From Clostridia bacterium (GTDB lineage Bacteria > Bacillota > Clostridia > Oscillospirales > CAG-272): a stretch of DNA of 64,000 nucleotides. How positions within the stretch are numbered: the stretch's first letter is position 1; each line of letters begins with the position of its first letter. Under the pieces are notes generated by a model. That model saw only the letters and a list, made by a program, of their open reading frames with translations, had not been told where the DNA came from and did not search any database. A program made the position numbers and the translations under genes. The stretch is from assembly GCA_017407225.1 (NCBI GenBank), contig JAFQWY010000047.1:39522-103521 (forward strand), written 5' to 3'. Positions 1 through 64,000 of this stretch are shown one piece after another.

Positions 1-1147
1 CATAGAACATGACATTTCCCGACTTGTCTTCGTCATATAAAATCACATCGACCGTGTATCTGCCCGGAACCAGGAAGGATGTGTCAAACAGGTATTCCGC
101 CTGATTGATGCCCTTTTTGTGCGGCAGCTCTCCGCCGAACACCACACCCACCGGTGTTGTATCAATTCCGTTCACGATCATCTTGAACAGCAGTCTTTCG
201 TCCGCGTTTTCGCTCTTCCATGTCATGCGGAAGGGGAATTTTTCGCCGTACTCAAACTGACTGACGGAAGAGCCGGGAATCTCCAGACTCTGCAGCAGAT
301 GCCTGCAGTTGCACTTCGGATGTCTTTTGGCGTTGGATGTATCAAAAAATGTGGTGTTGTCCAGATCCTCGTTCTTCATGTAGACGGCAATCGCTTCGTC
401 CGTGGGACCGTCAAACGCCTTCGTACCGTGGGAAAGAACAATGCACCTCTCACAGAGGCTCTTGACCGTTGCCATATTGTGGCTTACATACAGAATGGTA
501 CGCCCTTCTTCCGCCGCCACCTTCTTCATCCGGTCGATGCATTTGTTCTGGAAATTCACGTCCCCGACTGCCAGAACCTCATCCATAATCATGATTTCAC
601 TGTCCAGATGGGACGCAACGGCAAAGGCAAGCTTCACCTTCATCCCGCTGGAATACCGCTTCACGGGAGTGTCAATAAACTGTCCCACCTCGGAGAACTC
701 AACAATCTCGTCGAATTTTCTTGAAATTTCCGCTTTGTTCATTCCGAGAATGGCGCCGTTCAAATAGACGTTTTCCCGACCGGTCAGCTCCGGATGGAAT
801 CCCGTCCCCACTTCCAGCATACTGGTGATCCGTCCGTTCATGAAAATATTCCCTTTGGTGGGGGCGGTCACCCGGCAGATCAGCTTCAGAATGGTGGATT
901 TCCCGGCTCCGTTGTGGCCGATGATACCGATGGTCTCGCCTTTCTTTACTTCAAAGGACAGATCGTCCAGAGCCAGAAAGCGTTCGTTTTTGTCATGTGC
1001 TTTCTGCCCGATCTTCAGGTTCGGGTCTTCCTGTTTTCTCAGCTTTGCAATCTTCGACTGGATCTCAGCCTTCAAGGTTGCTCCGCCGATGGCACCCAGA
1101 CGGTATTCCTTGGAGACATGATCCACTTTTATCGCCAATTCGTTCAT
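1..1147 (-). CDS. wzt: Polysaccharide ABC exporter ATP-binding subunit (Wzt), runs off the left edge
   Basis: Manual translation from ATG at 1147: MNELAIKVDHVSKEYRLG..., Walker A GHNGAGKST, FHPELTGREN, YSSGM signature, DEVLAVGD; directly downstream of wzm. Confidence 0.92.
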   Translation of the reverse strand, partial: MNELAIKVDHVSKEYRLGAIGGATLKAEIQSKIAKLRKQEDPNLKIGQKAHDKNERFLALDDLSFEVKKGETIGIIGHNGAGKSTILKLICRVTAPTKGNIFMNGRITSMLEVGTGFHPELTGRENVYLNGAILGMNKAEISRKFDEIVEFSEVGQFIDTPVKRYSSGMKVKLAFAVASHLDSEIMIMDEVLAVGDVNFQNKCIDRMKKVAAEEGRTILYVSHNMATVKSLCERCIVLSHGTKAFDGPTDEAIAVYMKNEDLDNTTFFDTSNAKRHPKCNCRHLLQSLEIPGSSVSQFEYGEKFPFRMTWKSENADERLLFKMIVNGIDTTPVGVVFGGELPHKKGINQAEYLFDTSFLVPGRYTVDVILYDEDKSGNVMFY

Positions 1148-1157
1148 TGTTCTCTCC

Positions 1158-2033
1158 TCATACCGTATCCATGAATGTCTTTTCCACCTTGCCGAACATC
1201 ACAACGCCGAGCGCAAGAACCAGCAGTGTGGTAACCCAGCTGATGCCGTAATACAGCCAGTCCACCGCACCGGTGCCGAGATAGGCGTACCGGAACATAT
1301 TGACGATCGGTGTGACCGGGTTCAGCATATACAGATCGTAGAATTTTCCTCCCGGCATCAGGACGGATCGGCTGAACATATCGTACGCCACCGGGGAGCA
1401 GTACGACCACAGGCTTACGCCGAATCCGACGACCATCTTGAGGTCACGGTATTTGGTCGTCAGCGAAGAAATGATGATGCCGAAGCCCATGCCCAGAATG
1501 GCCGTCTGCAGCAGCAGCACGGGAGTCATCAGAATGTACAGGTTGGGCACAACGCCGCTGTCCGCGATCAGGTAGTACACAAGGAAGCACAGCATGAAGG
1601 CAAACTGGATGAAAAACGAAATAAACTGTGAAATCGCCGTGGAAATCGGCATGACCAGACGCGGGAAGTATACTTTCCCGAGAATGCCGGAGTTGCTGAC
1701 AAATGTGTCGGATGTATGGGTCAGGCAACCGGAAAACAGCGTCCACATGATCGTTCCGCACAAATAGAAAATGAAGTTGGGTACACCGGCAGCGCCCAGT
1801 CCGGCGATATTTCCGAAAAATACCGAATAGACGACCGTTGTGAAAAACGGCTGGATTACCGCCCACGCGGGACCGAGAATCGTCTGCTTGTACTGTGCGA
1901 CGAAGGTACGCCGTACAAACAGAAGGATCAGGTCTTTGCACTTCACCAGTTCGCGAAGACTGAAGTTGATTTTTTTGTTATCTGAACGGATTTCTATATC
2001 CCAGGATTGATCTTGCATTATTTTCTTTTCCAT
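1158..2033 (-). CDS. wzm: Polysaccharide ABC exporter permease (Wzm)
   Basis: YKQTILGPAWAVIQP, KVYFPRL, KYRDL and LNPVTP motifs; start placed at MEKKIM. Confidence 0.92.
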   Translation of the reverse strand: MEKKIMQDQSWDIEIRSDNKKINFSLRELVKCKDLILLFVRRTFVAQYKQTILGPAWAVIQPFFTTVVYSVFFGNIAGLGAAGVPNFIFYLCGTIMWTLFSGCLTHTSDTFVSNSGILGKVYFPRLVMPISTAISQFISFFIQFAFMLCFLVYYLIADSGVVPNLYILMTPVLLLQTAILGMGFGIIISSLTTKYRDLKMVVGFGVSLWSYCSPVAYDMFSRSVLMPGGKFYDLYMLNPVTPIVNMFRYAYLGTGAVDWLYYGISWVTTLLVLALGVVMFGKVEKTFMDTV

Positions 2034-2038
2034 AAAAA

Positions 2039-2962
2039 TCACACATTTTTTCTGGAAGGTAATACCGTCCATTCCCCTAACTTTTCTTCCCATTCAAGTG
2101 GCGCTAATTTTCTTAATCCGCCTCCTGAAGAAAAAGTCATTTCTCCAAAATATACTTTTCCATTTACATTATATAAATCAACCCTGACTGTTGGAATCCC
2201 AACAGATAATTTTTCCGCAATTTCAATCATTTTCTCAAATTCTTGGGGTCGAGAAATTGTGTTAGTTGAATTCGGTTTACTAGCCACTATCGGCAAATGA
2301 TTGAAGTTTATATCATAAAAATCAAATCTTAAATCATCAATAGTTCCCGATGAAACATAGAAAATTTTGGCTTCACCATTAAAGCAATAGAACTTGTATT
2401 CTGGTAAAACTCTATTGTCTTCAGTTTCAATTAACTTCTCACATATTATCTTTCTCTTCACATTCTTATACGGCCATTCTCTGCGTTTTTTATAATAATC
2501 CCGTTTCATTCTATAGTTCAATTCGTTTTTCACGCTTGTAATGTCAAGATTGCTCTTGTCTTTTACAATAATCACCCCATTATCATGATTGCATTTCAGC
2601 ACAAATTTTTCTGGTAATTTTGAAAAATCAATATCTTCAACTGAATCCCAGCAACCGAGCAGCGGAATCAGATAGTCTTCCCCAATCATTCGCTCAACAA
2701 AGTCTCTAACCTCATATTTATCGACCATTTGAGTATATTTATCTCGCCTGTCATACAACTTCAGCCAGTTAATCTTTTCGATATATGTATGAGGATTTCG
2801 AATATTCAGTTTTTCTCCATATTTTTTGAAATATAATCTTTCAATATATATTCTATCTGGAAGCAAGGATGTATAAGTCCCATTCTCAGTAAAATAATCA
2901 CGATATATTTTCTTGATGTATTTCTTAATGTTATATAACCATTCGATAATAATCATATACAC
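2039..2962 (-). CDS. TupA-like ATP-grasp protein (polysaccharide modification)
   Basis: EKINWLKLY, DKYEVR, FVLKCNHD, EYKFYCFNG, VRVDLY, YFGEMTF motifs; AT-rich DNA. Confidence 0.85.
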   Translation of the reverse strand: MYMIIIEWLYNIKKYIKKIYRDYFTENGTYTSLLPDRIYIERLYFKKYGEKLNIRNPHTYIEKINWLKLYDRRDKYTQMVDKYEVRDFVERMIGEDYLIPLLGCWDSVEDIDFSKLPEKFVLKCNHDNGVIIVKDKSNLDITSVKNELNYRMKRDYYKKRREWPYKNVKRKIICEKLIETEDNRVLPEYKFYCFNGEAKIFYVSSGTIDDLRFDFYDINFNHLPIVASKPNSTNTISRPQEFEKMIEIAEKLSVGIPTVRVDLYNVNGKVYFGEMTFSSGGGLRKLAPLEWEEKLGEWTVLPSRKNV

Positions 2963-3657
2963 TCCTGATTGTTAATCAACCCTGTTTTAGGATAGTTCTC
3001 TGCCTTTTTATTCAGCAGCACTGTAAATGGTATCTTTCCTGGAAACGGATTCGTATCAGCTGATAATTCTTCGGTACCTGTTTTTTCTGCCCAATATACC
3101 TCACAGCCATATTTCTTTTTTGGGGAATTATTAATCATGAACTTATTTTTGTATTGTAATGCATCAAACTTTTTCAAATGCTCTTCCGTACAAAGATTCA
3201 TCTTTGAAAACTTTAAGATAACATCATCATAATTCACCCGCTTCTTGCGGCGTTCCCATTTTTCTCTCGCTTCTGCTTCGGTTTTGTAATGCAGAAAAAC
3301 AATTTCAACATCACCGATCATGGCAATGGGGACTTCTGTGTGCCTGCGTTCCCGAAGAGTCTCACGGTACTTCGACTGCTCCCACGAAATAAACTCAAGT
3401 TCCAGTGACAGGTAGTATCGCAGATCCGATACAAATCGGAGATAATCCTCTGCAAAAAAGTACAGCCCGACGGTCGGAGACAGATACGGCATATCCAGAT
3501 ACTGGTAACATCTGCCTGCCCAGCAATTGTTGGAGATAATCGTAAAATCTCTCCGGCGGATCAGCTTTCTGTCAAAATATCTTCGGATGTAATACGGACG
3601 TTCCGTGATCCATTTTTTCAACTTTTTGATTTTTCTTCTGATATACTTACCGGTCAC
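2953..3657 (-). CDS. DUF1919 exopolysaccharide biosynthesis protein
   Basis: FTIISNNCWAG, SPTVGLYF, IVFLHY, KWERRKKRVN motifs; GTG start. Confidence 0.8.
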   Translation of the reverse strand: MTGKYIRRKIKKLKKWITERPYYIRRYFDRKLIRRRDFTIISNNCWAGRCYQYLDMPYLSPTVGLYFFAEDYLRFVSDLRYYLSLELEFISWEQSKYRETLRERRHTEVPIAMIGDVEIVFLHYKTEAEAREKWERRKKRVNYDDVILKFSKMNLCTEEHLKKFDALQYKNKFMINNSPKKKYGCEVYWAEKTGTEELSADTNPFPGKIPFTVLLNKKAENYPKTGLINNQECI

Positions 3658-3666
3658 TGCAGTACC

Positions 3667-4878
3667 TCATGCGTTTCTGATTACCTCAAGCCATTTTTCC
3701 GCAATAATTTCCACTGACATTTCTTTTACAATCTCTGCCGCATTTCTGCCCAGTTTTTCCGCAAGGAGCGGATCGGCGATTACTCTTTTCATTCCCTGAC
3801 AGAGAGCATCTCTGTCTTTCACGGGAACTAAAATCCCGTTGATTCCGTCCTCAATCATCTCTCTCGCACCGCCTCCCAGACAATCCGTGCAGACACAGGG
3901 CAATCCGATCGCCATTGCTTCTATCATGGAATTGGACAATCCTTCAAAATCCGAAGAGGAAACAAACATGGCGCAATCTTTTACTCTGTCATGTACATCG
4001 GCAGACGGCGGTAAAATATGAACAGAATCCTCGAGCCGCTGATCCATTACATACTGCACCAATTCGTCCCGAAGTTTTTCTTCGATTTCCTCCACGGTGT
4101 TTCCGTATATCTCCAGACTGTAACCGGGAAACTCCTTATGCAGATCCGCAAAAGCTTCAATCAGCAGATACAGGTTTTTCTGCTGCGATATTCTGCAATA
4201 GTTCACGATAACTTTCCGCCGCTCTCCCGTGAACGGAAGCGGCAGCCCTTTTTTGATCGGGTTATGTATCACCGCCGTATTTTTCCGGATATACGGTTCG
4301 TAATAGGCCTTCTCATCCAATGTCTGAAATACCGCTCCATCCGCTTTTCCCAGAATTCTGAAAAACTCTGCCGCGGTTTCGGGATCAGGTGATACTTCAA
4401 GCTCCGGGGCATTTCGTTCCGCATAGATTACTTTGCAGTTCAACCCTCTGACCGCATAGTAAACCTGCTCATAATACGCGGCACCGAAGGGGATCACTAC
4501 AGTTTCCTGATTCAGAACCATGTACTGTCTCAGCAGAGAGCTTTTTCTGATCCCACGGATTTCACGCTCCAGCTTTTTGTCCCATTTGGGTGCAAAACGC
4601 GCCAGATACCGAAGCCGCTTGATTGTCCGGATTTTGTTTTCCTGCTTCCCGACTTCAGCCAGCAATGCAGAATTGGATTTATTGTCTTCAATAAAACGGC
4701 ACAATGAAACCAGTTCAACATTTTTCTCCAGCTTGAAGAAAATATTGTGGGCAATATCTTTGGTTGCCAATATGGTTACGGCATATCCTTTTCCGGCAAA
4801 CTCATTTGCCAGATTCGTGGACCGCATGGCAACACCGCCGTTTTTATAATTTCCAATGACAAATACAATTCGTTTCAT
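3667..4878 (-). CDS. Glycosyltransferase family 4
   Basis: RISQQKN, SSDFEGLSNSMIEAMAIGLP (EX7E), NGILVP. Confidence 0.9.
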   Translation of the reverse strand: MKRIVFVIGNYKNGGVAMRSTNLANEFAGKGYAVTILATKDIAHNIFFKLEKNVELVSLCRFIEDNKSNSALLAEVGKQENKIRTIKRLRYLARFAPKWDKKLEREIRGIRKSSLLRQYMVLNQETVVIPFGAAYYEQVYYAVRGLNCKVIYAERNAPELEVSPDPETAAEFFRILGKADGAVFQTLDEKAYYEPYIRKNTAVIHNPIKKGLPLPFTGERRKVIVNYCRISQQKNLYLLIEAFADLHKEFPGYSLEIYGNTVEEIEEKLRDELVQYVMDQRLEDSVHILPPSADVHDRVKDCAMFVSSSDFEGLSNSMIEAMAIGLPCVCTDCLGGGAREMIEDGINGILVPVKDRDALCQGMKRVIADPLLAEKLGRNAAEIVKEMSVEIIAEKWLEVIRNA

Positions 4879-4892
4879 AACGAATCCTTAAC

Positions 4893-6011
4893 TTATCCCT
4901 TCTTACGCCGCAGAACTTTATAAATCCCGCCGGTCAGCTTGCTTTCGGTTACAAAATGTACGAACGGTTTCCAGTACTTCCTCTTGCGCTCCTGACGGCG
5001 GTTATATTTTTCCGTCGCCCTGAAGATCCCTTCCGCATCCTTTTTGAGAATCAGCTTATAATACTCCTGATACAGCGGATTGAGTTTTTCCACGGGAATT
5101 CTGCCATAGAAACGTGTGCACAGCTCATCCTCCATGATTTCCCGCACCAGACGGACTCTGGTCTCAAAATCATTGGGGCAGAGGGGCTTCATTTCGTTTT
5201 CGATGCAGTCTGTTGCGAAAAAGAATGCTCTCAGGTGCATCTGATCCATCAGATCCAGTTCGGTAAACTCTTCGGTATCCTTATACAGTCTCTCGATCAG
5301 AATTTTATAGAGCGGCCACATATTCTTTGTGTATCCGCGGGACAGAGAATCGCCCACCACACGGTTGTGATACAGATAATCGTCGCCCAGATAATAATAA
5401 TTCTGCGCATGGATGGTTGCTTCGTAGGTTAACTGAAGATCCTGGCTGCGGCGAAAACGTCTGTCAAAGTTCAGATGATTCTCTTTCAGCATTTCCATCT
5501 TGTAAATACGGAGCCAGTTGCACCATCGAATGGATCGTTTGCTGCCATTTTTGTCGATATAGGCCAGTGTCCGGGGCAGAATATCGGAGAGGATTTCTTT
5601 CCGGTTATATGCACCGCTTCGCATTTCCGGGGTAAACCGATGGCCGTCCTCGTTTTGTATACAGTTGCAAAACACAACATCCGCCGAATTCGTCATTGCC
5701 GCCGCATACATTTTTTCATACATATCCGGCTCAAGCCAGTCATCCGCGTCCACAAAACCGACGTATTCCCCTTTTGCCCGTTCAATTCCGTCCGCACGGG
5801 CTGCGGCAAGACCTTCGTTTTCTTTATGATAATACGTCACTCTGGGATCGGAGAGGTATTCCCGGCAGATCTGTGCGGTACCGTCCGTTGAACCGTCGTC
5901 GATCAGAATGATCTCGATCTCCTTCAGGCTCTGGTTTACGACACTGTCCAGGCACTGTTTCAGATATTTCTCTCCGTTATATACGGGAACCACTACGCTG
6001 ATCTTAATCAT
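4893..6011 (-). CDS. Glycosyltransferase family 2
   Basis: ISVVVPVYN, DDGSTD, FVDADD. Confidence 0.92.
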   Translation of the reverse strand: MIKISVVVPVYNGEKYLKQCLDSVVNQSLKEIEIILIDDGSTDGTAQICREYLSDPRVTYYHKENEGLAAARADGIERAKGEYVGFVDADDWLEPDMYEKMYAAAMTNSADVVFCNCIQNEDGHRFTPEMRSGAYNRKEILSDILPRTLAYIDKNGSKRSIRWCNWLRIYKMEMLKENHLNFDRRFRRSQDLQLTYEATIHAQNYYYLGDDYLYHNRVVGDSLSRGYTKNMWPLYKILIERLYKDTEEFTELDLMDQMHLRAFFFATDCIENEMKPLCPNDFETRVRLVREIMEDELCTRFYGRIPVEKLNPLYQEYYKLILKKDAEGIFRATEKYNRRQERKRKYWKPFVHFVTESKLTGGIYKVLRRKKG

Positions 6012-7227
6012 TGATAATCTCCAGCCATTTTGCTATAATTTTCTCTTCTGCAAGCTCGTCCTTGATTGCAGTTCCATTTTCCGACAGCTTCTCGGCAAGT
6101 TCCGGATTCTCCGCGACTTCCTTTAGCGCATGATACAGACGTTCCGCATCTTTTACCGGAACCAGAATCCCGTTGTAATGATCGTTTATGATCGCTCTCG
6201 CACCGCCTGCGGGACAGTCCGTGCAGATACACGGCAGTCCGATGGCCATCGCTTCCAGCATGGAGTTGGACATCCCCTCGAAATCGGAAGACGACACGAA
6301 CATGGCGTAATCGGCAACCGCAGTGTGAATATCCTTTCTGCTGCCCAAAATATGAATCTTGTCCTGCAGTGATTTCTCCGCAATCCGCTTTTCAAGGAGT
6401 TCCAGGTAACCGTCGGTCAGATCGCCCACAGGGTCGCCGTAGATGTGCAGTTCGTAATCCTTGTGTTCTTTGTGAAACAGTTCAAAGGCATCAATCAGCA
6501 GTTCCAGATTCTTCTGTCTCGAGATCCGGCAGAAATTGACGATCTTCTTCTGTCTCTCGCCGCGGTATCTTTCCGGCAGACCGGTTCTGATCGGGTTGAA
6601 AATCACACGCCCTTCCACACCCATGTGTTCCCTGTACCACTTCTGTACATCGGGCGACTGAAAGACAATTCCGTCAGCCTTTGGGAACATTCTGTGCAGA
6701 AACGCCATTGTGGTTCTGCTGCCTTTCGACTGCTCCGGATCCCCTCTCTCGGAGATGATCACATGATTGGTCTTCGTCACCGCCCCCAGAGTCAGGAAAA
6801 TAGAATCATACAAAAACGCGATCACGGTATTTTTACTGTACTGCCGGAAGTAGTCTCTGAGCCATGAAACCTTCCGGTAATCTCTGGCATAATACCGGCA
6901 GATCAGACCCGTCTCGGATTCTTTTTTCCGCAGTACTCTGCTGGCTTTCGAGAGCATTCTGCCGTAAAACATCAGCGCATCTGCCCGGGATTTTTTAACC
7001 GGACAGTCCGCAATGCTGTCTTCCAGGGAAATGACCCGGATTCGTTCATCCACATCCCGGAGAACGGCATCCTCCAGTTTCTGGTGCGTGAGAATCAGAG
7101 TCACATCGGCTCCCCGGCTGACCATGGCGTTGCTGATAATGGAAGTAACCCGTTCCGCTCCGCCGCCGTTCATTACTTTGATCAGGAAAGTAATGCCCTT
7201 TTCCAGTTTCTGATTGTCAGATACCAT
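6004..7227 (-). CDS. Glycosyltransferase family 4
   Basis: GGGAER, SSDFEGMSNSMLEAMAIGLP; start at MVSD after GGAGG RBS. Confidence 0.9.
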   Translation of the reverse strand: MVSDNQKLEKGITFLIKVMNGGGAERVTSIISNAMVSRGADVTLILTHQKLEDAVLRDVDERIRVISLEDSIADCPVKKSRADALMFYGRMLSKASRVLRKKESETGLICRYYARDYRKVSWLRDYFRQYSKNTVIAFLYDSIFLTLGAVTKTNHVIISERGDPEQSKGSRTTMAFLHRMFPKADGIVFQSPDVQKWYREHMGVEGRVIFNPIRTGLPERYRGERQKKIVNFCRISRQKNLELLIDAFELFHKEHKDYELHIYGDPVGDLTDGYLELLEKRIAEKSLQDKIHILGSRKDIHTAVADYAMFVSSSDFEGMSNSMLEAMAIGLPCICTDCPAGGARAIINDHYNGILVPVKDAERLYHALKEVAENPELAEKLSENGTAIKDELAEEKIIAKWLEIIND

Positions 7228-8234
7228 TTTTTCCTCCGGAAATATCTGTGTATTCCTGCTTTGTTTCCCTTTTTCCACAGAAGATACAGCTTTCTGTACG
7301 CTTCGTTCAGGCAGGGATTCTCAATGCGCCGTGCTTCTTCCGGCAGCATACTGTCCCACGGGTAGCTCAGGATCTGCTCCCGCTGTTCCTTTGTCCCGGC
7401 AGCTTCGTAATACCGGGAAAACATATACATCATGTCGTGAAACCAGCGCGCATTCAGACGTTCCCTGATTTCCGGGGTATCCATTCCCCACACCGGAAGA
7501 TATTCACGGATCTTATGATATACATGCACGGTATTCTTGTTCGGGATTGTTTCATACCGGAATGCCCGGGATATGCTCTCACTGTTGATTCTGTAGTTGT
7601 ACAGTATTTTGTCGGTATACATGATTCTTCCCGCCGCGGTCAGCGGATACAGGGACTGGAGCAGGTCTTCCGCCATATTTTTCCCGTAATAGACGGAATA
7701 ATCCGTCGGATCGCTCCGCAGAACCGAGGTCCGCACCGCCTTCGTCCAGATGCTTGTAATCCCGTTGGTCAGGATCAGCGCTTCGTAAAGCTCTTTCTTT
7801 CCGCTGTCGTCCCAGACATAACCGTCCTCTTTGAAGACAGGGTATCTTTCCGCTTTCCGACCGTCCCGGCAGTATCGGAACGAGTACAGAAGCACATCCG
7901 TCTGCGGATCCTTTTCCAGATATCCGGCAATCACCTCAAGCAGGTTTTCTTCCGCGAAATCATCGGAATCCAAAAACACACAGAATTCGCCTCTTGCCTC
8001 CGCAATACCAACCCTTCGCGCGGATATCAGTCCCTGATTCTCTTTGTGAATCACACGGATCTGTTCCGGCTTCTGCTGTGCATACCGGTCGCAGATTATG
8101 CCGCTGTCATCCGTTGAACCGTCATCTACCAGCACAAGTTCAAAATCCCGGCAGGACTGGTTCAGCACGGACTGTATGCATTCCTCCACATACGCTTCCA
8201 CATTGTATACAGGGACAAGAATACTGAATTTCAT
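7182..8234 (-). CDS. Glycosyltransferase family 2
   Basis: FSILVPVYN, DDGSTD, FLDSDD, AED motif. Confidence 0.92.
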   Translation of the reverse strand: MKFSILVPVYNVEAYVEECIQSVLNQSCRDFELVLVDDGSTDDSGIICDRYAQQKPEQIRVIHKENQGLISARRVGIAEARGEFCVFLDSDDFAEENLLEVIAGYLEKDPQTDVLLYSFRYCRDGRKAERYPVFKEDGYVWDDSGKKELYEALILTNGITSIWTKAVRTSVLRSDPTDYSVYYGKNMAEDLLQSLYPLTAAGRIMYTDKILYNYRINSESISRAFRYETIPNKNTVHVYHKIREYLPVWGMDTPEIRERLNARWFHDMMYMFSRYYEAAGTKEQREQILSYPWDSMLPEEARRIENPCLNEAYRKLYLLWKKGNKAGIHRYFRRKKWYLTIRNWKRALLS

Positions 8235-9415
8235 ATTTTTTCCTCAAGCAGGCGTTTCCAATCAGACTGATATCTGAGGAAATCCGCTGTGTAATCAATC
8301 TTTTGTAAGGAATCCGCAATCCTCTGACGCAGGTCTTCCTCGCTGAGCATACGGATAATCTGATCCGCCAGATCATCTGCGCCGATGTCCGAAATCAGGC
8401 CGGTTGCTTCATTTTCTATCAGGAATTTACCGCCTACTGTAGCAGTTGTGACAACAGGCTTGCCCAGAATCTGAGCTTCGGCTATTGTAAGGCCATACGC
8501 TTCCTCATAGGACGGCTGCACATAGACGTCACAGCATCCCAGATACGGATAGGGGTTATCCTGCATTCCGGTGATCCGGATACAGTCTTCCAGACCGTAT
8601 TCCGAGATCATCTGCTCCAGGTTCACCCGTTCCGGTCCGTCTCCGACGAAATACCACAGGAAACGGATTCCCTTCTCCTTCAGCAGTTTTGCCGCCCTGA
8701 CAGCCAGATCGAATCCTTTTACCGGAGCAAATCTGCCGCAGGAGCACAGAACCGCTCTGTCCTCCGGTCTGTCCGGTGTGAACAGCAGGCTCTTTCTGCG
8801 GATTTCCTCTGCATCCACGTAGTTATCGATATAAGTCATCCTGTTGGAAACCGATGGATACAGCTCCCTCAGGATGTTCCGCACATTCTCGTTGACTCCG
8901 ACGATTCTGTCAAAGCACGGCATGATTTCTTCATGCAGATCGTGGTTTTCATCGGTGCTGGCATGATAGAACATGATTTTTCTCTTGGCATTGACACACC
9001 TTGCAACAAACTCCGCCGTGTATCCCGATATATAGGAAACCGCAATATCATATTCCTCGGTGTCCGGAAAATAATGCTCTTTCTCATAGTTCATCTGAGC
9101 TTCCGTCAGATATGTGACAATCTTTTTCTGCAGGGCATCGTCCCACCGTCTGTTCTTCACAAGCCTTGCCATATATTGACACACGGACAGCCACGCAAGA
9201 TACGGTATGCGGTAATACCGTGTCGGGTCTTCATTCACGATAATTCTGCTGACATTCCGGTTTACTTCGGGCAGCAGCTGCAGACGGTTCTTTCTCACAT
9301 ACAGAGTCACATCATTTCCGGAATAATCGATGGCATTCAGCGCAGTGATGGCCGATTTCTGAACACCGCCGTAATTCAACTGATGCACCGCAAACAATAC
9401 TTTCGTCTTCTTCAT
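8231..9415 (-). CDS. Glycosyltransferase family 4
   Basis: GRFAPVKGFD, VGDGPE, SYEEAYGLTIAEA; start MKKTKVL. Confidence 0.9.
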   Translation of the reverse strand: MKKTKVLFAVHQLNYGGVQKSAITALNAIDYSGNDVTLYVRKNRLQLLPEVNRNVSRIIVNEDPTRYYRIPYLAWLSVCQYMARLVKNRRWDDALQKKIVTYLTEAQMNYEKEHYFPDTEEYDIAVSYISGYTAEFVARCVNAKRKIMFYHASTDENHDLHEEIMPCFDRIVGVNENVRNILRELYPSVSNRMTYIDNYVDAEEIRRKSLLFTPDRPEDRAVLCSCGRFAPVKGFDLAVRAAKLLKEKGIRFLWYFVGDGPERVNLEQMISEYGLEDCIRITGMQDNPYPYLGCCDVYVQPSYEEAYGLTIAEAQILGKPVVTTATVGGKFLIENEATGLISDIGADDLADQIIRMLSEEDLRQRIADSLQKIDYTADFLRYQSDWKRLLEEKI

Positions 9416-9416
9416 C

Positions 9417-10622
9417 TTACAGCAGCTCCATCCATCTCTCAGCGATGCTTTCCAGCGACAGTTTTTTCCGCAGTTCCGCCGCGTTCCCTGATAATCTGCG
9501 GGCAAGATCTTCATCCTCAATGATCCGTTTCATTGCCCGGTACATTGCTTCCGGATCTCCTACCGGGACCAGCAGACCGTTCTCTCCGTCACGGATGATG
9601 GCTCTCGCACCGCCGATGGGACAGTCCGTGCACACAACCGGCATCCCGATTGCCATGGCTTCCAGCATCGCGTTGGACATCCCCTCGGAATCGGAGGAAT
9701 TGACGTACATACAGTCCTTCAGGATTTCTTCATGGACGGTACTGCTGAACGGGCACCATGCAACGGACTCTTCCAGATGCCATTCCGCGATCCGGTCAAT
9801 AAGTTCCTTCCGAACCTTTTCGCCCTCTTCGTTGAGGGTATCCCCGATGATCCGCAGAACATATTCCGGATATTCATCGTGCAGCAGTCGGAATGCTTCC
9901 AGGAGCATGGGGAGATTTTTCTCCTTTGAAATTCTGCAGAAGGTTGTGATGTTATGATTCCGTTCTCCGAAACAGGGTTCCGGAAGATCGCTTTTGATCG
10001 GATTGGGTATCACAACTCCCTTTTCTGCGATGCACGCAGGATAGGCGCTTTTTGCTTCTTCGGTCTGGAAAACAGCCGCATTCACATTTTTATAGTATTT
10101 TTCAATAAACCTCCGCCCGTAGCGGTGCTTCATCAGCCGTTCCGGATTTCCTCTTTCCGAAAAAATCACCCGGTTGGGCAATCCTTCCGCGGCAAGAAGA
10201 ACCATCGGAACGGACGGCTGAAGAAAACTGATCACAGTCATATCCGGTTTTGCTTCCAGCAGTCTGCGGATTCCGTCAATTTCCTTCCGGTACTGGCTCA
10301 CAAAGGACCAGTACGCAAAGTGGGAAGGGACATTTTTTCCGAAGGCTTCAAACATCCGGCTGAATACCGTGGAATACAGACGCATCAGCTTCATGGCGCA
10401 TTTCCGGATAATGCCCTCATCCGGAAGCTGTTCCTGCAGACACACAAGATCAATCTCCGGATTGAGATCCCGGCGGATCACATCTTCTTTCCCGGACGAG
10501 GTCAACAGGAAAGTCACATCAAAGCCGTTCTGCTGAAACTCATTCATCAGCAATGCCGCGACCCGTTCGGCACCGCCGCCTTTCATCACGGGCATTACCA
10601 TTAAGACCTGTTTTCTTTCCAT
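9417..10622 (-). CDS. Glycosyltransferase family 4
   Basis: GGGAERV, SSDSEGMSNAMLEAMAIGMP; start MERKQ. Confidence 0.9.
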   Translation of the reverse strand: MERKQVLMVMPVMKGGGAERVAALLMNEFQQNGFDVTFLLTSSGKEDVIRRDLNPEIDLVCLQEQLPDEGIIRKCAMKLMRLYSTVFSRMFEAFGKNVPSHFAYWSFVSQYRKEIDGIRRLLEAKPDMTVISFLQPSVPMVLLAAEGLPNRVIFSERGNPERLMKHRYGRRFIEKYYKNVNAAVFQTEEAKSAYPACIAEKGVVIPNPIKSDLPEPCFGERNHNITTFCRISKEKNLPMLLEAFRLLHDEYPEYVLRIIGDTLNEEGEKVRKELIDRIAEWHLEESVAWCPFSSTVHEEILKDCMYVNSSDSEGMSNAMLEAMAIGMPVVCTDCPIGGARAIIRDGENGLLVPVGDPEAMYRAMKRIIEDEDLARRLSGNAAELRKKLSLESIAERWMELL

Positions 10623-10624
10623 CC

Positions 10625-11608
10625 TTACCTCTTGTTCCGGGCGAACAGCTTCTCCCACACCTTATACACAAACCAGGGAGCCGTTCCGTAACACCGCATA
10701 TACAGCGCTTTATTATGGAATGCGTCATATTTCAGAATGTCTTCTTCCAGAGCTTTGTACGCATCCCTGCATTCCTTCCGTTCCCGTCTGCTGATCTGCC
10801 TGTACAGATTCAGCCCGTTGAAGGCACAGCGGGAGATGTATTTCTTCGATATCGGATTCTGCATAATGCCCTCATCTTCCGAAAATTCCCTGACCTTCCG
10901 GTATACTTCACAGGCACTTTCAAAGTTTTTCCTTGTCTTCGCGGAGGTCATGATGGAATTGCTGCGGTAGCGTCTGTGATACAATGCCTTGTTCAGGTAT
11001 GCGGCTCTCTCTGCCCTGCAGTACATCTGGTATGTAAAGAGCATATCTTCGTACAGGATTCCCGGGGAAAAAGTCAGATGTTTTTCAGACAAGAAACTGC
11101 GCCGCATAAACAGGAGCGGAACCGCACTGTGGTACTCACGGTTGTCCTGAAGTCTGCCCAATACGGTATGACCGTCGTCAGTCGGATACGCATTCCTGCG
11201 GATGTATCTCTGTTCCATTTCCGATGTATCCGATCCGTCCAGAAATGACACGGCATCGAAATATACGATATCGGCATTTTCTTCTTCGATTCTGCCCACC
11301 AGTTCTGCCAGAGCCTCGGAAATGATCCGGTCATCGCTGTCCAGAAAATATATGTATTCTCCCGAACTGTGTGCCAGTCCCGTATTTCTGGCCTCGGAAA
11401 GACCGCCGTTCTCCCGATGCAGCACCTGGATCCGCGGATCTTGCGCCGCGTACGCATCACAGATTGCCCCGGAACCGTCGGTGGATCCGTCATCCACCAG
11501 AATCATTTCCCAGTTCTCATATGTCTGAGCAAGCACGCTGTCAATACATTCTCCCAGATACTTCTCCACATTGTATACCGGTACAACGACACTGACCAGA
11601 TCCTTCAT
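10625..11608 (-). CDS. Glycosyltransferase family 2
   Basis: VSVVVPVYN, DDGSTD, FLDSDD, YED. Confidence 0.92.
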   Translation of the reverse strand: MKDLVSVVVPVYNVEKYLGECIDSVLAQTYENWEMILVDDGSTDGSGAICDAYAAQDPRIQVLHRENGGLSEARNTGLAHSSGEYIYFLDSDDRIISEALAELVGRIEEENADIVYFDAVSFLDGSDTSEMEQRYIRRNAYPTDDGHTVLGRLQDNREYHSAVPLLFMRRSFLSEKHLTFSPGILYEDMLFTYQMYCRAERAAYLNKALYHRRYRSNSIMTSAKTRKNFESACEVYRKVREFSEDEGIMQNPISKKYISRCAFNGLNLYRQISRRERKECRDAYKALEEDILKYDAFHNKALYMRCYGTAPWFVYKVWEKLFARNKR

Positions 11609-11612
11609 ATTC

Positions 11613-12545
11613 TCATCCCTTCCGGCGTTCCTTCAGCACAATAGCCTTTACAGCCGCCCATCGTTTCAGATCGGACAGAACGCCGCACGAATAATGCTTC
11701 TTCATGATTCTCTGAATTTCCGGCAGCACCGTCACGGGGCACAGCCGTACATTTTCAATAGCCTTTGAAAGATCCACACGCATCGATGCGGCATCTTCCG
11801 CTTTGCTGTGAACCCCGGACGCATCGCATCCGATGTTCTGAATATAGGAATACCGGGGATACACGGTAAGCCAGTCATGTCTGACCAGATGGGCACCGAA
11901 CCGCACCGACCAGGAACTTCCGTTTCCTCCGGTCTGGCGGTACAGTCTGATGAACCGGTCGTTTCCGTTGGCATTCAGCTTCCGGATCAGTTCCGGACTG
12001 CGGTAGAAATCACCGATTTCCGCCAGATCCCAGTCCACGTTATCCCAGCACTCCTTCCAGGTCGCCCATCCGCAGCTGCAGGAACGATATGCAAAAAACA
12101 CATCGTCCTTAAAGCTTTCGGGAAAAGCGAGCTGCGGTGTGTATCCTGCAATGGAGCCGACTTTCCTGTCTTCTCTGTAGTACTCGAGACACTGATTCAT
12201 ATACTTCAGAAAATACGGAGACGGCACACAGTCATCTTCCAGAACGATCACTCTGCCGTATTTTTCGATTACTTCCGTAACACCGGCGATCACCGATGCC
12301 GCAAGCCCGCGGTTCACCGGACTCTCGTACACAGTGATGCTCTGAAACCGGGATGTTTTCTTTCCCTGTTCCACGGCAGCTCTCACTTCACTGACTTTTT
12401 CCGCATCCTTGTCCCGCTTTGCACCGTCGGAAAAAACATACAGATCCGATTGTGCAGCTTCCGGGCATCGGCTGAGTGCTTCAAAAGTACGGCTGAAATG
12501 ATCAGCACGGTTATATACAAACATTACCACAGGTGCAAAACTCAT
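11613..12545 (-). CDS. GT-A fold glycosyltransferase (sugar transferase)
   Basis: APVVMFVYNR, FSDG, VIVLEDD, GWATW, NIGCDASGVH. Confidence 0.85.
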   Translation of the reverse strand: MSFAPVVMFVYNRADHFSRTFEALSRCPEAAQSDLYVFSDGAKRDKDAEKVSEVRAAVEQGKKTSRFQSITVYESPVNRGLAASVIAGVTEVIEKYGRVIVLEDDCVPSPYFLKYMNQCLEYYREDRKVGSIAGYTPQLAFPESFKDDVFFAYRSCSCGWATWKECWDNVDWDLAEIGDFYRSPELIRKLNANGNDRFIRLYRQTGGNGSSWSVRFGAHLVRHDWLTVYPRYSYIQNIGCDASGVHSKAEDAASMRVDLSKAIENVRLCPVTVLPEIQRIMKKHYSCGVLSDLKRWAAVKAIVLKERRKG

Positions 12546-12549
12546 ATTT

Positions 12550-13809
12550 TCACCCTCTTAATATATCATGGTAGCAGTGCAGCAGTGCCTCCGCATTCTT
12601 TGCCGCATTGTGGGTCTCCGCCGCTTTCTTCTTACCGTTTTCCGACAGCATCCGGGCCAGCTCATCATTGTCAAAAATACGCTTGATATTCCATGCCAGC
12701 AGGACGGGATCATCATTGCGGTAGAACAGTGCCTCCACGCCGTCTTCAGCCATATCCGAAACACCGCCGACATATGCGGATACGCTGGGGGTTCCCACCA
12801 TCATGGCTTCCCCAAGGGTATTGGGGCTGTTTTCGATTGCCGAGGGAAGCACGTACACATTCACCTTCGCCAGTTTTTCGGCCACTTCCCCGGCTTTCAG
12901 CGGTCCCGTAAACTCGATATGCTCCGCCACACCCAGATCACGGATCAGTTTTTTCAGATATGCTCCGTAACCTCTCTTATAGAACGGACGCCTGTCGCCT
13001 TCCGTAAACGGCTTGTAGCCTGCCACATACAGCTTCACATCGGGATATTCCCGGATCAGCTGGGGCAGTGCCATGATCACGAAATGCAGGCCTTTGAGGG
13101 CAAGATATCCGTTCCCCACATAGATGGAATGACGCTCCATCTTATCGGGGCTCCACTTTTCCGTATAGAACGGTTCTCTGAGAATCCGGCTGCAGGTATA
13201 GTACTTCGCATGGGGATTGATGGCATAGCTGTGCGCTCTGTCCCATGTGGTTCTGCCCAGTATGTACTCCGCGCCTTCGATAATTTCTCTCTCCGGCTTC
13301 ATCCGCGGTTTGAACCATACCCGCTTCCGGAGATGGAGGATCCATGCCGCGAAAATATCCGTTGCCGACCGGGACCACATCATTTCGTCTACCGGCAGCT
13401 GTCCGCATTGATATTGATACTGCCCGCCCAGAATTCCCTGCATGGAAACAACGACCGGAAGAGATCTCTGCTTTCCCGCGTTCATCATTGCTTTGGCGTG
13501 TGGAAATTCGGTTCCTTCTATCTGAATAAGATCCGGTTTGAATTCATCGAGAAGTCTGCCGCAGCTTTTTTCAAGTTCCTCCGGCTTTGTCCGAGAAGAA
13601 TATGGAAGGCCATAATACTTCACGCCATCAATTTCGATGGAAAAATTCTGTCCGGGGCTCGCCTTGCATACAACCGCAAGCTGCATATCCCCGACGTTCC
13701 GAAGCTGTCCGATCATGGACTCCACCCATCCGCCCAATACTTCCGAACGGATCTGAAGTACTTCGGCAGCTTCTCGGGGGATCAGATTGACAATCCATAA
13801 AACCTTCAT
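12550..13809 (-). CDS. Glycosyltransferase family 4
   Basis: MKVLW start, GTEF, SAIENSPNTLGEAM. Confidence 0.88.
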   Translation of the reverse strand: MKVLWIVNLIPREAAEVLQIRSEVLGGWVESMIGQLRNVGDMQLAVVCKASPGQNFSIEIDGVKYYGLPYSSRTKPEELEKSCGRLLDEFKPDLIQIEGTEFPHAKAMMNAGKQRSLPVVVSMQGILGGQYQYQCGQLPVDEMMWSRSATDIFAAWILHLRKRVWFKPRMKPEREIIEGAEYILGRTTWDRAHSYAINPHAKYYTCSRILREPFYTEKWSPDKMERHSIYVGNGYLALKGLHFVIMALPQLIREYPDVKLYVAGYKPFTEGDRRPFYKRGYGAYLKKLIRDLGVAEHIEFTGPLKAGEVAEKLAKVNVYVLPSAIENSPNTLGEAMMVGTPSVSAYVGGVSDMAEDGVEALFYRNDDPVLLAWNIKRIFDNDELARMLSENGKKKAAETHNAAKNAEALLHCYHDILRG

Positions 13810-15017
13810 TATTTCAGTTTCTCCCATTTTATGATATCCTCGTACAGCAAAGGCAGCACCAGCAGAATCATGCACATCATGTCGTAGGGCATGGAATTCA
13901 GCATTGCAATAACAAATATCGGAACGATTGAGGCATTGCAGATCCGGCAGATTTTCGGATTCCGGTAATCTGCTTTATATGCATTCGGTACTGCGAACAC
14001 CAGTCTGATATACATATATCCGCCGAGAACACCGTATTTTGCGATCGTATCCAATATCGCCGAATGTCCGCCGCCGCTTGCCATCCACAGGCCGCCGATG
14101 AACGGATATTTCAGAATTGCCTCAATCGAATATGAATACGCTTTTATTCTGTCCTGAATGGATGCTTCTGCCACACCGGTTTCACTGGTGAGCATCAGAT
14201 CATTGATCTTTGTCGCTACTTTTGTTCCGTCAAAAATATCCAGCAATAATTCCCGGAATGCATCCCAGTAAATCAATGACGCCATCACAGCCAGGAACAG
14301 ACCAATTGCTATCAGAATCGCTCCCCAGACACTTTTTCTGCGATAGACAAGAAGCATTATCGCCCCTGCAGCAGCTGCAAAAACAGCAATCGCATAACCG
14401 GCGTTGAGGAGATAATAAACAAATGTAAATGCCCAGATACAGCCGACAACAAAACAAACCCTGTTGTTCCGGAAGGAGCTTTTGAGCCATACCCAGACTG
14501 CCGGTGAAACACATACCTGCGGATAGATCAGTCCGTAACCGCCGATCCCCTGCCGCATATACTGATAGGTTTCTTCGTCCGCCCGTACAATACTGCGCGC
14601 AATCCCGGGATCTGACTGAAGGGCTGTCGCTGTTGTATAGTTGAAAAAGGCCAATACAATCAAAACGATCGGAACAATTCCATTCAGCTCCTGCCAGTAT
14701 CCGTTTTTATAGAACGAAAACAGGATGAATGAAATAACCAGCATATATATATGGATCTGCTGGAGAATTCCATTCAGGGTTCCGCGCTCCATAAATGCTA
14801 TTATGACAACAGCTGCCGCAAAAACAATTGCATAAAACTGGTCCTTTTCGATGCCATGGCTGAAATACCCTCTGCCTATGGCTATCAATGCCCAGATCCC
14901 CACACATCCCAGTGCGAGATACCGGAAGATCATATCGACCCCAAGAGGCGGTGAAATCGTCCACAGAATCAGATATAATACCGCTGCCTTCTGAATCTGG
15001 CTTCCTTTCAGTTGCAT
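13809..15017 (-). CDS. Wzy polymerase / O-antigen-ligase-like polytopic membrane protein
   Basis: About 10 hydrophobic segments; late loop with R...PFIGG...GGHS.ILD..AKYG typical of the Wzy_C/ligase family; lies within the glycosyltransferase cluster. Confidence 0.7.
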   Translation of the reverse strand: MQLKGSQIQKAAVLYLILWTISPPLGVDMIFRYLALGCVGIWALIAIGRGYFSHGIEKDQFYAIVFAAAVVIIAFMERGTLNGILQQIHIYMLVISFILFSFYKNGYWQELNGIVPIVLIVLAFFNYTTATALQSDPGIARSIVRADEETYQYMRQGIGGYGLIYPQVCVSPAVWVWLKSSFRNNRVCFVVGCIWAFTFVYYLLNAGYAIAVFAAAAGAIMLLVYRRKSVWGAILIAIGLFLAVMASLIYWDAFRELLLDIFDGTKVATKINDLMLTSETGVAEASIQDRIKAYSYSIEAILKYPFIGGLWMASGGGHSAILDTIAKYGVLGGYMYIRLVFAVPNAYKADYRNPKICRICNASIVPIFVIAMLNSMPYDMMCMILLVLPLLYEDIIKWEKLK

Positions 15018-15037
15018 GGTGCTCCTCTTTGCTTTAT

Positions 15038-16189
15038 TTATATATTCAGCCAGTCTTCCATCCGGCTCACATATGCTCTGTAATCAAACAGATCTTTTTC
15101 CGTCGTCCGTACCGCGGGCTCGTTCTTTTCCAGTTTTCCGAAAAATTCTGTCAGTTCTTCTTCAAAATGATCGGTATCCAGCAGAACACCGTTTTTTCCG
15201 TCTTTCACATACTGTGCAAGGTCGCTGGTACGGTTCGTGATGACCGGTACGCCGCAGCTGATGCTCTCCACAAACTTGGTGGGAAATCCTGCCATGGTCA
15301 TTCTCGAAATATTCCTGTAAAATATCGTATAATCCGAACGCTTCACAATCTCCAGCGCTTCGGTGTGAGGCAGTCTGCCGTAAAAAATCAGCTTTCCCGC
15401 TGCCTGAAGGGAAGAAATCAGCGCTTCGTCCCGGGGATAATTCTTCAGATATTCGTCAGCTCTGATGCCTGCCACATGCAGAATGATGCGGCTGTTCCCG
15501 CAGTTTTCCAGTGCATGAACAATGACATCCAGTTTATCTTTTCTTGTTCCGGGAGATCCCGCATACGCCAGGCTGATCGTATTCCCGGAAGTTTTCTCCG
15601 TCCCGATCCATTTCGGATCCGTCTTATCCACAAGCGGAGGCAGTACCACCGCCGGCACATGCTTTTCATAGTAATTCTGCAGATACTGACTGATGACAAT
15701 CAGACCGTCCAGCTTTTTCTGCACCGCACGCATCCGGAAAAAGGTATCGAGCATCACGGCAATTCTGTGCACGGACAGAGCAAAACCGTACTCATACCAT
15801 TCCGTGCAGTCCGCGTAAACTCCGATATTCCGTTTTCCGCAGATCTTTTTCAGCTTGTACAGAGCCGCCGCAGGGTAATTGTATGCAATCACGCCTGCCC
15901 AGTCGGAATATCTGTCCAGGATCTCCTCCACATACAGTGGGCTGAGCACATAGGATGCCCAATGCCTCAGGCCGGATGCGCGTTTCTGCGAATATGTTTC
16001 GTATCCCGCTTCCATGTGCATCGGGGATAATTCATAATCCGTCAATTCTTCGGAAACGTCGAGAAACACCACTTCGTATCCCAGCGTACGCAGAATATTG
16101 GCGACACTGAGCACACGATGTGCCGCCGCATTCTTATCCGGCAGCTGAAAACCGCCTGCATAGAGGAACCGTTTTCCGCCGTGTTTCAT
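15038..16189 (-). CDS. Glycosyltransferase family 4-like
   Basis: GGFQLPDKNAAAHRV, YAGSPG, AGFPTKFVESISCGVPVI. Confidence 0.85.
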   Translation of the reverse strand: MKHGGKRFLYAGGFQLPDKNAAAHRVLSVANILRTLGYEVVFLDVSEELTDYELSPMHMEAGYETYSQKRASGLRHWASYVLSPLYVEEILDRYSDWAGVIAYNYPAAALYKLKKICGKRNIGVYADCTEWYEYGFALSVHRIAVMLDTFFRMRAVQKKLDGLIVISQYLQNYYEKHVPAVVLPPLVDKTDPKWIGTEKTSGNTISLAYAGSPGTRKDKLDVIVHALENCGNSRIILHVAGIRADEYLKNYPRDEALISSLQAAGKLIFYGRLPHTEALEIVKRSDYTIFYRNISRMTMAGFPTKFVESISCGVPVITNRTSDLAQYVKDGKNGVLLDTDHFEEELTEFFGKLEKNEPAVRTTEKDLFDYRAYVSRMEDWLNI

Positions 16190-17160
16190 AGATTCTCCCG
16201 GTACCACGCAATTGCGGCTTCGATCCCCCGCTGGAAACTCCAGTCAGGGTCATATCCCAGCAGCCGGCGCGCCTTTGAAATATCCGCATTGCTGTGCTTG
16301 ATATCCCCTGCACGCTCGGGACCAAAATAAGGCTCAATATCCACGTTCAGAGCCTTGGTCAGACCGTAATAAATATCAATCAGATACTCTCTTCCGCCGT
16401 ATGCAATGTTGAAAGCTTCACCGTCCGCTTCTGCAGGTGCAAGACAGGCTTTCAGATTGGCTTCGATTACATTTTCGATATAGGTAAAATCGCGGCTCTG
16501 ACGTCCGTCGCCGTTGATGGTGGGACGTTCGCCTCTGAGCAGCATCTTGATAAACTTCGGAATCACTGCCGCGTAGGCACCGTCGGGTGTCTGCCGCCGT
16601 CCGAAGACGTTGAAATAGCGCAGACCGATCGTTGCAAGCCCGTAGTGACGGGTATACTGCTTTGCCCATTCCTCATCGCACATTTTGGTCAGCGCATAAG
16701 GGGACAGCAGATTTCCTTCCCTTCCTTCCGTCTTGGGCAGAGTGGGTTCATCACCGTACACGGAAGAACTGGATGCATAGACAAACTTCTTCACCCCGTT
16801 CTGCCGCGCTGCTTCCATCATGTTCAGGGTTCCCTGGATATTGTTGGCACAATAGAACAGCGGCATTTCAATGGAACGCGGCACACTGCCCCAGGCAGCC
16901 TGATTCAGAACATAGTCCGCGCCGCGGCAGGCCTCCATGCAGGTGCTGAGGTCCTTGATATCTCCCCTGATGAAGGTATAGTCCGGATTGTCCGCAAACA
17001 AATCGATATTCTCCTGTTTGCCGGTGGAAAGGTCATCCAGCGCACGGACTTTATATCCCAGAGCGAGAATCGCCTCGCAAAGATTGGAACCGATGAAACC
17101 TGCTGCTCCGGTGACAAGAAATGTTGTGTTTTCGGGAAATTTCAGATGTGTGTATCCCAT
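16186..17160 (-). CDS. UDP-GlcNAc(A) 4-epimerase, TviC/WbpP-like SDR
   Basis: TGAAGFIGS, QAAWGSVPRS, SSSVYG, YALTK (YxxxK), YFNVFGRRQ. Confidence 0.9.
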   Translation of the reverse strand: MGYTHLKFPENTTFLVTGAAGFIGSNLCEAILALGYKVRALDDLSTGKQENIDLFADNPDYTFIRGDIKDLSTCMEACRGADYVLNQAAWGSVPRSIEMPLFYCANNIQGTLNMMEAARQNGVKKFVYASSSSVYGDEPTLPKTEGREGNLLSPYALTKMCDEEWAKQYTRHYGLATIGLRYFNVFGRRQTPDGAYAAVIPKFIKMLLRGERPTINGDGRQSRDFTYIENVIEANLKACLAPAEADGEAFNIAYGGREYLIDIYYGLTKALNVDIEPYFGPERAGDIKHSNADISKARRLLGYDPDWSFQRGIEAAIAWYRENL

Positions 17161-17179
17161 ACCGGTACCCCCTTGTAAT

Positions 17180-18499
17180 TTACAGTCTCCAATACCGGCA
17201 GCCTGCTTCTTCGCAGTTCTTACGGTCATAAATACCCTTGATATCCATCAGCACACGGGTTCCGTCGGGGGCCTGTCTGATCATACCGCACAGATCATCC
17301 GGAGTCAGCGCGGCAAATTCATTGTGTCCGACAGCAGCAATCAGGCAGTCCAGATCATGCAGTTCGGATACCGGCACCAGTGCTACGCCGTATTCATGCA
17401 TGGCATCCTTTTCGGAGGCACAGGGATCGTGCACGATGGGATCGATACCGTATTCTCTCAGTTCTCTGAGAATATCATTGACCTTGGAGTTGCGTGTATC
17501 GGGGCAGTTTTCCTTGAATGTGATGCCCAGCACACCGACACGGGCGTTTTTGATGGAGATGCCTGCAGCGATCATCTGCTTGACGGTCTGTTCGGCAACA
17601 TACTTGCCCATATTGTCGTTGATGCGGCGTCCGGCAAGAATCACCTGGCTGTGGTATCCCATCTGCTCTGCCTTGTATGTAAGGTAATAGGGGTCTACGC
17701 CGATACAGTGACCGCCTACCAGACCCGGAGAGAACTTGAGGAAATTCCACTTGGTTCCCGCCGCCTCAAGAACGGATTTTGTGTCAATGCCCATTCGATT
17801 GAAAATGATGGACAGTTCATTCATGAAAGCGATATTGATATCTCGCTGGCTGTTTTCGATAACTTTAGCGGCTTCCGCAACCTTGATGGACTGGGCACGG
17901 TATACTCCTGCATCCACCACAAGTTCATACACCTTAGCCACGGTATCCAGCGTTTTCTCATCCATACCGGAGACAATCTTGACGATGGTTTCCAGACGGT
18001 GTACCTTATCCCCGGGATTGATCCGCTCGGGAGAATAGCCTACAAAGAAATCCGCCCCGCATTTCAGACCGGATTCCCGTTCCATAATCGGCACGCAGAC
18101 TTCTTCCGTAACGCCCGGATATACGGTGGATTCAAATACGACGATGCTGTCTTTCTGCAGATTCTGTCCGACCAGACGGCTGGCACTTTCCACAGGGGTG
18201 AGGTCGGGAGTATGATCGGCGTTCACCGGCGTGGGAACAGCAACGATGATAAACCTTGCTTCCTTCAGACGTGCGGGATCTGCGGTAAAGTCTACGGTAC
18301 AGCCAGCAAGACCTTCGCTGCCCACTTCGTTCGTCGGGTCAATTCCCTGCTTGTACAGATCAATCTTAGCCGCATTCAGGTCAAAACCGATCACATCAAC
18401 CTTTTTCGCAAAGGCAACAGCGATGGGCATCCCCACATATCCAAGCCCCACAAGAGCCAGTTTTTCTTTCCTATCGATCAGTTTCTGATAGAGATTCAT
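17180..18499 (-). CDS. UDP-N-acetylhexosamine dehydrogenase, TviB/WbpO-like
   Basis: GLGYVG, ESTVYPG, SPERINPG, VGGHCIGVDPYYL, TFKENCPD. Confidence 0.92.
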   Translation of the reverse strand: MNLYQKLIDRKEKLALVGLGYVGMPIAVAFAKKVDVIGFDLNAAKIDLYKQGIDPTNEVGSEGLAGCTVDFTADPARLKEARFIIVAVPTPVNADHTPDLTPVESASRLVGQNLQKDSIVVFESTVYPGVTEEVCVPIMERESGLKCGADFFVGYSPERINPGDKVHRLETIVKIVSGMDEKTLDTVAKVYELVVDAGVYRAQSIKVAEAAKVIENSQRDINIAFMNELSIIFNRMGIDTKSVLEAAGTKWNFLKFSPGLVGGHCIGVDPYYLTYKAEQMGYHSQVILAGRRINDNMGKYVAEQTVKQMIAAGISIKNARVGVLGITFKENCPDTRNSKVNDILRELREYGIDPIVHDPCASEKDAMHEYGVALVPVSELHDLDCLIAAVGHNEFAALTPDDLCGMIRQAPDGTRVLMDIKGIYDRKNCEEAGCRYWRL

Positions 18500-18591
18500 G
18501 ATATACCTCAATCCTATGGTTTCTTTTTCTGTAAAAACAATGTTTCCGTGAAGATTTCTTTTCCGAAAATAGGCACTATTATACATATACT

Positions 18592-18620
18592 ATTATATCA
18601 CCGGACCTGTACTTTGTCAA
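18592..18620 (-). promoter_or_regulatory. Sigma-A promoter of the polysaccharide operon
   Basis: Minus strand TTGACA-N17-TATAAT, perfect consensus. Confidence 0.85.
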
Positions 18621-18745
18621 CAAACTCACAGCATAAAGCCATGGGTATTACTCCATATAATTCCATTTGTTGCATCAAACTCATTCAGAACACCGGAATA
18701 TCCGCAGCATCTGTCCGCAGACGGACCAGATTTTCCGATACAGCA

Positions 18746-18774
18746 TTGCATTCCGTCAGAAAGTGTGTTAAAAT
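18746..18774 (+). promoter_or_regulatory. Sigma-A promoter
   Basis: TTGCAT-N17-TAAAAT with TG extended -10, upstream of 18895. Confidence 0.65.
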
Positions 18775-18894
18775 ACTCCTGTACTGTAAAACCATTCCGA
18801 TCCGCAATAACGGACTTACCTCACGGCTCCCGTCTTCCGGTGATAAAACGGTGAACCGCTTACTCCAAATCCATCCGAAAAGGAGAATCCATAC

Positions 18895-21201
18895 ATGAAA
18901 CAATTCAAAACCATGCTGATGGGTGCCCTGTTTACTTTTGTACTGCTGGTGATCCTGCTGCCGGTGACGGTTCAGGCAAGGGAGATCAACGGCGTCGATC
19001 TGATATTCACACCGCCCGTCATCGGCAAAACACTGGACTTCGACGTCATCGTCGGAGATGAGTCCGGCTGTATCATCGAATCCGGCTTTGATGTGACATG
19101 GTACAAGGACTGGGGCGCATCCGGCTACCAGAAATGCGATGTGTACCACACCGTGGAAGCCGGCGTTCCCTACACCATTGAGATCATTCTCACCCCCACG
19201 GAAGGCAACTATTTCCCCGATATCTCCCGGATTTATGCTACTGCCAACGGAAGCACTGCCGGCGTCACCCTGGAGAACGACTCCCCCTATCTGATCTGCC
19301 GGGTATCCTTTGAAAAGCTGGGATACACCGTGTCCTTTGACGGAGCCGGCGGTATGGGTGCCATGAATGACATGATCCATTACGGAGAGTTCACGTTCCC
19401 CAAAAACCGCTTTGCCGCCGCTTACTTCAATGCCAAATTCAACGGCTGGATTATCGGCGACAACACCGAAACCTGGTACTACCCCGGCATGACCATCACC
19501 CTGACGGAAGATGTCACCGTCTACGCCAACTGGATTGATACAACCCAAAAGCACACCGTCACATTTTTGGATTATTACACACTGGATCCCGAAACAAACG
19601 AATATCCCACGGATATCAGGGAAGTTTCCGCCGGCACCTATACCCTCCCGGACACCCCGTTCCCGGAAACTGCGGGCTGGCTGGAGTTCGATTACTGGGA
19701 GATTGACACCAACAACGACCGCATCTATGAAATCTATTACCCGGGCGATACCATCACCGTCGGCTGCGATCTCACCGCATATATCCATCGAAGGGAGCTT
19801 CCCACTGCCTCCCGTGCGGTCTTCAAAGCCGCTCTGTCCGGCGGAATCGACTCGTACAAGCAGGGCATGCCCGCAGGTCTTGTTTCCGTCTCCATCGATG
19901 AAGCACCGCATATCACACTGGTCGAAGGGGGATACGGACACGGATACTGGATCCAATCCTCCGACAAGCTGCTGGGAAGCGACACCCTCTCCACTTCCAG
20001 ACATTATTATCTGTATATCCGGTTCCGTGTGGATGAAGGCTGCTACATGGCTCTGATCAGCCACAACATCGAGCTGACCGGGGACTTCGGCAGACTGACC
20101 GCATCTTCCGACCCACGTGACAACGGTGACGGCACCTATTCCGTTTACTTTTCTCTTCCGCACGTCACCGGCAGAGTGATCCGCACGGAGACCGTGACAT
20201 TCGTGGTAAACGGCTATGAAGCCGGCCAAAAGGTCACCGACATCAAAGTCGGCTGCGATACCCAGTATATTGCCGTTTTCGGCAGCGGCTACGGCAGTAT
20301 CTACGAAGGCAGTTCCCATGTGATCTATAAGAATTCCTACAGCTCCGGCAACGCGATATACGACGGATACATCACATTTGAAATCCTCACAGACTACTAT
20401 CTGCTGATCAATTTCACCCAGGCAAACGGCTACAGCCTCCCGGACTCTTTCTGGAAGGACGAAAAGCTGGTCAAAGAGAAATTCATCCTCAACGGCGTAA
20501 CGGGAGCTGAACCTTACCGCATCGACAAAACCAGCGGCGGTTATACCGTCATTTTCAAACTGCCCCAGATTGGCGCCGAAAAGCTCAGCAGCGTTGAACT
20601 CACGCTGAACGGTTACGAGGAAGGCCGGATGACAGGTCTGGCCACAGTCACCATTCCCGAAACCCTCTCCTTCTACGGAAGAGAAGACAATATCAACGGG
20701 GAGTTCTACTATTTCATTGACACCGATTACGAATCCGATCTGGGCGGGGATTACGCATCCTTACCGCACAATACCGTACTCACCCGCGGTGTGGAATACT
20801 TCTTCGTATCAAGGATCATTCCCGCCTACGGGTACGATGTGTCTTCGCTGAAGCCGGAGAACATTACCCTCAACACCTCCTGCGGCAGCTGCACTGCCAT
20901 AGAGTACGAGAAGGACAGGAACTTTGATTTCTACTGGGCGCTCTTTGCCCTGCCGGTCATGGAGGGAGAACCCGGCTTCACGATCAGCGGCACCTTCACC
21001 ACCTTCTCCGACGGCGAAACCGTCATTGGGCTGTACAGAACTGCAGCGGACACCACGCCCATCGCGCAGACCACCGTATCCGGCAAAACCGGAACATATA
21101 CGCTGTATGTAAACGAGAGTCTGACTCCCGGCAGGTACATTGTCCGGATCAGCAAAAAGAATCATGTGACCCGGGATTACACGGTACAGATCGGGTCATA
21201 A
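18895..21201 (+). CDS. Secreted modular protein: repeated Ig-like units, two InlB B-repeat-like units, C-terminal X-module-like (carboxypeptidase-regulatory-like) domain
   Basis: Signal peptide ending VQA; YTVSFDGAGG...FNGW...VYANW; repeated xNGYExG units; C-terminus PGRYIVRISKKNHVTRDYTV; AGGAG RBS. Confidence 0.75.
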   Translation: MKQFKTMLMGALFTFVLLVILLPVTVQAREINGVDLIFTPPVIGKTLDFDVIVGDESGCIIESGFDVTWYKDWGASGYQKCDVYHTVEAGVPYTIEIILTPTEGNYFPDISRIYATANGSTAGVTLENDSPYLICRVSFEKLGYTVSFDGAGGMGAMNDMIHYGEFTFPKNRFAAAYFNAKFNGWIIGDNTETWYYPGMTITLTEDVTVYANWIDTTQKHTVTFLDYYTLDPETNEYPTDIREVSAGTYTLPDTPFPETAGWLEFDYWEIDTNNDRIYEIYYPGDTITVGCDLTAYIHRRELPTASRAVFKAALSGGIDSYKQGMPAGLVSVSIDEAPHITLVEGGYGHGYWIQSSDKLLGSDTLSTSRHYYLYIRFRVDEGCYMALISHNIELTGDFGRLTASSDPRDNGDGTYSVYFSLPHVTGRVIRTETVTFVVNGYEAGQKVTDIKVGCDTQYIAVFGSGYGSIYEGSSHVIYKNSYSSGNAIYDGYITFEILTDYYLLINFTQANGYSLPDSFWKDEKLVKEKFILNGVTGAEPYRIDKTSGGYTVIFKLPQIGAEKLSSVELTLNGYEEGRMTGLATVTIPETLSFYGREDNINGEFYYFIDTDYESDLGGDYASLPHNTVLTRGVEYFFVSRIIPAYGYDVSSLKPENITLNTSCGSCTAIEYEKDRNFDFYWALFALPVMEGEPGFTISGTFTTFSDGETVIGLYRTAADTTPIAQTTVSGKTGTYTLYVNESLTPGRYIVRISKKNHVTRDYTVQIGS

Positions 21202-21222
21202 AAAGAAAATCTCCCTGTTCAG

Positions 21223-21257
21223 AACAGTCCCGGCCTCCGACGGTCAGGACTGTTTTT
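21223..21257 (+). terminator. Rho-independent terminator
   Basis: AACAGTCC...GGACTGTT hairpin followed by a T tract. Confidence 0.75.
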
Positions 21258-21297
21258 GTCTTCGCAGTTCCCTGACGTTTCGATTCCAAATATTCTA

Positions 21298-21326
21298 TTG
21301 CAATCCTGCTGCATATATGCTATAAT
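21298..21326 (+). promoter_or_regulatory. Sigma-A promoter of the ABC operon
   Basis: TTGCAA-N17-TATAAT with extended TG. Confidence 0.75.
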
Positions 21327-21372
21327 TGAAATAAATAGAATGCACATCTGCTGCAGAAAGGGGGAGTCGGGA

Positions 21373-22962
21373 ATGTACCGGCTGAAAATCATTGTATCGG
21401 ATCTATACCGGCACGGACGGCGGAATCTCATTGCATGGTTTCTTCTGCTGTCCGTTCTGTCGGTTGTCTTCTGCGGTTTTTTCTATCGGGACTATGCAGG
21501 GGAGCAATGCCGGAAGGTTGCGGAAAAATACAAAGACCTCTGGTATGTCTCTTTCCGGGATGAGCTGCAGTACAATCCCGGGTATCCCCATCTCTCCGCT
21601 CTGGACGCCCGTCTCAACGGCACCTCCGGAAAAGGCGGAGTTCCGGATATCTTCTTCGACGCCGATGCCATGGCCGGATACAATCATCCGTATCCCGCTT
21701 CCCGTGAACTCTTCCGTGCTCTGGGAGAGTCGGAATACTGCGCGGATTATGAAATCGTGTATGCGGAAAACGCGTACGGATTTGCTGAGGATCTTCCCCC
21801 ACGGATGCAGGAAATTCTGAATGTGATTTACGCCTCCCATGAAGCGGATGAGGTTCCCTCAAAAATACTCACGGAGCATATTGTTGCGGGAGGCAGTCCG
21901 GATGCCTTCTGCCGGATCGCCCGTGAAATCACATCCGGGTATCTGTACGACTTCATTCTCCTGGAAGGCTCGGGAAATCCAGGTCCCGGTGAGTGTGCAA
22001 TCACGGATTTCTATGCGGAGATTTACGGTAAAAGTATCGGCGACCGGCTGGTTCTGAGCGATATCACCGGCGAAGTTCTGACCGAGCTTACCGTAACCGG
22101 GATTTACGGCGTTTATATGACGGACCGATACGAATCCGTTGATCCGCAGATTCCCAGAAGCGGTCATAAACTGACGGGATCCGATATCACCGGGGATTAC
22201 ACGGGAGCACCGGATCTCGGGACCCCCTTTGACCGTCTGGGAGAAGATCTGCGTGCAAAATCCTACTCGCAGGAGCACTATTTCGGCGAATACTTCCGGG
22301 TGGAAAACGCCATGCTCGGACTGATTCACACGGATTTCGATACAGCATATCACCTTTACGGCACAGCGTACACCGATCCCGATTTCGAAGAACGGCACCA
22401 TTTCAACAATTTTTTCGCGTACTATCGGCTGAAAAAAGAAACCGATCCCGCAGCCTTTGAAGCGGAAATGAAACGAATTTTCCCGGACTGCTTCGGGGAA
22501 GAGTTCACGGTATATCCGTTTGACAATTCCTATACCACTTTCCTCAGAATTCCGCAGAATCTTCTGAAGACCGCCGACAGCCTGATCATGATTGCCGGAA
22601 GTCTTACATTTCTTCTCTGCATGGTCGTGGGACTGATATCCGTCAGGGAGAACGGCAGAGAAACAGGGATTCTGCTGAGTCTGGGAATTCCGGATACGGA
22701 TATCGTCTTCAAAGCGGCCTGCGAAACCGCGCAGATTACGCTGACAGCGGCAGTCCCGTCCTCCCTCTGCGGCAGATTGGTTCACGCTGTTCTGTCGGAC
22801 GGGTATACCTATCTGGAGCTGTACGGAGCCGAATACGCAGTCACCGGAACCGGAGTTTTGTTTGCAGCCGGTGCTGTCATCGGCAGTTTCCTCACAACCG
22901 CACTGTTCACCATGCTCTATATCCGGATTCACACCCCGATCAAACTGATGAGACAGGACTGA
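21373..22962 (+). CDS. FtsX/MacB-type ABC permease with large extracellular domain
   Basis: One N-terminal TM, large loop, C-terminal RETGILLSLG plus 3 TMs. Confidence 0.8.
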   Translation: MYRLKIIVSDLYRHGRRNLIAWFLLLSVLSVVFCGFFYRDYAGEQCRKVAEKYKDLWYVSFRDELQYNPGYPHLSALDARLNGTSGKGGVPDIFFDADAMAGYNHPYPASRELFRALGESEYCADYEIVYAENAYGFAEDLPPRMQEILNVIYASHEADEVPSKILTEHIVAGGSPDAFCRIAREITSGYLYDFILLEGSGNPGPGECAITDFYAEIYGKSIGDRLVLSDITGEVLTELTVTGIYGVYMTDRYESVDPQIPRSGHKLTGSDITGDYTGAPDLGTPFDRLGEDLRAKSYSQEHYFGEYFRVENAMLGLIHTDFDTAYHLYGTAYTDPDFEERHHFNNFFAYYRLKKETDPAAFEAEMKRIFPDCFGEEFTVYPFDNSYTTFLRIPQNLLKTADSLIMIAGSLTFLLCMVVGLISVRENGRETGILLSLGIPDTDIVFKAACETAQITLTAAVPSSLCGRLVHAVLSDGYTYLELYGAEYAVTGTGVLFAAGAVIGSFLTTALFTMLYIRIHTPIKLMRQD

Positions 22963-22974
22963 GGGAGGTTAACA

Positions 22975-23607
22975 ATGTATCCCATACTGAATTCTTTGCG
23001 CAACATCCGCCGGCAGTACAGGCGATACCGTATTCTGGTGCCGCTCATACTGATCTGCGCGGTTCTGACCGGGATTTTCATGACCGCCGCAGTCCCATGC
23101 CGCCTGTATTCCGCAAGCAGAAGTCTGGCACCGCCGGATGTTGCCGACGAAAAAGCCGCGCTTCTCGCAGAGCAGGATGAACGCGCCCGGGAGCTCGGTG
23201 AATCTGCATCCATGCTGCAGTTCGGTGTCAGCCTGATCGGTGCCGCCGCAATCCTGTATGTGTCATCCCTCATGATCGGAGAGAGACTGTTTGATGTGGG
23301 GATTCTCTACTCCATAGGACTGTCAAGAGGGCAGATATTCCTTTCTCTCCTGATTGAACTGACAGCCGTATGCGGCATCACGCTCATCACCGGACTGACT
23401 CTGGGACGGCTGGGCGCGATCCTGTATCTGAAGCATGGAATCGCCGGACAGATTCTCCCGGCTCAGCTGACAAAGTATATGAGCGGCGGCATTTCCGGAC
23501 TGCTCTGTGTGATTGCGGCAGTGTGTATTCTTCTGCTGCCGGTTCTGGGACTTGCTGTAAAACTGATGAAAACGGATCCGAACGGCTTCCTGCGCGAACG
23601 GAAATAA
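22975..23607 (+). CDS. Small FtsX-like permease
   Basis: ERLFDVGILYSIGLSR FtsX motif, 4 TMs. Confidence 0.8.
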   Translation: MYPILNSLRNIRRQYRRYRILVPLILICAVLTGIFMTAAVPCRLYSASRSLAPPDVADEKAALLAEQDERARELGESASMLQFGVSLIGAAAILYVSSLMIGERLFDVGILYSIGLSRGQIFLSLLIELTAVCGITLITGLTLGRLGAILYLKHGIAGQILPAQLTKYMSGGISGLLCVIAAVCILLLPVLGLAVKLMKTDPNGFLRERK

Positions 23608-23616
23608 GGAGCAGCC

Positions 23617-24282
23617 ATGATTCAACTGAACAATATCCGTAAAACCTATAGAACCCGCCATGATACCCTGGAAGTGCTGAGAGGAATCACACTGACAATC
23701 CCGGAGCGCTCTCTGGTAATGCTTCTCGGAGAATCGGGCAGCGGAAAAAGTACTCTCTGCAATATTCTCGGACTTCTGGATACCCCTACCTCCGGTGAAT
23801 ACCTGTGGAACGGTACGGCCGTTCATACATTGTCCCCTGCCGAACGAACGAAACTGCGGCGAAATCATGTCGGCTTTATCTTCCAGAGCTTCAATCTGAT
23901 TCCCACCATGACTGCTTTTGAGAACATCGAGCTTCCACTGGGGTACCGGAAGTATCCGAAGGCCGACAGAACCTTTCTGGCTGAAAACGCACTGAAATCG
24001 GTGGGGCTGTACGATCGTGCAAAGCATCTGCCTTCCGAGCTGTCCGGAGGCGAACAGCAGCGGATTGCCATAGCCCGCGCTCTTGTGATGAATCCCGCCC
24101 TCCTGATCGCAGATGAGCCCACCGGCAACCTTGATAAAAATACGGCAGGAGAAATCATGTCGCTCCTCACGGAAGCAAGCCGGGAGAAAACGGTATTCAT
24201 GGTAACCCATAACGAAGAACTGACTTCATATGCCGGCCTTGTGATCCGGATGCATCACGGGGAGATAACGGCAGAATTCTGA
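23617..24282 (+). CDS. ABC transporter ATP-binding protein (LolD/MacB type)
   Basis: GESGSGKST, LSGGEQQR, ADEPTGNLD, VTH. Confidence 0.95.
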   Translation: MIQLNNIRKTYRTRHDTLEVLRGITLTIPERSLVMLLGESGSGKSTLCNILGLLDTPTSGEYLWNGTAVHTLSPAERTKLRRNHVGFIFQSFNLIPTMTAFENIELPLGYRKYPKADRTFLAENALKSVGLYDRAKHLPSELSGGEQQRIAIARALVMNPALLIADEPTGNLDKNTAGEIMSLLTEASREKTVFMVTHNEELTSYAGLVIRMHHGEITAEF

Positions 24283-24310
24283 TTTTTGACTTCTGGAAAC
24301 ACACATAACA

Positions 24311-24351
24311 AAAACAGGCCGCCGTACCGGTTGGGTACAGCGACCTGTTTT
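24311..24351. terminator. Bidirectional terminator
   Basis: AAAACAGG...CCTGTTTT hairpin between convergent genes. Confidence 0.75.
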
Positions 24352-24384
24352 ATTCAGTTGGGATGATTCTGATTCAGTGACTGC

Positions 24385-27300
24385 TTACTTGCCCCAGGAC
24401 TGAGCCAGCTTGACAACCTGTACTTCGTCCAGAACGGTGGAGTAAATGTTCACAGCCGAAACAGTACCCTTGTGGTATGCTTCACCGGTACCGCCGCTGC
24501 TGGAGTCCGCACCGATGCTCATGTACTGTGCAGCTTCATTGGACGGGAAGGTAATGGAGCCTTCGCAGGCTTCTTCTTCCACAAGGAAGCCGTTGATGTA
24601 GCACTTGATGGTCTGACCGTCGTAGGTACCTACAAAGTGAATGTCTTCACCCAGATTGATGTAGCCTGCGGGATGGTGGTAGGAGCCGTTGATGCTGATA
24701 TAGAACTGGGATTCGCCAGTGTCGTTGGTCTCGATACCGAAGCCGCCGCCCTGCATATTGGAAACAGGATTCACATAGCCGCCGGTGTATTCGTCATACT
24801 TGAGAACAACTTCAAAGGTCACGGACTGTGCGATCTTTTCGTAGAAGTTCTTGAATTCGTTGAACTTGTAGTTGGATGCGCCGTCGAATACGCCGATGTA
24901 TCTGTCATACTGTTCGCTGAATTCCACTGCGGGAGTGCCGAGAGCTTCCAGAACGGTGCCGGAAACTGCGTCAACTGCGGAGCCGTCTTCCTTGAATTCC
25001 ACGGAGAGAACGTCGGCTGCAGGTACTTCCGCTGCTGCGATGTCAGCCTGGGAGATCTTGTACTTGCCGTACAGTGCGGATACCATGGATGCATCGAATA
25101 CAGTGGAGTATACATTGGTGGTTGCTACGGTACCCTTGTGATATGCTTCACCGGTGCCGTCGGAGCTGGAGTCCGCGCCGATGCTCATGTACTGTGCGTT
25201 TTCATTGGACGGGAAGGTGATGGAGCCGATGCAGGCTTCTTCTTCCTGGAGAACGCCGTTGATGTAGCACTTGATGGTCTGACCGTCGTAGGTACCTACA
25301 AAGTGGATATCCTGACCCAGGTCGATGTAGCCGGAAGGATGATGGTAAGTGCCGTCGATGCTGATGTAGAACTGCATCTCACCGGTGTTGTTGGTTTCGA
25401 TACCGAAGCCGCCGCCCTGCATATTGGAAACGGAGTTCACATAGCTGCCGGTGTATTCGTCATACTTCAGAACGGTTTCGAAGGTTACGGACTGTGCGAT
25501 CTTTTCGTAGAAGTTCTTGAATTCGTTGAACTTGTAGTTGGATGCGCCGTCGAATACGCCGACGTACTTGCCGTACTGTTCGCTGTATTCGGTCTTGGGA
25601 GTGCCGAGAGCTTCCAGAGTTGTGCCGGAAACTGCGTCAACTGCGGAGCCGTCTTCCTTGAACTCAACGGAAAGAACGTCGGGAGCGGGAAGTGCGCCGG
25701 TGTAAGCGGGAGCTGCTACCTTAACGGCTGCTGCAGCTTCTTCTTCCATCTTTTCCACTTCGGCTGCCAGGTCAGCGCCGGGATAGCTCAGGTAGAGAGC
25801 CGCGATTTCGGATTCGGTGAGAGCCTTGGTGTAGATGTTTGCGCTTGCAATGGCACCGGTCATATGTGCGGCGCTCATGTAGTCGGGGCTGGAGTCAGCG
25901 CCTACGCAGAGGTATTCGGATGCCTGAGGCATTTCGATGACGCCGGGAACTTCCACTTCGTCATTGAGGATACCGTTGACGTAGAACTTCAGCTTTTCTC
26001 CGTCATAGGTTGCAGCGTAGTGGTACCATTCGCCGAAGTTGATCTTCTTGGTACCGATGTACTGGTAGGAACCGTTGATTCTTGCGGCAAACTGCATGAT
26101 GCCCTGACCGCACTGATATTCGAAGCCGAAGCCGCCCTGTTCGAAGTTCGCGAAGGGGTTGACGTAGGAGCCGCTTGCTTCGTCCAGTCTTACATAGGTT
26201 TCGAGGGTGATGGCGGTGTTAACGGTTTCGTAGAAGTTGAAGAAGTCGGTGTAGAGGTAGTCGGTCTGACCGTCGAAGATACCGATGTAGCGTTCGAGAG
26301 TGTCGCTGTATTCGGTGGTAGGAGTACCGTTATAGTCCAGGACGGTTTCGGAAACCTTATCGATTGCTTCGCCGTCGGTCTTGAACTCGATGGAGAATAC
26401 GTCGGGCTGGGGCAGATCGCCGGTAGCAGCCACAACAGCTTCTTCGGGAGTGGTGAAGGTCACGCTGATAGGTTCGGATTCCTTACCCCAGCAGCTGACT
26501 GCGAAAATCTTAATGGTGTATTCGGTCAGTGCGGTGAGGGAGTCAAAGGATGCTTCCAGCTTTTCGGGAGCGGGGAAGTAGAAATTGCATGCAAGACGGT
26601 AGTCACGCTTCAGGAGAGAATCGCCCTGATACAGTTCCACGCGGTAATTCTGAACCTGTTCGCCGCCCTGTGCCTGGGGGAATTCCACAGCAACTCTCAT
26701 ACGGTTGAGATTGATGATGTCGATCTTAGCATCGGCTGCGAATGCGGGAGCTTCCGCTGCGTCCGCACGGGCATCGGTGTAGGTGAACTTGGAAGGATCG
26801 CCCACGGAGCGGAAGTAAATGGGATCCATCATGAAGGTTCCGGAGAGCAGGTCATAGCCCTGAACCTTGATGGCATTGTTGGCGTCAACTTCAACGATGT
26901 AGTACTGAGCCGCGTCACGGGATGCACGGCCGGTACCGATGGCACCCTTATTGTTCTTGGGGAATACATTGGCGGTCTGTACGCCTACAAGGTCGCATTC
27001 GTAGTAGCTGAGGGTACCGGTACCCAGAGCGGTGAAATCACCCTGCCATACGGAACGGGGGTCATTCATGGGGAAGTGGGAGTGACCGGAGAAGTCAACA
27101 ACCTGAGGATACTTCTTCAGGATATCGGTCAGATCGGTAACACCCCAGTTGATGGAGCCGAGAACGGTGTTTGTGATGTGATGGTGCTGGAACACGAAGA
27201 TAGGCTTCTTGCCGGTGGGATCGTCAGCTGCGGCAGCTTCCAGTTCCTTTGCCAGCCATGTCTGCTTTTCTGCGCTGTATCCGTTGCCTTCACCGTCTGC

Positions 27301-27966
27301 GGATACCATGATGAAGTGATAGCCTTCGATTACCACATGGGTATCGTCATCTTCATAGCCAAGTGCTTCCTTCAGATTGGGAACGGTGGTGGTAACGTCG
27401 CCGTTGTAGAATTCGTGGTTGCCGAGGGATACACGGGTAATGGTGTAATCCTGGTCGTTCTTGGCCACGATCTTGGCGAACTTTTTCATGGAGGAGAGAG
27501 TACCGTAGTTGGTGAAGTCGCCTGCGAAGAATACCGCGTCGAGAGCCTTGTAGCTTTCGTGTGCATCGGAGTATGCATATGCGGTCTTGTAGAGGTTAGC
27601 GAGGCGTTCATCTTCCGCTTCGGAGTTGCTGTCGTCAATGTGTACGTCGCTGGCAGCAACAAAGCGGATCACGGGACGGAAATAGCTTCCGAAGTATTCC
27701 TCATCACTCATTGCAGCCAGGGCGTCGGCTGCCGGGAGGGGATCAAGTTCAACGGGAGCGGGTTTGGTTTCCTGCGGTTCGGTTTCGGGGGGAGTGGTTT
27801 CGGGTGCGGCGGTTTCGGTGTCTTCCGCAGTGTCAGGAGCATTTGTCTCAACAGCGGGGGCAGTATCCTTGGTTTCGCCGGTTTCGCTGCCGGAATTACA
27901 AGCGGCAAAATTCAGGCAAAGCAGGGACGCACACAAAAACGCCAGAGTTCTTTTCAGAATTGTCAT
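24385..27966 (-). CDS. Lipoprotein: calcineurin-like metallophosphoesterase + FN3 + three LamG-like domains
   Basis: Lipobox FAAC; SDVH, GDFTN, GNHE, GHSH; LamG motifs WYHYAATYDG..KFYVNG and HFVGTYDG..CYING. Confidence 0.85.
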   Translation of the reverse strand: MTILKRTLAFLCASLLCLNFAACNSGSETGETKDTAPAVETNAPDTAEDTETAAPETTPPETEPQETKPAPVELDPLPAADALAAMSDEEYFGSYFRPVIRFVAASDVHIDDSNSEAEDERLANLYKTAYAYSDAHESYKALDAVFFAGDFTNYGTLSSMKKFAKIVAKNDQDYTITRVSLGNHEFYNGDVTTTVPNLKEALGYEDDDTHVVIEGYHFIMVSADGEGNGYSAEKQTWLAKELEAAAADDPTGKKPIFVFQHHHITNTVLGSINWGVTDLTDILKKYPQVVDFSGHSHFPMNDPRSVWQGDFTALGTGTLSYYECDLVGVQTANVFPKNNKGAIGTGRASRDAAQYYIVEVDANNAIKVQGYDLLSGTFMMDPIYFRSVGDPSKFTYTDARADAAEAPAFAADAKIDIINLNRMRVAVEFPQAQGGEQVQNYRVELYQGDSLLKRDYRLACNFYFPAPEKLEASFDSLTALTEYTIKIFAVSCWGKESEPISVTFTTPEEAVVAATGDLPQPDVFSIEFKTDGEAIDKVSETVLDYNGTPTTEYSDTLERYIGIFDGQTDYLYTDFFNFYETVNTAITLETYVRLDEASGSYVNPFANFEQGGFGFEYQCGQGIMQFAARINGSYQYIGTKKINFGEWYHYAATYDGEKLKFYVNGILNDEVEVPGVIEMPQASEYLCVGADSSPDYMSAAHMTGAIASANIYTKALTESEIAALYLSYPGADLAAEVEKMEEEAAAAVKVAAPAYTGALPAPDVLSVEFKEDGSAVDAVSGTTLEALGTPKTEYSEQYGKYVGVFDGASNYKFNEFKNFYEKIAQSVTFETVLKYDEYTGSYVNSVSNMQGGGFGIETNNTGEMQFYISIDGTYHHPSGYIDLGQDIHFVGTYDGQTIKCYINGVLQEEEACIGSITFPSNENAQYMSIGADSSSDGTGEAYHKGTVATTNVYSTVFDASMVSALYGKYKISQADIAAAEVPAADVLSVEFKEDGSAVDAVSGTVLEALGTPAVEFSEQYDRYIGVFDGASNYKFNEFKNFYEKIAQSVTFEVVLKYDEYTGGYVNPVSNMQGGGFGIETNDTGESQFYISINGSYHHPAGYINLGEDIHFVGTYDGQTIKCYINGFLVEEEACEGSITFPSNEAAQYMSIGADSSSGGTGEAYHKGTVSAVNIYSTVLDEVQVVKLAQSWGK
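24425..25690 (-). repeat. Intragenic tandem duplication (period 666 bp) of a LamG domain
   Basis: GATGTAGCACTTGATGGTCTGACCGTCGTAGGTACCTACAAAGTG at both 24595 and 25261. Confidence 0.9.
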
Positions 27967-28138
27967 GTCGGTATTCCTTTCTGAGAATGGATTTCGTTTT
28001 CATGAATTTTCTCCGAAAAATCCATGATGAACTGATTGGATCTATTATAGCATAAAATTCTCCGGAAGTCACTATTAATTGGATACTTTTTATAAAATAA
28101 TTTTGAATAATCTTGAATCATCATAAATGAAAGGACAG

Positions 28139-28173
28139 AAAAAACCCGGAATCCTCTCGGAAACCGGGCTCTG
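28139..28173 (-). terminator. Rho-independent terminator after the SBP gene
   Basis: Minus strand CCCGGTTTCC...GGATTCCGGG followed by a T run. Confidence 0.65.
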
Positions 28174-28179
28174 TATTGT

Positions 28180-29694
28180 TTATGATTCTTCTTCCACGGT
28201 GTAATAGCCTGCGATCTTTTCCACGGACTTGTTCAGTGCCTTGCGGATCTTGGCGTATCTGGAGGAGATATCGGTAATCTTTTCGCGGAGCAAGTCGCGG
28301 AACATATAGGGCAGTCCCTGGAATTCGCTGTCGCCGAACAGGAAGGAGAAGTCGAAGTTTCTGCCGGCGAGAACCAGGTCAACCATGTTGGCGGTATCCT
28401 TGTCCACGGAATACTTGCCCTTGAGTGCGATGTCGTAGTACTGGGGGAATACGGAACGATAGGATTCCGCCGCCAGCGCTTCGGTGATGATGCCGATGAA
28501 CGGCAGGGATTCGTCGGTCTTGAAGGCGGGAATTCCCAGAACCGTGTACTGGTCGCGTGCGTTGGTCAGGTACCTCTCCTGTGCTTCGTCCCACTTGGGA
28601 TAGGGCACGATGCCGTAAGCGGATTCCATGTAGCGGTAGCTGTTGAAGGCATCGTTGAAAATGGAGGGGATCATGATAACGTCGCCGTTGACGAACATGG
28701 TCACTTCATATTCCGCAGCCGCCATGGCATAGGTTCCCACGGAGTTATAGTAGAAATCGAAGATCTTCTCGAAGGCCGCAACGGTCTTGTCCGTCATGAA
28801 CACAACCGTGGGGAATCCGTTTTCGTCCTTGCCGGTGATGGGCTGGTCAAATGCGGCAAGCCATGCATCGGAGCTGATGCCGGGATGGGCCGCGTAGCCG
28901 AACACGTCCTCGTTGCCCTTCTTGCCGTCGCCGTCGGTGTCCTCGTAAATGGAGGAAGTGGTCTCGATCAGCCTGTCGATGGTCCAGGTGCCTTCGTAAA
29001 CGTAGTTGTACAGCATCTCGGGTGTGATGCCGTAGTCCGCCGCCAGATCAATGTTGAAGAACATGGCATAGGTGTTCAGCAGGGAGGAAACGTTGATATC
29101 CCCGGTCGCCGTGTACAGGATTCCCTTGATGGTATTGGATTCATTGGCCAGCTGGTTCCACCAGGGCTGAGTGAAGTCCACGTGCTCCACTTCGTTCCAG
29201 TTCCGGTAAACGTGCGCCCGGATGGGGGTGGAGGATTTCCATGCACAGTGGGATGCCACTTCGTAAGCGTCGGTTCCTGCGGTCACCAATTTGGCAACGT
29301 CGCTGGTGATGGCGCCCAGGGATTCGTAATCCACGGATGTGATGGAAATGTCAAACCGGTCCTCGATCTTGATGTTCCGGTTGTAGACCGCATCGTTTGC
29401 GCCCTCGCCGTTCAGCTCTTCGCTGTAGAATTCGTACTTGTTGCTGATCTGCTGAGCAGCGCGGAATTCCTGACCGTCGAAGGTGATCCCGGGCAGATTG
29501 TCGGGGATATTGGCACGGCTGATTTCGGTCTCGGTTTCTTCCGCCGCATCTTCGGATTCCGATGCCGCCGTATCCGCTGTCACAGCATCCTGCACCGCCG
29601 CATCGGTCTCACCGCCGCCCGCATTTTCGCTGCACGCCGTCAGGGAGGACAGAAGCATCAGAACGGCAAGGATGAACGCACCTGTTCTTTTCAT
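28180..29694 (-). CDS. Extracellular solute-binding lipoprotein (carbohydrate ABC type, no adjacent permeases)
   Basis: Lipobox LTAC, DAVYNRN, GTWTID, GIVPYPKWDEAQ. Confidence 0.85.
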   Translation of the reverse strand: MKRTGAFILAVLMLLSSLTACSENAGGGETDAAVQDAVTADTAASESEDAAEETETEISRANIPDNLPGITFDGQEFRAAQQISNKYEFYSEELNGEGANDAVYNRNIKIEDRFDISITSVDYESLGAITSDVAKLVTAGTDAYEVASHCAWKSSTPIRAHVYRNWNEVEHVDFTQPWWNQLANESNTIKGILYTATGDINVSSLLNTYAMFFNIDLAADYGITPEMLYNYVYEGTWTIDRLIETTSSIYEDTDGDGKKGNEDVFGYAAHPGISSDAWLAAFDQPITGKDENGFPTVVFMTDKTVAAFEKIFDFYYNSVGTYAMAAAEYEVTMFVNGDVIMIPSIFNDAFNSYRYMESAYGIVPYPKWDEAQERYLTNARDQYTVLGIPAFKTDESLPFIGIITEALAAESYRSVFPQYYDIALKGKYSVDKDTANMVDLVLAGRNFDFSFLFGDSEFQGLPYMFRDLLREKITDISSRYAKIRKALNKSVEKIAGYYTVEEES

Positions 29695-29841
29695 ATTTTT
29701 ATTTCCTTATCTTTATAACAATCAGATTGGGCCGATGTAACCGACTCTGTTCCATGATAGCATTGCAGAGCAGACAAAGCAAGCCAATACTTGCCGGGAA
29801 TCGGACAGAAAATTACATTTTTACCGCACGGATGCCATGCA

Positions 29842-32199
29842 TCACAGTTCCACTGCCGCAATGCTGTACGGAGGCAGTTTTACGGTCACTCTGCCGTCCC
29901 CTTCCCCGGAAACGGAATCGGAAACCGTGATCCGGCTGGGATTTTCCGCTGTATTGACGGCATCCTTCGCCGCATTCAGCATGGTCACACAGTACGGAAT
30001 TCTGCCGCCGCGGCCGGAGAGGAGAATCTCCGCATCTTCCTCCGCGTCGGAACGGTTGAGGAGGAAGACGGAGATTTTCTCACCGTCGGTCATCACAGCG
30101 GCGTTGAACCGGGCATCGATGATATCCTCATTGAAAGCGAGCTTTTCCGGCAGCCATGCCTTTTCCAGCAGAAGATTCAGAAGCCCCGGCGCCTGATACC
30201 ACACACTGCGGTTGTTCATGAACAGAAGTCCCTGGTCCCAGTTGTTGTCGTTGTGCTTATCCACCTGCAGACAGTTTGCACTGCACATATAGGGCAGGAT
30301 TTCGCTGTGCCGGATGGCTTCCAGAATTGCATAGGCATTGGCGGCGGCGCGTTCCATGTCATGAGCGTTTGCGTTGAGCTCGTACACGCACAGCTTTACA
30401 CCGCTCTCCGGCACCAGCTTTTCCAGATTTTCATACAGGGACCATGCCGCAGCGGGGAACGGCAGAGGTGAATCCCCGTGCTCCGACCACCAGTGAATGT
30501 CAATGTATACCTTTCCCGCCTGTCCGCTGTCTTTCGCAAACTGCAGAATCCGTTCGTGGGGATGGAGCGTGGTAATGCCGGAAGCATTGGAGTTTTCGGG
30601 AAGCCGATAGGGATCTTCCGTGATTTTTTTGTACTCAAAGTCGCCCAGAGCCATGATGATTTCCGGATTCACCGACCACACGCCGCGGCAGGCAGCGATG
30701 AACCGGTCGGCAAAATCCTCGTCCACACGTTCTTCGTTGCCGAACTGGATGAATTTCAGCTTGTACGGCTGGGGATGAGCGGATTTCATGCGCAGCTGCA
30801 CCCATTCGTCGTTTTCGTCCGTGCCCAGTGCATACCGCGCGAAGTCACGCATATCCTCTTCGGTTTCGTAACCGTTGAAATCCGGAACGCACTCCACGCC
30901 CAGCTTTTCGCACAGCTCGATGAATTCGAGAATTCCGAAGCCGAAGGAGGACTCGGGATACCAGAACCCCTTGTAAACCGGACGGAATTCCGGCTCTCCG
31001 GTCATCTTCTTCCAGAGATATTCCCGTGCATTTGCCATGCATCCGCCGAACCGGAGAATGGAGATGCCCATGTTTTCCAGCCCTTCGCCCACATCACGGC
31101 GCACATGCATACCCTTGTACAGTCCCCATTCATCCGGCTCAAGGAATGCGTATCCCAGGGCGATTTCTCCGTTTTCGATCGTCACTGCGAAGGATCCGTC
31201 GATTTCTTCCGTCGGGGAGGTAAGCGTGAAGGCGTATTTCGCCCAGTCACCGCTTGCTTTGAATGTATTGTCTGCGTGAACCGCCGTGCAGTCGGAATTC
31301 CGCAGGGACACGGTCACGTCGGTTTCTTTTTCCGCACGGATGTACAGATATCCGCGGTAGGGCTTGTCTGCTGCAAAATACATTCCGGATTTGTTCAGCC
31401 CCCGGTTGTATACACCGGTTTCGGAGCCGTCTGCGCGCAGGGTCTGGCTGTGACAGTTTCTGAAGCTGTCACCGAAGCCGCAGGAGTCCGCATCCCCGCC
31501 CAGAGGAAGCCACATTTTCGATACCTGGGGCAGGATCTTTTTCTGAGGAATGGCAACGGGTACTCCGTCGATGGTGATATCGGTGATCTCGGCCGCTGTC
31601 TGCCAGCACCTCAGTCCCAGCTTCCCGGAGAGGATGGGATCATCGTCGGTGAAGTCGATATATTCTGTTCCGTCCACGGATACCCGGATGCGGCCGCCCT
31701 CCAGAGAAGCGGAGAGAACAACGGTATCCCCCTCTCCCACCGGTACGGGAACATCCTGCAGGAGGACGAAATTGTTCCGGTGACGTGCCAGACGGACGAT
31801 GCCGCCGCCCACCGCGATCTCATAGCCTGTGAAGGCATCCGCACCGTTCTTCGCATCGGATACCCGTGCGGTAAATCCCGCCAGACCGTTTCCGCCGAGG
31901 TGAATCTTCGCGCTGACGGTGCAGTTCTGCATTTCTGTATCGCGGAACACCAGCTTGGGACCGGATCCTTCCCGTCCGCAGCTCACCCGGTTTCCGTCAA
32001 TGTCCCATGTGGCGCCCAGGACCGTCAGCCGCTCCCTGTCCATGCCGCTTTCCGCAGGCTCCGCGAAGGATTCCCCGAAAATCATCTGGGACCAGATCCC
32101 GCCGTAGAGCTCATGATTCACATCCTCCATGCAGGCTCCCCGCAGCCACGGAGACACACTGCCGGTCGTTTTTTCCGTATTGATTCTGATTTGCTTCAT
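29842..32199 (-). CDS. GH51 alpha-L-arabinofuranosidase-like enzyme with an inserted DUF1080-like domain
   Basis: MEDVNHELYGG, LRFGG, FGNEE, VYELN, C-terminal NTAENPSRI...LPPYS. Confidence 0.8.
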   Translation of the reverse strand: MKQIRINTEKTTGSVSPWLRGACMEDVNHELYGGIWSQMIFGESFAEPAESGMDRERLTVLGATWDIDGNRVSCGREGSGPKLVFRDTEMQNCTVSAKIHLGGNGLAGFTARVSDAKNGADAFTGYEIAVGGGIVRLARHRNNFVLLQDVPVPVGEGDTVVLSASLEGGRIRVSVDGTEYIDFTDDDPILSGKLGLRCWQTAAEITDITIDGVPVAIPQKKILPQVSKMWLPLGGDADSCGFGDSFRNCHSQTLRADGSETGVYNRGLNKSGMYFAADKPYRGYLYIRAEKETDVTVSLRNSDCTAVHADNTFKASGDWAKYAFTLTSPTEEIDGSFAVTIENGEIALGYAFLEPDEWGLYKGMHVRRDVGEGLENMGISILRFGGCMANAREYLWKKMTGEPEFRPVYKGFWYPESSFGFGILEFIELCEKLGVECVPDFNGYETEEDMRDFARYALGTDENDEWVQLRMKSAHPQPYKLKFIQFGNEERVDEDFADRFIAACRGVWSVNPEIIMALGDFEYKKITEDPYRLPENSNASGITTLHPHERILQFAKDSGQAGKVYIDIHWWSEHGDSPLPFPAAAWSLYENLEKLVPESGVKLCVYELNANAHDMERAAANAYAILEAIRHSEILPYMCSANCLQVDKHNDNNWDQGLLFMNNRSVWYQAPGLLNLLLEKAWLPEKLAFNEDIIDARFNAAVMTDGEKISVFLLNRSDAEEDAEILLSGRGGRIPYCVTMLNAAKDAVNTAENPSRITVSDSVSGEGDGRVTVKLPPYSIAAVEL

Positions 32200-32311
32200 C
32201 TCAGATACCATCCTTTACGATTGTGATTTTTCCTGCTTTCATTGTACAGCACAATACCCGGCAAGTAAAGTCATTTCTTGACGAAAAACAGAAAGAATTC
32301 ACACAAACCGA

Positions 32312-32340
32312 TTGATTTCTTTCTTCATCCACGATACAAT
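32312..32340 (+). promoter_or_regulatory. Sigma-A promoter of the AraC gene
   Basis: TTGATT-N17-TACAAT. Confidence 0.6.
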
Positions 32341-32375
32341 TAAGACAGATTTCACCCCCGAAAGGAGGCATACGG

Positions 32376-33272
32376 ATGCATTATCAGCAGGTAAACTCCA
32401 CTCACAGCAAGCACAATGAAATCATTTACTACCGGAACTGTATGTTCGGAGCCCATATGCACCGGGATTACGAGCTGATTCTTCTTCTGCGCGGTTCCCT
32501 TGAGCTGACCGTGGAGCGTCAGACCGTCACGCTGCAGGCTCCCATGTGCGCGGTCATTCTCAAAGATCAGGTGCATTCCCTCCGCAGTCTGAAGGATACC
32601 ACCGCCATTGTCCATGTGTTTTCCGGGGATACCGTTCCCGCCTTCAGTCAGACCGTGTCCGCCAAATCGGGAGCTACCTTTACTTTTGTGCCGCCCGAGG
32701 ATGCACTGCGGTATTATGTCCGCAATTTCGTCCTGACCCAGGATTACAGCCCCTATACAATCAAGGGACTTCTGTACATCCTGCTGGGACACTATCTGAC
32801 CCAGACCGAGTTCACTGCCGTGCAGAACCGTCAGAACGATCTGATCGCCTCCATTTTCAGCTACATCGGCAGCCATTACCGGGAAAACATCACCCTGGAC
32901 GACGTGGCGGCTTTCTGCGGATACAACGCCCACTACATCAGCCGGATTTTCGCCTCCGCCATCGGCATCAATTTCAGAAAGGTTCTCAACGGCTACCGGC
33001 TTGCCCATGCTCTTGAGCTCATGCAGGACACCAATCTTTCCATGACCGAAATCGCCCTGGCGTCGGGATTCGGCAGCGTCCGCAGTTTCAACCGTGTCTA
33101 CGCGGAAAGCATGAAATCCGATGCCGATCCCAAACCTCCGGTCGGCAAGTTCATGGCATATTGGGAATCCGCGATCTGCCTTCACGAATCCACCGCCGCA
33201 GGAAGTACCATCACCTGCCGGGACGAAAACAAACTGAGCTTTATCCGCCGTGATCTGGCGGAATATCTGTGA
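32376..33272 (+). CDS. AraC family transcriptional regulator
   Basis: Cupin HMHRDYE; HTH TLDDVA...YISRIF; IALASGFGSVRSFNR. Confidence 0.92.
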   Translation: MHYQQVNSTHSKHNEIIYYRNCMFGAHMHRDYELILLLRGSLELTVERQTVTLQAPMCAVILKDQVHSLRSLKDTTAIVHVFSGDTVPAFSQTVSAKSGATFTFVPPEDALRYYVRNFVLTQDYSPYTIKGLLYILLGHYLTQTEFTAVQNRQNDLIASIFSYIGSHYRENITLDDVAAFCGYNAHYISRIFASAIGINFRKVLNGYRLAHALELMQDTNLSMTEIALASGFGSVRSFNRVYAESMKSDADPKPPVGKFMAYWESAICLHESTAAGSTITCRDENKLSFIRRDLAEYL

Positions 33273-33366
33273 TTCCCGCCGCATCTTCCCGATCGGTATG
33301 CTGTACGCATTTCAGTCAATTCAATACATCATTCCCGGTTTTTCCGGAATATGAAAGGATGGTTTT

Positions 33367-35031
33367 ATGATTTCCCTGCAGATGAAAATGGTGTCGTCTC
33401 TGGAAAAGTGCTTCATCGACGAAGCCGTGGAGACCAAAACCGAAAAGAACAGCTTTGTCATGTTCGCCAACGAAAAGCTGTCGTTCCAGGTCATGTACCG
33501 CGCCAACGTGTACGACGAAGGCATTGCCTCCTACACCGGTGCTCTTGCCGTGAGCGGTGCGCTGGCTCCCTATGCCGAGGTACGGCTGGTGGCGAATGTG
33601 CCCAACCAGTACCCCACCTACAATGTCAGCCCCGGCGGTGAATTTCTCCGCACCGAACCCGGTCTGTATCCCGATCTGATCCGTCCCCTGCCCTATCCCG
33701 GCCAAGTCTCCCTTCCCCATAACCAGACTCATGCGCTGTGGGTGGACATCCGCCTCCCGGAGGACTTTGAACCCGGCACCTACGACATCACCGTCGCCCT
33801 GACCCGCAGGGACGAAACCCTCGCATCCGTTACGGGAGAGGTAAAGGTTCTCGCAGAAAAGCTGCCTCCGCAGACCCTGATCCACACCGAGTGGTTCTAC
33901 ACGGACTGCATCGCCAACCACTACCACACCAAGGCGTTCTCCGAACAGCACTGGAAGCACATCGAAAGCTACCTCCGCACCGCAGTGGAGAACGGCATAA
34001 ACATGATCCTCACCCCCGTGTTCACACCCGAGCTTGACACCTATGTGGGAGGCGAACGTCTGACCACCCAGCTGGTTGACATCGAGCTGACCGGAGAAAA
34101 TACCTATGCCTTCGAATTCAGCAAGCTCCACCGCTGGATCGACCTCTGTCTGGACTGCGGCGTGGAATACTTTGAGATTCCCCATTTCTTCACCCAGTGG
34201 GGTGCAAAAGCCGCTCCCAAGATCATCGTCAGGGTAAACGGCCGCCGCAGGAATTACTTCGGCTGGAAGGTCGAATCCACCGGCGAAAAATACAGAACCT
34301 TCCTCGCCCAGTTCATCCCGGCCCTGGTGGAAGAATTCAAAAAGCGCGGTCTGGATCACAGGTGCTTCTATCACATCTCCGACGAACCCAGTCTCAAGGC
34401 ACTGGATCACTACCGCAAATGCAGGGAAATCGTCTCCCCCTATCTGGAAGGCTATCCCATCATCGACGCCCTTTCCGAGCTGGAATTCTACACCTCCGGC
34501 GCCATCGACAAGCCCGTTCCCAATACACGCAGTGCACTGAAATTCCACGAAGCCGGTGTACCCGGACTGTGGACCTATCACTGCGGCGGCGGCAGAGCGG
34601 GTGTTGCGGACCGTTCCATTTCCATGCCCGGATGGCGCACCAGAATTCTCGGCGTACAGCTGTACTACTATAATATTGAAGGCTTCCTCCACTGGGGGTT
34701 CAATTTTTACAACACCCGTCATTCCTACAGTGTACTGGATCCCTACGGCAATCCCGACGGCTGCTACTTCACTCCTTCCGGCGACTGCTTCCTGGTCTAT
34801 CCCGGCACCGACGGCAAGGCATGGCCCTCCATCCGTCTCAACGCCCTGAGAGAAGCCATGGACGATATCCGTGCACTGCGTCTGTACGAAGAAAAATTCG
34901 GCAGAGAAGCCGCTGAAAAACTCATTCTTGAAGACACCGACGGCTCGCTGACCTTCACCCACTACCCCACCGAACCCGCATATCTCACCAATCTGCGCGA
35001 AAAGATCGCCGCTGCATTGGCTGACGCATAA
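33367..35031 (+). CDS. DUF4091 / GH123-like glycoside hydrolase
   Basis: TPELDTYVGGER, PHFFTQWGA, HISDEP, GFLHWGFNFY, SIRL...DDIRAL. Confidence 0.8.
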   Translation: MISLQMKMVSSLEKCFIDEAVETKTEKNSFVMFANEKLSFQVMYRANVYDEGIASYTGALAVSGALAPYAEVRLVANVPNQYPTYNVSPGGEFLRTEPGLYPDLIRPLPYPGQVSLPHNQTHALWVDIRLPEDFEPGTYDITVALTRRDETLASVTGEVKVLAEKLPPQTLIHTEWFYTDCIANHYHTKAFSEQHWKHIESYLRTAVENGINMILTPVFTPELDTYVGGERLTTQLVDIELTGENTYAFEFSKLHRWIDLCLDCGVEYFEIPHFFTQWGAKAAPKIIVRVNGRRRNYFGWKVESTGEKYRTFLAQFIPALVEEFKKRGLDHRCFYHISDEPSLKALDHYRKCREIVSPYLEGYPIIDALSELEFYTSGAIDKPVPNTRSALKFHEAGVPGLWTYHCGGGRAGVADRSISMPGWRTRILGVQLYYYNIEGFLHWGFNFYNTRHSYSVLDPYGNPDGCYFTPSGDCFLVYPGTDGKAWPSIRLNALREAMDDIRALRLYEEKFGREAAEKLILEDTDGSLTFTHYPTEPAYLTNLREKIAAALADA

Positions 35032-35040
35032 ACCATCCGG

Positions 35041-35081
35041 CCGGCTTTGCTCCTGATTCAAACGGGAGTAAAGCCGGTTTT
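35041..35081 (+). terminator. Rho-independent terminator
   Basis: CCGGCTTTGCTCC...GGAGTAAAGCCGG followed by TTTTT. Confidence 0.8.
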
Positions 35082-35143
35082 TCCTTTCCCCCGTCACCGT
35101 ACCGGATTTCCCTGAAAAAACAAGACAATATTGACAGTCGGTA

Positions 35144-35172
35144 TTGACAAGCTGATTTATCGATGATACAAT
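35144..35172 (+). promoter_or_regulatory. Sigma-A promoter
   Basis: TTGACA-N17-TACAAT. Confidence 0.8.
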
Positions 35173-35293
35173 GTATGTACAATCCGACGGGTTTCCGGGG
35201 GATTTTTAATAAAATTCTGTGTTTTTCGCAAAAATCACAGCGGATTATCAGTTTGGTTCAAAAAATCAAATATATCATAAAAGGAGAACACAC

Positions 35294-38200
35294 ATGAAAA
35301 AAAGAGCACTGTCCTTCATTCTCGCACTGACCATGATCGCTGCACTGGCAGTTGTGGGAATCGGCGCGGTCTCCATCGAACCGGGGCTTCAGCCCACTTC
35401 CGCACATACGAACATGACGGCGGCACCGTTCGATGAGATGCCCCGCACCTTTGATGCAGTCATTCATCTGCCCACCACGTACGCAGACCGTGCAGGCGTA
35501 ATCGTAGGCAACTACTGGGGCGGCGATGCGTGCATCAGCTTCGAAATCAATGCAGGCGGTCTGCCCCGTCTGTACTATCAGGACGAAGCAAAAACCGTTT
35601 ACAACCATGTATTCAACGAAGTGGATATCCGTTCCGACAAGCCCGTGCGGCTGACTCTGGTACAGGATCCCGCAGCAAAGACCATCACCTGTTACGTCAA
35701 CGGCGAAGCAAAGCAGACCCTCAACTGTGCGGCAGGCCTCCCCGATGAGATCATCCCCACACAGGCACAGATGATCGGCGGCGACTTCCGTGACGGCAAC
35801 GGACAGTCCTTCAAGGGCATCATTTACAAGGTAAATCTGTACTCCGATGCCCTCACCGCCGACCAGGTTGCATCCGGCACCGGTACCGGCCTCATGGCGG
35901 CATATGACTTCACCAAGGCTGATGCGGGCAAGGATCTGTCCGGCAACGGCTACGACCTCGGCGGCAAGCTGAATATCGTCGTTCCTCCCATGACCGGTCT
36001 GGTTTCCGAGGCGAACAAACCTGTCAAGACCGCATCCCCCCTCTCCGCGATGCCCAGAACCTTTGACGCCATCGTCAAGCTTCCCACCACTTACGCGGAC
36101 CGTGCGGGCGTTATTATCGGCAACTACACCGACGGCAGCACATCCGCCATCAGCTTTGAAATTCAGGCCGGCGGCGTTCCCCGTCTGTACTATCAGGAAG
36201 GCTCCGCCACCTGGAACCATCTCTTCAATGAAGTGGATATGCGTTCCGATATGCCTCTCCGCCTGACCCTTGTGCAGGATCCCGCAGCGAAAACCATCAC
36301 CTGCTACATCAACGGCGAAGCAAAGCAGACCCTGAACTGCGCCGACGGTCTCCCGGACGAGATCATCACCGCTCAGGAGCAGATGATCGGCGGCGACTTC
36401 CGCGGCGGCAATGCACAGTTCTTCAAGGGCACCATCTATCAGGCTGCCATCTACTCCGATGCTCTCACCGCTGACCAGATCGCATCCGGCACCGGCACCG
36501 GTCTGCTGGCCGAATACGACTTCACCGCAGCGGCGGATCAGCACATCGACCTGTCCGGCAACGGCTACGACCTTGCAGGAACTCTGAACATCCTCGATCC
36601 CGATGCATATGTGGAACCCGAAATCAACGAAGGTATGACCTTTGATGCAGCCGCGCTGTACCAGACAAACGAAGACGGCTACACCGATGCTCCCTACACC
36701 TACTCTGCTTGGGTATATCTGTCCAAGACTGTCAGCGGACGCGGCGGCGTTATCATCGGCAACTATCAGGGCGGCGGCGTACCCTGCGTCAGCATCGAAA
36801 TCTCCGATGCGGGTGTTCCCAGATTCTATCACATCAACCTGAGCGGCTCCGTCACTGACCTGAAATTCGCGGATGCCGATCTGCGTACCGGAGATTGGGC
36901 ACATCTGGCATTCACCGTAACCGATGTTGTTGCCTGCTACGTCAACGGTGAACTGGTCGGCGAAAAGCCCCTGGGCGAATTTGAAACGCTCGCAACCGAA
37001 ATGACCATCGGCATCGGCGGCGACCTCCGCGGCGGCAATGCACAGTTCTTCAAGGGCAAGATCCGTGAAATCGCTCTGTTCGAAGACGCACTGACTCCTC
37101 TTGAAATCGATACTCTTTACAAAAAAGGCGCAGCTGCTGTGAGCAAGGATCTGGTAGCACACTACGATCTGACAAATGCTGAAGCCGGCAAGGATATCGA
37201 AGACCTCTCCGGCAACGGTTATACCGCTTTCGCAGACCCCAGATTCTTCACCGATAAGGATCCCGTAGGCGAATATGCATACTCCTTCGCATTCATCGGC
37301 GACACCCAGAATCTGAACGAAAAATTCCCCGATGATTTCACAAAGATTTACGACTGGCTGGCAGCCAACAAGGATGCAAAGAAAATCCAGCACGTATTCG
37401 GTCTGGGCGACATCACCAACAGCGACACCGACAAGGAATGGAAGACCGCTCTGGACGGCATCTCCAAGCTGGACGGCGTAATCCCATACTCTCTGGTGCG
37501 CGGCAACCACGACTCCACGGCACAGTTCACCAAGACCTTCGGCACCGATGTTTACAAGAATCAGTTTGAAGGCTTCTACAACGACACGCTGGCAAATTCC
37601 TGGCGCACCTTCAAGGCAGGCAGTGTGGATTACCTCTTCATCACCCTCGACTACGGTGCAGACGATGATGTTCTGAACTGGGCATCCGATGTAATCGCAT
37701 CCCACCCGGATCACAAGGTTATCATTACCACCCACTGCTACCTCTTCCACGACGGCACCACCCTTGATGAAGGCGACATTTGTCCTCCCTCCACCTCCGG
37801 CGGTACCAACAACGGCGACCATATGTGGGACAAGCTGATCTCCAAGCACGCCAACATCGTTCTGGTTGTCAGCGGTCACGACCCGTGGGACACCATCGTA
37901 AAGAAGCAGACAAAGGGTGACAACGGCAATACCGTTACCCAGGTTCTCATCGACCCTCAGACCGTCGAACTTGGCGGCGCAATGGGTATGGTGGCAATGT
38001 TCTACTTCTCCGAAGACGGCAGTGAAATCGAAGTGGAATACTATTCCACCGTTCGCGAAAAGTTCTTCATGCTGGAAAACCAGTTCAAGATGACCATTCC
38101 TCCCATAGAAGTCAAGCCCGCGGAAACCGAACCTGCCGAGACCGCAGCTCCCGAAACCGAAGCGGCTGACACCGATGCTCCCGCAGCAGACACTCCTGCC

Positions 38201-38350
38201 GAAACTTCCGCTCCTGCTGAAACCGATGCTCCCGCAGTATCCGCTCCCAAGGAAAGCGGCAATACCGGCATCATCATCGGCGTAATCGCAGCAGTTGTCG
38301 TCATCGGCGGCGCGGCAGGCGTCATTATCGCAAAGAAAAAGAAGGGCTGA
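35294..38350 (+). CDS. Membrane-anchored protein: three LamG-like domains + calcineurin-like metallophosphoesterase + Pro/Ala/Glu/Thr linker + C-terminal TM
   Basis: Signal peptide; GDTQ, GDITN, GNHD, TH, SGHD; C-terminal hydrophobic helix followed by KKKKG; AGGAG RBS. Confidence 0.85.
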   Translation: MKKRALSFILALTMIAALAVVGIGAVSIEPGLQPTSAHTNMTAAPFDEMPRTFDAVIHLPTTYADRAGVIVGNYWGGDACISFEINAGGLPRLYYQDEAKTVYNHVFNEVDIRSDKPVRLTLVQDPAAKTITCYVNGEAKQTLNCAAGLPDEIIPTQAQMIGGDFRDGNGQSFKGIIYKVNLYSDALTADQVASGTGTGLMAAYDFTKADAGKDLSGNGYDLGGKLNIVVPPMTGLVSEANKPVKTASPLSAMPRTFDAIVKLPTTYADRAGVIIGNYTDGSTSAISFEIQAGGVPRLYYQEGSATWNHLFNEVDMRSDMPLRLTLVQDPAAKTITCYINGEAKQTLNCADGLPDEIITAQEQMIGGDFRGGNAQFFKGTIYQAAIYSDALTADQIASGTGTGLLAEYDFTAAADQHIDLSGNGYDLAGTLNILDPDAYVEPEINEGMTFDAAALYQTNEDGYTDAPYTYSAWVYLSKTVSGRGGVIIGNYQGGGVPCVSIEISDAGVPRFYHINLSGSVTDLKFADADLRTGDWAHLAFTVTDVVACYVNGELVGEKPLGEFETLATEMTIGIGGDLRGGNAQFFKGKIREIALFEDALTPLEIDTLYKKGAAAVSKDLVAHYDLTNAEAGKDIEDLSGNGYTAFADPRFFTDKDPVGEYAYSFAFIGDTQNLNEKFPDDFTKIYDWLAANKDAKKIQHVFGLGDITNSDTDKEWKTALDGISKLDGVIPYSLVRGNHDSTAQFTKTFGTDVYKNQFEGFYNDTLANSWRTFKAGSVDYLFITLDYGADDDVLNWASDVIASHPDHKVIITTHCYLFHDGTTLDEGDICPPSTSGGTNNGDHMWDKLISKHANIVLVVSGHDPWDTIVKKQTKGDNGNTVTQVLIDPQTVELGGAMGMVAMFYFSEDGSEIEVEYYSTVREKFFMLENQFKMTIPPIEVKPAETEPAETAAPETEAADTDAPAADTPAETSAPAETDAPAVSAPKESGNTGIIIGVIAAVVVIGGAAGVIIAKKKKG
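35430..36580 (+). repeat. Intragenic tandem duplication (period about 612 bp) of a LamG-like domain
   Basis: CAGGATCCCGCAGC at 35663 and 36275; repeated MPRTFDA...LPTTYADRAGVI. Confidence 0.9.
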
Positions 38351-38363
38351 TCCCTTCCGCAGC

Positions 38364-38413
38364 AGAAACGCACGGATCTCGTAATCTTACGGGAACCGTG
38401 CGTTCTCTTTTTG
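38364..38413. terminator. Terminator between convergent genes
   Basis: AACGCACGG...CCGTGCGTT hairpin followed by a T tract. Confidence 0.75.
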
Positions 38414-38417
38414 TTTG

Positions 38418-39554
38418 TCAGCAGAATACGTCATCCAGGAAGCAGGGTTCGTAACCGTTTTCCGCAGCCCATCCTACCGCTGTGAAGATCTTCTTCCGGT
38501 AGTCTTCCTGATAGTACCGGTACTTCGGGTAGAAATACTGCTCATGGGTTACAAAATTCATCGTTCCTGCCTCATGGGGACATTCGTTTTTCAGATAATC
38601 CAGACGGGGTCTGATTTCATCCGCCCCAAACTGGTCGATCACCATCTTGTCCTTTGAGAAAATGATGTCCTCCTCATTGTCCACCCAGAAATCCCGTCCG
38701 CAGCAGTGTGCGTTCTGCTCCCGGTTCAGGTAGTAGGCAATGGACGGGCATCCGTTTTCCGTAGTGTAGTAGCCCACCAGACACCGGATTCCCACCGAAC
38801 GCAGCGCTCTTGCACCTTCCAGAGTGGTTTCGGCGAAATGCAGACCGTTGACGCTGGTGTTCACCTCCGGTCCCGCAAACCGCAGAATCTGGTTCGTCAC
38901 CTGATGATAGTCATGCAGCAGCTCCGAGTAGGGCGCGTGCTGATAAATGTGGTTGGGATCGTTGGCACGGGCATGGAAAGTGAACTTCAGCCATTCGCTG
39001 TTGGCTATGAATTCCTCCCGGAATTTGTCCGGCACCTGATCCAGTGTGAACGTCCGGGTTTCGTCGGTGTAGTAGATATTCATATGCACCTTGGTGCCGT
39101 ACTCCCCGTGGAGATCCCGGAACAGCCCGAAAAACGGCACCTGAAAGATGGATGAAATTTCGTCGGCGCGCTCGGTCAGCTCCATCATGGACCACACGAT
39201 GTCGTCAATGGCAAGACGGTATTTCCGGTAGGCTTCCTTGAATCGCCAAACCCGGATCACCGCCTCCGCACCGAACGCACGGGCATCCAGCGTTGTCCGT
39301 ACGCCGTCCAAAGGCACCTTCACGGTGTACACCGCATCGCAGGCGGTATCGATTTCGTCCCGTCCGGGGTTCATCACCCGCTCCGCCTTCCGCTCGTTCA
39401 CGGTTACGTCAATATCCTTGCCGCCCACAATTCCGGAAACCAGAAGCCGCACCGGAATCCACAGCCGCTCGCCGTACAATGGCTCCGTGATCAGCTCACC
39501 GTCATCGGTCGTCAGCACATCCCCGTCGATGGGAAAGAGAAATCTGATTTTCAT
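38418..39554 (-). CDS. Hypothetical protein with a probable polysaccharide-deacetylase-like barrel
   Basis: IDD, FHA, HFAE, THEQYF pattern; continuous 378 aa ORF. Confidence 0.55.
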   Translation of the reverse strand: MKIRFLFPIDGDVLTTDDGELITEPLYGERLWIPVRLLVSGIVGGKDIDVTVNERKAERVMNPGRDEIDTACDAVYTVKVPLDGVRTTLDARAFGAEAVIRVWRFKEAYRKYRLAIDDIVWSMMELTERADEISSIFQVPFFGLFRDLHGEYGTKVHMNIYYTDETRTFTLDQVPDKFREEFIANSEWLKFTFHARANDPNHIYQHAPYSELLHDYHQVTNQILRFAGPEVNTSVNGLHFAETTLEGARALRSVGIRCLVGYYTTENGCPSIAYYLNREQNAHCCGRDFWVDNEEDIIFSKDKMVIDQFGADEIRPRLDYLKNECPHEAGTMNFVTHEQYFYPKYRYYQEDYRKKIFTAVGWAAENGYEPCFLDDVFC

Positions 39555-39572
39555 GTTGTCGTCCCCTGTCTG

Positions 39573-40151
39573 TCAGTCTCTGTCAGCCGCAGTTTTTGCA
39601 CGGATCACCTCAGCGGCAGGCTTTGTGTATTCCTCCGCCTCAATGTGCAGACCTGCGAACAGCTTCATTTCCGCCCACGGAATGTGGCAGTATCCGCCGG
39701 GGTTCTTTTCCAGATAATTCTGATGATACTCTTCGGCGGAGAAGAAATTCTTCAGAGGTCCGATCTCCACAAAAAACGGTGCTCCGCTGCTCTTCTCGAT
39801 TTCCGCAATCCGCTCCGCCGTTTCCCGGGATTTCTCATCCGTATAATAGATTCCGGTCTGATACTGGGTACCGATATCCGCTCCCTGCCGGTTCTGCACG
39901 GTCGGATCAATCACGTAGAAATACGCCATCAGAATGGCTTCCAGACTCACCTGTGCGGCATCGTATTCCACACGCACCGTCTCACGGAATCCGGTTTTTC
40001 CGGTGCAGACCGTTTTATAGTCCGCGTCTTCCTCGCCGGTGCCGTTGGCGTATCCGCTCCGGGCATCGATGACACCGGGAATGGACTGCATCAGGTGCTC
40101 GATTCCCCAGAAGCAGCCCCCGGCCAGATAAATCACATTTGTTTTTTCCAT
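39573..40151 (-). CDS. msrA: Peptide methionine sulfoxide reductase MsrA
   Basis: AGGCFWG, SGYANG, QYQTGIY, AEEYHQNYL..NPGGYCH. Confidence 0.93.
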   Translation of the reverse strand: MEKTNVIYLAGGCFWGIEHLMQSIPGVIDARSGYANGTGEEDADYKTVCTGKTGFRETVRVEYDAAQVSLEAILMAYFYVIDPTVQNRQGADIGTQYQTGIYYTDEKSRETAERIAEIEKSSGAPFFVEIGPLKNFFSAEEYHQNYLEKNPGGYCHIPWAEMKLFAGLHIEAEEYTKPAAEVIRAKTAADRD

Positions 40152-40177
40152 ATTCAGCATCTCCTGTTGTTTCTGTG

Positions 40178-41092
40178 TTACGGCAGGCAGTGTCCGGCGG
40201 CGCGGTAGATTTCGTACCATTCCGTCCGGGACAGGGTCACGTCCGCCGCTTTGCAGACATCACTCAGATGATCGGGATTCATGGTGCCGGCGATCAGCTG
40301 CATATTTGCGGGATGACGGAGGATCCATGCAGCCGCAGTACCCGTTTTGGACAGACCGTATCTGTCCCCGATTTCCGCCAGTTTCGCGTTGAGTTCCGGG
40401 AAATCCTTGTTATCGACGAAATTGCCGCCGAAGAATCCGTGCTGGAAGGGGGACCATGTCTGGATGGTAATCTTTCTGATGCGGCTGTACTCCAGAAATC
40501 CGCCGTCATGCATCACGGAGTCGGCATTCTTCATGTTTACGTTCATACCCGATGTGACCATACCGGCTTCGGTGACGGAGAACTGCAGCTGGTTCACCTT
40601 GAGAGGCTGTCTGACCGCTGTTTTCAGCAGCTCAATCTGCATGGCGTTGTGATTGGAAACGCCGAACTGCCGTACTTTGCCTGCGGATTCCAGCTCATCG
40701 AACGCTTCCGCCACTTCTTCCGGTTCCATCAGAGTATCGGGACGGTGCAGAAGCAGAAAATCCACACAGTCAACGCCCAGCCGCTTCAGGCTTCCCTCCA
40801 CGGCACTGAGAATGTGCTCCTTTGAAAAATCGTACTGTCCGTTCCGGATGGCGCACTTGGTCTGAATGATGATCTTATCCCGCACACCGGCATGGCGCTT
40901 CAGATATTCGCCGAACAGAACTTCCGACTGTCCGCCGCCGTAAATGTCCGCGTGGTCGAAGAAATTGATCCCGTTTTCCAGGGCACAGTCCATAATGGCA
41001 TCCACGCGCTTTTCATCCAGTCCCGCCATTCTCATGCATCCGAGAGAAACCGCGGACGCCGCCGGTGCTGTGCCGATATTCAGATATTTCAT
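40178..41092 (-). CDS. Aldo/keto reductase (YdhF/YcsN-like)
   Basis: FDHADIYG, LLHRPD, GVSNH, AWILRHP. Confidence 0.92.
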   Translation of the reverse strand: MKYLNIGTAPAASAVSLGCMRMAGLDEKRVDAIMDCALENGINFFDHADIYGGGQSEVLFGEYLKRHAGVRDKIIIQTKCAIRNGQYDFSKEHILSAVEGSLKRLGVDCVDFLLLHRPDTLMEPEEVAEAFDELESAGKVRQFGVSNHNAMQIELLKTAVRQPLKVNQLQFSVTEAGMVTSGMNVNMKNADSVMHDGGFLEYSRIRKITIQTWSPFQHGFFGGNFVDNKDFPELNAKLAEIGDRYGLSKTGTAAAWILRHPANMQLIAGTMNPDHLSDVCKAADVTLSRTEWYEIYRAAGHCLP

Positions 41093-41144
41093 AAGTTATC
41101 TCCTGTCTGTTTTTTACTGTGTTTGTCTCTTTTCCGGTCTCCGG

Positions 41145-42902
41145 TTATGCTCTCCGGCAGATCAGCACTTTTGCGCTGTGAGGTGCGAATCCGGCAAATA
41201 CGATTTCATTCTCCGCAATGCCCATATCGGTGTCGTCAAAGAGATCGTATACCGTGAATCTTCCGTCAAGGGATACGCGGATCTCCTTCTCTTCATCACT
41301 GAAGTTGAAGAGACAGATCATCGTTTTCCCGTCATCAATGACCGCTCTGCCCACCGTGAAGCTGTCGTCGTCAAACTCCGCCGCTGCCGGTACGGGGGGA
41401 AGCAGTTTTCTGAGAAGTGCAATGTTTTCTTCACGCAGTGCGGAAATATCATCGCTGGACAGCACCATCCCGCCGGACGCCATGGTATATGCCGCATTGA
41501 ACAGAAACTCGTTCCGGGTAACGGGGCCTTCCACCCGGGTTTCCCGTCCGTCCGGATCGGTCACGCGAATCATCTTGTTCTGCAGAAGGACGGTATCCGG
41601 GTCGTTGATCCAGAGATTGCCGTTCTGCCAGTTTCTGGGGAAGCATTCTCTGGCAAGATGGGTGAAGCGATCCCATTTTCTGGTGTTGTCGTTCGTGATC
41701 CGCATTCCGTGAACCGCGCCGATGGAGGGCCACATGGGAGCGTTGCATCCGAGGATGAAGCTGTCGCTGCCCGCCGCTTCCGCGATGGCTTCCATGCCGA
41801 TCCGATAGGCTTCCACACTGGTTTTGGTGTCGTCGTACCGGTGACCGAAGGGCATGGCTCCCCACATATTGGCGTCCAGCTTGTAGTATGTCACCTTCCA
41901 CTCCTCGTGCATGGTTCTGAATACGTTTTTCAGATGTGCCAGTGCTTCGGGATGGGTGGGATCCAGCATGTACCAGGGTCCGCACCGCCAGCCGCCGAAG
42001 GTCACATCCGCCGAGCAGAGGGGACTGCCGTCCTCATCCTTCACGAACCACTCGGGATGTTCCGTGAAAACTCTGGAATTCTTCTCCGCAATGAACGGTG
42101 CCACCCACATGGCAGGCTCGAATCCCTGGGATTTGATGTCAAGGCAGACCTGCTTCACGCCGCCTTCGAATTTGTCCGTGCAGTCCAGCCAGTCGCCCAT
42201 ATGCGCCTGATATCCGTCGTCGATCTGGATGTATTTCAGATCCAGATTGTGCCGCTTCAGTGCCGCCAGATTGTCGTAAATGTTCTGCGCGGTCACATTT
42301 GCGCCGTAGACCAGCCAGGAGCACCATCCTGTGGGAATCTCCGGGAAAGCAAGCCGGGGATGGTTCTGTCCGATGGCGGCGGCAAAATTCTTCAGGACTG
42401 TGTTTTTCTCGTCCTGCTCAATATAGATCTGCTCCAGCCGGATGCTCTCCCCTGCCGCCAATGTGATGTTCTCGCAGTTGACCGCAATCTGAAGCGTCTC
42501 TTCATTGAACCGGATGCAGCCGACAAACCGGAAGCAGGATGCAAATCCGATCAGGACGGAATCCTCTCCGTCCGGTGAGAAGACTGCCATATTGTAAACC
42601 TGATGCATATCATCGGGCTTTTTGAGTCTGTAATGGGTATAGTCGCTGTAGGATGCCGTCATTCTGCAGTCCGCGACGGTTCCGCCGTACTGAGCCAGCT
42701 TGCTGTAGCCCTCGCCGTATACCTTTGTATCGGGTACAAAGGGCATATCTGCGGTGAACAGCGTGAGATCCCCCACCCTGCATGAAGTTCCGGCAGTATT
42801 CGTCAGGGTCAGATCCGCCAGACAACCTTTCATCCGGCAGTCAAGCCGCAGCCCTCCTCCGGGATTTGTATTTAGTTTCAGACGTCCGATCAGTTCGGTC
42901 AT
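41145..42902 (-). CDS. GH36-type alpha-galactosidase
   Basis: TGWCSW, IQIDDGYQ, YYKLD, WINDPD. Confidence 0.85.
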   Translation of the reverse strand: MTELIGRLKLNTNPGGGLRLDCRMKGCLADLTLTNTAGTSCRVGDLTLFTADMPFVPDTKVYGEGYSKLAQYGGTVADCRMTASYSDYTHYRLKKPDDMHQVYNMAVFSPDGEDSVLIGFASCFRFVGCIRFNEETLQIAVNCENITLAAGESIRLEQIYIEQDEKNTVLKNFAAAIGQNHPRLAFPEIPTGWCSWLVYGANVTAQNIYDNLAALKRHNLDLKYIQIDDGYQAHMGDWLDCTDKFEGGVKQVCLDIKSQGFEPAMWVAPFIAEKNSRVFTEHPEWFVKDEDGSPLCSADVTFGGWRCGPWYMLDPTHPEALAHLKNVFRTMHEEWKVTYYKLDANMWGAMPFGHRYDDTKTSVEAYRIGMEAIAEAAGSDSFILGCNAPMWPSIGAVHGMRITNDNTRKWDRFTHLARECFPRNWQNGNLWINDPDTVLLQNKMIRVTDPDGRETRVEGPVTRNEFLFNAAYTMASGGMVLSSDDISALREENIALLRKLLPPVPAAAEFDDDSFTVGRAVIDDGKTMICLFNFSDEEKEIRVSLDGRFTVYDLFDDTDMGIAENEIVFAGFAPHSAKVLICRRA

Positions 42903-43111
42903 AGGCAATTCTCCTTTCGGCTTTCCATTCGATTTAGATTCTATAAGAATTTTATCACAGCCATCCCTCCCGCACAATGCACACAGCCCACAATCCTCTC
43001 GGCCTTATTTTGTGAATCCTGCACAATTCAAAAAATCCGTCCAACCATCCGCGAAATTCTTCCGGAACTCCGCTCTAACCAAAAATTCCCTGCAAATTCG
43101 TGAATTGAGTA

Positions 43112-43140
43112 TTGCAAATCCATGGGAACTGTGATAAAAT
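43112..43140 (+). promoter_or_regulatory. Sigma-A promoter
   Basis: TTGCAA-N17-TAAAAT. Confidence 0.65.
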
Positions 43141-43203
43141 GATAACAGAATACGTATCATGCGGTATTTGTATACCGGTATATTCCGATAAGGAGAATAA
43201 AGA

Positions 43204-43998
43204 ATGAAAATCAAGATTATTGCAGCTGTTCTGACGGTTCTTGCTCTGGCAGCGCTGATTCCCGTTATGGCCGGCGTGGAAGATTCCGATGCTCCCGCCA
43301 TCGTAATCGATTCCAAAGAAGTTTCCGCAGAAGTGGGCGAAACTGTCAGCGTCAATGTGGGTATTGTCAACAACCCCGGTGTTGTTACCCTGACTCTTCC
43401 CGTGATCTGGGATACCGAAGTACTGGAGCTGACCGGCATCACCAACACCTACACCATTCTGGCTGAAACCGAAGAATGCAACGGCTGGCTGGGCACCGAT
43501 GACTATGAATACGCGCAGTCAAACGGCGTGTATTATCTGGCATGGGACAATGACCTGGCAGTGGAAAACTTCAGCGGAGACGGTATCCTCTGCACCATGG
43601 TATTTGAAATCAAAAAGGAATTTACCGAAACCGCGGTCAATGTGGTAATGGAATCGGGCGAAACCATTCTTCCCATCTCTAATATCATGAACTTCGACAT
43701 GGATGATCTCCAGGACGATTTCACCTACGTGGAAGGCGTTCTTACCGCAGGCGGTTCCGAAGCGGATACCGTAACCGTTCAGGGTACCGTAACCAGCTTC
43801 AAGGACAACGATGCCGACATCACCATCGAAATGTTCCGCGAAGGCAACACCACCGGCACTCCCGATTATTCCACTACCGTGAAGGGCAACAGCGCCTCCT
43901 ACTCTATCTCCGGCGTAACCCCCGGCAATTACATCATCCGGATCAGCAAGCCCAATCACGTAACCCGTGAATACAGCGTAACGGTATACGCACAGTAA
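43204..43998 (+). CDS. Secreted cohesin-like domain protein with a C-terminal X-module-like domain
   Basis: Signal peptide; GETVSVNVGIVNNPG...WDTEVLEL...GDGILCTMVFEIK (cohesin pattern); ends PGNYIIRISKPNHVTREYSVTV. Confidence 0.75.
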   Translation: MKIKIIAAVLTVLALAALIPVMAGVEDSDAPAIVIDSKEVSAEVGETVSVNVGIVNNPGVVTLTLPVIWDTEVLELTGITNTYTILAETEECNGWLGTDDYEYAQSNGVYYLAWDNDLAVENFSGDGILCTMVFEIKKEFTETAVNVVMESGETILPISNIMNFDMDDLQDDFTYVEGVLTAGGSEADTVTVQGTVTSFKDNDADITIEMFREGNTTGTPDYSTTVKGNSASYSISGVTPGNYIIRISKPNHVTREYSVTVYAQ

Positions 43999-44023
43999 CC
44001 GGGTTTCCCGCAGAATACAAATC

Positions 44024-44057
44024 AGAAAGGAGCATTTCCTGCGATCTGCTCCTTTTT
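44024..44057 (+). terminator. Rho-independent terminator
   Basis: AAAGGAGCA...TGCTCCTTTTT. Confidence 0.75.
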
Positions 44058-44158
44058 GTTTTCAAGAATATATGGTTATCCCTGCGGAATAAACGATTCC
44101 GGAAATAACAACAGAAATAACAAAAACAAAAATCACCACGGCGAGGAAACAGTAAGTC

Positions 44159-47100
44159 ATGAGAGAAGACAGCAGAAGCGCATGGTATCTGGCCGCCAAC
44201 GATGCCGTACGCTGCAAAGACGGCAGTATCTATACCATCACCGGTCCCCCGGTCGGTATCGGCGGAAGTTCCGTGCTCTATCCGGCCTCCCGGAGCGGAA
44301 GTATGCGTACCTATGTCATCAAGGAATGCTTTCCTTCCACGGACAACGCATACATCCGCAGAAACGGAGTAATCTGTCCGGTATCCGACTCCGATCGGGA
44401 AGCAGCCGGCTATCTGGAGCATATGCGCGGATTCTTTGCCACGGAAAAACATCTGGGTCAGATTCTCGCCAGCAAAAGCAGACGTTCCATCGGCGCATGG
44501 GAACTGCTCGATTGCGAATCCATCACCTGCGGCGGGGAAACCTGGCCGGCATCGGATGCGGTTTTCACGGTATTTGACCGCCTGGACGAACAGGGCTGCT
44601 TCCTGTCGGATATTCTGGCGGAATGCAGACTCGGTGCGGATCCCGCTCACCCGTTCCGTACCGGCGGACTTCCCCATGTTCACACCTCCGCACAGATCAT
44701 GTGTGAACTTCTGAAAGCACTGAATGCCATCCATGAGGCCGGATACATCCACGGAGATATCCAGGACGGAAACCTGTTCTTCAGCGACGCCAGACTGAAC
44801 CGGGGCGATCTGGGATTCGGATGTCTGATCGATTTCGGCTGTGCCCGGGAACTGGAAGCGGACGGATTCACTCCTCCCATCCGCAGCCGTGTCATCTGCA
44901 GCACCCAGGGCTTTGTACCTCCCGAATGCATACTGAAAAATGACGGACATCTCCGGCTGGGAAAAAGCGCGGACATCTATTCCTGCGGCCGTCTTCTGCT
45001 GTTCCTCCTGACCGGCAAAACCTTCTGCAGAAACGGCAGGGACGAAATCCACCGAAATCCCGCACTCAAGCAGCTTCTCCCCTCCGACTGCCGGAAGATT
45101 TCCTGTTCCCGCCGCGCCATGGAGACCGTCAACTCGATTCTCGCCCGCGCTCTCCGCAGCGATCCGGAAGAACGGTACCAGGATGCCGCCGATATGCTGG
45201 CGGATCTGGAATATCTGGAGCAGCTGTCACGGGAGCCGCGGTATCTCCTGCCGGCCAATCTGGCTGCAACGGACTATTTTGTCCCCCACAGCCGCGATGC
45301 CGAGCTTACCTCCCTCAGCCGCATTCTGGCTTACGAATCCCCCGTATGGATCAGGGGGCTGGGCGGCATGGGCAAAACAGAACTGGCAGCGGCATTTGCA
45401 CGGCAGGAACAGCACCGGCGCGGATGTCCGGCCTTCCTGATTCCGTATCACAGATCCCTCAGAGAAACCATCGCCGACCTGAACTTCACAGGTTATGAAT
45501 TCCATCCTGCCAAAAAAAGCATGACGCCTCAGGAGATCACAGAGCAGAAATATACCGAAAAAATCGAAATTCTCCGGGAATACAGCAGCGACACCATTCT
45601 GGTTATCGACAATCTGTACGATCCAAAAAAGGAATTCAGCGAAATCCGTGCCGAACCGGAATACCGGGATCTCATCGGTCTCTCCTGCAGAATCGTGATC
45701 ACCACCCGTTACACTGCCCCCGACACTCCGGGTATTGAAATCCGGCCCCTCACCGAACCGCATCTTCTGGAAATGATGCGGTACATCTGCGGAAATTCGG
45801 TATCCGACTCCGATCTGCTCTCCCTGATCCGCGCAGTCGGTCATCACACGCTGATGGTAGGGCTGGTCGCAAAAACGATCCGGAAAAGAACCGGAATCAC
45901 GCCCGAAAAGCTTCTGAACGCCCTCTCCGGTCAGAACCTCAGCTCGGAGGATTTCCCCGCTCTTGCCTCGGACAAGGACAGGGAGTACCGTGAAGCAAGC
46001 ATTTACGGTCACCTGCGTACCCTTTTCAATATGAATGAACTGACCGATGAAGAATGTATTCTGATGACCCATGCCGCACTTCTCCCGGACTGCGGTCTGG
46101 AATATAGGATCTTTGAAAACTGCGTTGACCCGCAGCTGCGTCCGCTCATTCCGAAAATGATCGACTTCGGCTGGATCATCAGTACCACGGAGGATACGGT
46201 TAAGGTGCATTCTCTGATCCGGGATGTGTGCTGTGAAGAACTGAACCCGAATATGGATTCGTGCGCCGACTTTCTGAACAGAGCCGCACATTCCTACGAT
46301 GCCAACGAAGAGTACGATATACGGAAATTCACGCAGCTTGCAGAACTTTTCCGTACCGCCCACAGCATACTGGAAGATCCCCTCGCAATGTGTCTGTTCC
46401 ACACCAATTATCTTTATTTCGTCATGGGTGACTGGGAGCAGCAGCTTCCTCTGGCCCAGGAGATTCTGGAAATCCGCAAAGAGAATCTTCCCGAAATCAA
46501 TGCCTATGTAGCTGCAGCCTACAACAACCTGTCCGTGGCCTATACGAACATAGGCAAATACGATCAGGCTCTGCCCTGTTCGCTGAAAGCTGTGGAGATC
46601 GGTGAACTGCTCCCTCCGGAAAGTCAGGGAGATCTGACCATCTTCTATGAAATGCTTTCCCTGATCTATGGAAAGATCGGCGAAAGAGATCATGAATTTG
46701 AGTATATGGAGAAATCCGCCGAAATCAAATTGGCCAAGCTGGATCCCGACGATCTTGCACTGGCGGATCTCAACACCAATCTTGCCAGTGCATACCTCAA
46801 CCGCCGAAGCAGACTTGACTACGCTCATGAACTTATGCTGAGAGCTTATCGGATCCGGAGTCAGATCCTGCCCGACAATCATCCCGCTCTGGCCACCTCC
46901 CTCATGAATCTCAGCCTGACCGCAATGGCATTGGAAGAGTACGGCGAAGCACTGGAATACCTGAAGCAGGCCCGTGAAATGTTCATCAGCGGAGGAAACG
47001 AAAACCATCCCAATATGTTTCTGCTCTGCAACAACGAGGGGACGCTGTACATCTGCCTGGATGACTATGAAAAAGCACTTGTCTCACTGCATGCTGCAGA

Positions 47101-47812
47101 AGAAATTGCCTTACGGATTTTCCCGGAAGACAGCGCCGAACTTCCAATGCTCTACAATAATATCGCCGCTTCCTACTGCGGACTGAAGCAGCCCGACCTG
47201 GCTCATCCTTATCTCATGAAAGCACTGGCCATCACCGATACCGTTCTGCCCGACGACCATGTCCAGTGCGGAAGGCTCTATTATGTTCTGGGGCTTTATT
47301 ACGCCATGAAAGAAGAACCTGCCGAAGCTCTGCCATGGCTCTGCAAGGCCGAGGAAATCCTCACAAAACATGGTTTCGATACAAACAGAGAGTTTATCCT
47401 GAAAGCACTGCTCGGGACAACTTACTTCGATCTGAAAGAATACGACAAAGCCTTTCCCTACATCAGAGCCTGTGCGGAAGCCGATCCCCCCGATCTGATG
47501 ACGGAACTGGGATTCTGTTATGAACTGGGACTCGGTGTACGCCGCAATCCTGCCCTGGCCTTCAAATGGTACCGGAAAGCCGTGGAATATCATGAAGACG
47601 AGGACAACACCATGTATCTCGGCTGGGCCTATCTGGACGGAATCGGATGCAGACCCAATTACGGGAAGGCACTGTACTATCTGAACCGCGCGGCAGAACT
47701 CGGCTCGCAGGACGAACATCTCCGGGAACTGATCGAAAAAGCTCAGCATCAACCGGAACAGAGCCGGAACCCGATAAAATCTTTCTTCGGCAGGCTCTTC
47801 GGAAAACAATAA
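44159..47812 (+). CDS. Ser/Thr kinase - STAND (NB-ARC-like) NTPase - TPR - Sel1 fusion protein
   Basis: GIGGSS, VIKE, HGDIQDGN, DFG, DIYSCG, PEERY; Walker A GLGGMGKT, Walker B LVIDN, ITTR; TPRs such as AAAYNNLSVAY; Sel1 ELGFCYELGLGV. Confidence 0.88.
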   Translation: MREDSRSAWYLAANDAVRCKDGSIYTITGPPVGIGGSSVLYPASRSGSMRTYVIKECFPSTDNAYIRRNGVICPVSDSDREAAGYLEHMRGFFATEKHLGQILASKSRRSIGAWELLDCESITCGGETWPASDAVFTVFDRLDEQGCFLSDILAECRLGADPAHPFRTGGLPHVHTSAQIMCELLKALNAIHEAGYIHGDIQDGNLFFSDARLNRGDLGFGCLIDFGCARELEADGFTPPIRSRVICSTQGFVPPECILKNDGHLRLGKSADIYSCGRLLLFLLTGKTFCRNGRDEIHRNPALKQLLPSDCRKISCSRRAMETVNSILARALRSDPEERYQDAADMLADLEYLEQLSREPRYLLPANLAATDYFVPHSRDAELTSLSRILAYESPVWIRGLGGMGKTELAAAFARQEQHRRGCPAFLIPYHRSLRETIADLNFTGYEFHPAKKSMTPQEITEQKYTEKIEILREYSSDTILVIDNLYDPKKEFSEIRAEPEYRDLIGLSCRIVITTRYTAPDTPGIEIRPLTEPHLLEMMRYICGNSVSDSDLLSLIRAVGHHTLMVGLVAKTIRKRTGITPEKLLNALSGQNLSSEDFPALASDKDREYREASIYGHLRTLFNMNELTDEECILMTHAALLPDCGLEYRIFENCVDPQLRPLIPKMIDFGWIISTTEDTVKVHSLIRDVCCEELNPNMDSCADFLNRAAHSYDANEEYDIRKFTQLAELFRTAHSILEDPLAMCLFHTNYLYFVMGDWEQQLPLAQEILEIRKENLPEINAYVAAAYNNLSVAYTNIGKYDQALPCSLKAVEIGELLPPESQGDLTIFYEMLSLIYGKIGERDHEFEYMEKSAEIKLAKLDPDDLALADLNTNLASAYLNRRSRLDYAHELMLRAYRIRSQILPDNHPALATSLMNLSLTAMALEEYGEALEYLKQAREMFISGGNENHPNMFLLCNNEGTLYICLDDYEKALVSLHAAEEIALRIFPEDSAELPMLYNNIAASYCGLKQPDLAHPYLMKALAITDTVLPDDHVQCGRLYYVLGLYYAMKEEPAEALPWLCKAEEILTKHGFDTNREFILKALLGTTYFDLKEYDKAFPYIRACAEADPPDLMTELGFCYELGLGVRRNPALAFKWYRKAVEYHEDEDNTMYLGWAYLDGIGCRPNYGKALYYLNRAAELGSQDEHLRELIEKAQHQPEQSRNPIKSFFGRLFGKQ

Positions 47813-47863
47813 AAAAATCAGGCTGACGCGTACCGGATTGTCCGGTTATGCATCGGCCTGTTT
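47811..47863. terminator. Bidirectional terminator
   Basis: A tract-CAGGCTGA...TCGGCCTG-T tract between convergent genes. Confidence 0.7.
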
Positions 47864-47873
47864 TCTTATTCAT

Positions 47874-48689
47874 TTACAGAAGACTGTTCAGGTAAGCGAT
47901 AATCCGGTTCAGCTGTTCATGACTGACGGAGTTGGCGGTATTGAGGGTAATGAAATCCCTGAGCTGTACTCGGGTTCCGTATGTATATACATGGGGCTGT
48001 CTGCCGGCTTTGTCCGTCACGTTCAGACAGGCTTCATCATCCGCAAACAGAACGCAGCCCTCGATCCATCCGCAGGAGATCTTCTGCTGACGGAACGCAT
48101 TGGAAAGACGGTACACATGGGTTCCCACCTGTTTCAGCGGATTATAGAAAGTCTTTACGGTTCTGCTGCGGTCATCCTTCTCCTGTCTGAGATTTTCGTC
48201 GCTCCAGTCACCGGTAATCGTACCCTTGTGGCCTTTCACCTCCACGATGTAAACACCGGTGGGGCCTGCCACGATCATATCCGTTTCGCTTTCCTTACCG
48301 TTGTACGGAACAATCAGATTGGTGTATACATGATAACTGCCGGGAAGATGTTCCATGATGCGGAGCGCTTTCTCCTCACCTTCGATCCCGGCCTTCAGAA
48401 TGCCCCGTTCCCGATCCTCCGCTTCTCTTCTGCCGAAAGATCCGATGATGCACAGAACGGAAAGCACCAGACCGCCGATGCAGATGTAATGAACGGTCTG
48501 CAGTACCTTGAAAAGCACGGTTCCCGCTGCAGCTGACAGCAGATCTTTCAGCCACGGTATCGCATATACAATCAACAGCGCACACACTGCCGCCGCAGCC
48601 AGTGCACCCAGAAGCACCATCACCCTCACTCTGCCGAGCTGCTTCAGATCCTCTTTGAGTTTTTCGTTTCCGCGATGGATTACAGCCAT
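47874..48689 (-). CDS. Membrane-anchored NERD nuclease-domain protein
   Basis: Two N-terminal TMs; GIEGE, ETDMIVAGPTGVYIVEVK, NPLKQ (NERD PD-(D/E)xK motifs). Confidence 0.85.
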   Translation of the reverse strand: MAVIHRGNEKLKEDLKQLGRVRVMVLLGALAAAAVCALLIVYAIPWLKDLLSAAAGTVLFKVLQTVHYICIGGLVLSVLCIIGSFGRREAEDRERGILKAGIEGEEKALRIMEHLPGSYHVYTNLIVPYNGKESETDMIVAGPTGVYIVEVKGHKGTITGDWSDENLRQEKDDRSRTVKTFYNPLKQVGTHVYRLSNAFRQQKISCGWIEGCVLFADDEACLNVTDKAGRQPHVYTYGTRVQLRDFITLNTANSVSHEQLNRIIAYLNSLL

Positions 48690-48738
48690 ATATCTTACTC
48701 CTTGTTATTCAATTCCCCGTACCGTCCGTTCTGTGCTG

Positions 48739-50214
48739 TTACTCCTCCTCCAGATCTTCGCAGATCATCTGACGGTTTTCACACATAATGAAGGGAACCA
48801 GTTCCGCCGGATCGTTTGTCAGCAGGGAGAGCAGGATGAACCGGTCAAAGGAAAACGGCACATACAGCGGCATGAAATCAAACACCGCCAGAAGGGTGTT
48901 CAGGCATCTTCGGTAATACATGATTCCGCCGTCATTGTCCGCATCCGATGCATCCGTCAGCCAGTCCATGATGTCCGCCATGGCACCGTCCAGTTCATCT
49001 CCTCCGCGTGCCAGTTTCCGCAGTTCCGCCATTTTTCCGGAAGACGGCGACAATTCCAGAAACTTCACCAGGAAGAAATATCCCATCAGCAAGATATCCC
49101 GCCGTTCAACGGGCTGCATATTGTCTCCGCGGCGGATCATACGGTCAACCGCGTTCACGTGTTCGTAATAGTTCTTGCAGAAGATATAGATTTCCTTCCG
49201 GAACAGCTCGTTCTGATCCGCACCGGAGTCCTCGGACTGCCACGCTTCGAATTCCCATCCGTTTTCCTGCAGCATTGCCCTGACCAGACATTTCAGATTG
49301 GGGTATCCGTCCTCATCCGTCGGCAGCTTTTCAAAAGAGATCAGCTCGTGCTCCCAGGATGCATATTCCGGATACAGCACCGCCAGATAACGGGTCAGAT
49401 TCATGAACCGGGAACGGCGCGTCAGTGAAAATCCGGCCGCATATTTTCCTCCGCGCAGAGCCGTGAATTCGTCCCGGATGCCGGTCATGAACGCAACCAG
49501 CTGCCCGTCCGCATCATGGGAAGGAAGTTCGGAAAACAGAATCTCTTCCAGACCGGTTCCCAGCATCTCCGTCATGCCTTCATGTGCGGAAAACGCGGCT
49601 TTTGTCTGTTTCCGAAGATCCCCCGAACTTTCGGCAAAACGGCTCAGCAGGTTTTCCGCATAGCTCCATATCCGTCTGTCCGGACTTTCAAGGCAGTACA
49701 GGCAGATGAAATCCTGAGGATTCCGAACACTGTAGAGATCGTGTCCGCAGGACAGAAGGAGCATTCCCGATGCCTCCCTGTCCATGTTCAGCACAAACGA
49801 CAGCTTGACTGCCAGAAGCCGCTGGATCCCCTGTTCGTCATTGAGATACTTTTTCCAGTTGGCTGTGGATATGGTCAGACCGTGCACACTCCTGGATATG
49901 CTGCTGAGTTTTTTCGCAATCCGATCCGTCACGCATCCGGGCCACGGCACATTCTGCTCGGCCGTCAGATCCGGATAATCCCTGCCGCATGTATAATCTC
50001 CGAACAGCTCCGGCGAATGAACCTGAAGATACCGGCGCATCAGAAATCCCGGCGTGCTGATATTCTTTCTGTCCGAAAGAAATTCTCTGATTTCCACGGC
50101 AGTCTCGTACATTTCCAGAACCGAATCGGCTTCTTCAATTTTCTCCGCAAATATCATATCGATCTGCTGCTGTACCCGGGTAGTGATGCTGTTTGCGTAA
50201 TCCATCTGATTCAA
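48739..50214 (-). CDS. Hypothetical protein with two degenerate XRE-like HTH-associated modules
   Basis: NWKKYLN...RLLAVKLSFVLNM...LLL..GH..YSVRNPQDFICLYCL, and a C-terminal echo RRDILL...LNTLLA...LY...FDRFILLSL. Confidence 0.55.
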   Translation of the reverse strand: MNQMDYANSITTRVQQQIDMIFAEKIEEADSVLEMYETAVEIREFLSDRKNISTPGFLMRRYLQVHSPELFGDYTCGRDYPDLTAEQNVPWPGCVTDRIAKKLSSISRSVHGLTISTANWKKYLNDEQGIQRLLAVKLSFVLNMDREASGMLLLSCGHDLYSVRNPQDFICLYCLESPDRRIWSYAENLLSRFAESSGDLRKQTKAAFSAHEGMTEMLGTGLEEILFSELPSHDADGQLVAFMTGIRDEFTALRGGKYAAGFSLTRRSRFMNLTRYLAVLYPEYASWEHELISFEKLPTDEDGYPNLKCLVRAMLQENGWEFEAWQSEDSGADQNELFRKEIYIFCKNYYEHVNAVDRMIRRGDNMQPVERRDILLMGYFFLVKFLELSPSSGKMAELRKLARGGDELDGAMADIMDWLTDASDADNDGGIMYYRRCLNTLLAVFDFMPLYVPFSFDRFILLSLLTNDPAELVPFIMCENRQMICEDLEEE

Positions 50215-50230
50215 TCCGTTCCTTCCGCAT

Positions 50231-50896
50231 TTATGATTCCTGTTCCGCTCTCTGCGGAATCAGAACAATTCTGCTGCTTCGAATGAGGGAGACACAGGTA
50301 CAGTCGTCTGCCGGTCTTTCCGTCATCTCCGGAGTGTCGGATCCGTCCGTCAGCAGGAAAATACCTTCAATATCCTCCTGTTTCCACCGAAAAAGCCGCA
50401 GATGCTCGAACAGACTGCAGTTCATGGTCAGATATGTGCTGGAAGAATCGATCCCGTTGGCAGGTCTGGAGACAAGTTCAAGACCGTTTCCGTGCTGCCG
50501 ACGCCGCAGAATCATGCCGTCGCCCAGATGGAGGCACAGGCATCTGCCGTCCTCATGCATGACTGCTGCCAGAATCGTGCAGGCCATCTCGCCGGGATCA
50601 AGGCCTTTTTCCCGTGCGCAGACGTTCAGGGTATCTTCCACAATCATCACCAGCCTGCGGAGCAGCACATCCTGTTTTTCCGCAAAACATTCCTCAAACG
50701 ATCTGCACAGGAATTCGGCCAGTGTTCCGGAAACAAGCTCCGCAGCAAGCTCTCCGGCCGCAAAACTTCCGGCTCCGTCGCAGAGAACCGCAGCACTGCA
50801 GTCATTTCCCGAGACAGCCGAATACCGGTCCTGTGAATTCATTCCCCGTTCCGCATGGTATCTTCCGGCAAGAGATACGGCACTTGTGTAAATCAT
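50231..50896 (-). CDS. PP2C-type protein phosphatase (YegK-like)
   Basis: GRYH...NSQD, LCDGAGS, ACT, HLGDG, LTDG, DDCT. Confidence 0.85.
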   Translation of the reverse strand: MIYTSAVSLAGRYHAERGMNSQDRYSAVSGNDCSAAVLCDGAGSFAAGELAAELVSGTLAEFLCRSFEECFAEKQDVLLRRLVMIVEDTLNVCAREKGLDPGEMACTILAAVMHEDGRCLCLHLGDGMILRRRQHGNGLELVSRPANGIDSSSTYLTMNCSLFEHLRLFRWKQEDIEGIFLLTDGSDTPEMTERPADDCTCVSLIRSSRIVLIPQRAEQES

Positions 50897-50982
50897 ACTG
50901 CTGTACCGCCTTTGCCGTACTGTTCCGCCGGTGCAGCGGGATGCCGCGGAATGAAGATTGATGTTGTTGAAATCCGTGTCAT
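50893..50982 (-). CDS. Putative 29-aa leader peptide MTRISTTSIFIPRHPAAPAEQYGKGGTAV
   Basis: AAGGGA RBS upstream; its TGA overlaps the PP2C ATG (ATGA). Confidence 0.4.
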   Translation of the reverse strand: MTRISTTSIFIPRHPAAPAEQYGKGGTAV

Positions 50983-51002
50983 TTTAAATCCCTTATGGTA
51001 GT

Positions 51003-51031
51003 ATTATACTTTATTTTCGTTCCTTTGTAAA
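51003..51031 (-). promoter_or_regulatory. Sigma-A promoter of the PP2C-HTH-NERD operon
   Basis: Minus strand TTTACA-N17-TATAAT. Confidence 0.75.
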
Positions 51032-51126
51032 GATTGTGCGGACGGAACGGTCTCCTGTTATTCCGCATTTTCATTGTAACACCCCATTTTTTCCATCGAT
51101 TTTGAGTTTTGAGATCCCGATTCCCC

Positions 51127-51155
51127 TTGCACCGGCACGGTATCTGTGATACAAT
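51127..51155 (+). promoter_or_regulatory. Sigma-A promoter of the ECF operon
   Basis: TTGCAC-N17-TACAAT with TG extension. Confidence 0.7.
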
Positions 51156-51188
51156 ACCTGTAAAACTACGGAAAGAAAGGCGGCTGTC

Positions 51189-51764
51189 ATGTTTCTCTTC
51201 ACCTTCCAGCGTGATCCCGATTACGGGGATTTTTTCGATGCCCTCGTGCAGGAACACGGCAGCAGAATGTTCTCGGCCGCCTGTGAACTGCTGGAATCCC
51301 GGGGCCGTCCCAACCGCGAGGACGCCAGGGACATTGTTCAGGACACGCTTATAAAAGTTTATAAAAATATTTCAAGATTTTACGATCTTGACCGTGAGGA
51401 AATCATCCCTCTCCTCGTTATCTATACCAGAAACACCGCAAAGGATTTCATCAAGCGCAAATCCAACCGTCTGCATCTGCCCCTGTTCACCGTTCTGGAT
51501 GACGAAGAGGAAGAGCTGCCCGTCGCCGATACCGCGCCGCTGCCGGAGGAAGTAATCATCCGTCAGGAAACCGTGGACCGCACCGCCGCCGCCATAGACA
51601 GTCTGCCGGAAACCCAGCGGCATGCCGTTCTGCTGAAATACCGCTACGGATACACCGACCGGGAAATTGCAAAAATCCTGTGCATCTCGGAAAGTGCCGT
51701 CAGCTCCCGTCTGAACCGTGCCAGAGAATCCCTGAAAAAACTGCTGAAAGGAGAGGAATCATGA
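51189..51764 (+). CDS. ECF RNA polymerase sigma factor
   Basis: Region 2 DARDIVQDTLIK...RNTAKD; region 4 LPETQR...EIAKIL...VSSRLNRARESL. Confidence 0.92.
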   Translation: MFLFTFQRDPDYGDFFDALVQEHGSRMFSAACELLESRGRPNREDARDIVQDTLIKVYKNISRFYDLDREEIIPLLVIYTRNTAKDFIKRKSNRLHLPLFTVLDDEEEELPVADTAPLPEEVIIRQETVDRTAAAIDSLPETQRHAVLLKYRYGYTDREIAKILCISESAVSSRLNRARESLKKLLKGEES

Positions 51765-52450
51765 ACAAGCCCACCCGTAACGATCCCCTGGATGCCCTGC
51801 TCTACGCATCCGCAAAATCCGCCGGCCAGAATGAGCGCAGTCAGTATGAATCCGCCTCTCCCGAAAACACCCTCACCGATGCTGAAAAGAAAAAGATCAT
51901 CCGACGGGCAAAGGATCCCCGCAATCTGAAGAAAACCGCGTCCGTCATCATGAAGCGCGCCGCCGTCATCGTGCTGGTGATTCTGTCCGTCAGCTTCACC
52001 TGCGCCATGAGTGTGGACTCGGTCAGAGAAGCCCTGTGGCACAGCATTTTTGAAAACGGCACCTATCATATCAACATCCAGTACATCACGGACGAGGGCG
52101 AAGTTCTCCCCGATGCCATCGCCGAATTCAAGGAACCGGATCCCGGGGAAGGCTACACCCGCCGGGAAATCGGAAAGAGCAAGTTCAAGTACCACATCGA
52201 ATACGACCGGGACGGCATGACTCTCACCTACAGCCAGAGCCTGCTGAAAGACTATGAATTCACTGTCACCGAACATTATTCCGCCCCCACGCCCGAAACG
52301 AAGGAAATCTCCGTGAACGGCTGCGACGGAATCCTGATCACCACGGGTGAGCTGCTCTACCTGAACTGGCACGACAACGTGTATGTGTACAGCCTCGGGG
52401 GAGCCGTGCCCTTTGAGGAGCTTCTCCGGATCGCGGAAACCCTGCAATAA
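51761..52450 (+). CDS. Membrane anti-sigma factor-like protein (DUF4367-like)
   Basis: ATGA overlap with the sigma gene, single TM, C-terminal ISVNGCDG...LNW...EELLRIAETL. Confidence 0.8.
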   Translation: MNKPTRNDPLDALLYASAKSAGQNERSQYESASPENTLTDAEKKKIIRRAKDPRNLKKTASVIMKRAAVIVLVILSVSFTCAMSVDSVREALWHSIFENGTYHINIQYITDEGEVLPDAIAEFKEPDPGEGYTRREIGKSKFKYHIEYDRDGMTLTYSQSLLKDYEFTVTEHYSAPTPETKEISVNGCDGILITTGELLYLNWHDNVYVYSLGGAVPFEELLRIAETLQ

Positions 52451-52455
52451 TCCCT

Positions 52456-52487
52456 CAGCCATACTCTACAATGGGTATGGCTGTTTT
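52456..52487 (+). terminator. Rho-independent terminator after the anti-sigma gene
   Basis: CAGCCATACTC-loop-GGGTATGGCTG-TTTT. Confidence 0.7.
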
Positions 52488-52607
52488 GTATAGATCGGGC
52501 GGCGTTTTTTGTGCATTTCCCCGAAAACAAAAAATTCCTCCGCTGACCGTGAGAATGGCCGGAAAGAATCGGTTAGGGAAGCAAAAGCGAAAATCACGGA
52601 GGCTTTT

Positions 52608-53909
52608 ATGAAAAAACTGACTGCACTTTTATTGGCTGTGCTCACCCTCGCATCCTGCACGGCTGATACGGAGATTGATATTGCAGAAAATCTCGAAACC
52701 TTCCGCGATGTTTTTACGGAAGAAACGGAAGCGGGCGAAACCATACTCCCCTACATACCGCCGGAAGACAGCGCTTCCGTCACCGGGATTATAGCGCAGG
52801 ATTTCACCATTCAGGACGGAAAGTATTATTTTGAGCTCAAACATGCCTTCGGTACCGGCGGCGGTGTGCGTATGCTGGCGTATGCGGATGTGGCAACCGG
52901 CAACTATGGTATTGTCTGTCAGGACCATCTGTGTCCCCATACCAGCTCCAAGGTCTGCAAATATGCGGATCTGTCTTATCACTGCTTCACAGACAAACCG
53001 GGGGTCTATTATGCTGTCCGTATGGAGATTCCCATGTATCTCTGCCGTGTGGATCTGAATCAAGATATTGTTGAAAACATCCATGAGCTGGATTTTTTCG
53101 GATGGGATATGCTCGGATATACCGACGGACGGATGTATTTCTATGAATCCGAATATATGACAGTGGATCAGAAAACCACCTGTATTCCTCATATCTTCTA
53201 TGTGGATGACAATACCCGCGAAATCATCGAGATTGAACAACCCTCCGGCGACTGGATATATACCAATACCTCTCCGCGTTTTGTCTGGAATGGGAATTTC
53301 TACATCTTCACCGACAAAAAAATCGTTAAAACCACTCCGACCTATGATAACCCTGAAGTGATCGCCGATCTGGGAATGGAAATCGAACAGTGGTACATGG
53401 ATACCGGCACCGGCGAGCTGTATTTCTCCTGCACCAACCCAAATACTCTTACGGGTTCTGTTTATGTGGTGAAAGATTGTATTGAACCGGAAAAAGTGAA
53501 TCTTCCCCACGAAAACATCTACACCTTCACCCTCAACGCCGACCGGATTTACTATACCGTCTATGATCCTGTGTTTATGGGCATCAGCGGTCAGTCGTTC
53601 TTCAAGAAAGAAGGCGAGGAAGACCGAAAATCCTGCGACTACACCGGCGGAAAACTGTATGCTGTTGACAGGGACAATCCTTCCGTCGCCGAGGAAATGG
53701 TTTACGAAGTCAGCGGCATCCCGCTGGACAAGGCTTTGAGACTGGAAAGCAGCGTTGTCGTGGGAGATTATCTGTATGTTGATGAAATTAATGTTCTGCG
53801 TGAAGTCCGGAACGGGCAAGAGTATATCTCCTTCGACTACGCCCGCGATGTCAGCAAAATCCGCGTGGGACTGAAGGACGGATCGTTTACGAGAATCTCA
53901 TTTGACTGA
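52608..53909 (+). CDS. Tandem-array lipoprotein 1 (probable beta-propeller, Cx4CxHx5C motif)
   Basis: MKKLTALLLAVLTLASC lipobox; CQDHLCPHTSSKVC. Confidence 0.85.
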   Translation: MKKLTALLLAVLTLASCTADTEIDIAENLETFRDVFTEETEAGETILPYIPPEDSASVTGIIAQDFTIQDGKYYFELKHAFGTGGGVRMLAYADVATGNYGIVCQDHLCPHTSSKVCKYADLSYHCFTDKPGVYYAVRMEIPMYLCRVDLNQDIVENIHELDFFGWDMLGYTDGRMYFYESEYMTVDQKTTCIPHIFYVDDNTREIIEIEQPSGDWIYTNTSPRFVWNGNFYIFTDKKIVKTTPTYDNPEVIADLGMEIEQWYMDTGTGELYFSCTNPNTLTGSVYVVKDCIEPEKVNLPHENIYTFTLNADRIYYTVYDPVFMGISGQSFFKKEGEEDRKSCDYTGGKLYAVDRDNPSVAEEMVYEVSGIPLDKALRLESSVVVGDYLYVDEINVLREVRNGQEYISFDYARDVSKIRVGLKDGSFTRISFD

Positions 53910-53923
53910 TTTGGAGGAACATC

Positions 53924-55204
53924 ATGAAAAAACTGACTGCACTGTTACTGACACTCTTCACCCTCGCTTCCTGCACAGCTGATACGGAGATTGATATTGC
54001 CGAAGGGCTGGAAACTTACCGTGACACCTTCATCGGGGAAAGCGAGACTGCATATATACCGCCGGATATCGAAGAAGCGATCGGCGGGATCTTTTGCGAA
54101 TACTTTTCCATTCAGGACAACAAATTCTACTTTGAACTCAAAAAGCGAACCCCGAACAGTGCCGTTTCCATGTATGCCTATACCGATCTGCTAACGGGCA
54201 ACACCGCGCCCATCTGTCCAGATCCTCTCTGCACCCACGATGCGGCGGAAGACTGCAAATACTACGATTTTCAGCAGGGAATCTGGTTCACGGAACATTC
54301 GGGTGTATTCTACACTCACCGCAAAGGTGAAGGTGCTTTGGATATCTGCAAAGCGGATCTGAAAAACGACACCGTGGAGCTGGCATATCATCCTGAAGAA
54401 ATATTCGCTTCCGTTTTCGGATACTGGGACGGAAGGCTGTATTTTTACGAGAACCTGCATTACACGGAAGACAAAAAGACCATAACCAAAAGACGGATGT
54501 CCTATATTGACAATGCCACCGGGGAGATTGTTCATATCGGGTATTTTCCGGAAGGCTTCAGCGGATATCCCATATTTATCAGTAAGGGAAAAATCTACTA
54601 CACAAGCGAGAAAATACTGGGACGCATGGATCTGGATTTCGAAAACCGTGAGGAACTGCTGGAGCTTCCCTACGGTATGGATCAGTGGTTCTGTGACGAA
54701 AACACCGGCGAGCTGTATTTTGCTTCCGTTGATGAAAGCCGGGTAACCGGAGCAGTCTACCGGTATGACGGCGAAAAAGCAGAAAAACTCCCCCTGCCCC
54801 ACGCTGAAATCTATCTGTTCACCCTGACCAACGAAAAAATTTACTACTCCCCGTTTGATCCCATTTATCACGGTGTGCATCCGTTCAACGGCGGCGTCCA
54901 TACAGTCAGTTACGATCCCTACCAGTTTGTCTGGGACTATGCAGGCGGAAAAATCTACTCCGTTCCCCGTGAAAATCCGTCTGCCGAGCCGGAACTGGTT
55001 TATGACAACGGCGGGGAGACTCTGGTTGCCAATCTGAATCATCCCTATACCATATTCGGCGACTACCTCTACTTTGACGAGATTGAGCTGACCCGCGAAG
55101 TGATCGAAGGTGTGGAATATATCTATTTCAATTCCGCACGTGAAACTTCAAAAATCCGCGTAGGACTGAAGGACGGATCATACACAAAGATAAAATTTGA
55201 ATAA
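53924..55204 (+). CDS. Tandem-array lipoprotein 2
   Basis: Lipobox LASC; CPDPLCTHDAAEDC. Confidence 0.85.
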   Translation: MKKLTALLLTLFTLASCTADTEIDIAEGLETYRDTFIGESETAYIPPDIEEAIGGIFCEYFSIQDNKFYFELKKRTPNSAVSMYAYTDLLTGNTAPICPDPLCTHDAAEDCKYYDFQQGIWFTEHSGVFYTHRKGEGALDICKADLKNDTVELAYHPEEIFASVFGYWDGRLYFYENLHYTEDKKTITKRRMSYIDNATGEIVHIGYFPEGFSGYPIFISKGKIYYTSEKILGRMDLDFENREELLELPYGMDQWFCDENTGELYFASVDESRVTGAVYRYDGEKAEKLPLPHAEIYLFTLTNEKIYYSPFDPIYHGVHPFNGGVHTVSYDPYQFVWDYAGGKIYSVPRENPSAEPELVYDNGGETLVANLNHPYTIFGDYLYFDEIELTREVIEGVEYIYFNSARETSKIRVGLKDGSYTKIKFE

Positions 55205-56573
55205 TACCGGAGGAACCCATGAAAAAACTGACTGCACTTTTACTGTCTGTGCTCACCCTCACCTCCTGCACAGCCGGTACGGAGATTGATATTGCCGAAG
55301 GGCTGGAGACTTACCGGAAGGAGTACGGTACGGAAACCGAAGCACCCTACACGGCACCGGATCTTGAAAAAGCTGTCGGCGGACTCTCCGGTGAATCCTT
55401 TTCCATTCAGGACGGACGCTACTACTTCCCCATCCGGAAATCAATCATCGTGGAAGTAAAAACAGGCCCCAATCCGGGTAAGTCACGGAGTTCCGTCGCC
55501 GCATATGCCTATGCCGATCTGAAAACCGGAAATTACGCACTGATCTGTCCCGATCCGCTATGTACCCATGCCAGCCCCGAAATCTGTAAATACTACGGCT
55601 TTGAGCAGGGCGCATGGTTCACCGAATACACCGGAGTATTCTACACCTACCGTCAGAACAAAGGTCTGGAAATCCACCGGGTTGACCTGCAGAACAACAC
55701 GGCACGTCTGGCTTATACACCCGAGCAGATGATGGCGAACATCATCGGATATCATGACGGAAAGCTGTATTTTTATGAATCCCTGAATTACACGGAGGAT
55801 AAAAAGACCGTCCGGCGGCGCAGACTCTCCTGTATCGATGACAGTACAGGAGAAATAACGGAGCTGGGCTATTTCCCGGACGGATCCGAAATCTTCCCGC
55901 GTTTTATGAAGGACGGAAAGATCTACTACATGGAAGGCAAAACACTGGGGCGGATGGATCCGGATTTCGGAAACCGGGAGGAGATTCTGAAAACCGCTTA
56001 CGGTCTTTCCCACTGGATCTGGGACGACAACACCGGGGAACTGTATTTTTCTTCCGTCAACGAGGAACTGCTGGACGGTGCAATCTACCGGTATGCCGAC
56101 GGTGCCGCGGAAAAGCTCGTGCTTCCCCATGAGGACATATATACATTCACCCTGACCAACGATAAGATTTACTACTCTCCCTATGAGCCGCTCTTTCACG
56201 GCATCAATATACTGGCTGCCGGCGATCCTGCACTGGAAGCATCCCCGCGTTATCATGTCTATGACTATACGGGAGGAAAGGTTTACTCTGTGGATCGAAG
56301 CAATCCGTCTGCGGAAGCCGAACTGGTTTACGACAACGGCGGAGAATTTCCGGTAAGCAACCTGAATCACCCCTATGTGGTATTCGGGGATTATCTGTAC
56401 ATGGATGAAATCGAGCTGACCCGCGAGGTAATCAACAGCAGGGAATATGTATACTACAACTCCGCCTTTGAAGTGAGCAAAATCCGTGTGGGTCTGAAGG
56501 ACGGATCATACACAAAGATAAAATTTGAATAATACCGGAGGAACCCATGAAAAAACTGACTGCACTTTTACTG
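55166..56573 (+). repeat. Exact 80-bp direct repeat spanning gene junctions (55166-55245 and 56494-56573)
   Basis: CTGAAGGACGGATCATACACAAAGATAAAATTTGAATAATACCGGAGGAACCCATGAAAAAACTGACTGCACTTTTACTG at both junctions. Confidence 0.9.
55219..56532 (+). CDS. Tandem-array lipoprotein 3
   Basis: Lipobox LTSC; CPDPLCTHASPEIC. Confidence 0.85.
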   Translation: MKKLTALLLSVLTLTSCTAGTEIDIAEGLETYRKEYGTETEAPYTAPDLEKAVGGLSGESFSIQDGRYYFPIRKSIIVEVKTGPNPGKSRSSVAAYAYADLKTGNYALICPDPLCTHASPEICKYYGFEQGAWFTEYTGVFYTYRQNKGLEIHRVDLQNNTARLAYTPEQMMANIIGYHDGKLYFYESLNYTEDKKTVRRRRLSCIDDSTGEITELGYFPDGSEIFPRFMKDGKIYYMEGKTLGRMDPDFGNREEILKTAYGLSHWIWDDNTGELYFSSVNEELLDGAIYRYADGAAEKLVLPHEDIYTFTLTNDKIYYSPYEPLFHGINILAAGDPALEASPRYHVYDYTGGKVYSVDRSNPSAEAELVYDNGGEFPVSNLNHPYVVFGDYLYMDEIELTREVINSREYVYYNSAFEVSKIRVGLKDGSYTKIKFE

Positions 56574-57854
56574 GCTGTGCTTACTCTCACCTCCTGCACG
56601 GCTGATACGGAGATTGATATTGCCGAAGGGCTGGAGACTTACCGGGAAGCGTATACGGAAGCCGGACGGGAAACCGAAGTTCCCTACACGCCGCCGGAAG
56701 AAATCCAAACCGAAGACACCACCACGCAGTGGGGCGGTATTTTCTCCCCGGATTTCACCGTAAGCGGCGGAAAATACTATTTTGAGACACGCCGGTCTGA
56801 AAGCCGCGGCAACTCCGTCAGCATGATCGCATACACCGATCTCGCTACCGGAAACAGCGGTATCCTCTGCCCGGATCCTCTCTGCACCCATCAGTCCGCC
56901 GAGGTCTGCAAATACGCCGATCTTGAGGGGATTTACTTCACAGACGAGGAAGGCGTGTTCTATTCCTGCAGGCATACCTTCACCACAACCATCTATCGGG
57001 TGGATGTGAACAACGATACCGTACAGACCGCCTGTGCAGTCAACTCGTTCAATGTAAATCTGCTGGGGTACGACAACGGAAAACTGTACTTCTATGAACT
57101 GAAGTTCGGCATGGAAGGACGCAAGGCAGGCATCAGCTATCTGATCTCCTGTCTGGATACCGACACCGAAAAGGTCACGGAGCTCGGTTACATCCCCGAT
57201 GAATGGGCCCTGACGCTGAATCTCATCCTGTTCGTGCGGAACGATGAGATTTACTTCACGGCATATTCCTCGAAGCTGATGAAGACAGATCTTTCCCTCA
57301 TAAACGTCACCGAGGTCATCGCAGCGGATCCCTGGCAGTGGTACTGGGATGAGGGCACGGATGCACTGTATTTCTCCACCTCCGATCCGGAAAAACAGAC
57401 CGGCTCCGTCTATGTCCACAAAGACGGAAAGACCGAGCAGATTCCCCTGCCGCATGAGAATATCCACGCCTTCACGATGACGGAGGACAGAATCTACTAT
57501 TCCCCCTACGATCCGGTGTTCTACGGATTCAGCAATGTGGCGTTCTACTTTGAGGATGATCCCGAGGAGCACAAGGTTTACGATTACACCGGAGGCAAGG
57601 TTTACGCCGTGGACCGTGACAATCCTTCCGCAGAAGCGGAGCTGGTCTACGAAGCGTCCGGAATTGACGGAAACCGCATGGCGGATCTGGATAACTGCGC
57701 CGTATTCGGGGACTACCTGTATTTCAACGAAATCACCGTCCGGCGGGAGGTACTGGGAGGCGTGGAATTTGTGACGTTCTCCCTTGCCGATGATGTCAGC
57801 AAAATCCGCGCGGGACTGAAGGATGGATCGTTTACGAGGATCTCATTTGACTGA
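56547..57854 (+). CDS. Tandem-array lipoprotein 4
   Basis: Lipobox LTSC; CPDPLCTHQSAEVC. Confidence 0.85.
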   Translation: MKKLTALLLAVLTLTSCTADTEIDIAEGLETYREAYTEAGRETEVPYTPPEEIQTEDTTTQWGGIFSPDFTVSGGKYYFETRRSESRGNSVSMIAYTDLATGNSGILCPDPLCTHQSAEVCKYADLEGIYFTDEEGVFYSCRHTFTTTIYRVDVNNDTVQTACAVNSFNVNLLGYDNGKLYFYELKFGMEGRKAGISYLISCLDTDTEKVTELGYIPDEWALTLNLILFVRNDEIYFTAYSSKLMKTDLSLINVTEVIAADPWQWYWDEGTDALYFSTSDPEKQTGSVYVHKDGKTEQIPLPHENIHAFTMTEDRIYYSPYDPVFYGFSNVAFYFEDDPEEHKVYDYTGGKVYAVDRDNPSAEAELVYEASGIDGNRMADLDNCAVFGDYLYFNEITVRREVLGGVEFVTFSLADDVSKIRAGLKDGSFTRISFD

Positions 57855-57867
57855 TTCGGAGTATTTC

Positions 57868-59169
57868 ATGAAAAAACTGACCGTACTTTTACTGGCTGTG
57901 CTTACTCTCACCTCCTGCACGGCCGGTACCGGCGACATCGCCGAAGGGCTGGAGACTTACCGGGAAAAATATGAAGAACCCGAAGTGCCCTATATTCCCC
58001 AGGATGTGGAATCCGCTTTCAATATCGTGTCCCAGGACGTCTGTATCCGGGACGGGAAGTATTATTTTGAGCTGAAGAAGGCATTCGATCACGGCGGAGG
58101 TGTGCGGATGATCACCTGCGTGGATGTGGCCACCGGAAACTTCGGCGCGGTATGTCCCGATCCCCTGTGCACCCATTCAAACAGGGAGGAATGCAAGTAT
58201 GCCGATCTGTCGCAGTGCCATTTTTCTGATATTCCGGGGGTGTACTATACCTATCTCTTTGACCTGAACTCTCAGATTTACCGCGTGGATCTGAACCGTG
58301 ACACCGTGGAGCTTGTTTACACCTTCACCGAAGAAGGACACGGTTTCGGAAGCATACGGGGATACGCGGACGGAAAGCTGTATTTTTATCAGATGCTATA
58401 TGAAACCGCGGACAAAAAAACAGAAACACGTGAAAAGCTCTACTATCTGGAGGAAGCCACCGGGGAAATCGTACAATATGAGCAAACCGACGATCTCTCC
58501 GTCTTCACCGGAAGAACGCCTCACTTCATCCTTGACGGATATTTCTGGTTTGTTTCCGGCAATCAGCTGATCCGCACCGATTCCGACTATCGGAATCACA
58601 CCGTGGTCGCGGAATTTGACAATACTGTCCGGCAGTGGTACATGGATCTGGAAACGAGAGAGCTGTATTTTGCATTCAGGGACGATGAAGCACGCACCGG
58701 CTCCGTGTATGTTTACCGGGATGGTGTGACAGAACAGATACCGCTGCCCCACGCAGCCATCAGTGCCTTCACCCTCACCGAGGACAGAATTCTCTATTGC
58801 ATCTACGATCCCGTGTTCTACGGCATCAGCAAACTGGCGTTTCATGCGGATATGAACGGCGAAACCTATGATCCGGAGCAATACTACACCTACGACATGA
58901 CCGGAGGAAAGCTGTACGCCGTGGACAGAGACAATCCCTCCGGGGACGCGGAGCTGATCTATGCCTCCGAAAACATCGCAGCAGACAAGCTGGCAAAGCT
59001 GGACTCCTGCATCGCACTGGGGGATTATCTGTACTTCGATCAGATTGAAATCACCCGTGAAGTGATCAACGGCAAGGAGTACATCTTCAAAAGCTCGGCG
59101 CGCAACGTGGAGAAAATCCGGTACGGGCTGAAGGACGGTTCCCTCTCCCGCGTAACATTCGGAAACTGA
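57868..59169 (+). CDS. Tandem-array lipoprotein 5
   Basis: Lipobox LTSC; CPDPLCTHSNREEC. Confidence 0.85.
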   Translation: MKKLTVLLLAVLTLTSCTAGTGDIAEGLETYREKYEEPEVPYIPQDVESAFNIVSQDVCIRDGKYYFELKKAFDHGGGVRMITCVDVATGNFGAVCPDPLCTHSNREECKYADLSQCHFSDIPGVYYTYLFDLNSQIYRVDLNRDTVELVYTFTEEGHGFGSIRGYADGKLYFYQMLYETADKKTETREKLYYLEEATGEIVQYEQTDDLSVFTGRTPHFILDGYFWFVSGNQLIRTDSDYRNHTVVAEFDNTVRQWYMDLETRELYFAFRDDEARTGSVYVYRDGVTEQIPLPHAAISAFTLTEDRILYCIYDPVFYGISKLAFHADMNGETYDPEQYYTYDMTGGKLYAVDRDNPSGDAELIYASENIAADKLAKLDSCIALGDYLYFDQIEITREVINGKEYIFKSSARNVEKIRYGLKDGSLSRVTFGN

Positions 59170-59197
59170 ATTGATCTGAACAATGAAAGGAACCATC

Positions 59198-60553
59198 ATG
59201 AAAAAACTGACTGCACTTCTGCTGGCTGTGCTTACCCTCGCTTCCTGCACAGCCGGTACGGATGATATCGCCGAGGGGCTGGAGACTTACCGGGATGTAT
59301 ACGGCGGAACTCCCGCGCCCGTGCAGACGGAAGCACCTGACGAAACCGAAACTGAAACCGCAATCCCGGAGGAGGATCTCCCCGTGAATTACGGTACCAC
59401 CGTGGAGGGGATTGTGTCGGATGACTTTACCATCAATGACGGGAAGATGTATTTTGAGCTGCAAGCCAATAATTCGGGAGGGACAACATCCATGCCCGCA
59501 TACATAGATCTGAAAACCGGGCATTTCGCCTATGTATGCCCCGACCCGCTCTGCTCCCATGACGATGTAAAAAACTGCAAATACTTTGAAACCCAGACAT
59601 TGACCTTCACGGACAAGCCCGGCATCTGCTACGCTGTCCGATATCAGACTCAACCGTTTACGATTTATCGGTTTGACCTGAACAGGGATACCATGACTCC
59701 CATCGCGGAGTTTGAAGGCATAAGTCAGGAACTGATCGGATACAACCGGGGCAAGACCTATTATATAGACTGGGAAAATATAACCGAAGGCAAACAGACC
59801 CGGAGAATCACCAAACTGTATTCCATTGACGACAGCACGGGTCAAAACACAGAGATAGGCATTGTCCCGGAAGAATGGGACAGAGCACCGCTTCTGAAGC
59901 TCCTGTGGCATGACGGAAAAATCTATTTTACACAATCAACAGCAGAATCCATCACCCTCTGTGTCTCTGATCTTTCGTTTGAAAATGTACAGGAGGTTTT
60001 TGAATTTACCGGAGCTCCCGGTACAATATTCCTTGACACAAACACTGGTGAGCTTTATTTCAGCGAATACAATACTGACCGCCGCTCAGGCTCCGTGTAT
60101 GTCTGCCGGGACGGAGAGGTAATGGAGTTGAATCTGCCCCACGGCGAAATCTATTACTTCACCATGGACAACGATAAATTTTATTACTCCCCTTATGATC
60201 CCATCTACTACGGCATCAGCAAAACCGCCCATCTTGCTCTGCTCGCGGGCAAGGATGTGGATATCAATGAGTATAAGGTTTACGACTACTCCGGCGGAAA
60301 AATCTATGCCGTTGACCGTACCAACCCTTCACAGAACGCCGAACTCATTTATGACAACAACGGAGAAACCATGCTGTGCAATGGCAACCATCACTATACG
60401 GTGATCAATGGATGTCTCTATTACGATGAGGTTGCAGTAATGCGTGAAGTAATAGGCGGAATGGAGTATACCTATTTCGCTTCCTCCCGACAGCAGAACA
60501 AAATCCGCGTGAATCTCGCCGACGGAACCACAACGAGAATCTCATTTGAATGA
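59198..60553 (+). CDS. Tandem-array lipoprotein 6
   Basis: Lipobox LASC; CPDPLCSHDDVKNC. Confidence 0.85.
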   Translation: MKKLTALLLAVLTLASCTAGTDDIAEGLETYRDVYGGTPAPVQTEAPDETETETAIPEEDLPVNYGTTVEGIVSDDFTINDGKMYFELQANNSGGTTSMPAYIDLKTGHFAYVCPDPLCSHDDVKNCKYFETQTLTFTDKPGICYAVRYQTQPFTIYRFDLNRDTMTPIAEFEGISQELIGYNRGKTYYIDWENITEGKQTRRITKLYSIDDSTGQNTEIGIVPEEWDRAPLLKLLWHDGKIYFTQSTAESITLCVSDLSFENVQEVFEFTGAPGTIFLDTNTGELYFSEYNTDRRSGSVYVCRDGEVMELNLPHGEIYYFTMDNDKFYYSPYDPIYYGISKTAHLALLAGKDVDINEYKVYDYSGGKIYAVDRTNPSQNAELIYDNNGETMLCNGNHHYTVINGCLYYDEVAVMREVIGGMEYTYFASSRQQNKIRVNLADGTTTRISFE

Positions 60554-60569
60554 CAACGGAGGAACCATC

Positions 60570-61862
60570 ATGAAAAAACTGACTGCACTTCTGCTGGCTG
60601 CGCTTGCTCTCACTTCCTGCACAGCCGGTACGGATGATATTGCCGAGGGGCTGGAGACTTACCGGGATGTATACGGCGGAGAAACCGAAGGGAACTGTAC
60701 CGCACCGGCGGAAATTGCTGACGGGATTCTGTCACAGGATTTCATTCTCAAACACGGCAGATATTACTTTGAGCTCGAGCGTTACGGCACTGTCGAGAAA
60801 GAGTTCGGCTCCGTGCTGGGACATAATGTGATGCTGGCTTATATGGACACGGAAACCGGAAACTGGAGCTATGCCTGTTCCGATCCCCTGTGCAGCCACG
60901 ACAGCGAGCTGACCTGCCGGTACGTGAATCTGGCAGGCTGTTATCCCACCGAAACGCCGGGGGTGTATTACTGCTGCCGCACAGCAGAGCACGCATCCGA
61001 AATTCTTCTTGCGGATCTGAACCGGGACACCGTAAAGCACGTCCACACCATGGCTGCAACCTTCTCCGATATCATCGGATATGAGAACGGAAAGCTGTAT
61101 TTTTATGATAAACTCCGCTCCACGGACGGAAAGCAGACCAAAACCGTCATCCGCTTTTCCGCTCTGGATCACGCGACAGGTGAGATCACGGAACTGGGAT
61201 ATCTGCCCGATACATGGCCCTATCAGACGGCTCTGCCCGATCTGGTTCTGGACGGTCGGTTTTACTTCCGCTCCAACCGCAAGCTGATCCGCACCGATCC
61301 ATCCTTCCGGGAAATCACGGAAATTCTGGAAACGGAGTTTGAGATTGCTCAGTGGTATCTGGATCAGAACACCGGTGAGTTGTTTGTCTCCTCCGTTGAC
61401 CGGGAGCAGAATCGGGGTTCCGTCTATGTTTATCGGGACGGATCTGCAGAAAAGCTGGCACTCCCGCACGAGAACATCTTCAGCTTCACCGTTACAGCAG
61501 ACAAAATCTATTACACTGCATTCGATCCGGTTTATTATGGGATTTCTCCAATAACGTATTATATGAACGAGCAGAACACTCCGGCGCTGATCTATGACTA
61601 TTCGGGAGGCAGACTGTACGCCGCTGACCGGGATAATCCGTCAGAAAATGCGGAGCTGGTATATGAAATCCCCGCGGTTCCTGCCAATACGATGCCGCAT
61701 CTCTGGAACATCGCGGTACTGGGAGATTATCTGTTCTATGAAGAGATCAGCCTGTCCGTTCAGGTGATCGCAGGCACGGAGTATGTACAGACCGAAGACA
61801 CCGCAAAAATCCGCGTGAATCTCGCCGACGGAACCACAACGAAAATCAGCTTTGCTGACTGA
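60570..61862 (+). CDS. Tandem-array lipoprotein 7
   Basis: Lipobox LTSC; CSDPLCSHDSELTC. Confidence 0.85.
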   Translation: MKKLTALLLAALALTSCTAGTDDIAEGLETYRDVYGGETEGNCTAPAEIADGILSQDFILKHGRYYFELERYGTVEKEFGSVLGHNVMLAYMDTETGNWSYACSDPLCSHDSELTCRYVNLAGCYPTETPGVYYCCRTAEHASEILLADLNRDTVKHVHTMAATFSDIIGYENGKLYFYDKLRSTDGKQTKTVIRFSALDHATGEITELGYLPDTWPYQTALPDLVLDGRFYFRSNRKLIRTDPSFREITEILETEFEIAQWYLDQNTGELFVSSVDREQNRGSVYVYRDGSAEKLALPHENIFSFTVTADKIYYTAFDPVYYGISPITYYMNEQNTPALIYDYSGGRLYAADRDNPSENAELVYEIPAVPANTMPHLWNIAVLGDYLFYEEISLSVQVIAGTEYVQTEDTAKIRVNLADGTTTKISFAD

Positions 61863-61873
61863 CAGAACTGCTT

Positions 61874-64000
61874 ATGAAACTGCTGAAATTTGAATTCACC
61901 AAACATCTGACGAAATTCACCGTCATCTTCACGTCCGTGATGCTTCTCATCAGCCTTGGCGTGCTGGTTCTCCAGTATGCCGGTGAAGGTACCGGGGATG
62001 CCGCACTGATCCGGGAGGCACAGGACGCACTTCTTTCCGACTACGTCAACGACCGTGAAACCTACGATGCCGACTACGCTGATTATGAGGTGCGGCTGCA
62101 GGAATTTGAGGACGCGGTCAACACCCGGCGGATGAGCGGAACCTGGTACACCGTCCGTCTGCAGAGCAAAAAAATTGACCTTGACCGCTACGACGATCAG
62201 CGCCTGTACCGGGATGCCCAGGCTCTCATCAAGCGCACGGAAGGCTACGGCAATACCGTCCGCACCGTTGTCCGTCAGGCTTACGCAAAAATCGAGGAAA
62301 TCGGGATTCAGCCCGGCAATTACGTCTATGACTATCAGGCGGCGCTGATCACGAAATACTCGCCCCTGACGGAGCTGGAAATTCCCGTGCGGAATGTGCG
62401 GGGCTGGGAAGAATTCTTCACCCAGAAAACGCCCGTGATCTTCCTCGCCGTCACGATGCTGGGAGTATTTACGGGGATCTTCGTCACCGAAAAACGATGC
62501 CGCACTCTGAATGTCCTCAGAATCTGCAGAAACGGCGGATGCCGGATGATCCTGACCAAGCTGGTCTGCACGGGGATTTTCTCGGTGATCCTCACTCTCC
62601 TGTTCACCCTGACGCCCCTGATTGTGCTGGCGCTGACCACCGGGCTGTCGGATCCGGGAACGGTCATTCAGGCTCTGCCGTCCTTCACTCTCTGTCCTTA
62701 TCGGATTACAATCGGCGGATATCTGGCAATTTTCGTCCTGATCCGGATCGGGGTATTTCTTGCACTCTCCCTGTTCGTCACCGTATTCGGTCAGATCGCA
62801 GGCAGCGAAATCGGAGTTCTCACGGGATCCGCGGTATTTCTGGTGCTCAGTTACCTCTTATCCATGGCGGATCTCTACTCACCCCTGTTTCCCCTGCGGC
62901 AGTTCAACTTCTTCGACGGGGCGTTTGTGACCCTCTTCTTCGAGCGGTACCGCGCCGTGAATCTTTTCGGGCATCACATCGGACTGATCCCCTGTGCAGG
63001 CATGCTCCTGCTCGGCATCATCGCCATACTGACCGCCCTTTCCTTCGCCGTGAAGCTGAACAGTCCCGCTCTTACCTCCGCGCCCAGATTCCGAAAGAAA
63101 AAAACGCGCACTCAGCGGAATCAGACTGCCGCTCCGGTGATGTCCATGTCCCTGTTCCGGTATGAGCTTGCCAAGCACGTTCTGCATCCAAAAGGCATTG
63201 CCCTGATCGCACTGGCACTTGCGGCAAAAATTCTGATTTCCTATAACACTTTCGTCCCGTCCCCGTCGGAATACGAGAGAATCTACCGGGATTACCTGAG
63301 CGATCTGGGCGGAGAGATCACGGAAATGCAGGATGACTACATCGCCGGGGAGGAAGAGTATATCAATGCCAGTCTCGCGGAATATGAGACAGCCTATGAC
63401 CGGTATGAGGCCGGGGAAATCACTTATGAAGAGTACCGCACCCTTAGCGAGAAGAAAAACTACGCCGAGCTGGTGCAGAATCCCTTCGGGAAGGTGATTC
63501 TGCGGCAGAGTTATCTGAAAGGGATCCAGGCACGGGAGGAAGGATACCGCAGCATCCGGTATGTATATGAGGAAGGGATTCTCCGTCTCCTGTTTGCCGG
63601 GCCGGACATTCCTCTTCTGCTCCTGCTTCTTGTGCTGTATTCGGATCTGTTTTCCGTGGAATACCAGTCTGGATTCATCATGATCCTCAGTCTCTGCCGA
63701 AAAGGCGGAAAAAACACCTTCCGGGCAAAATTCATCCTGTGCGCGGCGGTGACCACCATCCTGTACCTGATGTTTTCCGCTCCGGATCTGTTCTTCTTCG
63801 TAAAATACTACGGCACGGAGTCTCTGTCCGCCGGCATCATGAGCATCCCGGATCTGTCTTCCCTCCGCTGGGATCTGAGTGCGGGACAGTATCTCCTCCT
63901 GTTCAAGCTGGCCTGCTGGATCGGGTACCTGATTCTGGCGGCGGCTGCGGCCTCCCTCTCTCTTCTTGCAAAGAATACCCTCACCGCCGCAGTTGTTTTT
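61874..64000 (+). CDS. Large ABC-2-type permease with two duplicated halves, runs off the right edge
   Basis: Manual translation MKLLKFEFTKHLTK...; two units each with a TM, an extracellular loop and a motif IFVTEK...LRICRNG / LFSVEYQSG..MILSLCRKGG; second half begins LFRYELAK. Confidence 0.75.
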   Translation, partial: MKLLKFEFTKHLTKFTVIFTSVMLLISLGVLVLQYAGEGTGDAALIREAQDALLSDYVNDRETYDADYADYEVRLQEFEDAVNTRRMSGTWYTVRLQSKKIDLDRYDDQRLYRDAQALIKRTEGYGNTVRTVVRQAYAKIEEIGIQPGNYVYDYQAALITKYSPLTELEIPVRNVRGWEEFFTQKTPVIFLAVTMLGVFTGIFVTEKRCRTLNVLRICRNGGCRMILTKLVCTGIFSVILTLLFTLTPLIVLALTTGLSDPGTVIQALPSFTLCPYRITIGGYLAIFVLIRIGVFLALSLFVTVFGQIAGSEIGVLTGSAVFLVLSYLLSMADLYSPLFPLRQFNFFDGAFVTLFFERYRAVNLFGHHIGLIPCAGMLLLGIIAILTALSFAVKLNSPALTSAPRFRKKKTRTQRNQTAAPVMSMSLFRYELAKHVLHPKGIALIALALAAKILISYNTFVPSPSEYERIYRDYLSDLGGEITEMQDDYIAGEEEYINASLAEYETAYDRYEAGEITYEEYRTLSEKKNYAELVQNPFGKVILRQSYLKGIQAREEGYRSIRYVYEEGILRLLFAGPDIPLLLLLLVLYSDLFSVEYQSGFIMILSLCRKGGKNTFRAKFILCAAVTTILYLMFSAPDLFFFVKYYGTESLSAGIMSIPDLSSLRWDLSAGQYLLLFKLACWIGYLILAAAAASLSLLAKNTLTAAVVF

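Follow-up and report, generated by a model that had tools for sequence, protein, structure and literature searches.

A tandem array of seven propeller lipoprotein genes beside a fused double ABC-2 permease and an ECF sigma/anti-sigma pair in a gut Clostridia genome

Introduction

Several described systems resemble, each in part, the locus analysed here. In LanFEG with LanI, and also in CprABC and PmtABCD, an ABC-2-type exporter is combined with a lipoprotein that is anchored in the membrane and encounters the compound on the outer side of the cell; to our knowledge, LanI proteins are not propellers. NosDFY(L) likewise joins an ABC-2 permease to a lipoprotein and to a beta-rich partner in the periplasm, NosD being a beta-helix rather than a propeller and NosL a copper chaperone. 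BtuG of Bacteroides is a lipid-anchored seven-bladed propeller that captures ligand for a transporter, in this case a TonB-dependent importer of the Gram-negative outer membrane. Seven-bladed beta-propellers of gut Firmicutes are also represented by DUF5050 (PF16472), whose structural representative we take to be PDB 3s25 (EUBREC_1955 of Eubacterium rectale); a full-text search of the literature returned no function for DUF5050, the passage retrieved describing a protein without assigned function. With respect to regulation, it has been proposed that the transporter of the BceAB-BceRS system signals to the regulator through a histidine kinase, and Bce-type modules work by a flux-sensing mechanism. 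Finally, Tt-RpoE1 of Thermoanaerobacter tengcongensis, an anaerobe of the class Clostridia, is reported to be an ECF sigma factor paired with a membrane-bound extracytoplasmic protein annotated as TolB (PMC3397946).

Here we describe an array of seven lipoprotein genes (LP1 to LP7) carried by the genome of an animal-gut Clostridia bacterium and contained in a stretch of 64,000 nucleotides that was analysed as a whole (the window). The combination of propeller lipoprotein, double ABC-2 permease and sigma factor found at this locus is an unpublished module type.

Results

Gene structure of the array

The initial annotation had proposed seven tandem paralogous lipoproteins between an ECF sigma/anti-sigma pair and an ABC permease, and this arrangement was borne out (Table 1), the class of the permease being assigned by fold. 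Seven intact ORFs encoding lipoproteins of 426-451 amino acids follow one another on the forward strand between positions 52608 and 61862, separated by gaps of 13-28 nt (11-28 nt when the gap to the permease start is included). In the alignment all seven proteins share one signal peptide at their start, with a lipobox of the form L-[AT]-S-C, and both the framework motifs listed previously (YYFEL, TGN, Cx4CxHx5C, TGELYF, LPHENIYxFT, YDPxxYG, YDYxGGKxYAVDRxNPS, GDYLY, KIRV) and the loop strings quoted with them are present. The mean pairwise amino-acid identity is 0.46, with 84 invariant columns in the seven-protein alignment. LP2 and LP3 form the youngest duplicate pair, and for LP5 no close orthologue was present among the proteins retrieved.

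Table 1. Positions of the array, its flanking genes and selected features of LP4 in the window.
Feature	Positions	Strand	Remarks
ECF-type sigma-70 family sigma factor, 191 aa	51189..51764	+	Pfam Sigma70_r2 and Sigma70_r4_2 above cut-off
Putative anti-sigma factor, 229 aa	51761..52450	+	DUF4367, 40.2 bits (cut-off 22.1)
Terminator-like hairpin, 11-bp stem, 6 G-C pairs, T-rich tail	52456..52483	+	Consensus scan
LP1 propeller lipoprotein, 433 aa	52608..53909	+	Orthologues: P0005, 97%; G046 copy 2, 64%
LP2 propeller lipoprotein, 426 aa	53924..55204	+	60.7% identical to LP3
LP3 propeller lipoprotein, 437 aa	55219..56532	+	Orthologue: P0014, 94.5%
LP4 propeller lipoprotein, 435 aa	56547..57854	+	Copy modelled; orthologue: P0001, 97%
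Loop 1 of LP4, residues 85-89	56799..56813	+	B-C hairpin turn, blade 1 (DSSP strand map)
Cx4CxHx5C knuckle of LP4 (C108, C113, H115, C121)	56868..56909	+	D-A connection, blades 1-2
Loop 2 of LP4, residues 321-350	57507..57596	+	30-residue insertion, B-C connection, blade 6
LP5 propeller lipoprotein, 433 aa	57868..59169	+	Best relative among retrieved proteins, 49%
LP6 propeller lipoprotein, 451 aa	59198..60553	+	Orthologues: 78%, 70%, 68%
LP7 propeller lipoprotein, 430 aa	60570..61862	+	Orthologue: P0019, 70%
Fused double ABC-2 (type V) permease, 770 aa	61874..64000	+	Class by fold; starts 11 nt after LP7

A propeller family with an invariant knuckle

The AlphaFold2 model of LP4 is a seven-bladed beta-propeller with four-stranded blades (pLDDT 90.9, pTM 0.86), which matched known seven-bladed propellers structurally with Z-scores between 14 and 19.6. 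For 3s25 the score was 16.1 (rmsd 4.3 over 271 residues) and for BtuG 15.8-15.9 over 295-297 residues, the latter being not above that of generic propellers; sequence similarity to BtuG was absent and no knuckle was noted there. None of the Pfam and NCBIfam models exceeded its threshold for any of the seven lipoproteins, while sub-threshold matches to PF16472 were obtained for LP2, LP3 and LP4, the best being that of LP2 (22.5 bits, cut-off 27). The family is an uncharacterised, distantly DUF5050-like propeller, distinguished by a Cys3-His knuckle, a lipid anchor and an ABC-2 partner, all of which are missing from the Pfam definition of DUF5050. The four knuckle residues are the sole invariant columns in an alignment of 77 family members, and the motif was present in 12 of the 13 neighbouring proteins checked at related loci, in which the signal peptide and lipobox recur as well. 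These residues would bind a metal, probably zinc.

A fused permease and its recurrent neighbours

The permease gene extends 186 nt beyond the end of the window (L021:96-2408), and by hydropathy its product has 12 transmembrane segments in a duplicated layout of one segment, a helical ectodomain and five further segments, with the ectodomains between TM1-2 and TM7-8. No match was found among Pfam and NCBIfam models, and Foldseek searches with the AlphaFold2 model (pLDDT 84.2) returned weak matches, none at E<=0.001. When the model was compared over residues 1-770 by VIA-align, ABCG1 scored highest (Z 16.8), followed by PmtD as the second-best match (16.3), NosY (14.9) and Cdr1 (14.6), with the transmembrane domains of ABCG5/8 also within Z 14.6-16.8; the best 23 matches were all ABC transmembrane domains of the ABCG, ABCA, ABC-2 or Lpt kind. 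Clusters neighbouring the permease in the Atlas likewise bear ABC-2 names. In contrast to LanFEG, the permease is a single fused 12-TM chain with two helical ectodomains, an ECF sigma factor stands where lantibiotic immunity has a two-component system, and lantibiotic genes are absent from the vicinity of the array; LanI, LanE and LanG models gave no match, and no bacteriocin or peptide genes were seen near the array. The locus differs from NosDFY(L) in that nos genes are absent and the partner gene is multiplied.

An ATPase gene adjoins the module neither in the sister species G046 nor at the window locus, where a URO-D-like gene on the opposite strand comes next, followed by ApbE and Rnf genes. 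This 92%-complete genome has only two close homologues of the module ATPases, and both belong to its other two modules (C188 and C184). The ATPases of related modules scored best against GldA, DrrA, NodI and lantibiotic-protection models, in all cases below the cut-offs (TIGR03740, lantibiotic protection: E 1e-35 to 1e-39, about 130 bits against a cut-off of 310), and matched the PmtC model as well. Elsewhere in the window, more than 35 kb from the array, lies a large glycosyltransferase cluster.

In nine other loci examined by tblastn, a permease homologue adjoined the propeller lipoprotein gene in eight, an ABC_tran ATPase was adjacent in five and an ECF sigma gene in three. This recurrent adjacency supports the link of the lipoproteins to transporter and sigma factor and, together with the structural matches, substantiates the previously claimed association with an ABC permease. 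A unit of ECF sigma gene, permease gene, one to seven propeller lipoprotein genes and ABC ATPase gene recurs in related gut Clostridia. At loci L023 and L024 the sigma genes, 35-36% identical to that of the window, lie upstream of the permease, and locus L030 is a sister module in the same genome with four propeller lipoproteins, one of which (L030:3060-4403) passes the DUF5050 threshold (33.4 against 27 bits). G046 carries at least five lipoprotein copies with one clear orthologue, that of LP1. Runs holding the whole or part of the stretch came from 13 studies, every given label being a gut or faeces metagenome; contigs from two metatranscriptome runs of one study fell on LP1, LP2, LP3, LP5, LP7 and the permease, which is not proof of transcription.

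The structural matches of the permease also bear on an alternative that we regard as unlikely though worth serious consideration, namely that the pump moves an envelope building block (a lipid, glycolipid or lipid-linked glycan) and the propellers are its acceptors or chaperones, in the manner of NosD/NosL with NosFY or of the partner proteins of the Lpt and Mla pumps. The best matches are indeed movers of lipids or polymers (ABCG1, ABCG5/8, ABCA3/4, NosY, Wzm, TagG, KpsM, LptFG), the ectodomains are placed as in ABCA transporters and the glycosyltransferase cluster lies within the window. However, that cluster is distant from the array, the copy number varies from one to seven, and ECF control suits a stress response better. 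Moreover, a housekeeping pathway would be expected to be widespread, whereas a search of the genus with the A1 profile (E<=1e-20) gave a match in only 13 of the 52 further species, and one of the order with the A2 profile (E<=1e-10, at most five candidates scored per genome) in only 7 of 300 further genomes.

The sigma/anti-sigma pair and its possible coupling to the pump

The sigma factor also matched TIGR02937 of NCBIfam (86.5 bits against a cut-off of 42.9). The ATG of the anti-sigma gene at 51761, from which its 229 residues are counted, overlaps the sigma stop codon, and the protein consists of a short cytoplasmic N-terminal module, a single transmembrane segment (its one hydrophobic segment) and an extracytoplasmic DUF4367 domain; it would bind the sigma factor. 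The terminator-like hairpin between the anti-sigma gene and LP1 suggests that the pair and the lipoprotein array may be separate transcription units, and no convincing candidate for an ECF-type promoter was found upstream of LP1.

An N-terminal extension is present in each of the three permeases (819, 820 and 843 aa) whose genes lie directly behind a sigma gene. Among the six other full-length permeases, which do not directly follow a sigma gene, the extension is absent in five, and one has only four extra residues at the chosen start. The extensions of two of the three sigma-adjacent permeases (L024 and L023) can be aligned with the N-terminal end of the window anti-sigma factor, the first 40 residues of which are 35% identical to the L024 extension (E 2e-6 in a pairwise test with L024); the L030 extension aligned poorly. 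As far as sequence comparison goes, this suggests that in relatives the N-terminal module of the anti-sigma factor has been fused to the permease, which may make the sigma factor transporter-gated. The extension in all three sigma-adjacent permeases recalls the proposed signalling of BceAB, although BceB is an FtsX-type permease (BceAB against the permease model, Z 6.3) and the Bce signal passes through a histidine kinase, unlike the sigma factor here.

Fusion of the anti-sigma module to a propeller-paired permease would also suit a bank of sensors, in which the propellers sense ligands and signal to the anti-sigma factor or the permease, each copy being an input channel and the pump the output. 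Propeller-bearing anti-sigma factors offer a precedent: Tt-TolB, the TolB-annotated membrane protein, is itself the cognate anti-sigma factor of Tt-RpoE1, with a transmembrane segment at residues 39-61 (PMC3397946); it is likened to the present proteins by description, not by sequence. We nevertheless judge this explanation improbable: the seven lipoproteins have no cytoplasmic part, they belong to a separate pump operon set apart from the sigma/anti-sigma pair by the terminator-like hairpin, and in five of the nine other loci lipoprotein and permease occur without any sigma gene in view.

Divergence and age of the seven copies

The initial annotation had interpreted the array as a library of interchangeable binding heads with a constant scaffold and two CDR-like hypervariable loops, for example for poly-specific immunity or capture of antimicrobial peptides, a reading under which the loops would be subject to diversifying selection. 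Part of this description stood. Loop 1 (alignment columns about 97-119) and loop 2 (columns about 368-390) vary from copy to copy among all seven in both sequence and length, they lie on the same inferred face since both are B-C connections, and array content varies between species, there being no one-to-one conservation in G046. In addition, 25 of the 34 indel columns among the seven proteins fall within B-C or D-A loops, and the top-face loops (B-C and D-A, the face being assigned by strand order, not by coordinates) have a higher entropy than the bottom-face turns (1.53 versus 0.95, MWU p 2.8e-5). In the wide family the two faces are alike (2.47 versus 2.43), and the bottom-face turns are short and rich in Gly and Asp, so their conservation may be purely structural.

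The scaffold, however, is not constant, as the mean identity shows, and divergence extends across the fold: variation affects all blades, in about ten B-C and D-A loops and also in strands, about eight separate blocks of ten alignment columns have high entropy, and the entropy of strand A (1.59) is close to that of the B-C loops (1.63). Furthermore, the window copies fall into separate, well-supported clades of the tree, each with orthologues from other contigs, next to three additional clades without a window member. Within orthologue clades loop 1, the length of which differs among paralogues, is nearly fixed and loop 2 is partly kept, and the LP1 orthologue and the permease of G046 have diverged equally from their window counterparts (64% and 62.6% identity, respectively). 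Top-face loops account for 98 of the 435 residues and contain 12 of the 50 substitutions seen between near-identical strain variants; this is the chance level, and strain-level substitutions are thus not enriched on the top face. The first 150 nt of LP7 are 94-98% identical to those of LP6, homogenisation that shows the repeats to recombine, while outside this 5' region there is no sign of recent exchange among the lipoprotein genes. Judged from these sequences, the array is an old birth-and-death family with homogenisation at the 5' ends only, and a library of hypervariable binding heads has become very unlikely. That the seven genes are redundant or decaying duplicates without distinct roles is hardly credible, although large arrays are confined to this species and G046 and the 5' ends are homogenised, since all seven frames are open, for five copies other assemblies retain an orthologue with 70-97% identity, the family-invariant residues are present throughout and pieces were seen in RNA libraries.

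Discussion

We consider that LP1 to LP7, members of a propeller family with a Cys3-His knuckle, are extracytoplasmic accessory subunits of a fused double ABC-2 exporter, an explanation to which we give somewhat better than an even chance. The lipid anchor and the conserved N-terminal helix would tether each propeller to the outer leaflet, such that the divergent top face, on which B-C and D-A loops surround the invariant knuckle, would be presented to ligand, while the better-conserved turns of the propellers would cooperate with one shared pump. Expression would be set by the ECF sigma/anti-sigma pair and, since an anti-sigma module is part of the permease in relatives, the state of the pump probably gates the sigma factor. 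In this lineage old tandem duplications multiplied the lipoprotein gene, followed by later gain and loss of copies.

Similar to LanFEG/LanI or PmtCD, the most likely job of such a module may be to remove envelope-active compounds, for instance bacteriocins or other amphiphiles, or to protect the cell from them, an assignment that we make tentatively and at somewhat less than an even chance. With divergent propellers serving one pump, different copies would broaden the range of molecules that can be handled.

The array and its products

The array consists of seven open frames of 426-451 codons separated by gaps of 13-28 nt, and an eighth gene, encoding the permease, begins 11 nt past the last of them. 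A signal peptide is common to all seven products (LP1-LP7) and is followed in every one by a lipobox, L-[AT]-S-C, with an invariant cysteine at residue 17, which marks the proteins as lipoproteins with predicted lipidation; LPAM_1 scored below threshold in six of the seven. In a full-length alignment, 84 columns are invariant and identity to LP1 ranges from 42 to 50%, with a mean pairwise identity of 0.46 for protein and 0.56 for DNA, a likeness far beyond chance, and all framework motifs and loop strings quoted in the initial annotation were found in this alignment. Beyond the seven, a further, more distant copy lies on contig C188 of the host assembly (375 contigs, 92% complete), and contig C184 has weaker relatives.

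Homogenisation is limited to the first 90-150 nt of the genes, which encode the signal peptide, the lipobox and a conserved helix. Nucleotide identity reaches 0.80-0.94 in most pairs over this part compared to 0.52-0.67 overall, the same-codon fraction is 0.78 compared to about 0.5 elsewhere, and LP6 and LP7 reach 0.94-0.98 there. Together with the 40 nt upstream, which are identical between LP3 and LP4, this points to gene conversion across the junctions, and the pattern as a whole resembles the outcome of gene conversion or unequal crossing-over that is restricted to gene junctions. Single contigs from other samples contained two unusual joints, one (56507>60533) leading from the 3' end of LP3 to that of LP6 with 4025 nt skipped, the other (55280>53993) from the 5' part of LP3 back to LP2. 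Since the sides of these joints are only 30-32 letters long and lie inside the repeated junctions, they may be assembly artefacts, and they represent either array variants of other strains or chimeras formed through the repeats. In the contigs of public run X5, positions 58167-59068 (LP5) were nearly uncovered.

Positions of the features discussed, in window coordinates unless a related locus (L023, L024) is named
Feature	Position	Strand	Basis
ECF sigma gene	51189-51764	+	
Putative anti-sigma (DUF4367) gene	51761-52450	+	
Terminator-like hairpin	52456-52483		
LP1-LP7 genes	52608-61862	+	open frames
Permease gene, start	61874	+	
Homogenised 5' parts of LP1-LP7	52608-52760, 53924-54070, 55219-55370, 56547-56700, 57868-58020, 59198-59350, 60570-60720	+	DNA identity and shared codon choice
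Shared N-terminal module, window	51761-51880		alignment
Shared N-terminal module, L024	L024:2815-2990		alignment
Shared N-terminal module, L023	L023:8294-8488	-	alignment
Element upstream of sigma gene, L024	L024:2080-2130		
Element upstream of sigma gene, L023	L023, about 9170-9220	-	
Surface-polysaccharide cluster	1158-16207	-	
Three consecutive large genes	16988-22962	+	
Laminin_G_3 paralogue, 1193 aa	24385-27966	-	
Laminin_G_3 paralogue, 1043 aa	35219-38350	+	
Signalling cluster	43204-50896		

Fold and family

The Pfam family DUF5050 (PF16472) matched LP2, LP4 and LP3 at 22.5, 21.1 and 16.7 bits, respectively, all under the gathering cut-off of 27, and did not match LP1, LP5, LP6 or LP7, while NCBIfam had no family for any of the seven. 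A DUF5050 propeller has been listed among T7SSg components, without a function assigned to it. In a profile search, only 245 of 1.84 billion representatives matched at E<=0.001, most of them 420-470 aa long. In a family alignment of 77 rows, comprising the seven copies and 70 of the 150 matches listed (about 400-500 aa, fragments left out), the only invariant columns were C108, C113, H115 and C121 of LP4, which form the motif Cx4CxHx5C. This motif was also present in 12 of 13 neighbouring proteins of related loci. With its four candidate ligands at fixed spacing, the Cys3-His motif is a family-wide putative zinc knuckle, which would bind zinc; besides this knuckle, no catalytic-looking constellation was conserved throughout the 77 rows.

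An AlphaFold2 model of LP4 built on the 77-row alignment (pLDDT 90.9, pTM 0.86) contains seven groups of four strands, that is, a seven-bladed beta-propeller, with a helix and an acidic linker in front of it; the helix has low confidence in the model, but its sequence is conserved across the seven copies. The structure search with this model returned an S9 peptidase propeller (Z 19.6), oligogalacturonate lyase (Z 16.6) and BtuG lipoproteins (Z 15.8-15.9), and the match to 3s25_A from Eubacterium rectale (Z 16.1 over 271 residues) lies within the Z 14-19.6 band of the other propellers. These matches are generic seven-bladed propellers, none distinct enough to hint at function. Sequence searches of solved structures yielded no useful match for either the lipoprotein profiles or the permease.

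Distribution of the variation and age of the copies

The initial annotation had proposed an antibody-like repertoire, in which a constant scaffold carries two hypervariable loops. The DSSP strands of the LP4 model were assigned to blades, in a register supported by the middle strands B and C, which match in length in every blade. Loop 1 (residues 85-89 of LP4) forms the B-C turn in blade 1. In blade 6 the B-C connection carries an insertion of 30 residues, which is loop 2 (residues 321-350), and the D-A connection from blade 1 to blade 2 is taken up by the knuckle. In the conventional description of propellers, B-C and D-A loops lie on one 'top' face, so that the variable loops would share a face, judging from strand order alone. 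Among the seven paralogues, mean column entropy was 1.63 in B-C loops and 1.43 in D-A loops, 1.00 in A-B turns, 0.91 in C-D turns and 1.13-1.59 in strands. The difference between top and bottom (Mann-Whitney U, p 2.8e-5) and the fact that 25 of the 34 indel columns fall in B-C or D-A loops indicate that the inferred top face is the more variable one. The variation, however, covers about ten loops on all seven blades, and the strands are nearly as divergent.

In the 77-member alignment the two faces are alike in entropy (2.47 versus 2.43). Members of one orthologue clade have nearly the same loop 1 and conserve loop 2 in part. Because synonymous sites of the paralogues look saturated (same-codon fraction about 0.5 outside the 5' end) and near-identical orthologues were available as proteins only, positions of substitutions were mapped in place of dN/dS. 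Three strain-level pairs (LP1/P0005, LP3/P0014 and LP4/P0001) differ at 50 positions in total, 12 of which lie in the top-face loops, which make up 98 of 435 residues, and there is thus no enrichment of strain differences in these loops. A 'bacterial antibody library' is not supported, given the spread of variation over some ten loops and the strands, the retention of loops within clades and the lack of enrichment at strain level.

The copies are, moreover, old. A search with LP4 found 35 proteins, and the best orthologues are 97% identical for LP1 (P0005), 94.5% for LP3 (P0014), 97% for LP4 (P0001), 78%, 70% and 68% for LP6 and 70% for LP7 (P0019). In a maximum-likelihood tree of 41 rows, made up of the seven window copies, 30 of the 35 matches and four copies from the sister species (G046), with three matches identical to window copies and two distant ones left out, the window copies were placed in different clades, all well supported and each shared with proteins from other contigs. 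The only young pair is that of LP2 and LP3, which are 60.7% identical, and three clades lack any window copy. The sister species carries at least five tandem copies followed by a permease 62.6% identical to that of the window, and has one clear orthologue only, that of LP1 (64%), its other copies being 47-48% identical. Read from these sequences, the array evolves by birth-and-death of an old family and is not a hypervariable library, and the antibody-like interpretation does not hold.

The permease and the recurrent module

The permease, of 770 aa, has 12 predicted TM segments arranged as two repeats, in each of which a helical ectodomain separates the first TM from the following five. It had no Pfam (ABC2_membrane included), NCBIfam or PDB sequence match; its homologue P0182 carries a precomputed PF12698 annotation, and in the language-model Atlas it lies among clusters named ABC-2, with neighbours bearing PF12698 (28% of members) or PF12730 (75%). 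With its AlphaFold model (pLDDT 84.2), Foldseek gave weak rows (best E 0.057), and the top 23 rows of VIA-align were all ABC transmembrane domains, including ABCG1 (Z 16.8), PmtD (Z 16.3), ABCG5/8 (Z 15.7), NosY (Z 14.9), Cdr1 (Z 14.6, model residues 1-770) and ABCA3 (Z 13.8, residues 1-717), with Wzm, TagG, KpsM, CcmB and LptFG in lower rows. The modelled permease accordingly has the predicted six-TM ABCG/ABCA/ABC-2 transmembrane fold, present twice. A co-fold of LP4 residues 18-435 with permease pieces 1-215 and 425-600 (score 0.21, mark 0.32) bears on docking neither way.

Nine other loci with family members were compared. A permease homologue adjoins the lipoprotein gene or genes in eight of them, the ninth (L028) ending at a contig edge, and an ECF sigma gene lies directly 5' of the permease in three (L023, L024 and L030). 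An ABC_tran ATPase adjoins in five (L023, L024, L025, L029 and L030) and is absent in L026 and L036, while L027 and L028, in which the contig ends, are uninformative on this point. These neighbourhoods define a recurrent unit of sigma factor, permease, lipoproteins and ATPase, with 1 to 7 lipoprotein genes. The array is real and striking, and the initial annotation was right to link it to a pump and a sigma factor. A DNA-locus search of metagenome and genome collections with the whole-protein alignment, whose patterns fell in the signal peptide, returned no loci, and one with N-terminally trimmed copies returned only five distant metagenome loci.

The host genome contains further modules of this kind. 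Contig C188 (L029) carries a permease, an ATPase and one lipoprotein gene, and contig C184 (L030) a sigma gene, an 843-aa permease, four propeller lipoproteins (one over the DUF5050 threshold) and an ATPase; a fourth, partial permease homologue lies on contig C26. Dedicated ATPases occur in this genome only with the C188 and C184 modules.

Next to the window locus or the sister-species locus, no cognate ATPase gene was found; in the window locus the permease is followed by a URO-D-like gene on the other strand and then by ApbE and Rnf genes. In the host genome, at 92% completeness, the only close homologues of the module ATPase are those of C188 and C184 (76% and 74%, respectively, to the ATPase of genome G022), so the window pump may borrow one of these, or its ATPase gene may be missing from the assembly. 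Best models for the ATPases of related modules were GldA, DrrA, PQQ-system, NodI and lantibiotic-protection families, all below cut-off. The ATPases of the relatives reach 121-133 bits on TIGR03740, against a cut-off of 309.75, and neither lipoproteins nor permease had an NCBIfam match; none qualified as LanI, LanE, LanG or LanF. The anti-phage defence models of PADLOC contained no family for LP4, the permease or the anti-sigma protein.

Sigma factor, anti-sigma protein and regulation

The sigma factor matches Sigma70_r2 and Sigma70_r4_2 over cut-off and scores 86.5 bits on TIGR02937 compared to a cut-off of 42.9, which by its domains makes it a clear ECF member. The ATG of the next gene (51761) overlaps the sigma stop codon (51762-51764) in the sequence ATGA. 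In its product, a short N-terminal part is followed by a single TM, at about residues 67-85 from that ATG (94-112 of a longer GTG frame), and by a DUF4367 domain. None of the known anti-sigma-domain models matched this protein; gene coupling, one TM and an outer domain fit the single-pass anti-sigma architecture, and we regard it as a putative anti-sigma protein. DUF4367 is reportedly mentioned in a preprint on GerS. Between the putative anti-sigma gene and LP1 lie a terminator-like hairpin and a 124-nt spacer. No convincing ECF promoter was found before LP1, as the single candidate returned by the expression AAC-N15-19-CGT is not trusted owing to its 19-nt spacing, which is too long. Regions upstream of the sigma genes in genomes G007 and G022 share an element of about 45 nt, consisting of a T-run followed by a GAAA-containing word (CGTTATAGG and GTGAAACC), which may be an autoregulated promoter of this sigma group; no counterpart was found in the window.

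All three permeases encoded directly 3' of a sigma gene (819, 820 and 843 aa) have an N-terminal cytoplasmic extension, whereas the extension is missing from five of the six full-length permeases (752-771 aa) that are not encoded directly 3' of a sigma gene, and the sixth, that of the sister species, has only four additional residues at the chosen start. The N-terminus of the window anti-sigma protein is 35% identical to the extension of the L024 permease over 40 residues (pairwise E 2e-6) and also aligns with the L023 extension, while the L030 extension aligns poorly. There seems to be a presumed sigma-binding module that shifts between a free-standing protein and the pump, as it is found on the DUF4367 protein in the window and fused to the permease in relatives. 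This sharing of one presumed module by anti-sigma protein and pump connects the sigma factor with the transporter, which suggests gating of the sigma factor by the pump.

Occurrence

With the A1 profile (E<=1e-20), 13 of 52 other species of the genus had a match, and in a sample of 300 other genomes of the order the A2 profile (E<=1e-10) matched at least 7, a lower bound since at most five candidates were scored per genome. The stretch is present, whole or in part, in public runs of 13 studies and, where labelled, all are gut or faeces metagenomes. Two metatranscriptomic runs of one study contained 20-24% of the stretch's words, and their contigs, mostly 95-99% alike, fell on LP1, LP2, LP3, LP5, LP7 and the permease, which is compatible with expression but is not proof of it.

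Other features of the window

The surface-polysaccharide cluster is large, with at least nine glycosyltransferase genes (GT1/GT4 and GT2) as well as TupA-like ATP-grasp, DUF1919 and Wzm-like ABC-2 permease genes. The three consecutive large genes encode products of 636, 768 and 568 aa, the first two without a Pfam match and the third ending in an FtsX-like permease domain, and may constitute another uncharacterised envelope transporter. In each of two large paralogous proteins, three Laminin_G_3 (concanavalin-like) domains occur together with a calcineurin-like phosphoesterase domain. The signalling cluster, just upstream of the sigma gene, encodes a cohesin-domain protein, a 1217-aa Ser/Thr kinase with TPR and Sel1 repeats, a NERD-domain membrane protein, a 491-aa protein without family and a PP2C phosphatase.

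Implications

In the best-supported reading, the propeller lipoproteins of the array are accessory proteins, diverged since ancient times, of a fused ABC-2 exporter that is linked to an ECF sigma factor. The inferred top faces of the copies differ and probably set what the pump handles, and we infer a substrate, docking of the lipoproteins on the pump, zinc in the knuckle and control by the sigma factor. In Gram-positive bacteria, ABC-2 exporters with outside helpers confer protection from bacteriocins and further envelope-active compounds, and they also build envelopes. The module is an unpublished variant of this theme of an ABC exporter plus an outside helper lipoprotein, and the literature searched held no account of a propeller lipoprotein/ABC-2/ECF module or of flux sensing by anti-sigma protein and permease. 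In a more far-reaching scheme, which we consider unlikely, the ECF sigma factor would be held by an anti-sigma peptide in or with the ABC-2 pump and freed by pump activity, a form of flux sensing without a kinase, while the zinc-knuckle propellers would act as exchangeable substrate adaptors, each giving the pump a different specificity, and the seven copies would broaden resistance in the gut.

The analysis corrects the tempting reading of a bacterial antibody library and describes a helper family without published function, whose members are lipid-anchored propellers with an invariant Cys3-His knuckle. Wherever the contig extends far enough, the family adjoins an unusual fused 12-TM pump, often with a likely ECF sigma control. 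If the helpers set the substrate range, bacteria in crowded gut communities could broaden their protection simply by expanding the copy number, and if the pump itself carries an anti-sigma module, this would represent a new way of coupling transport to transcription.
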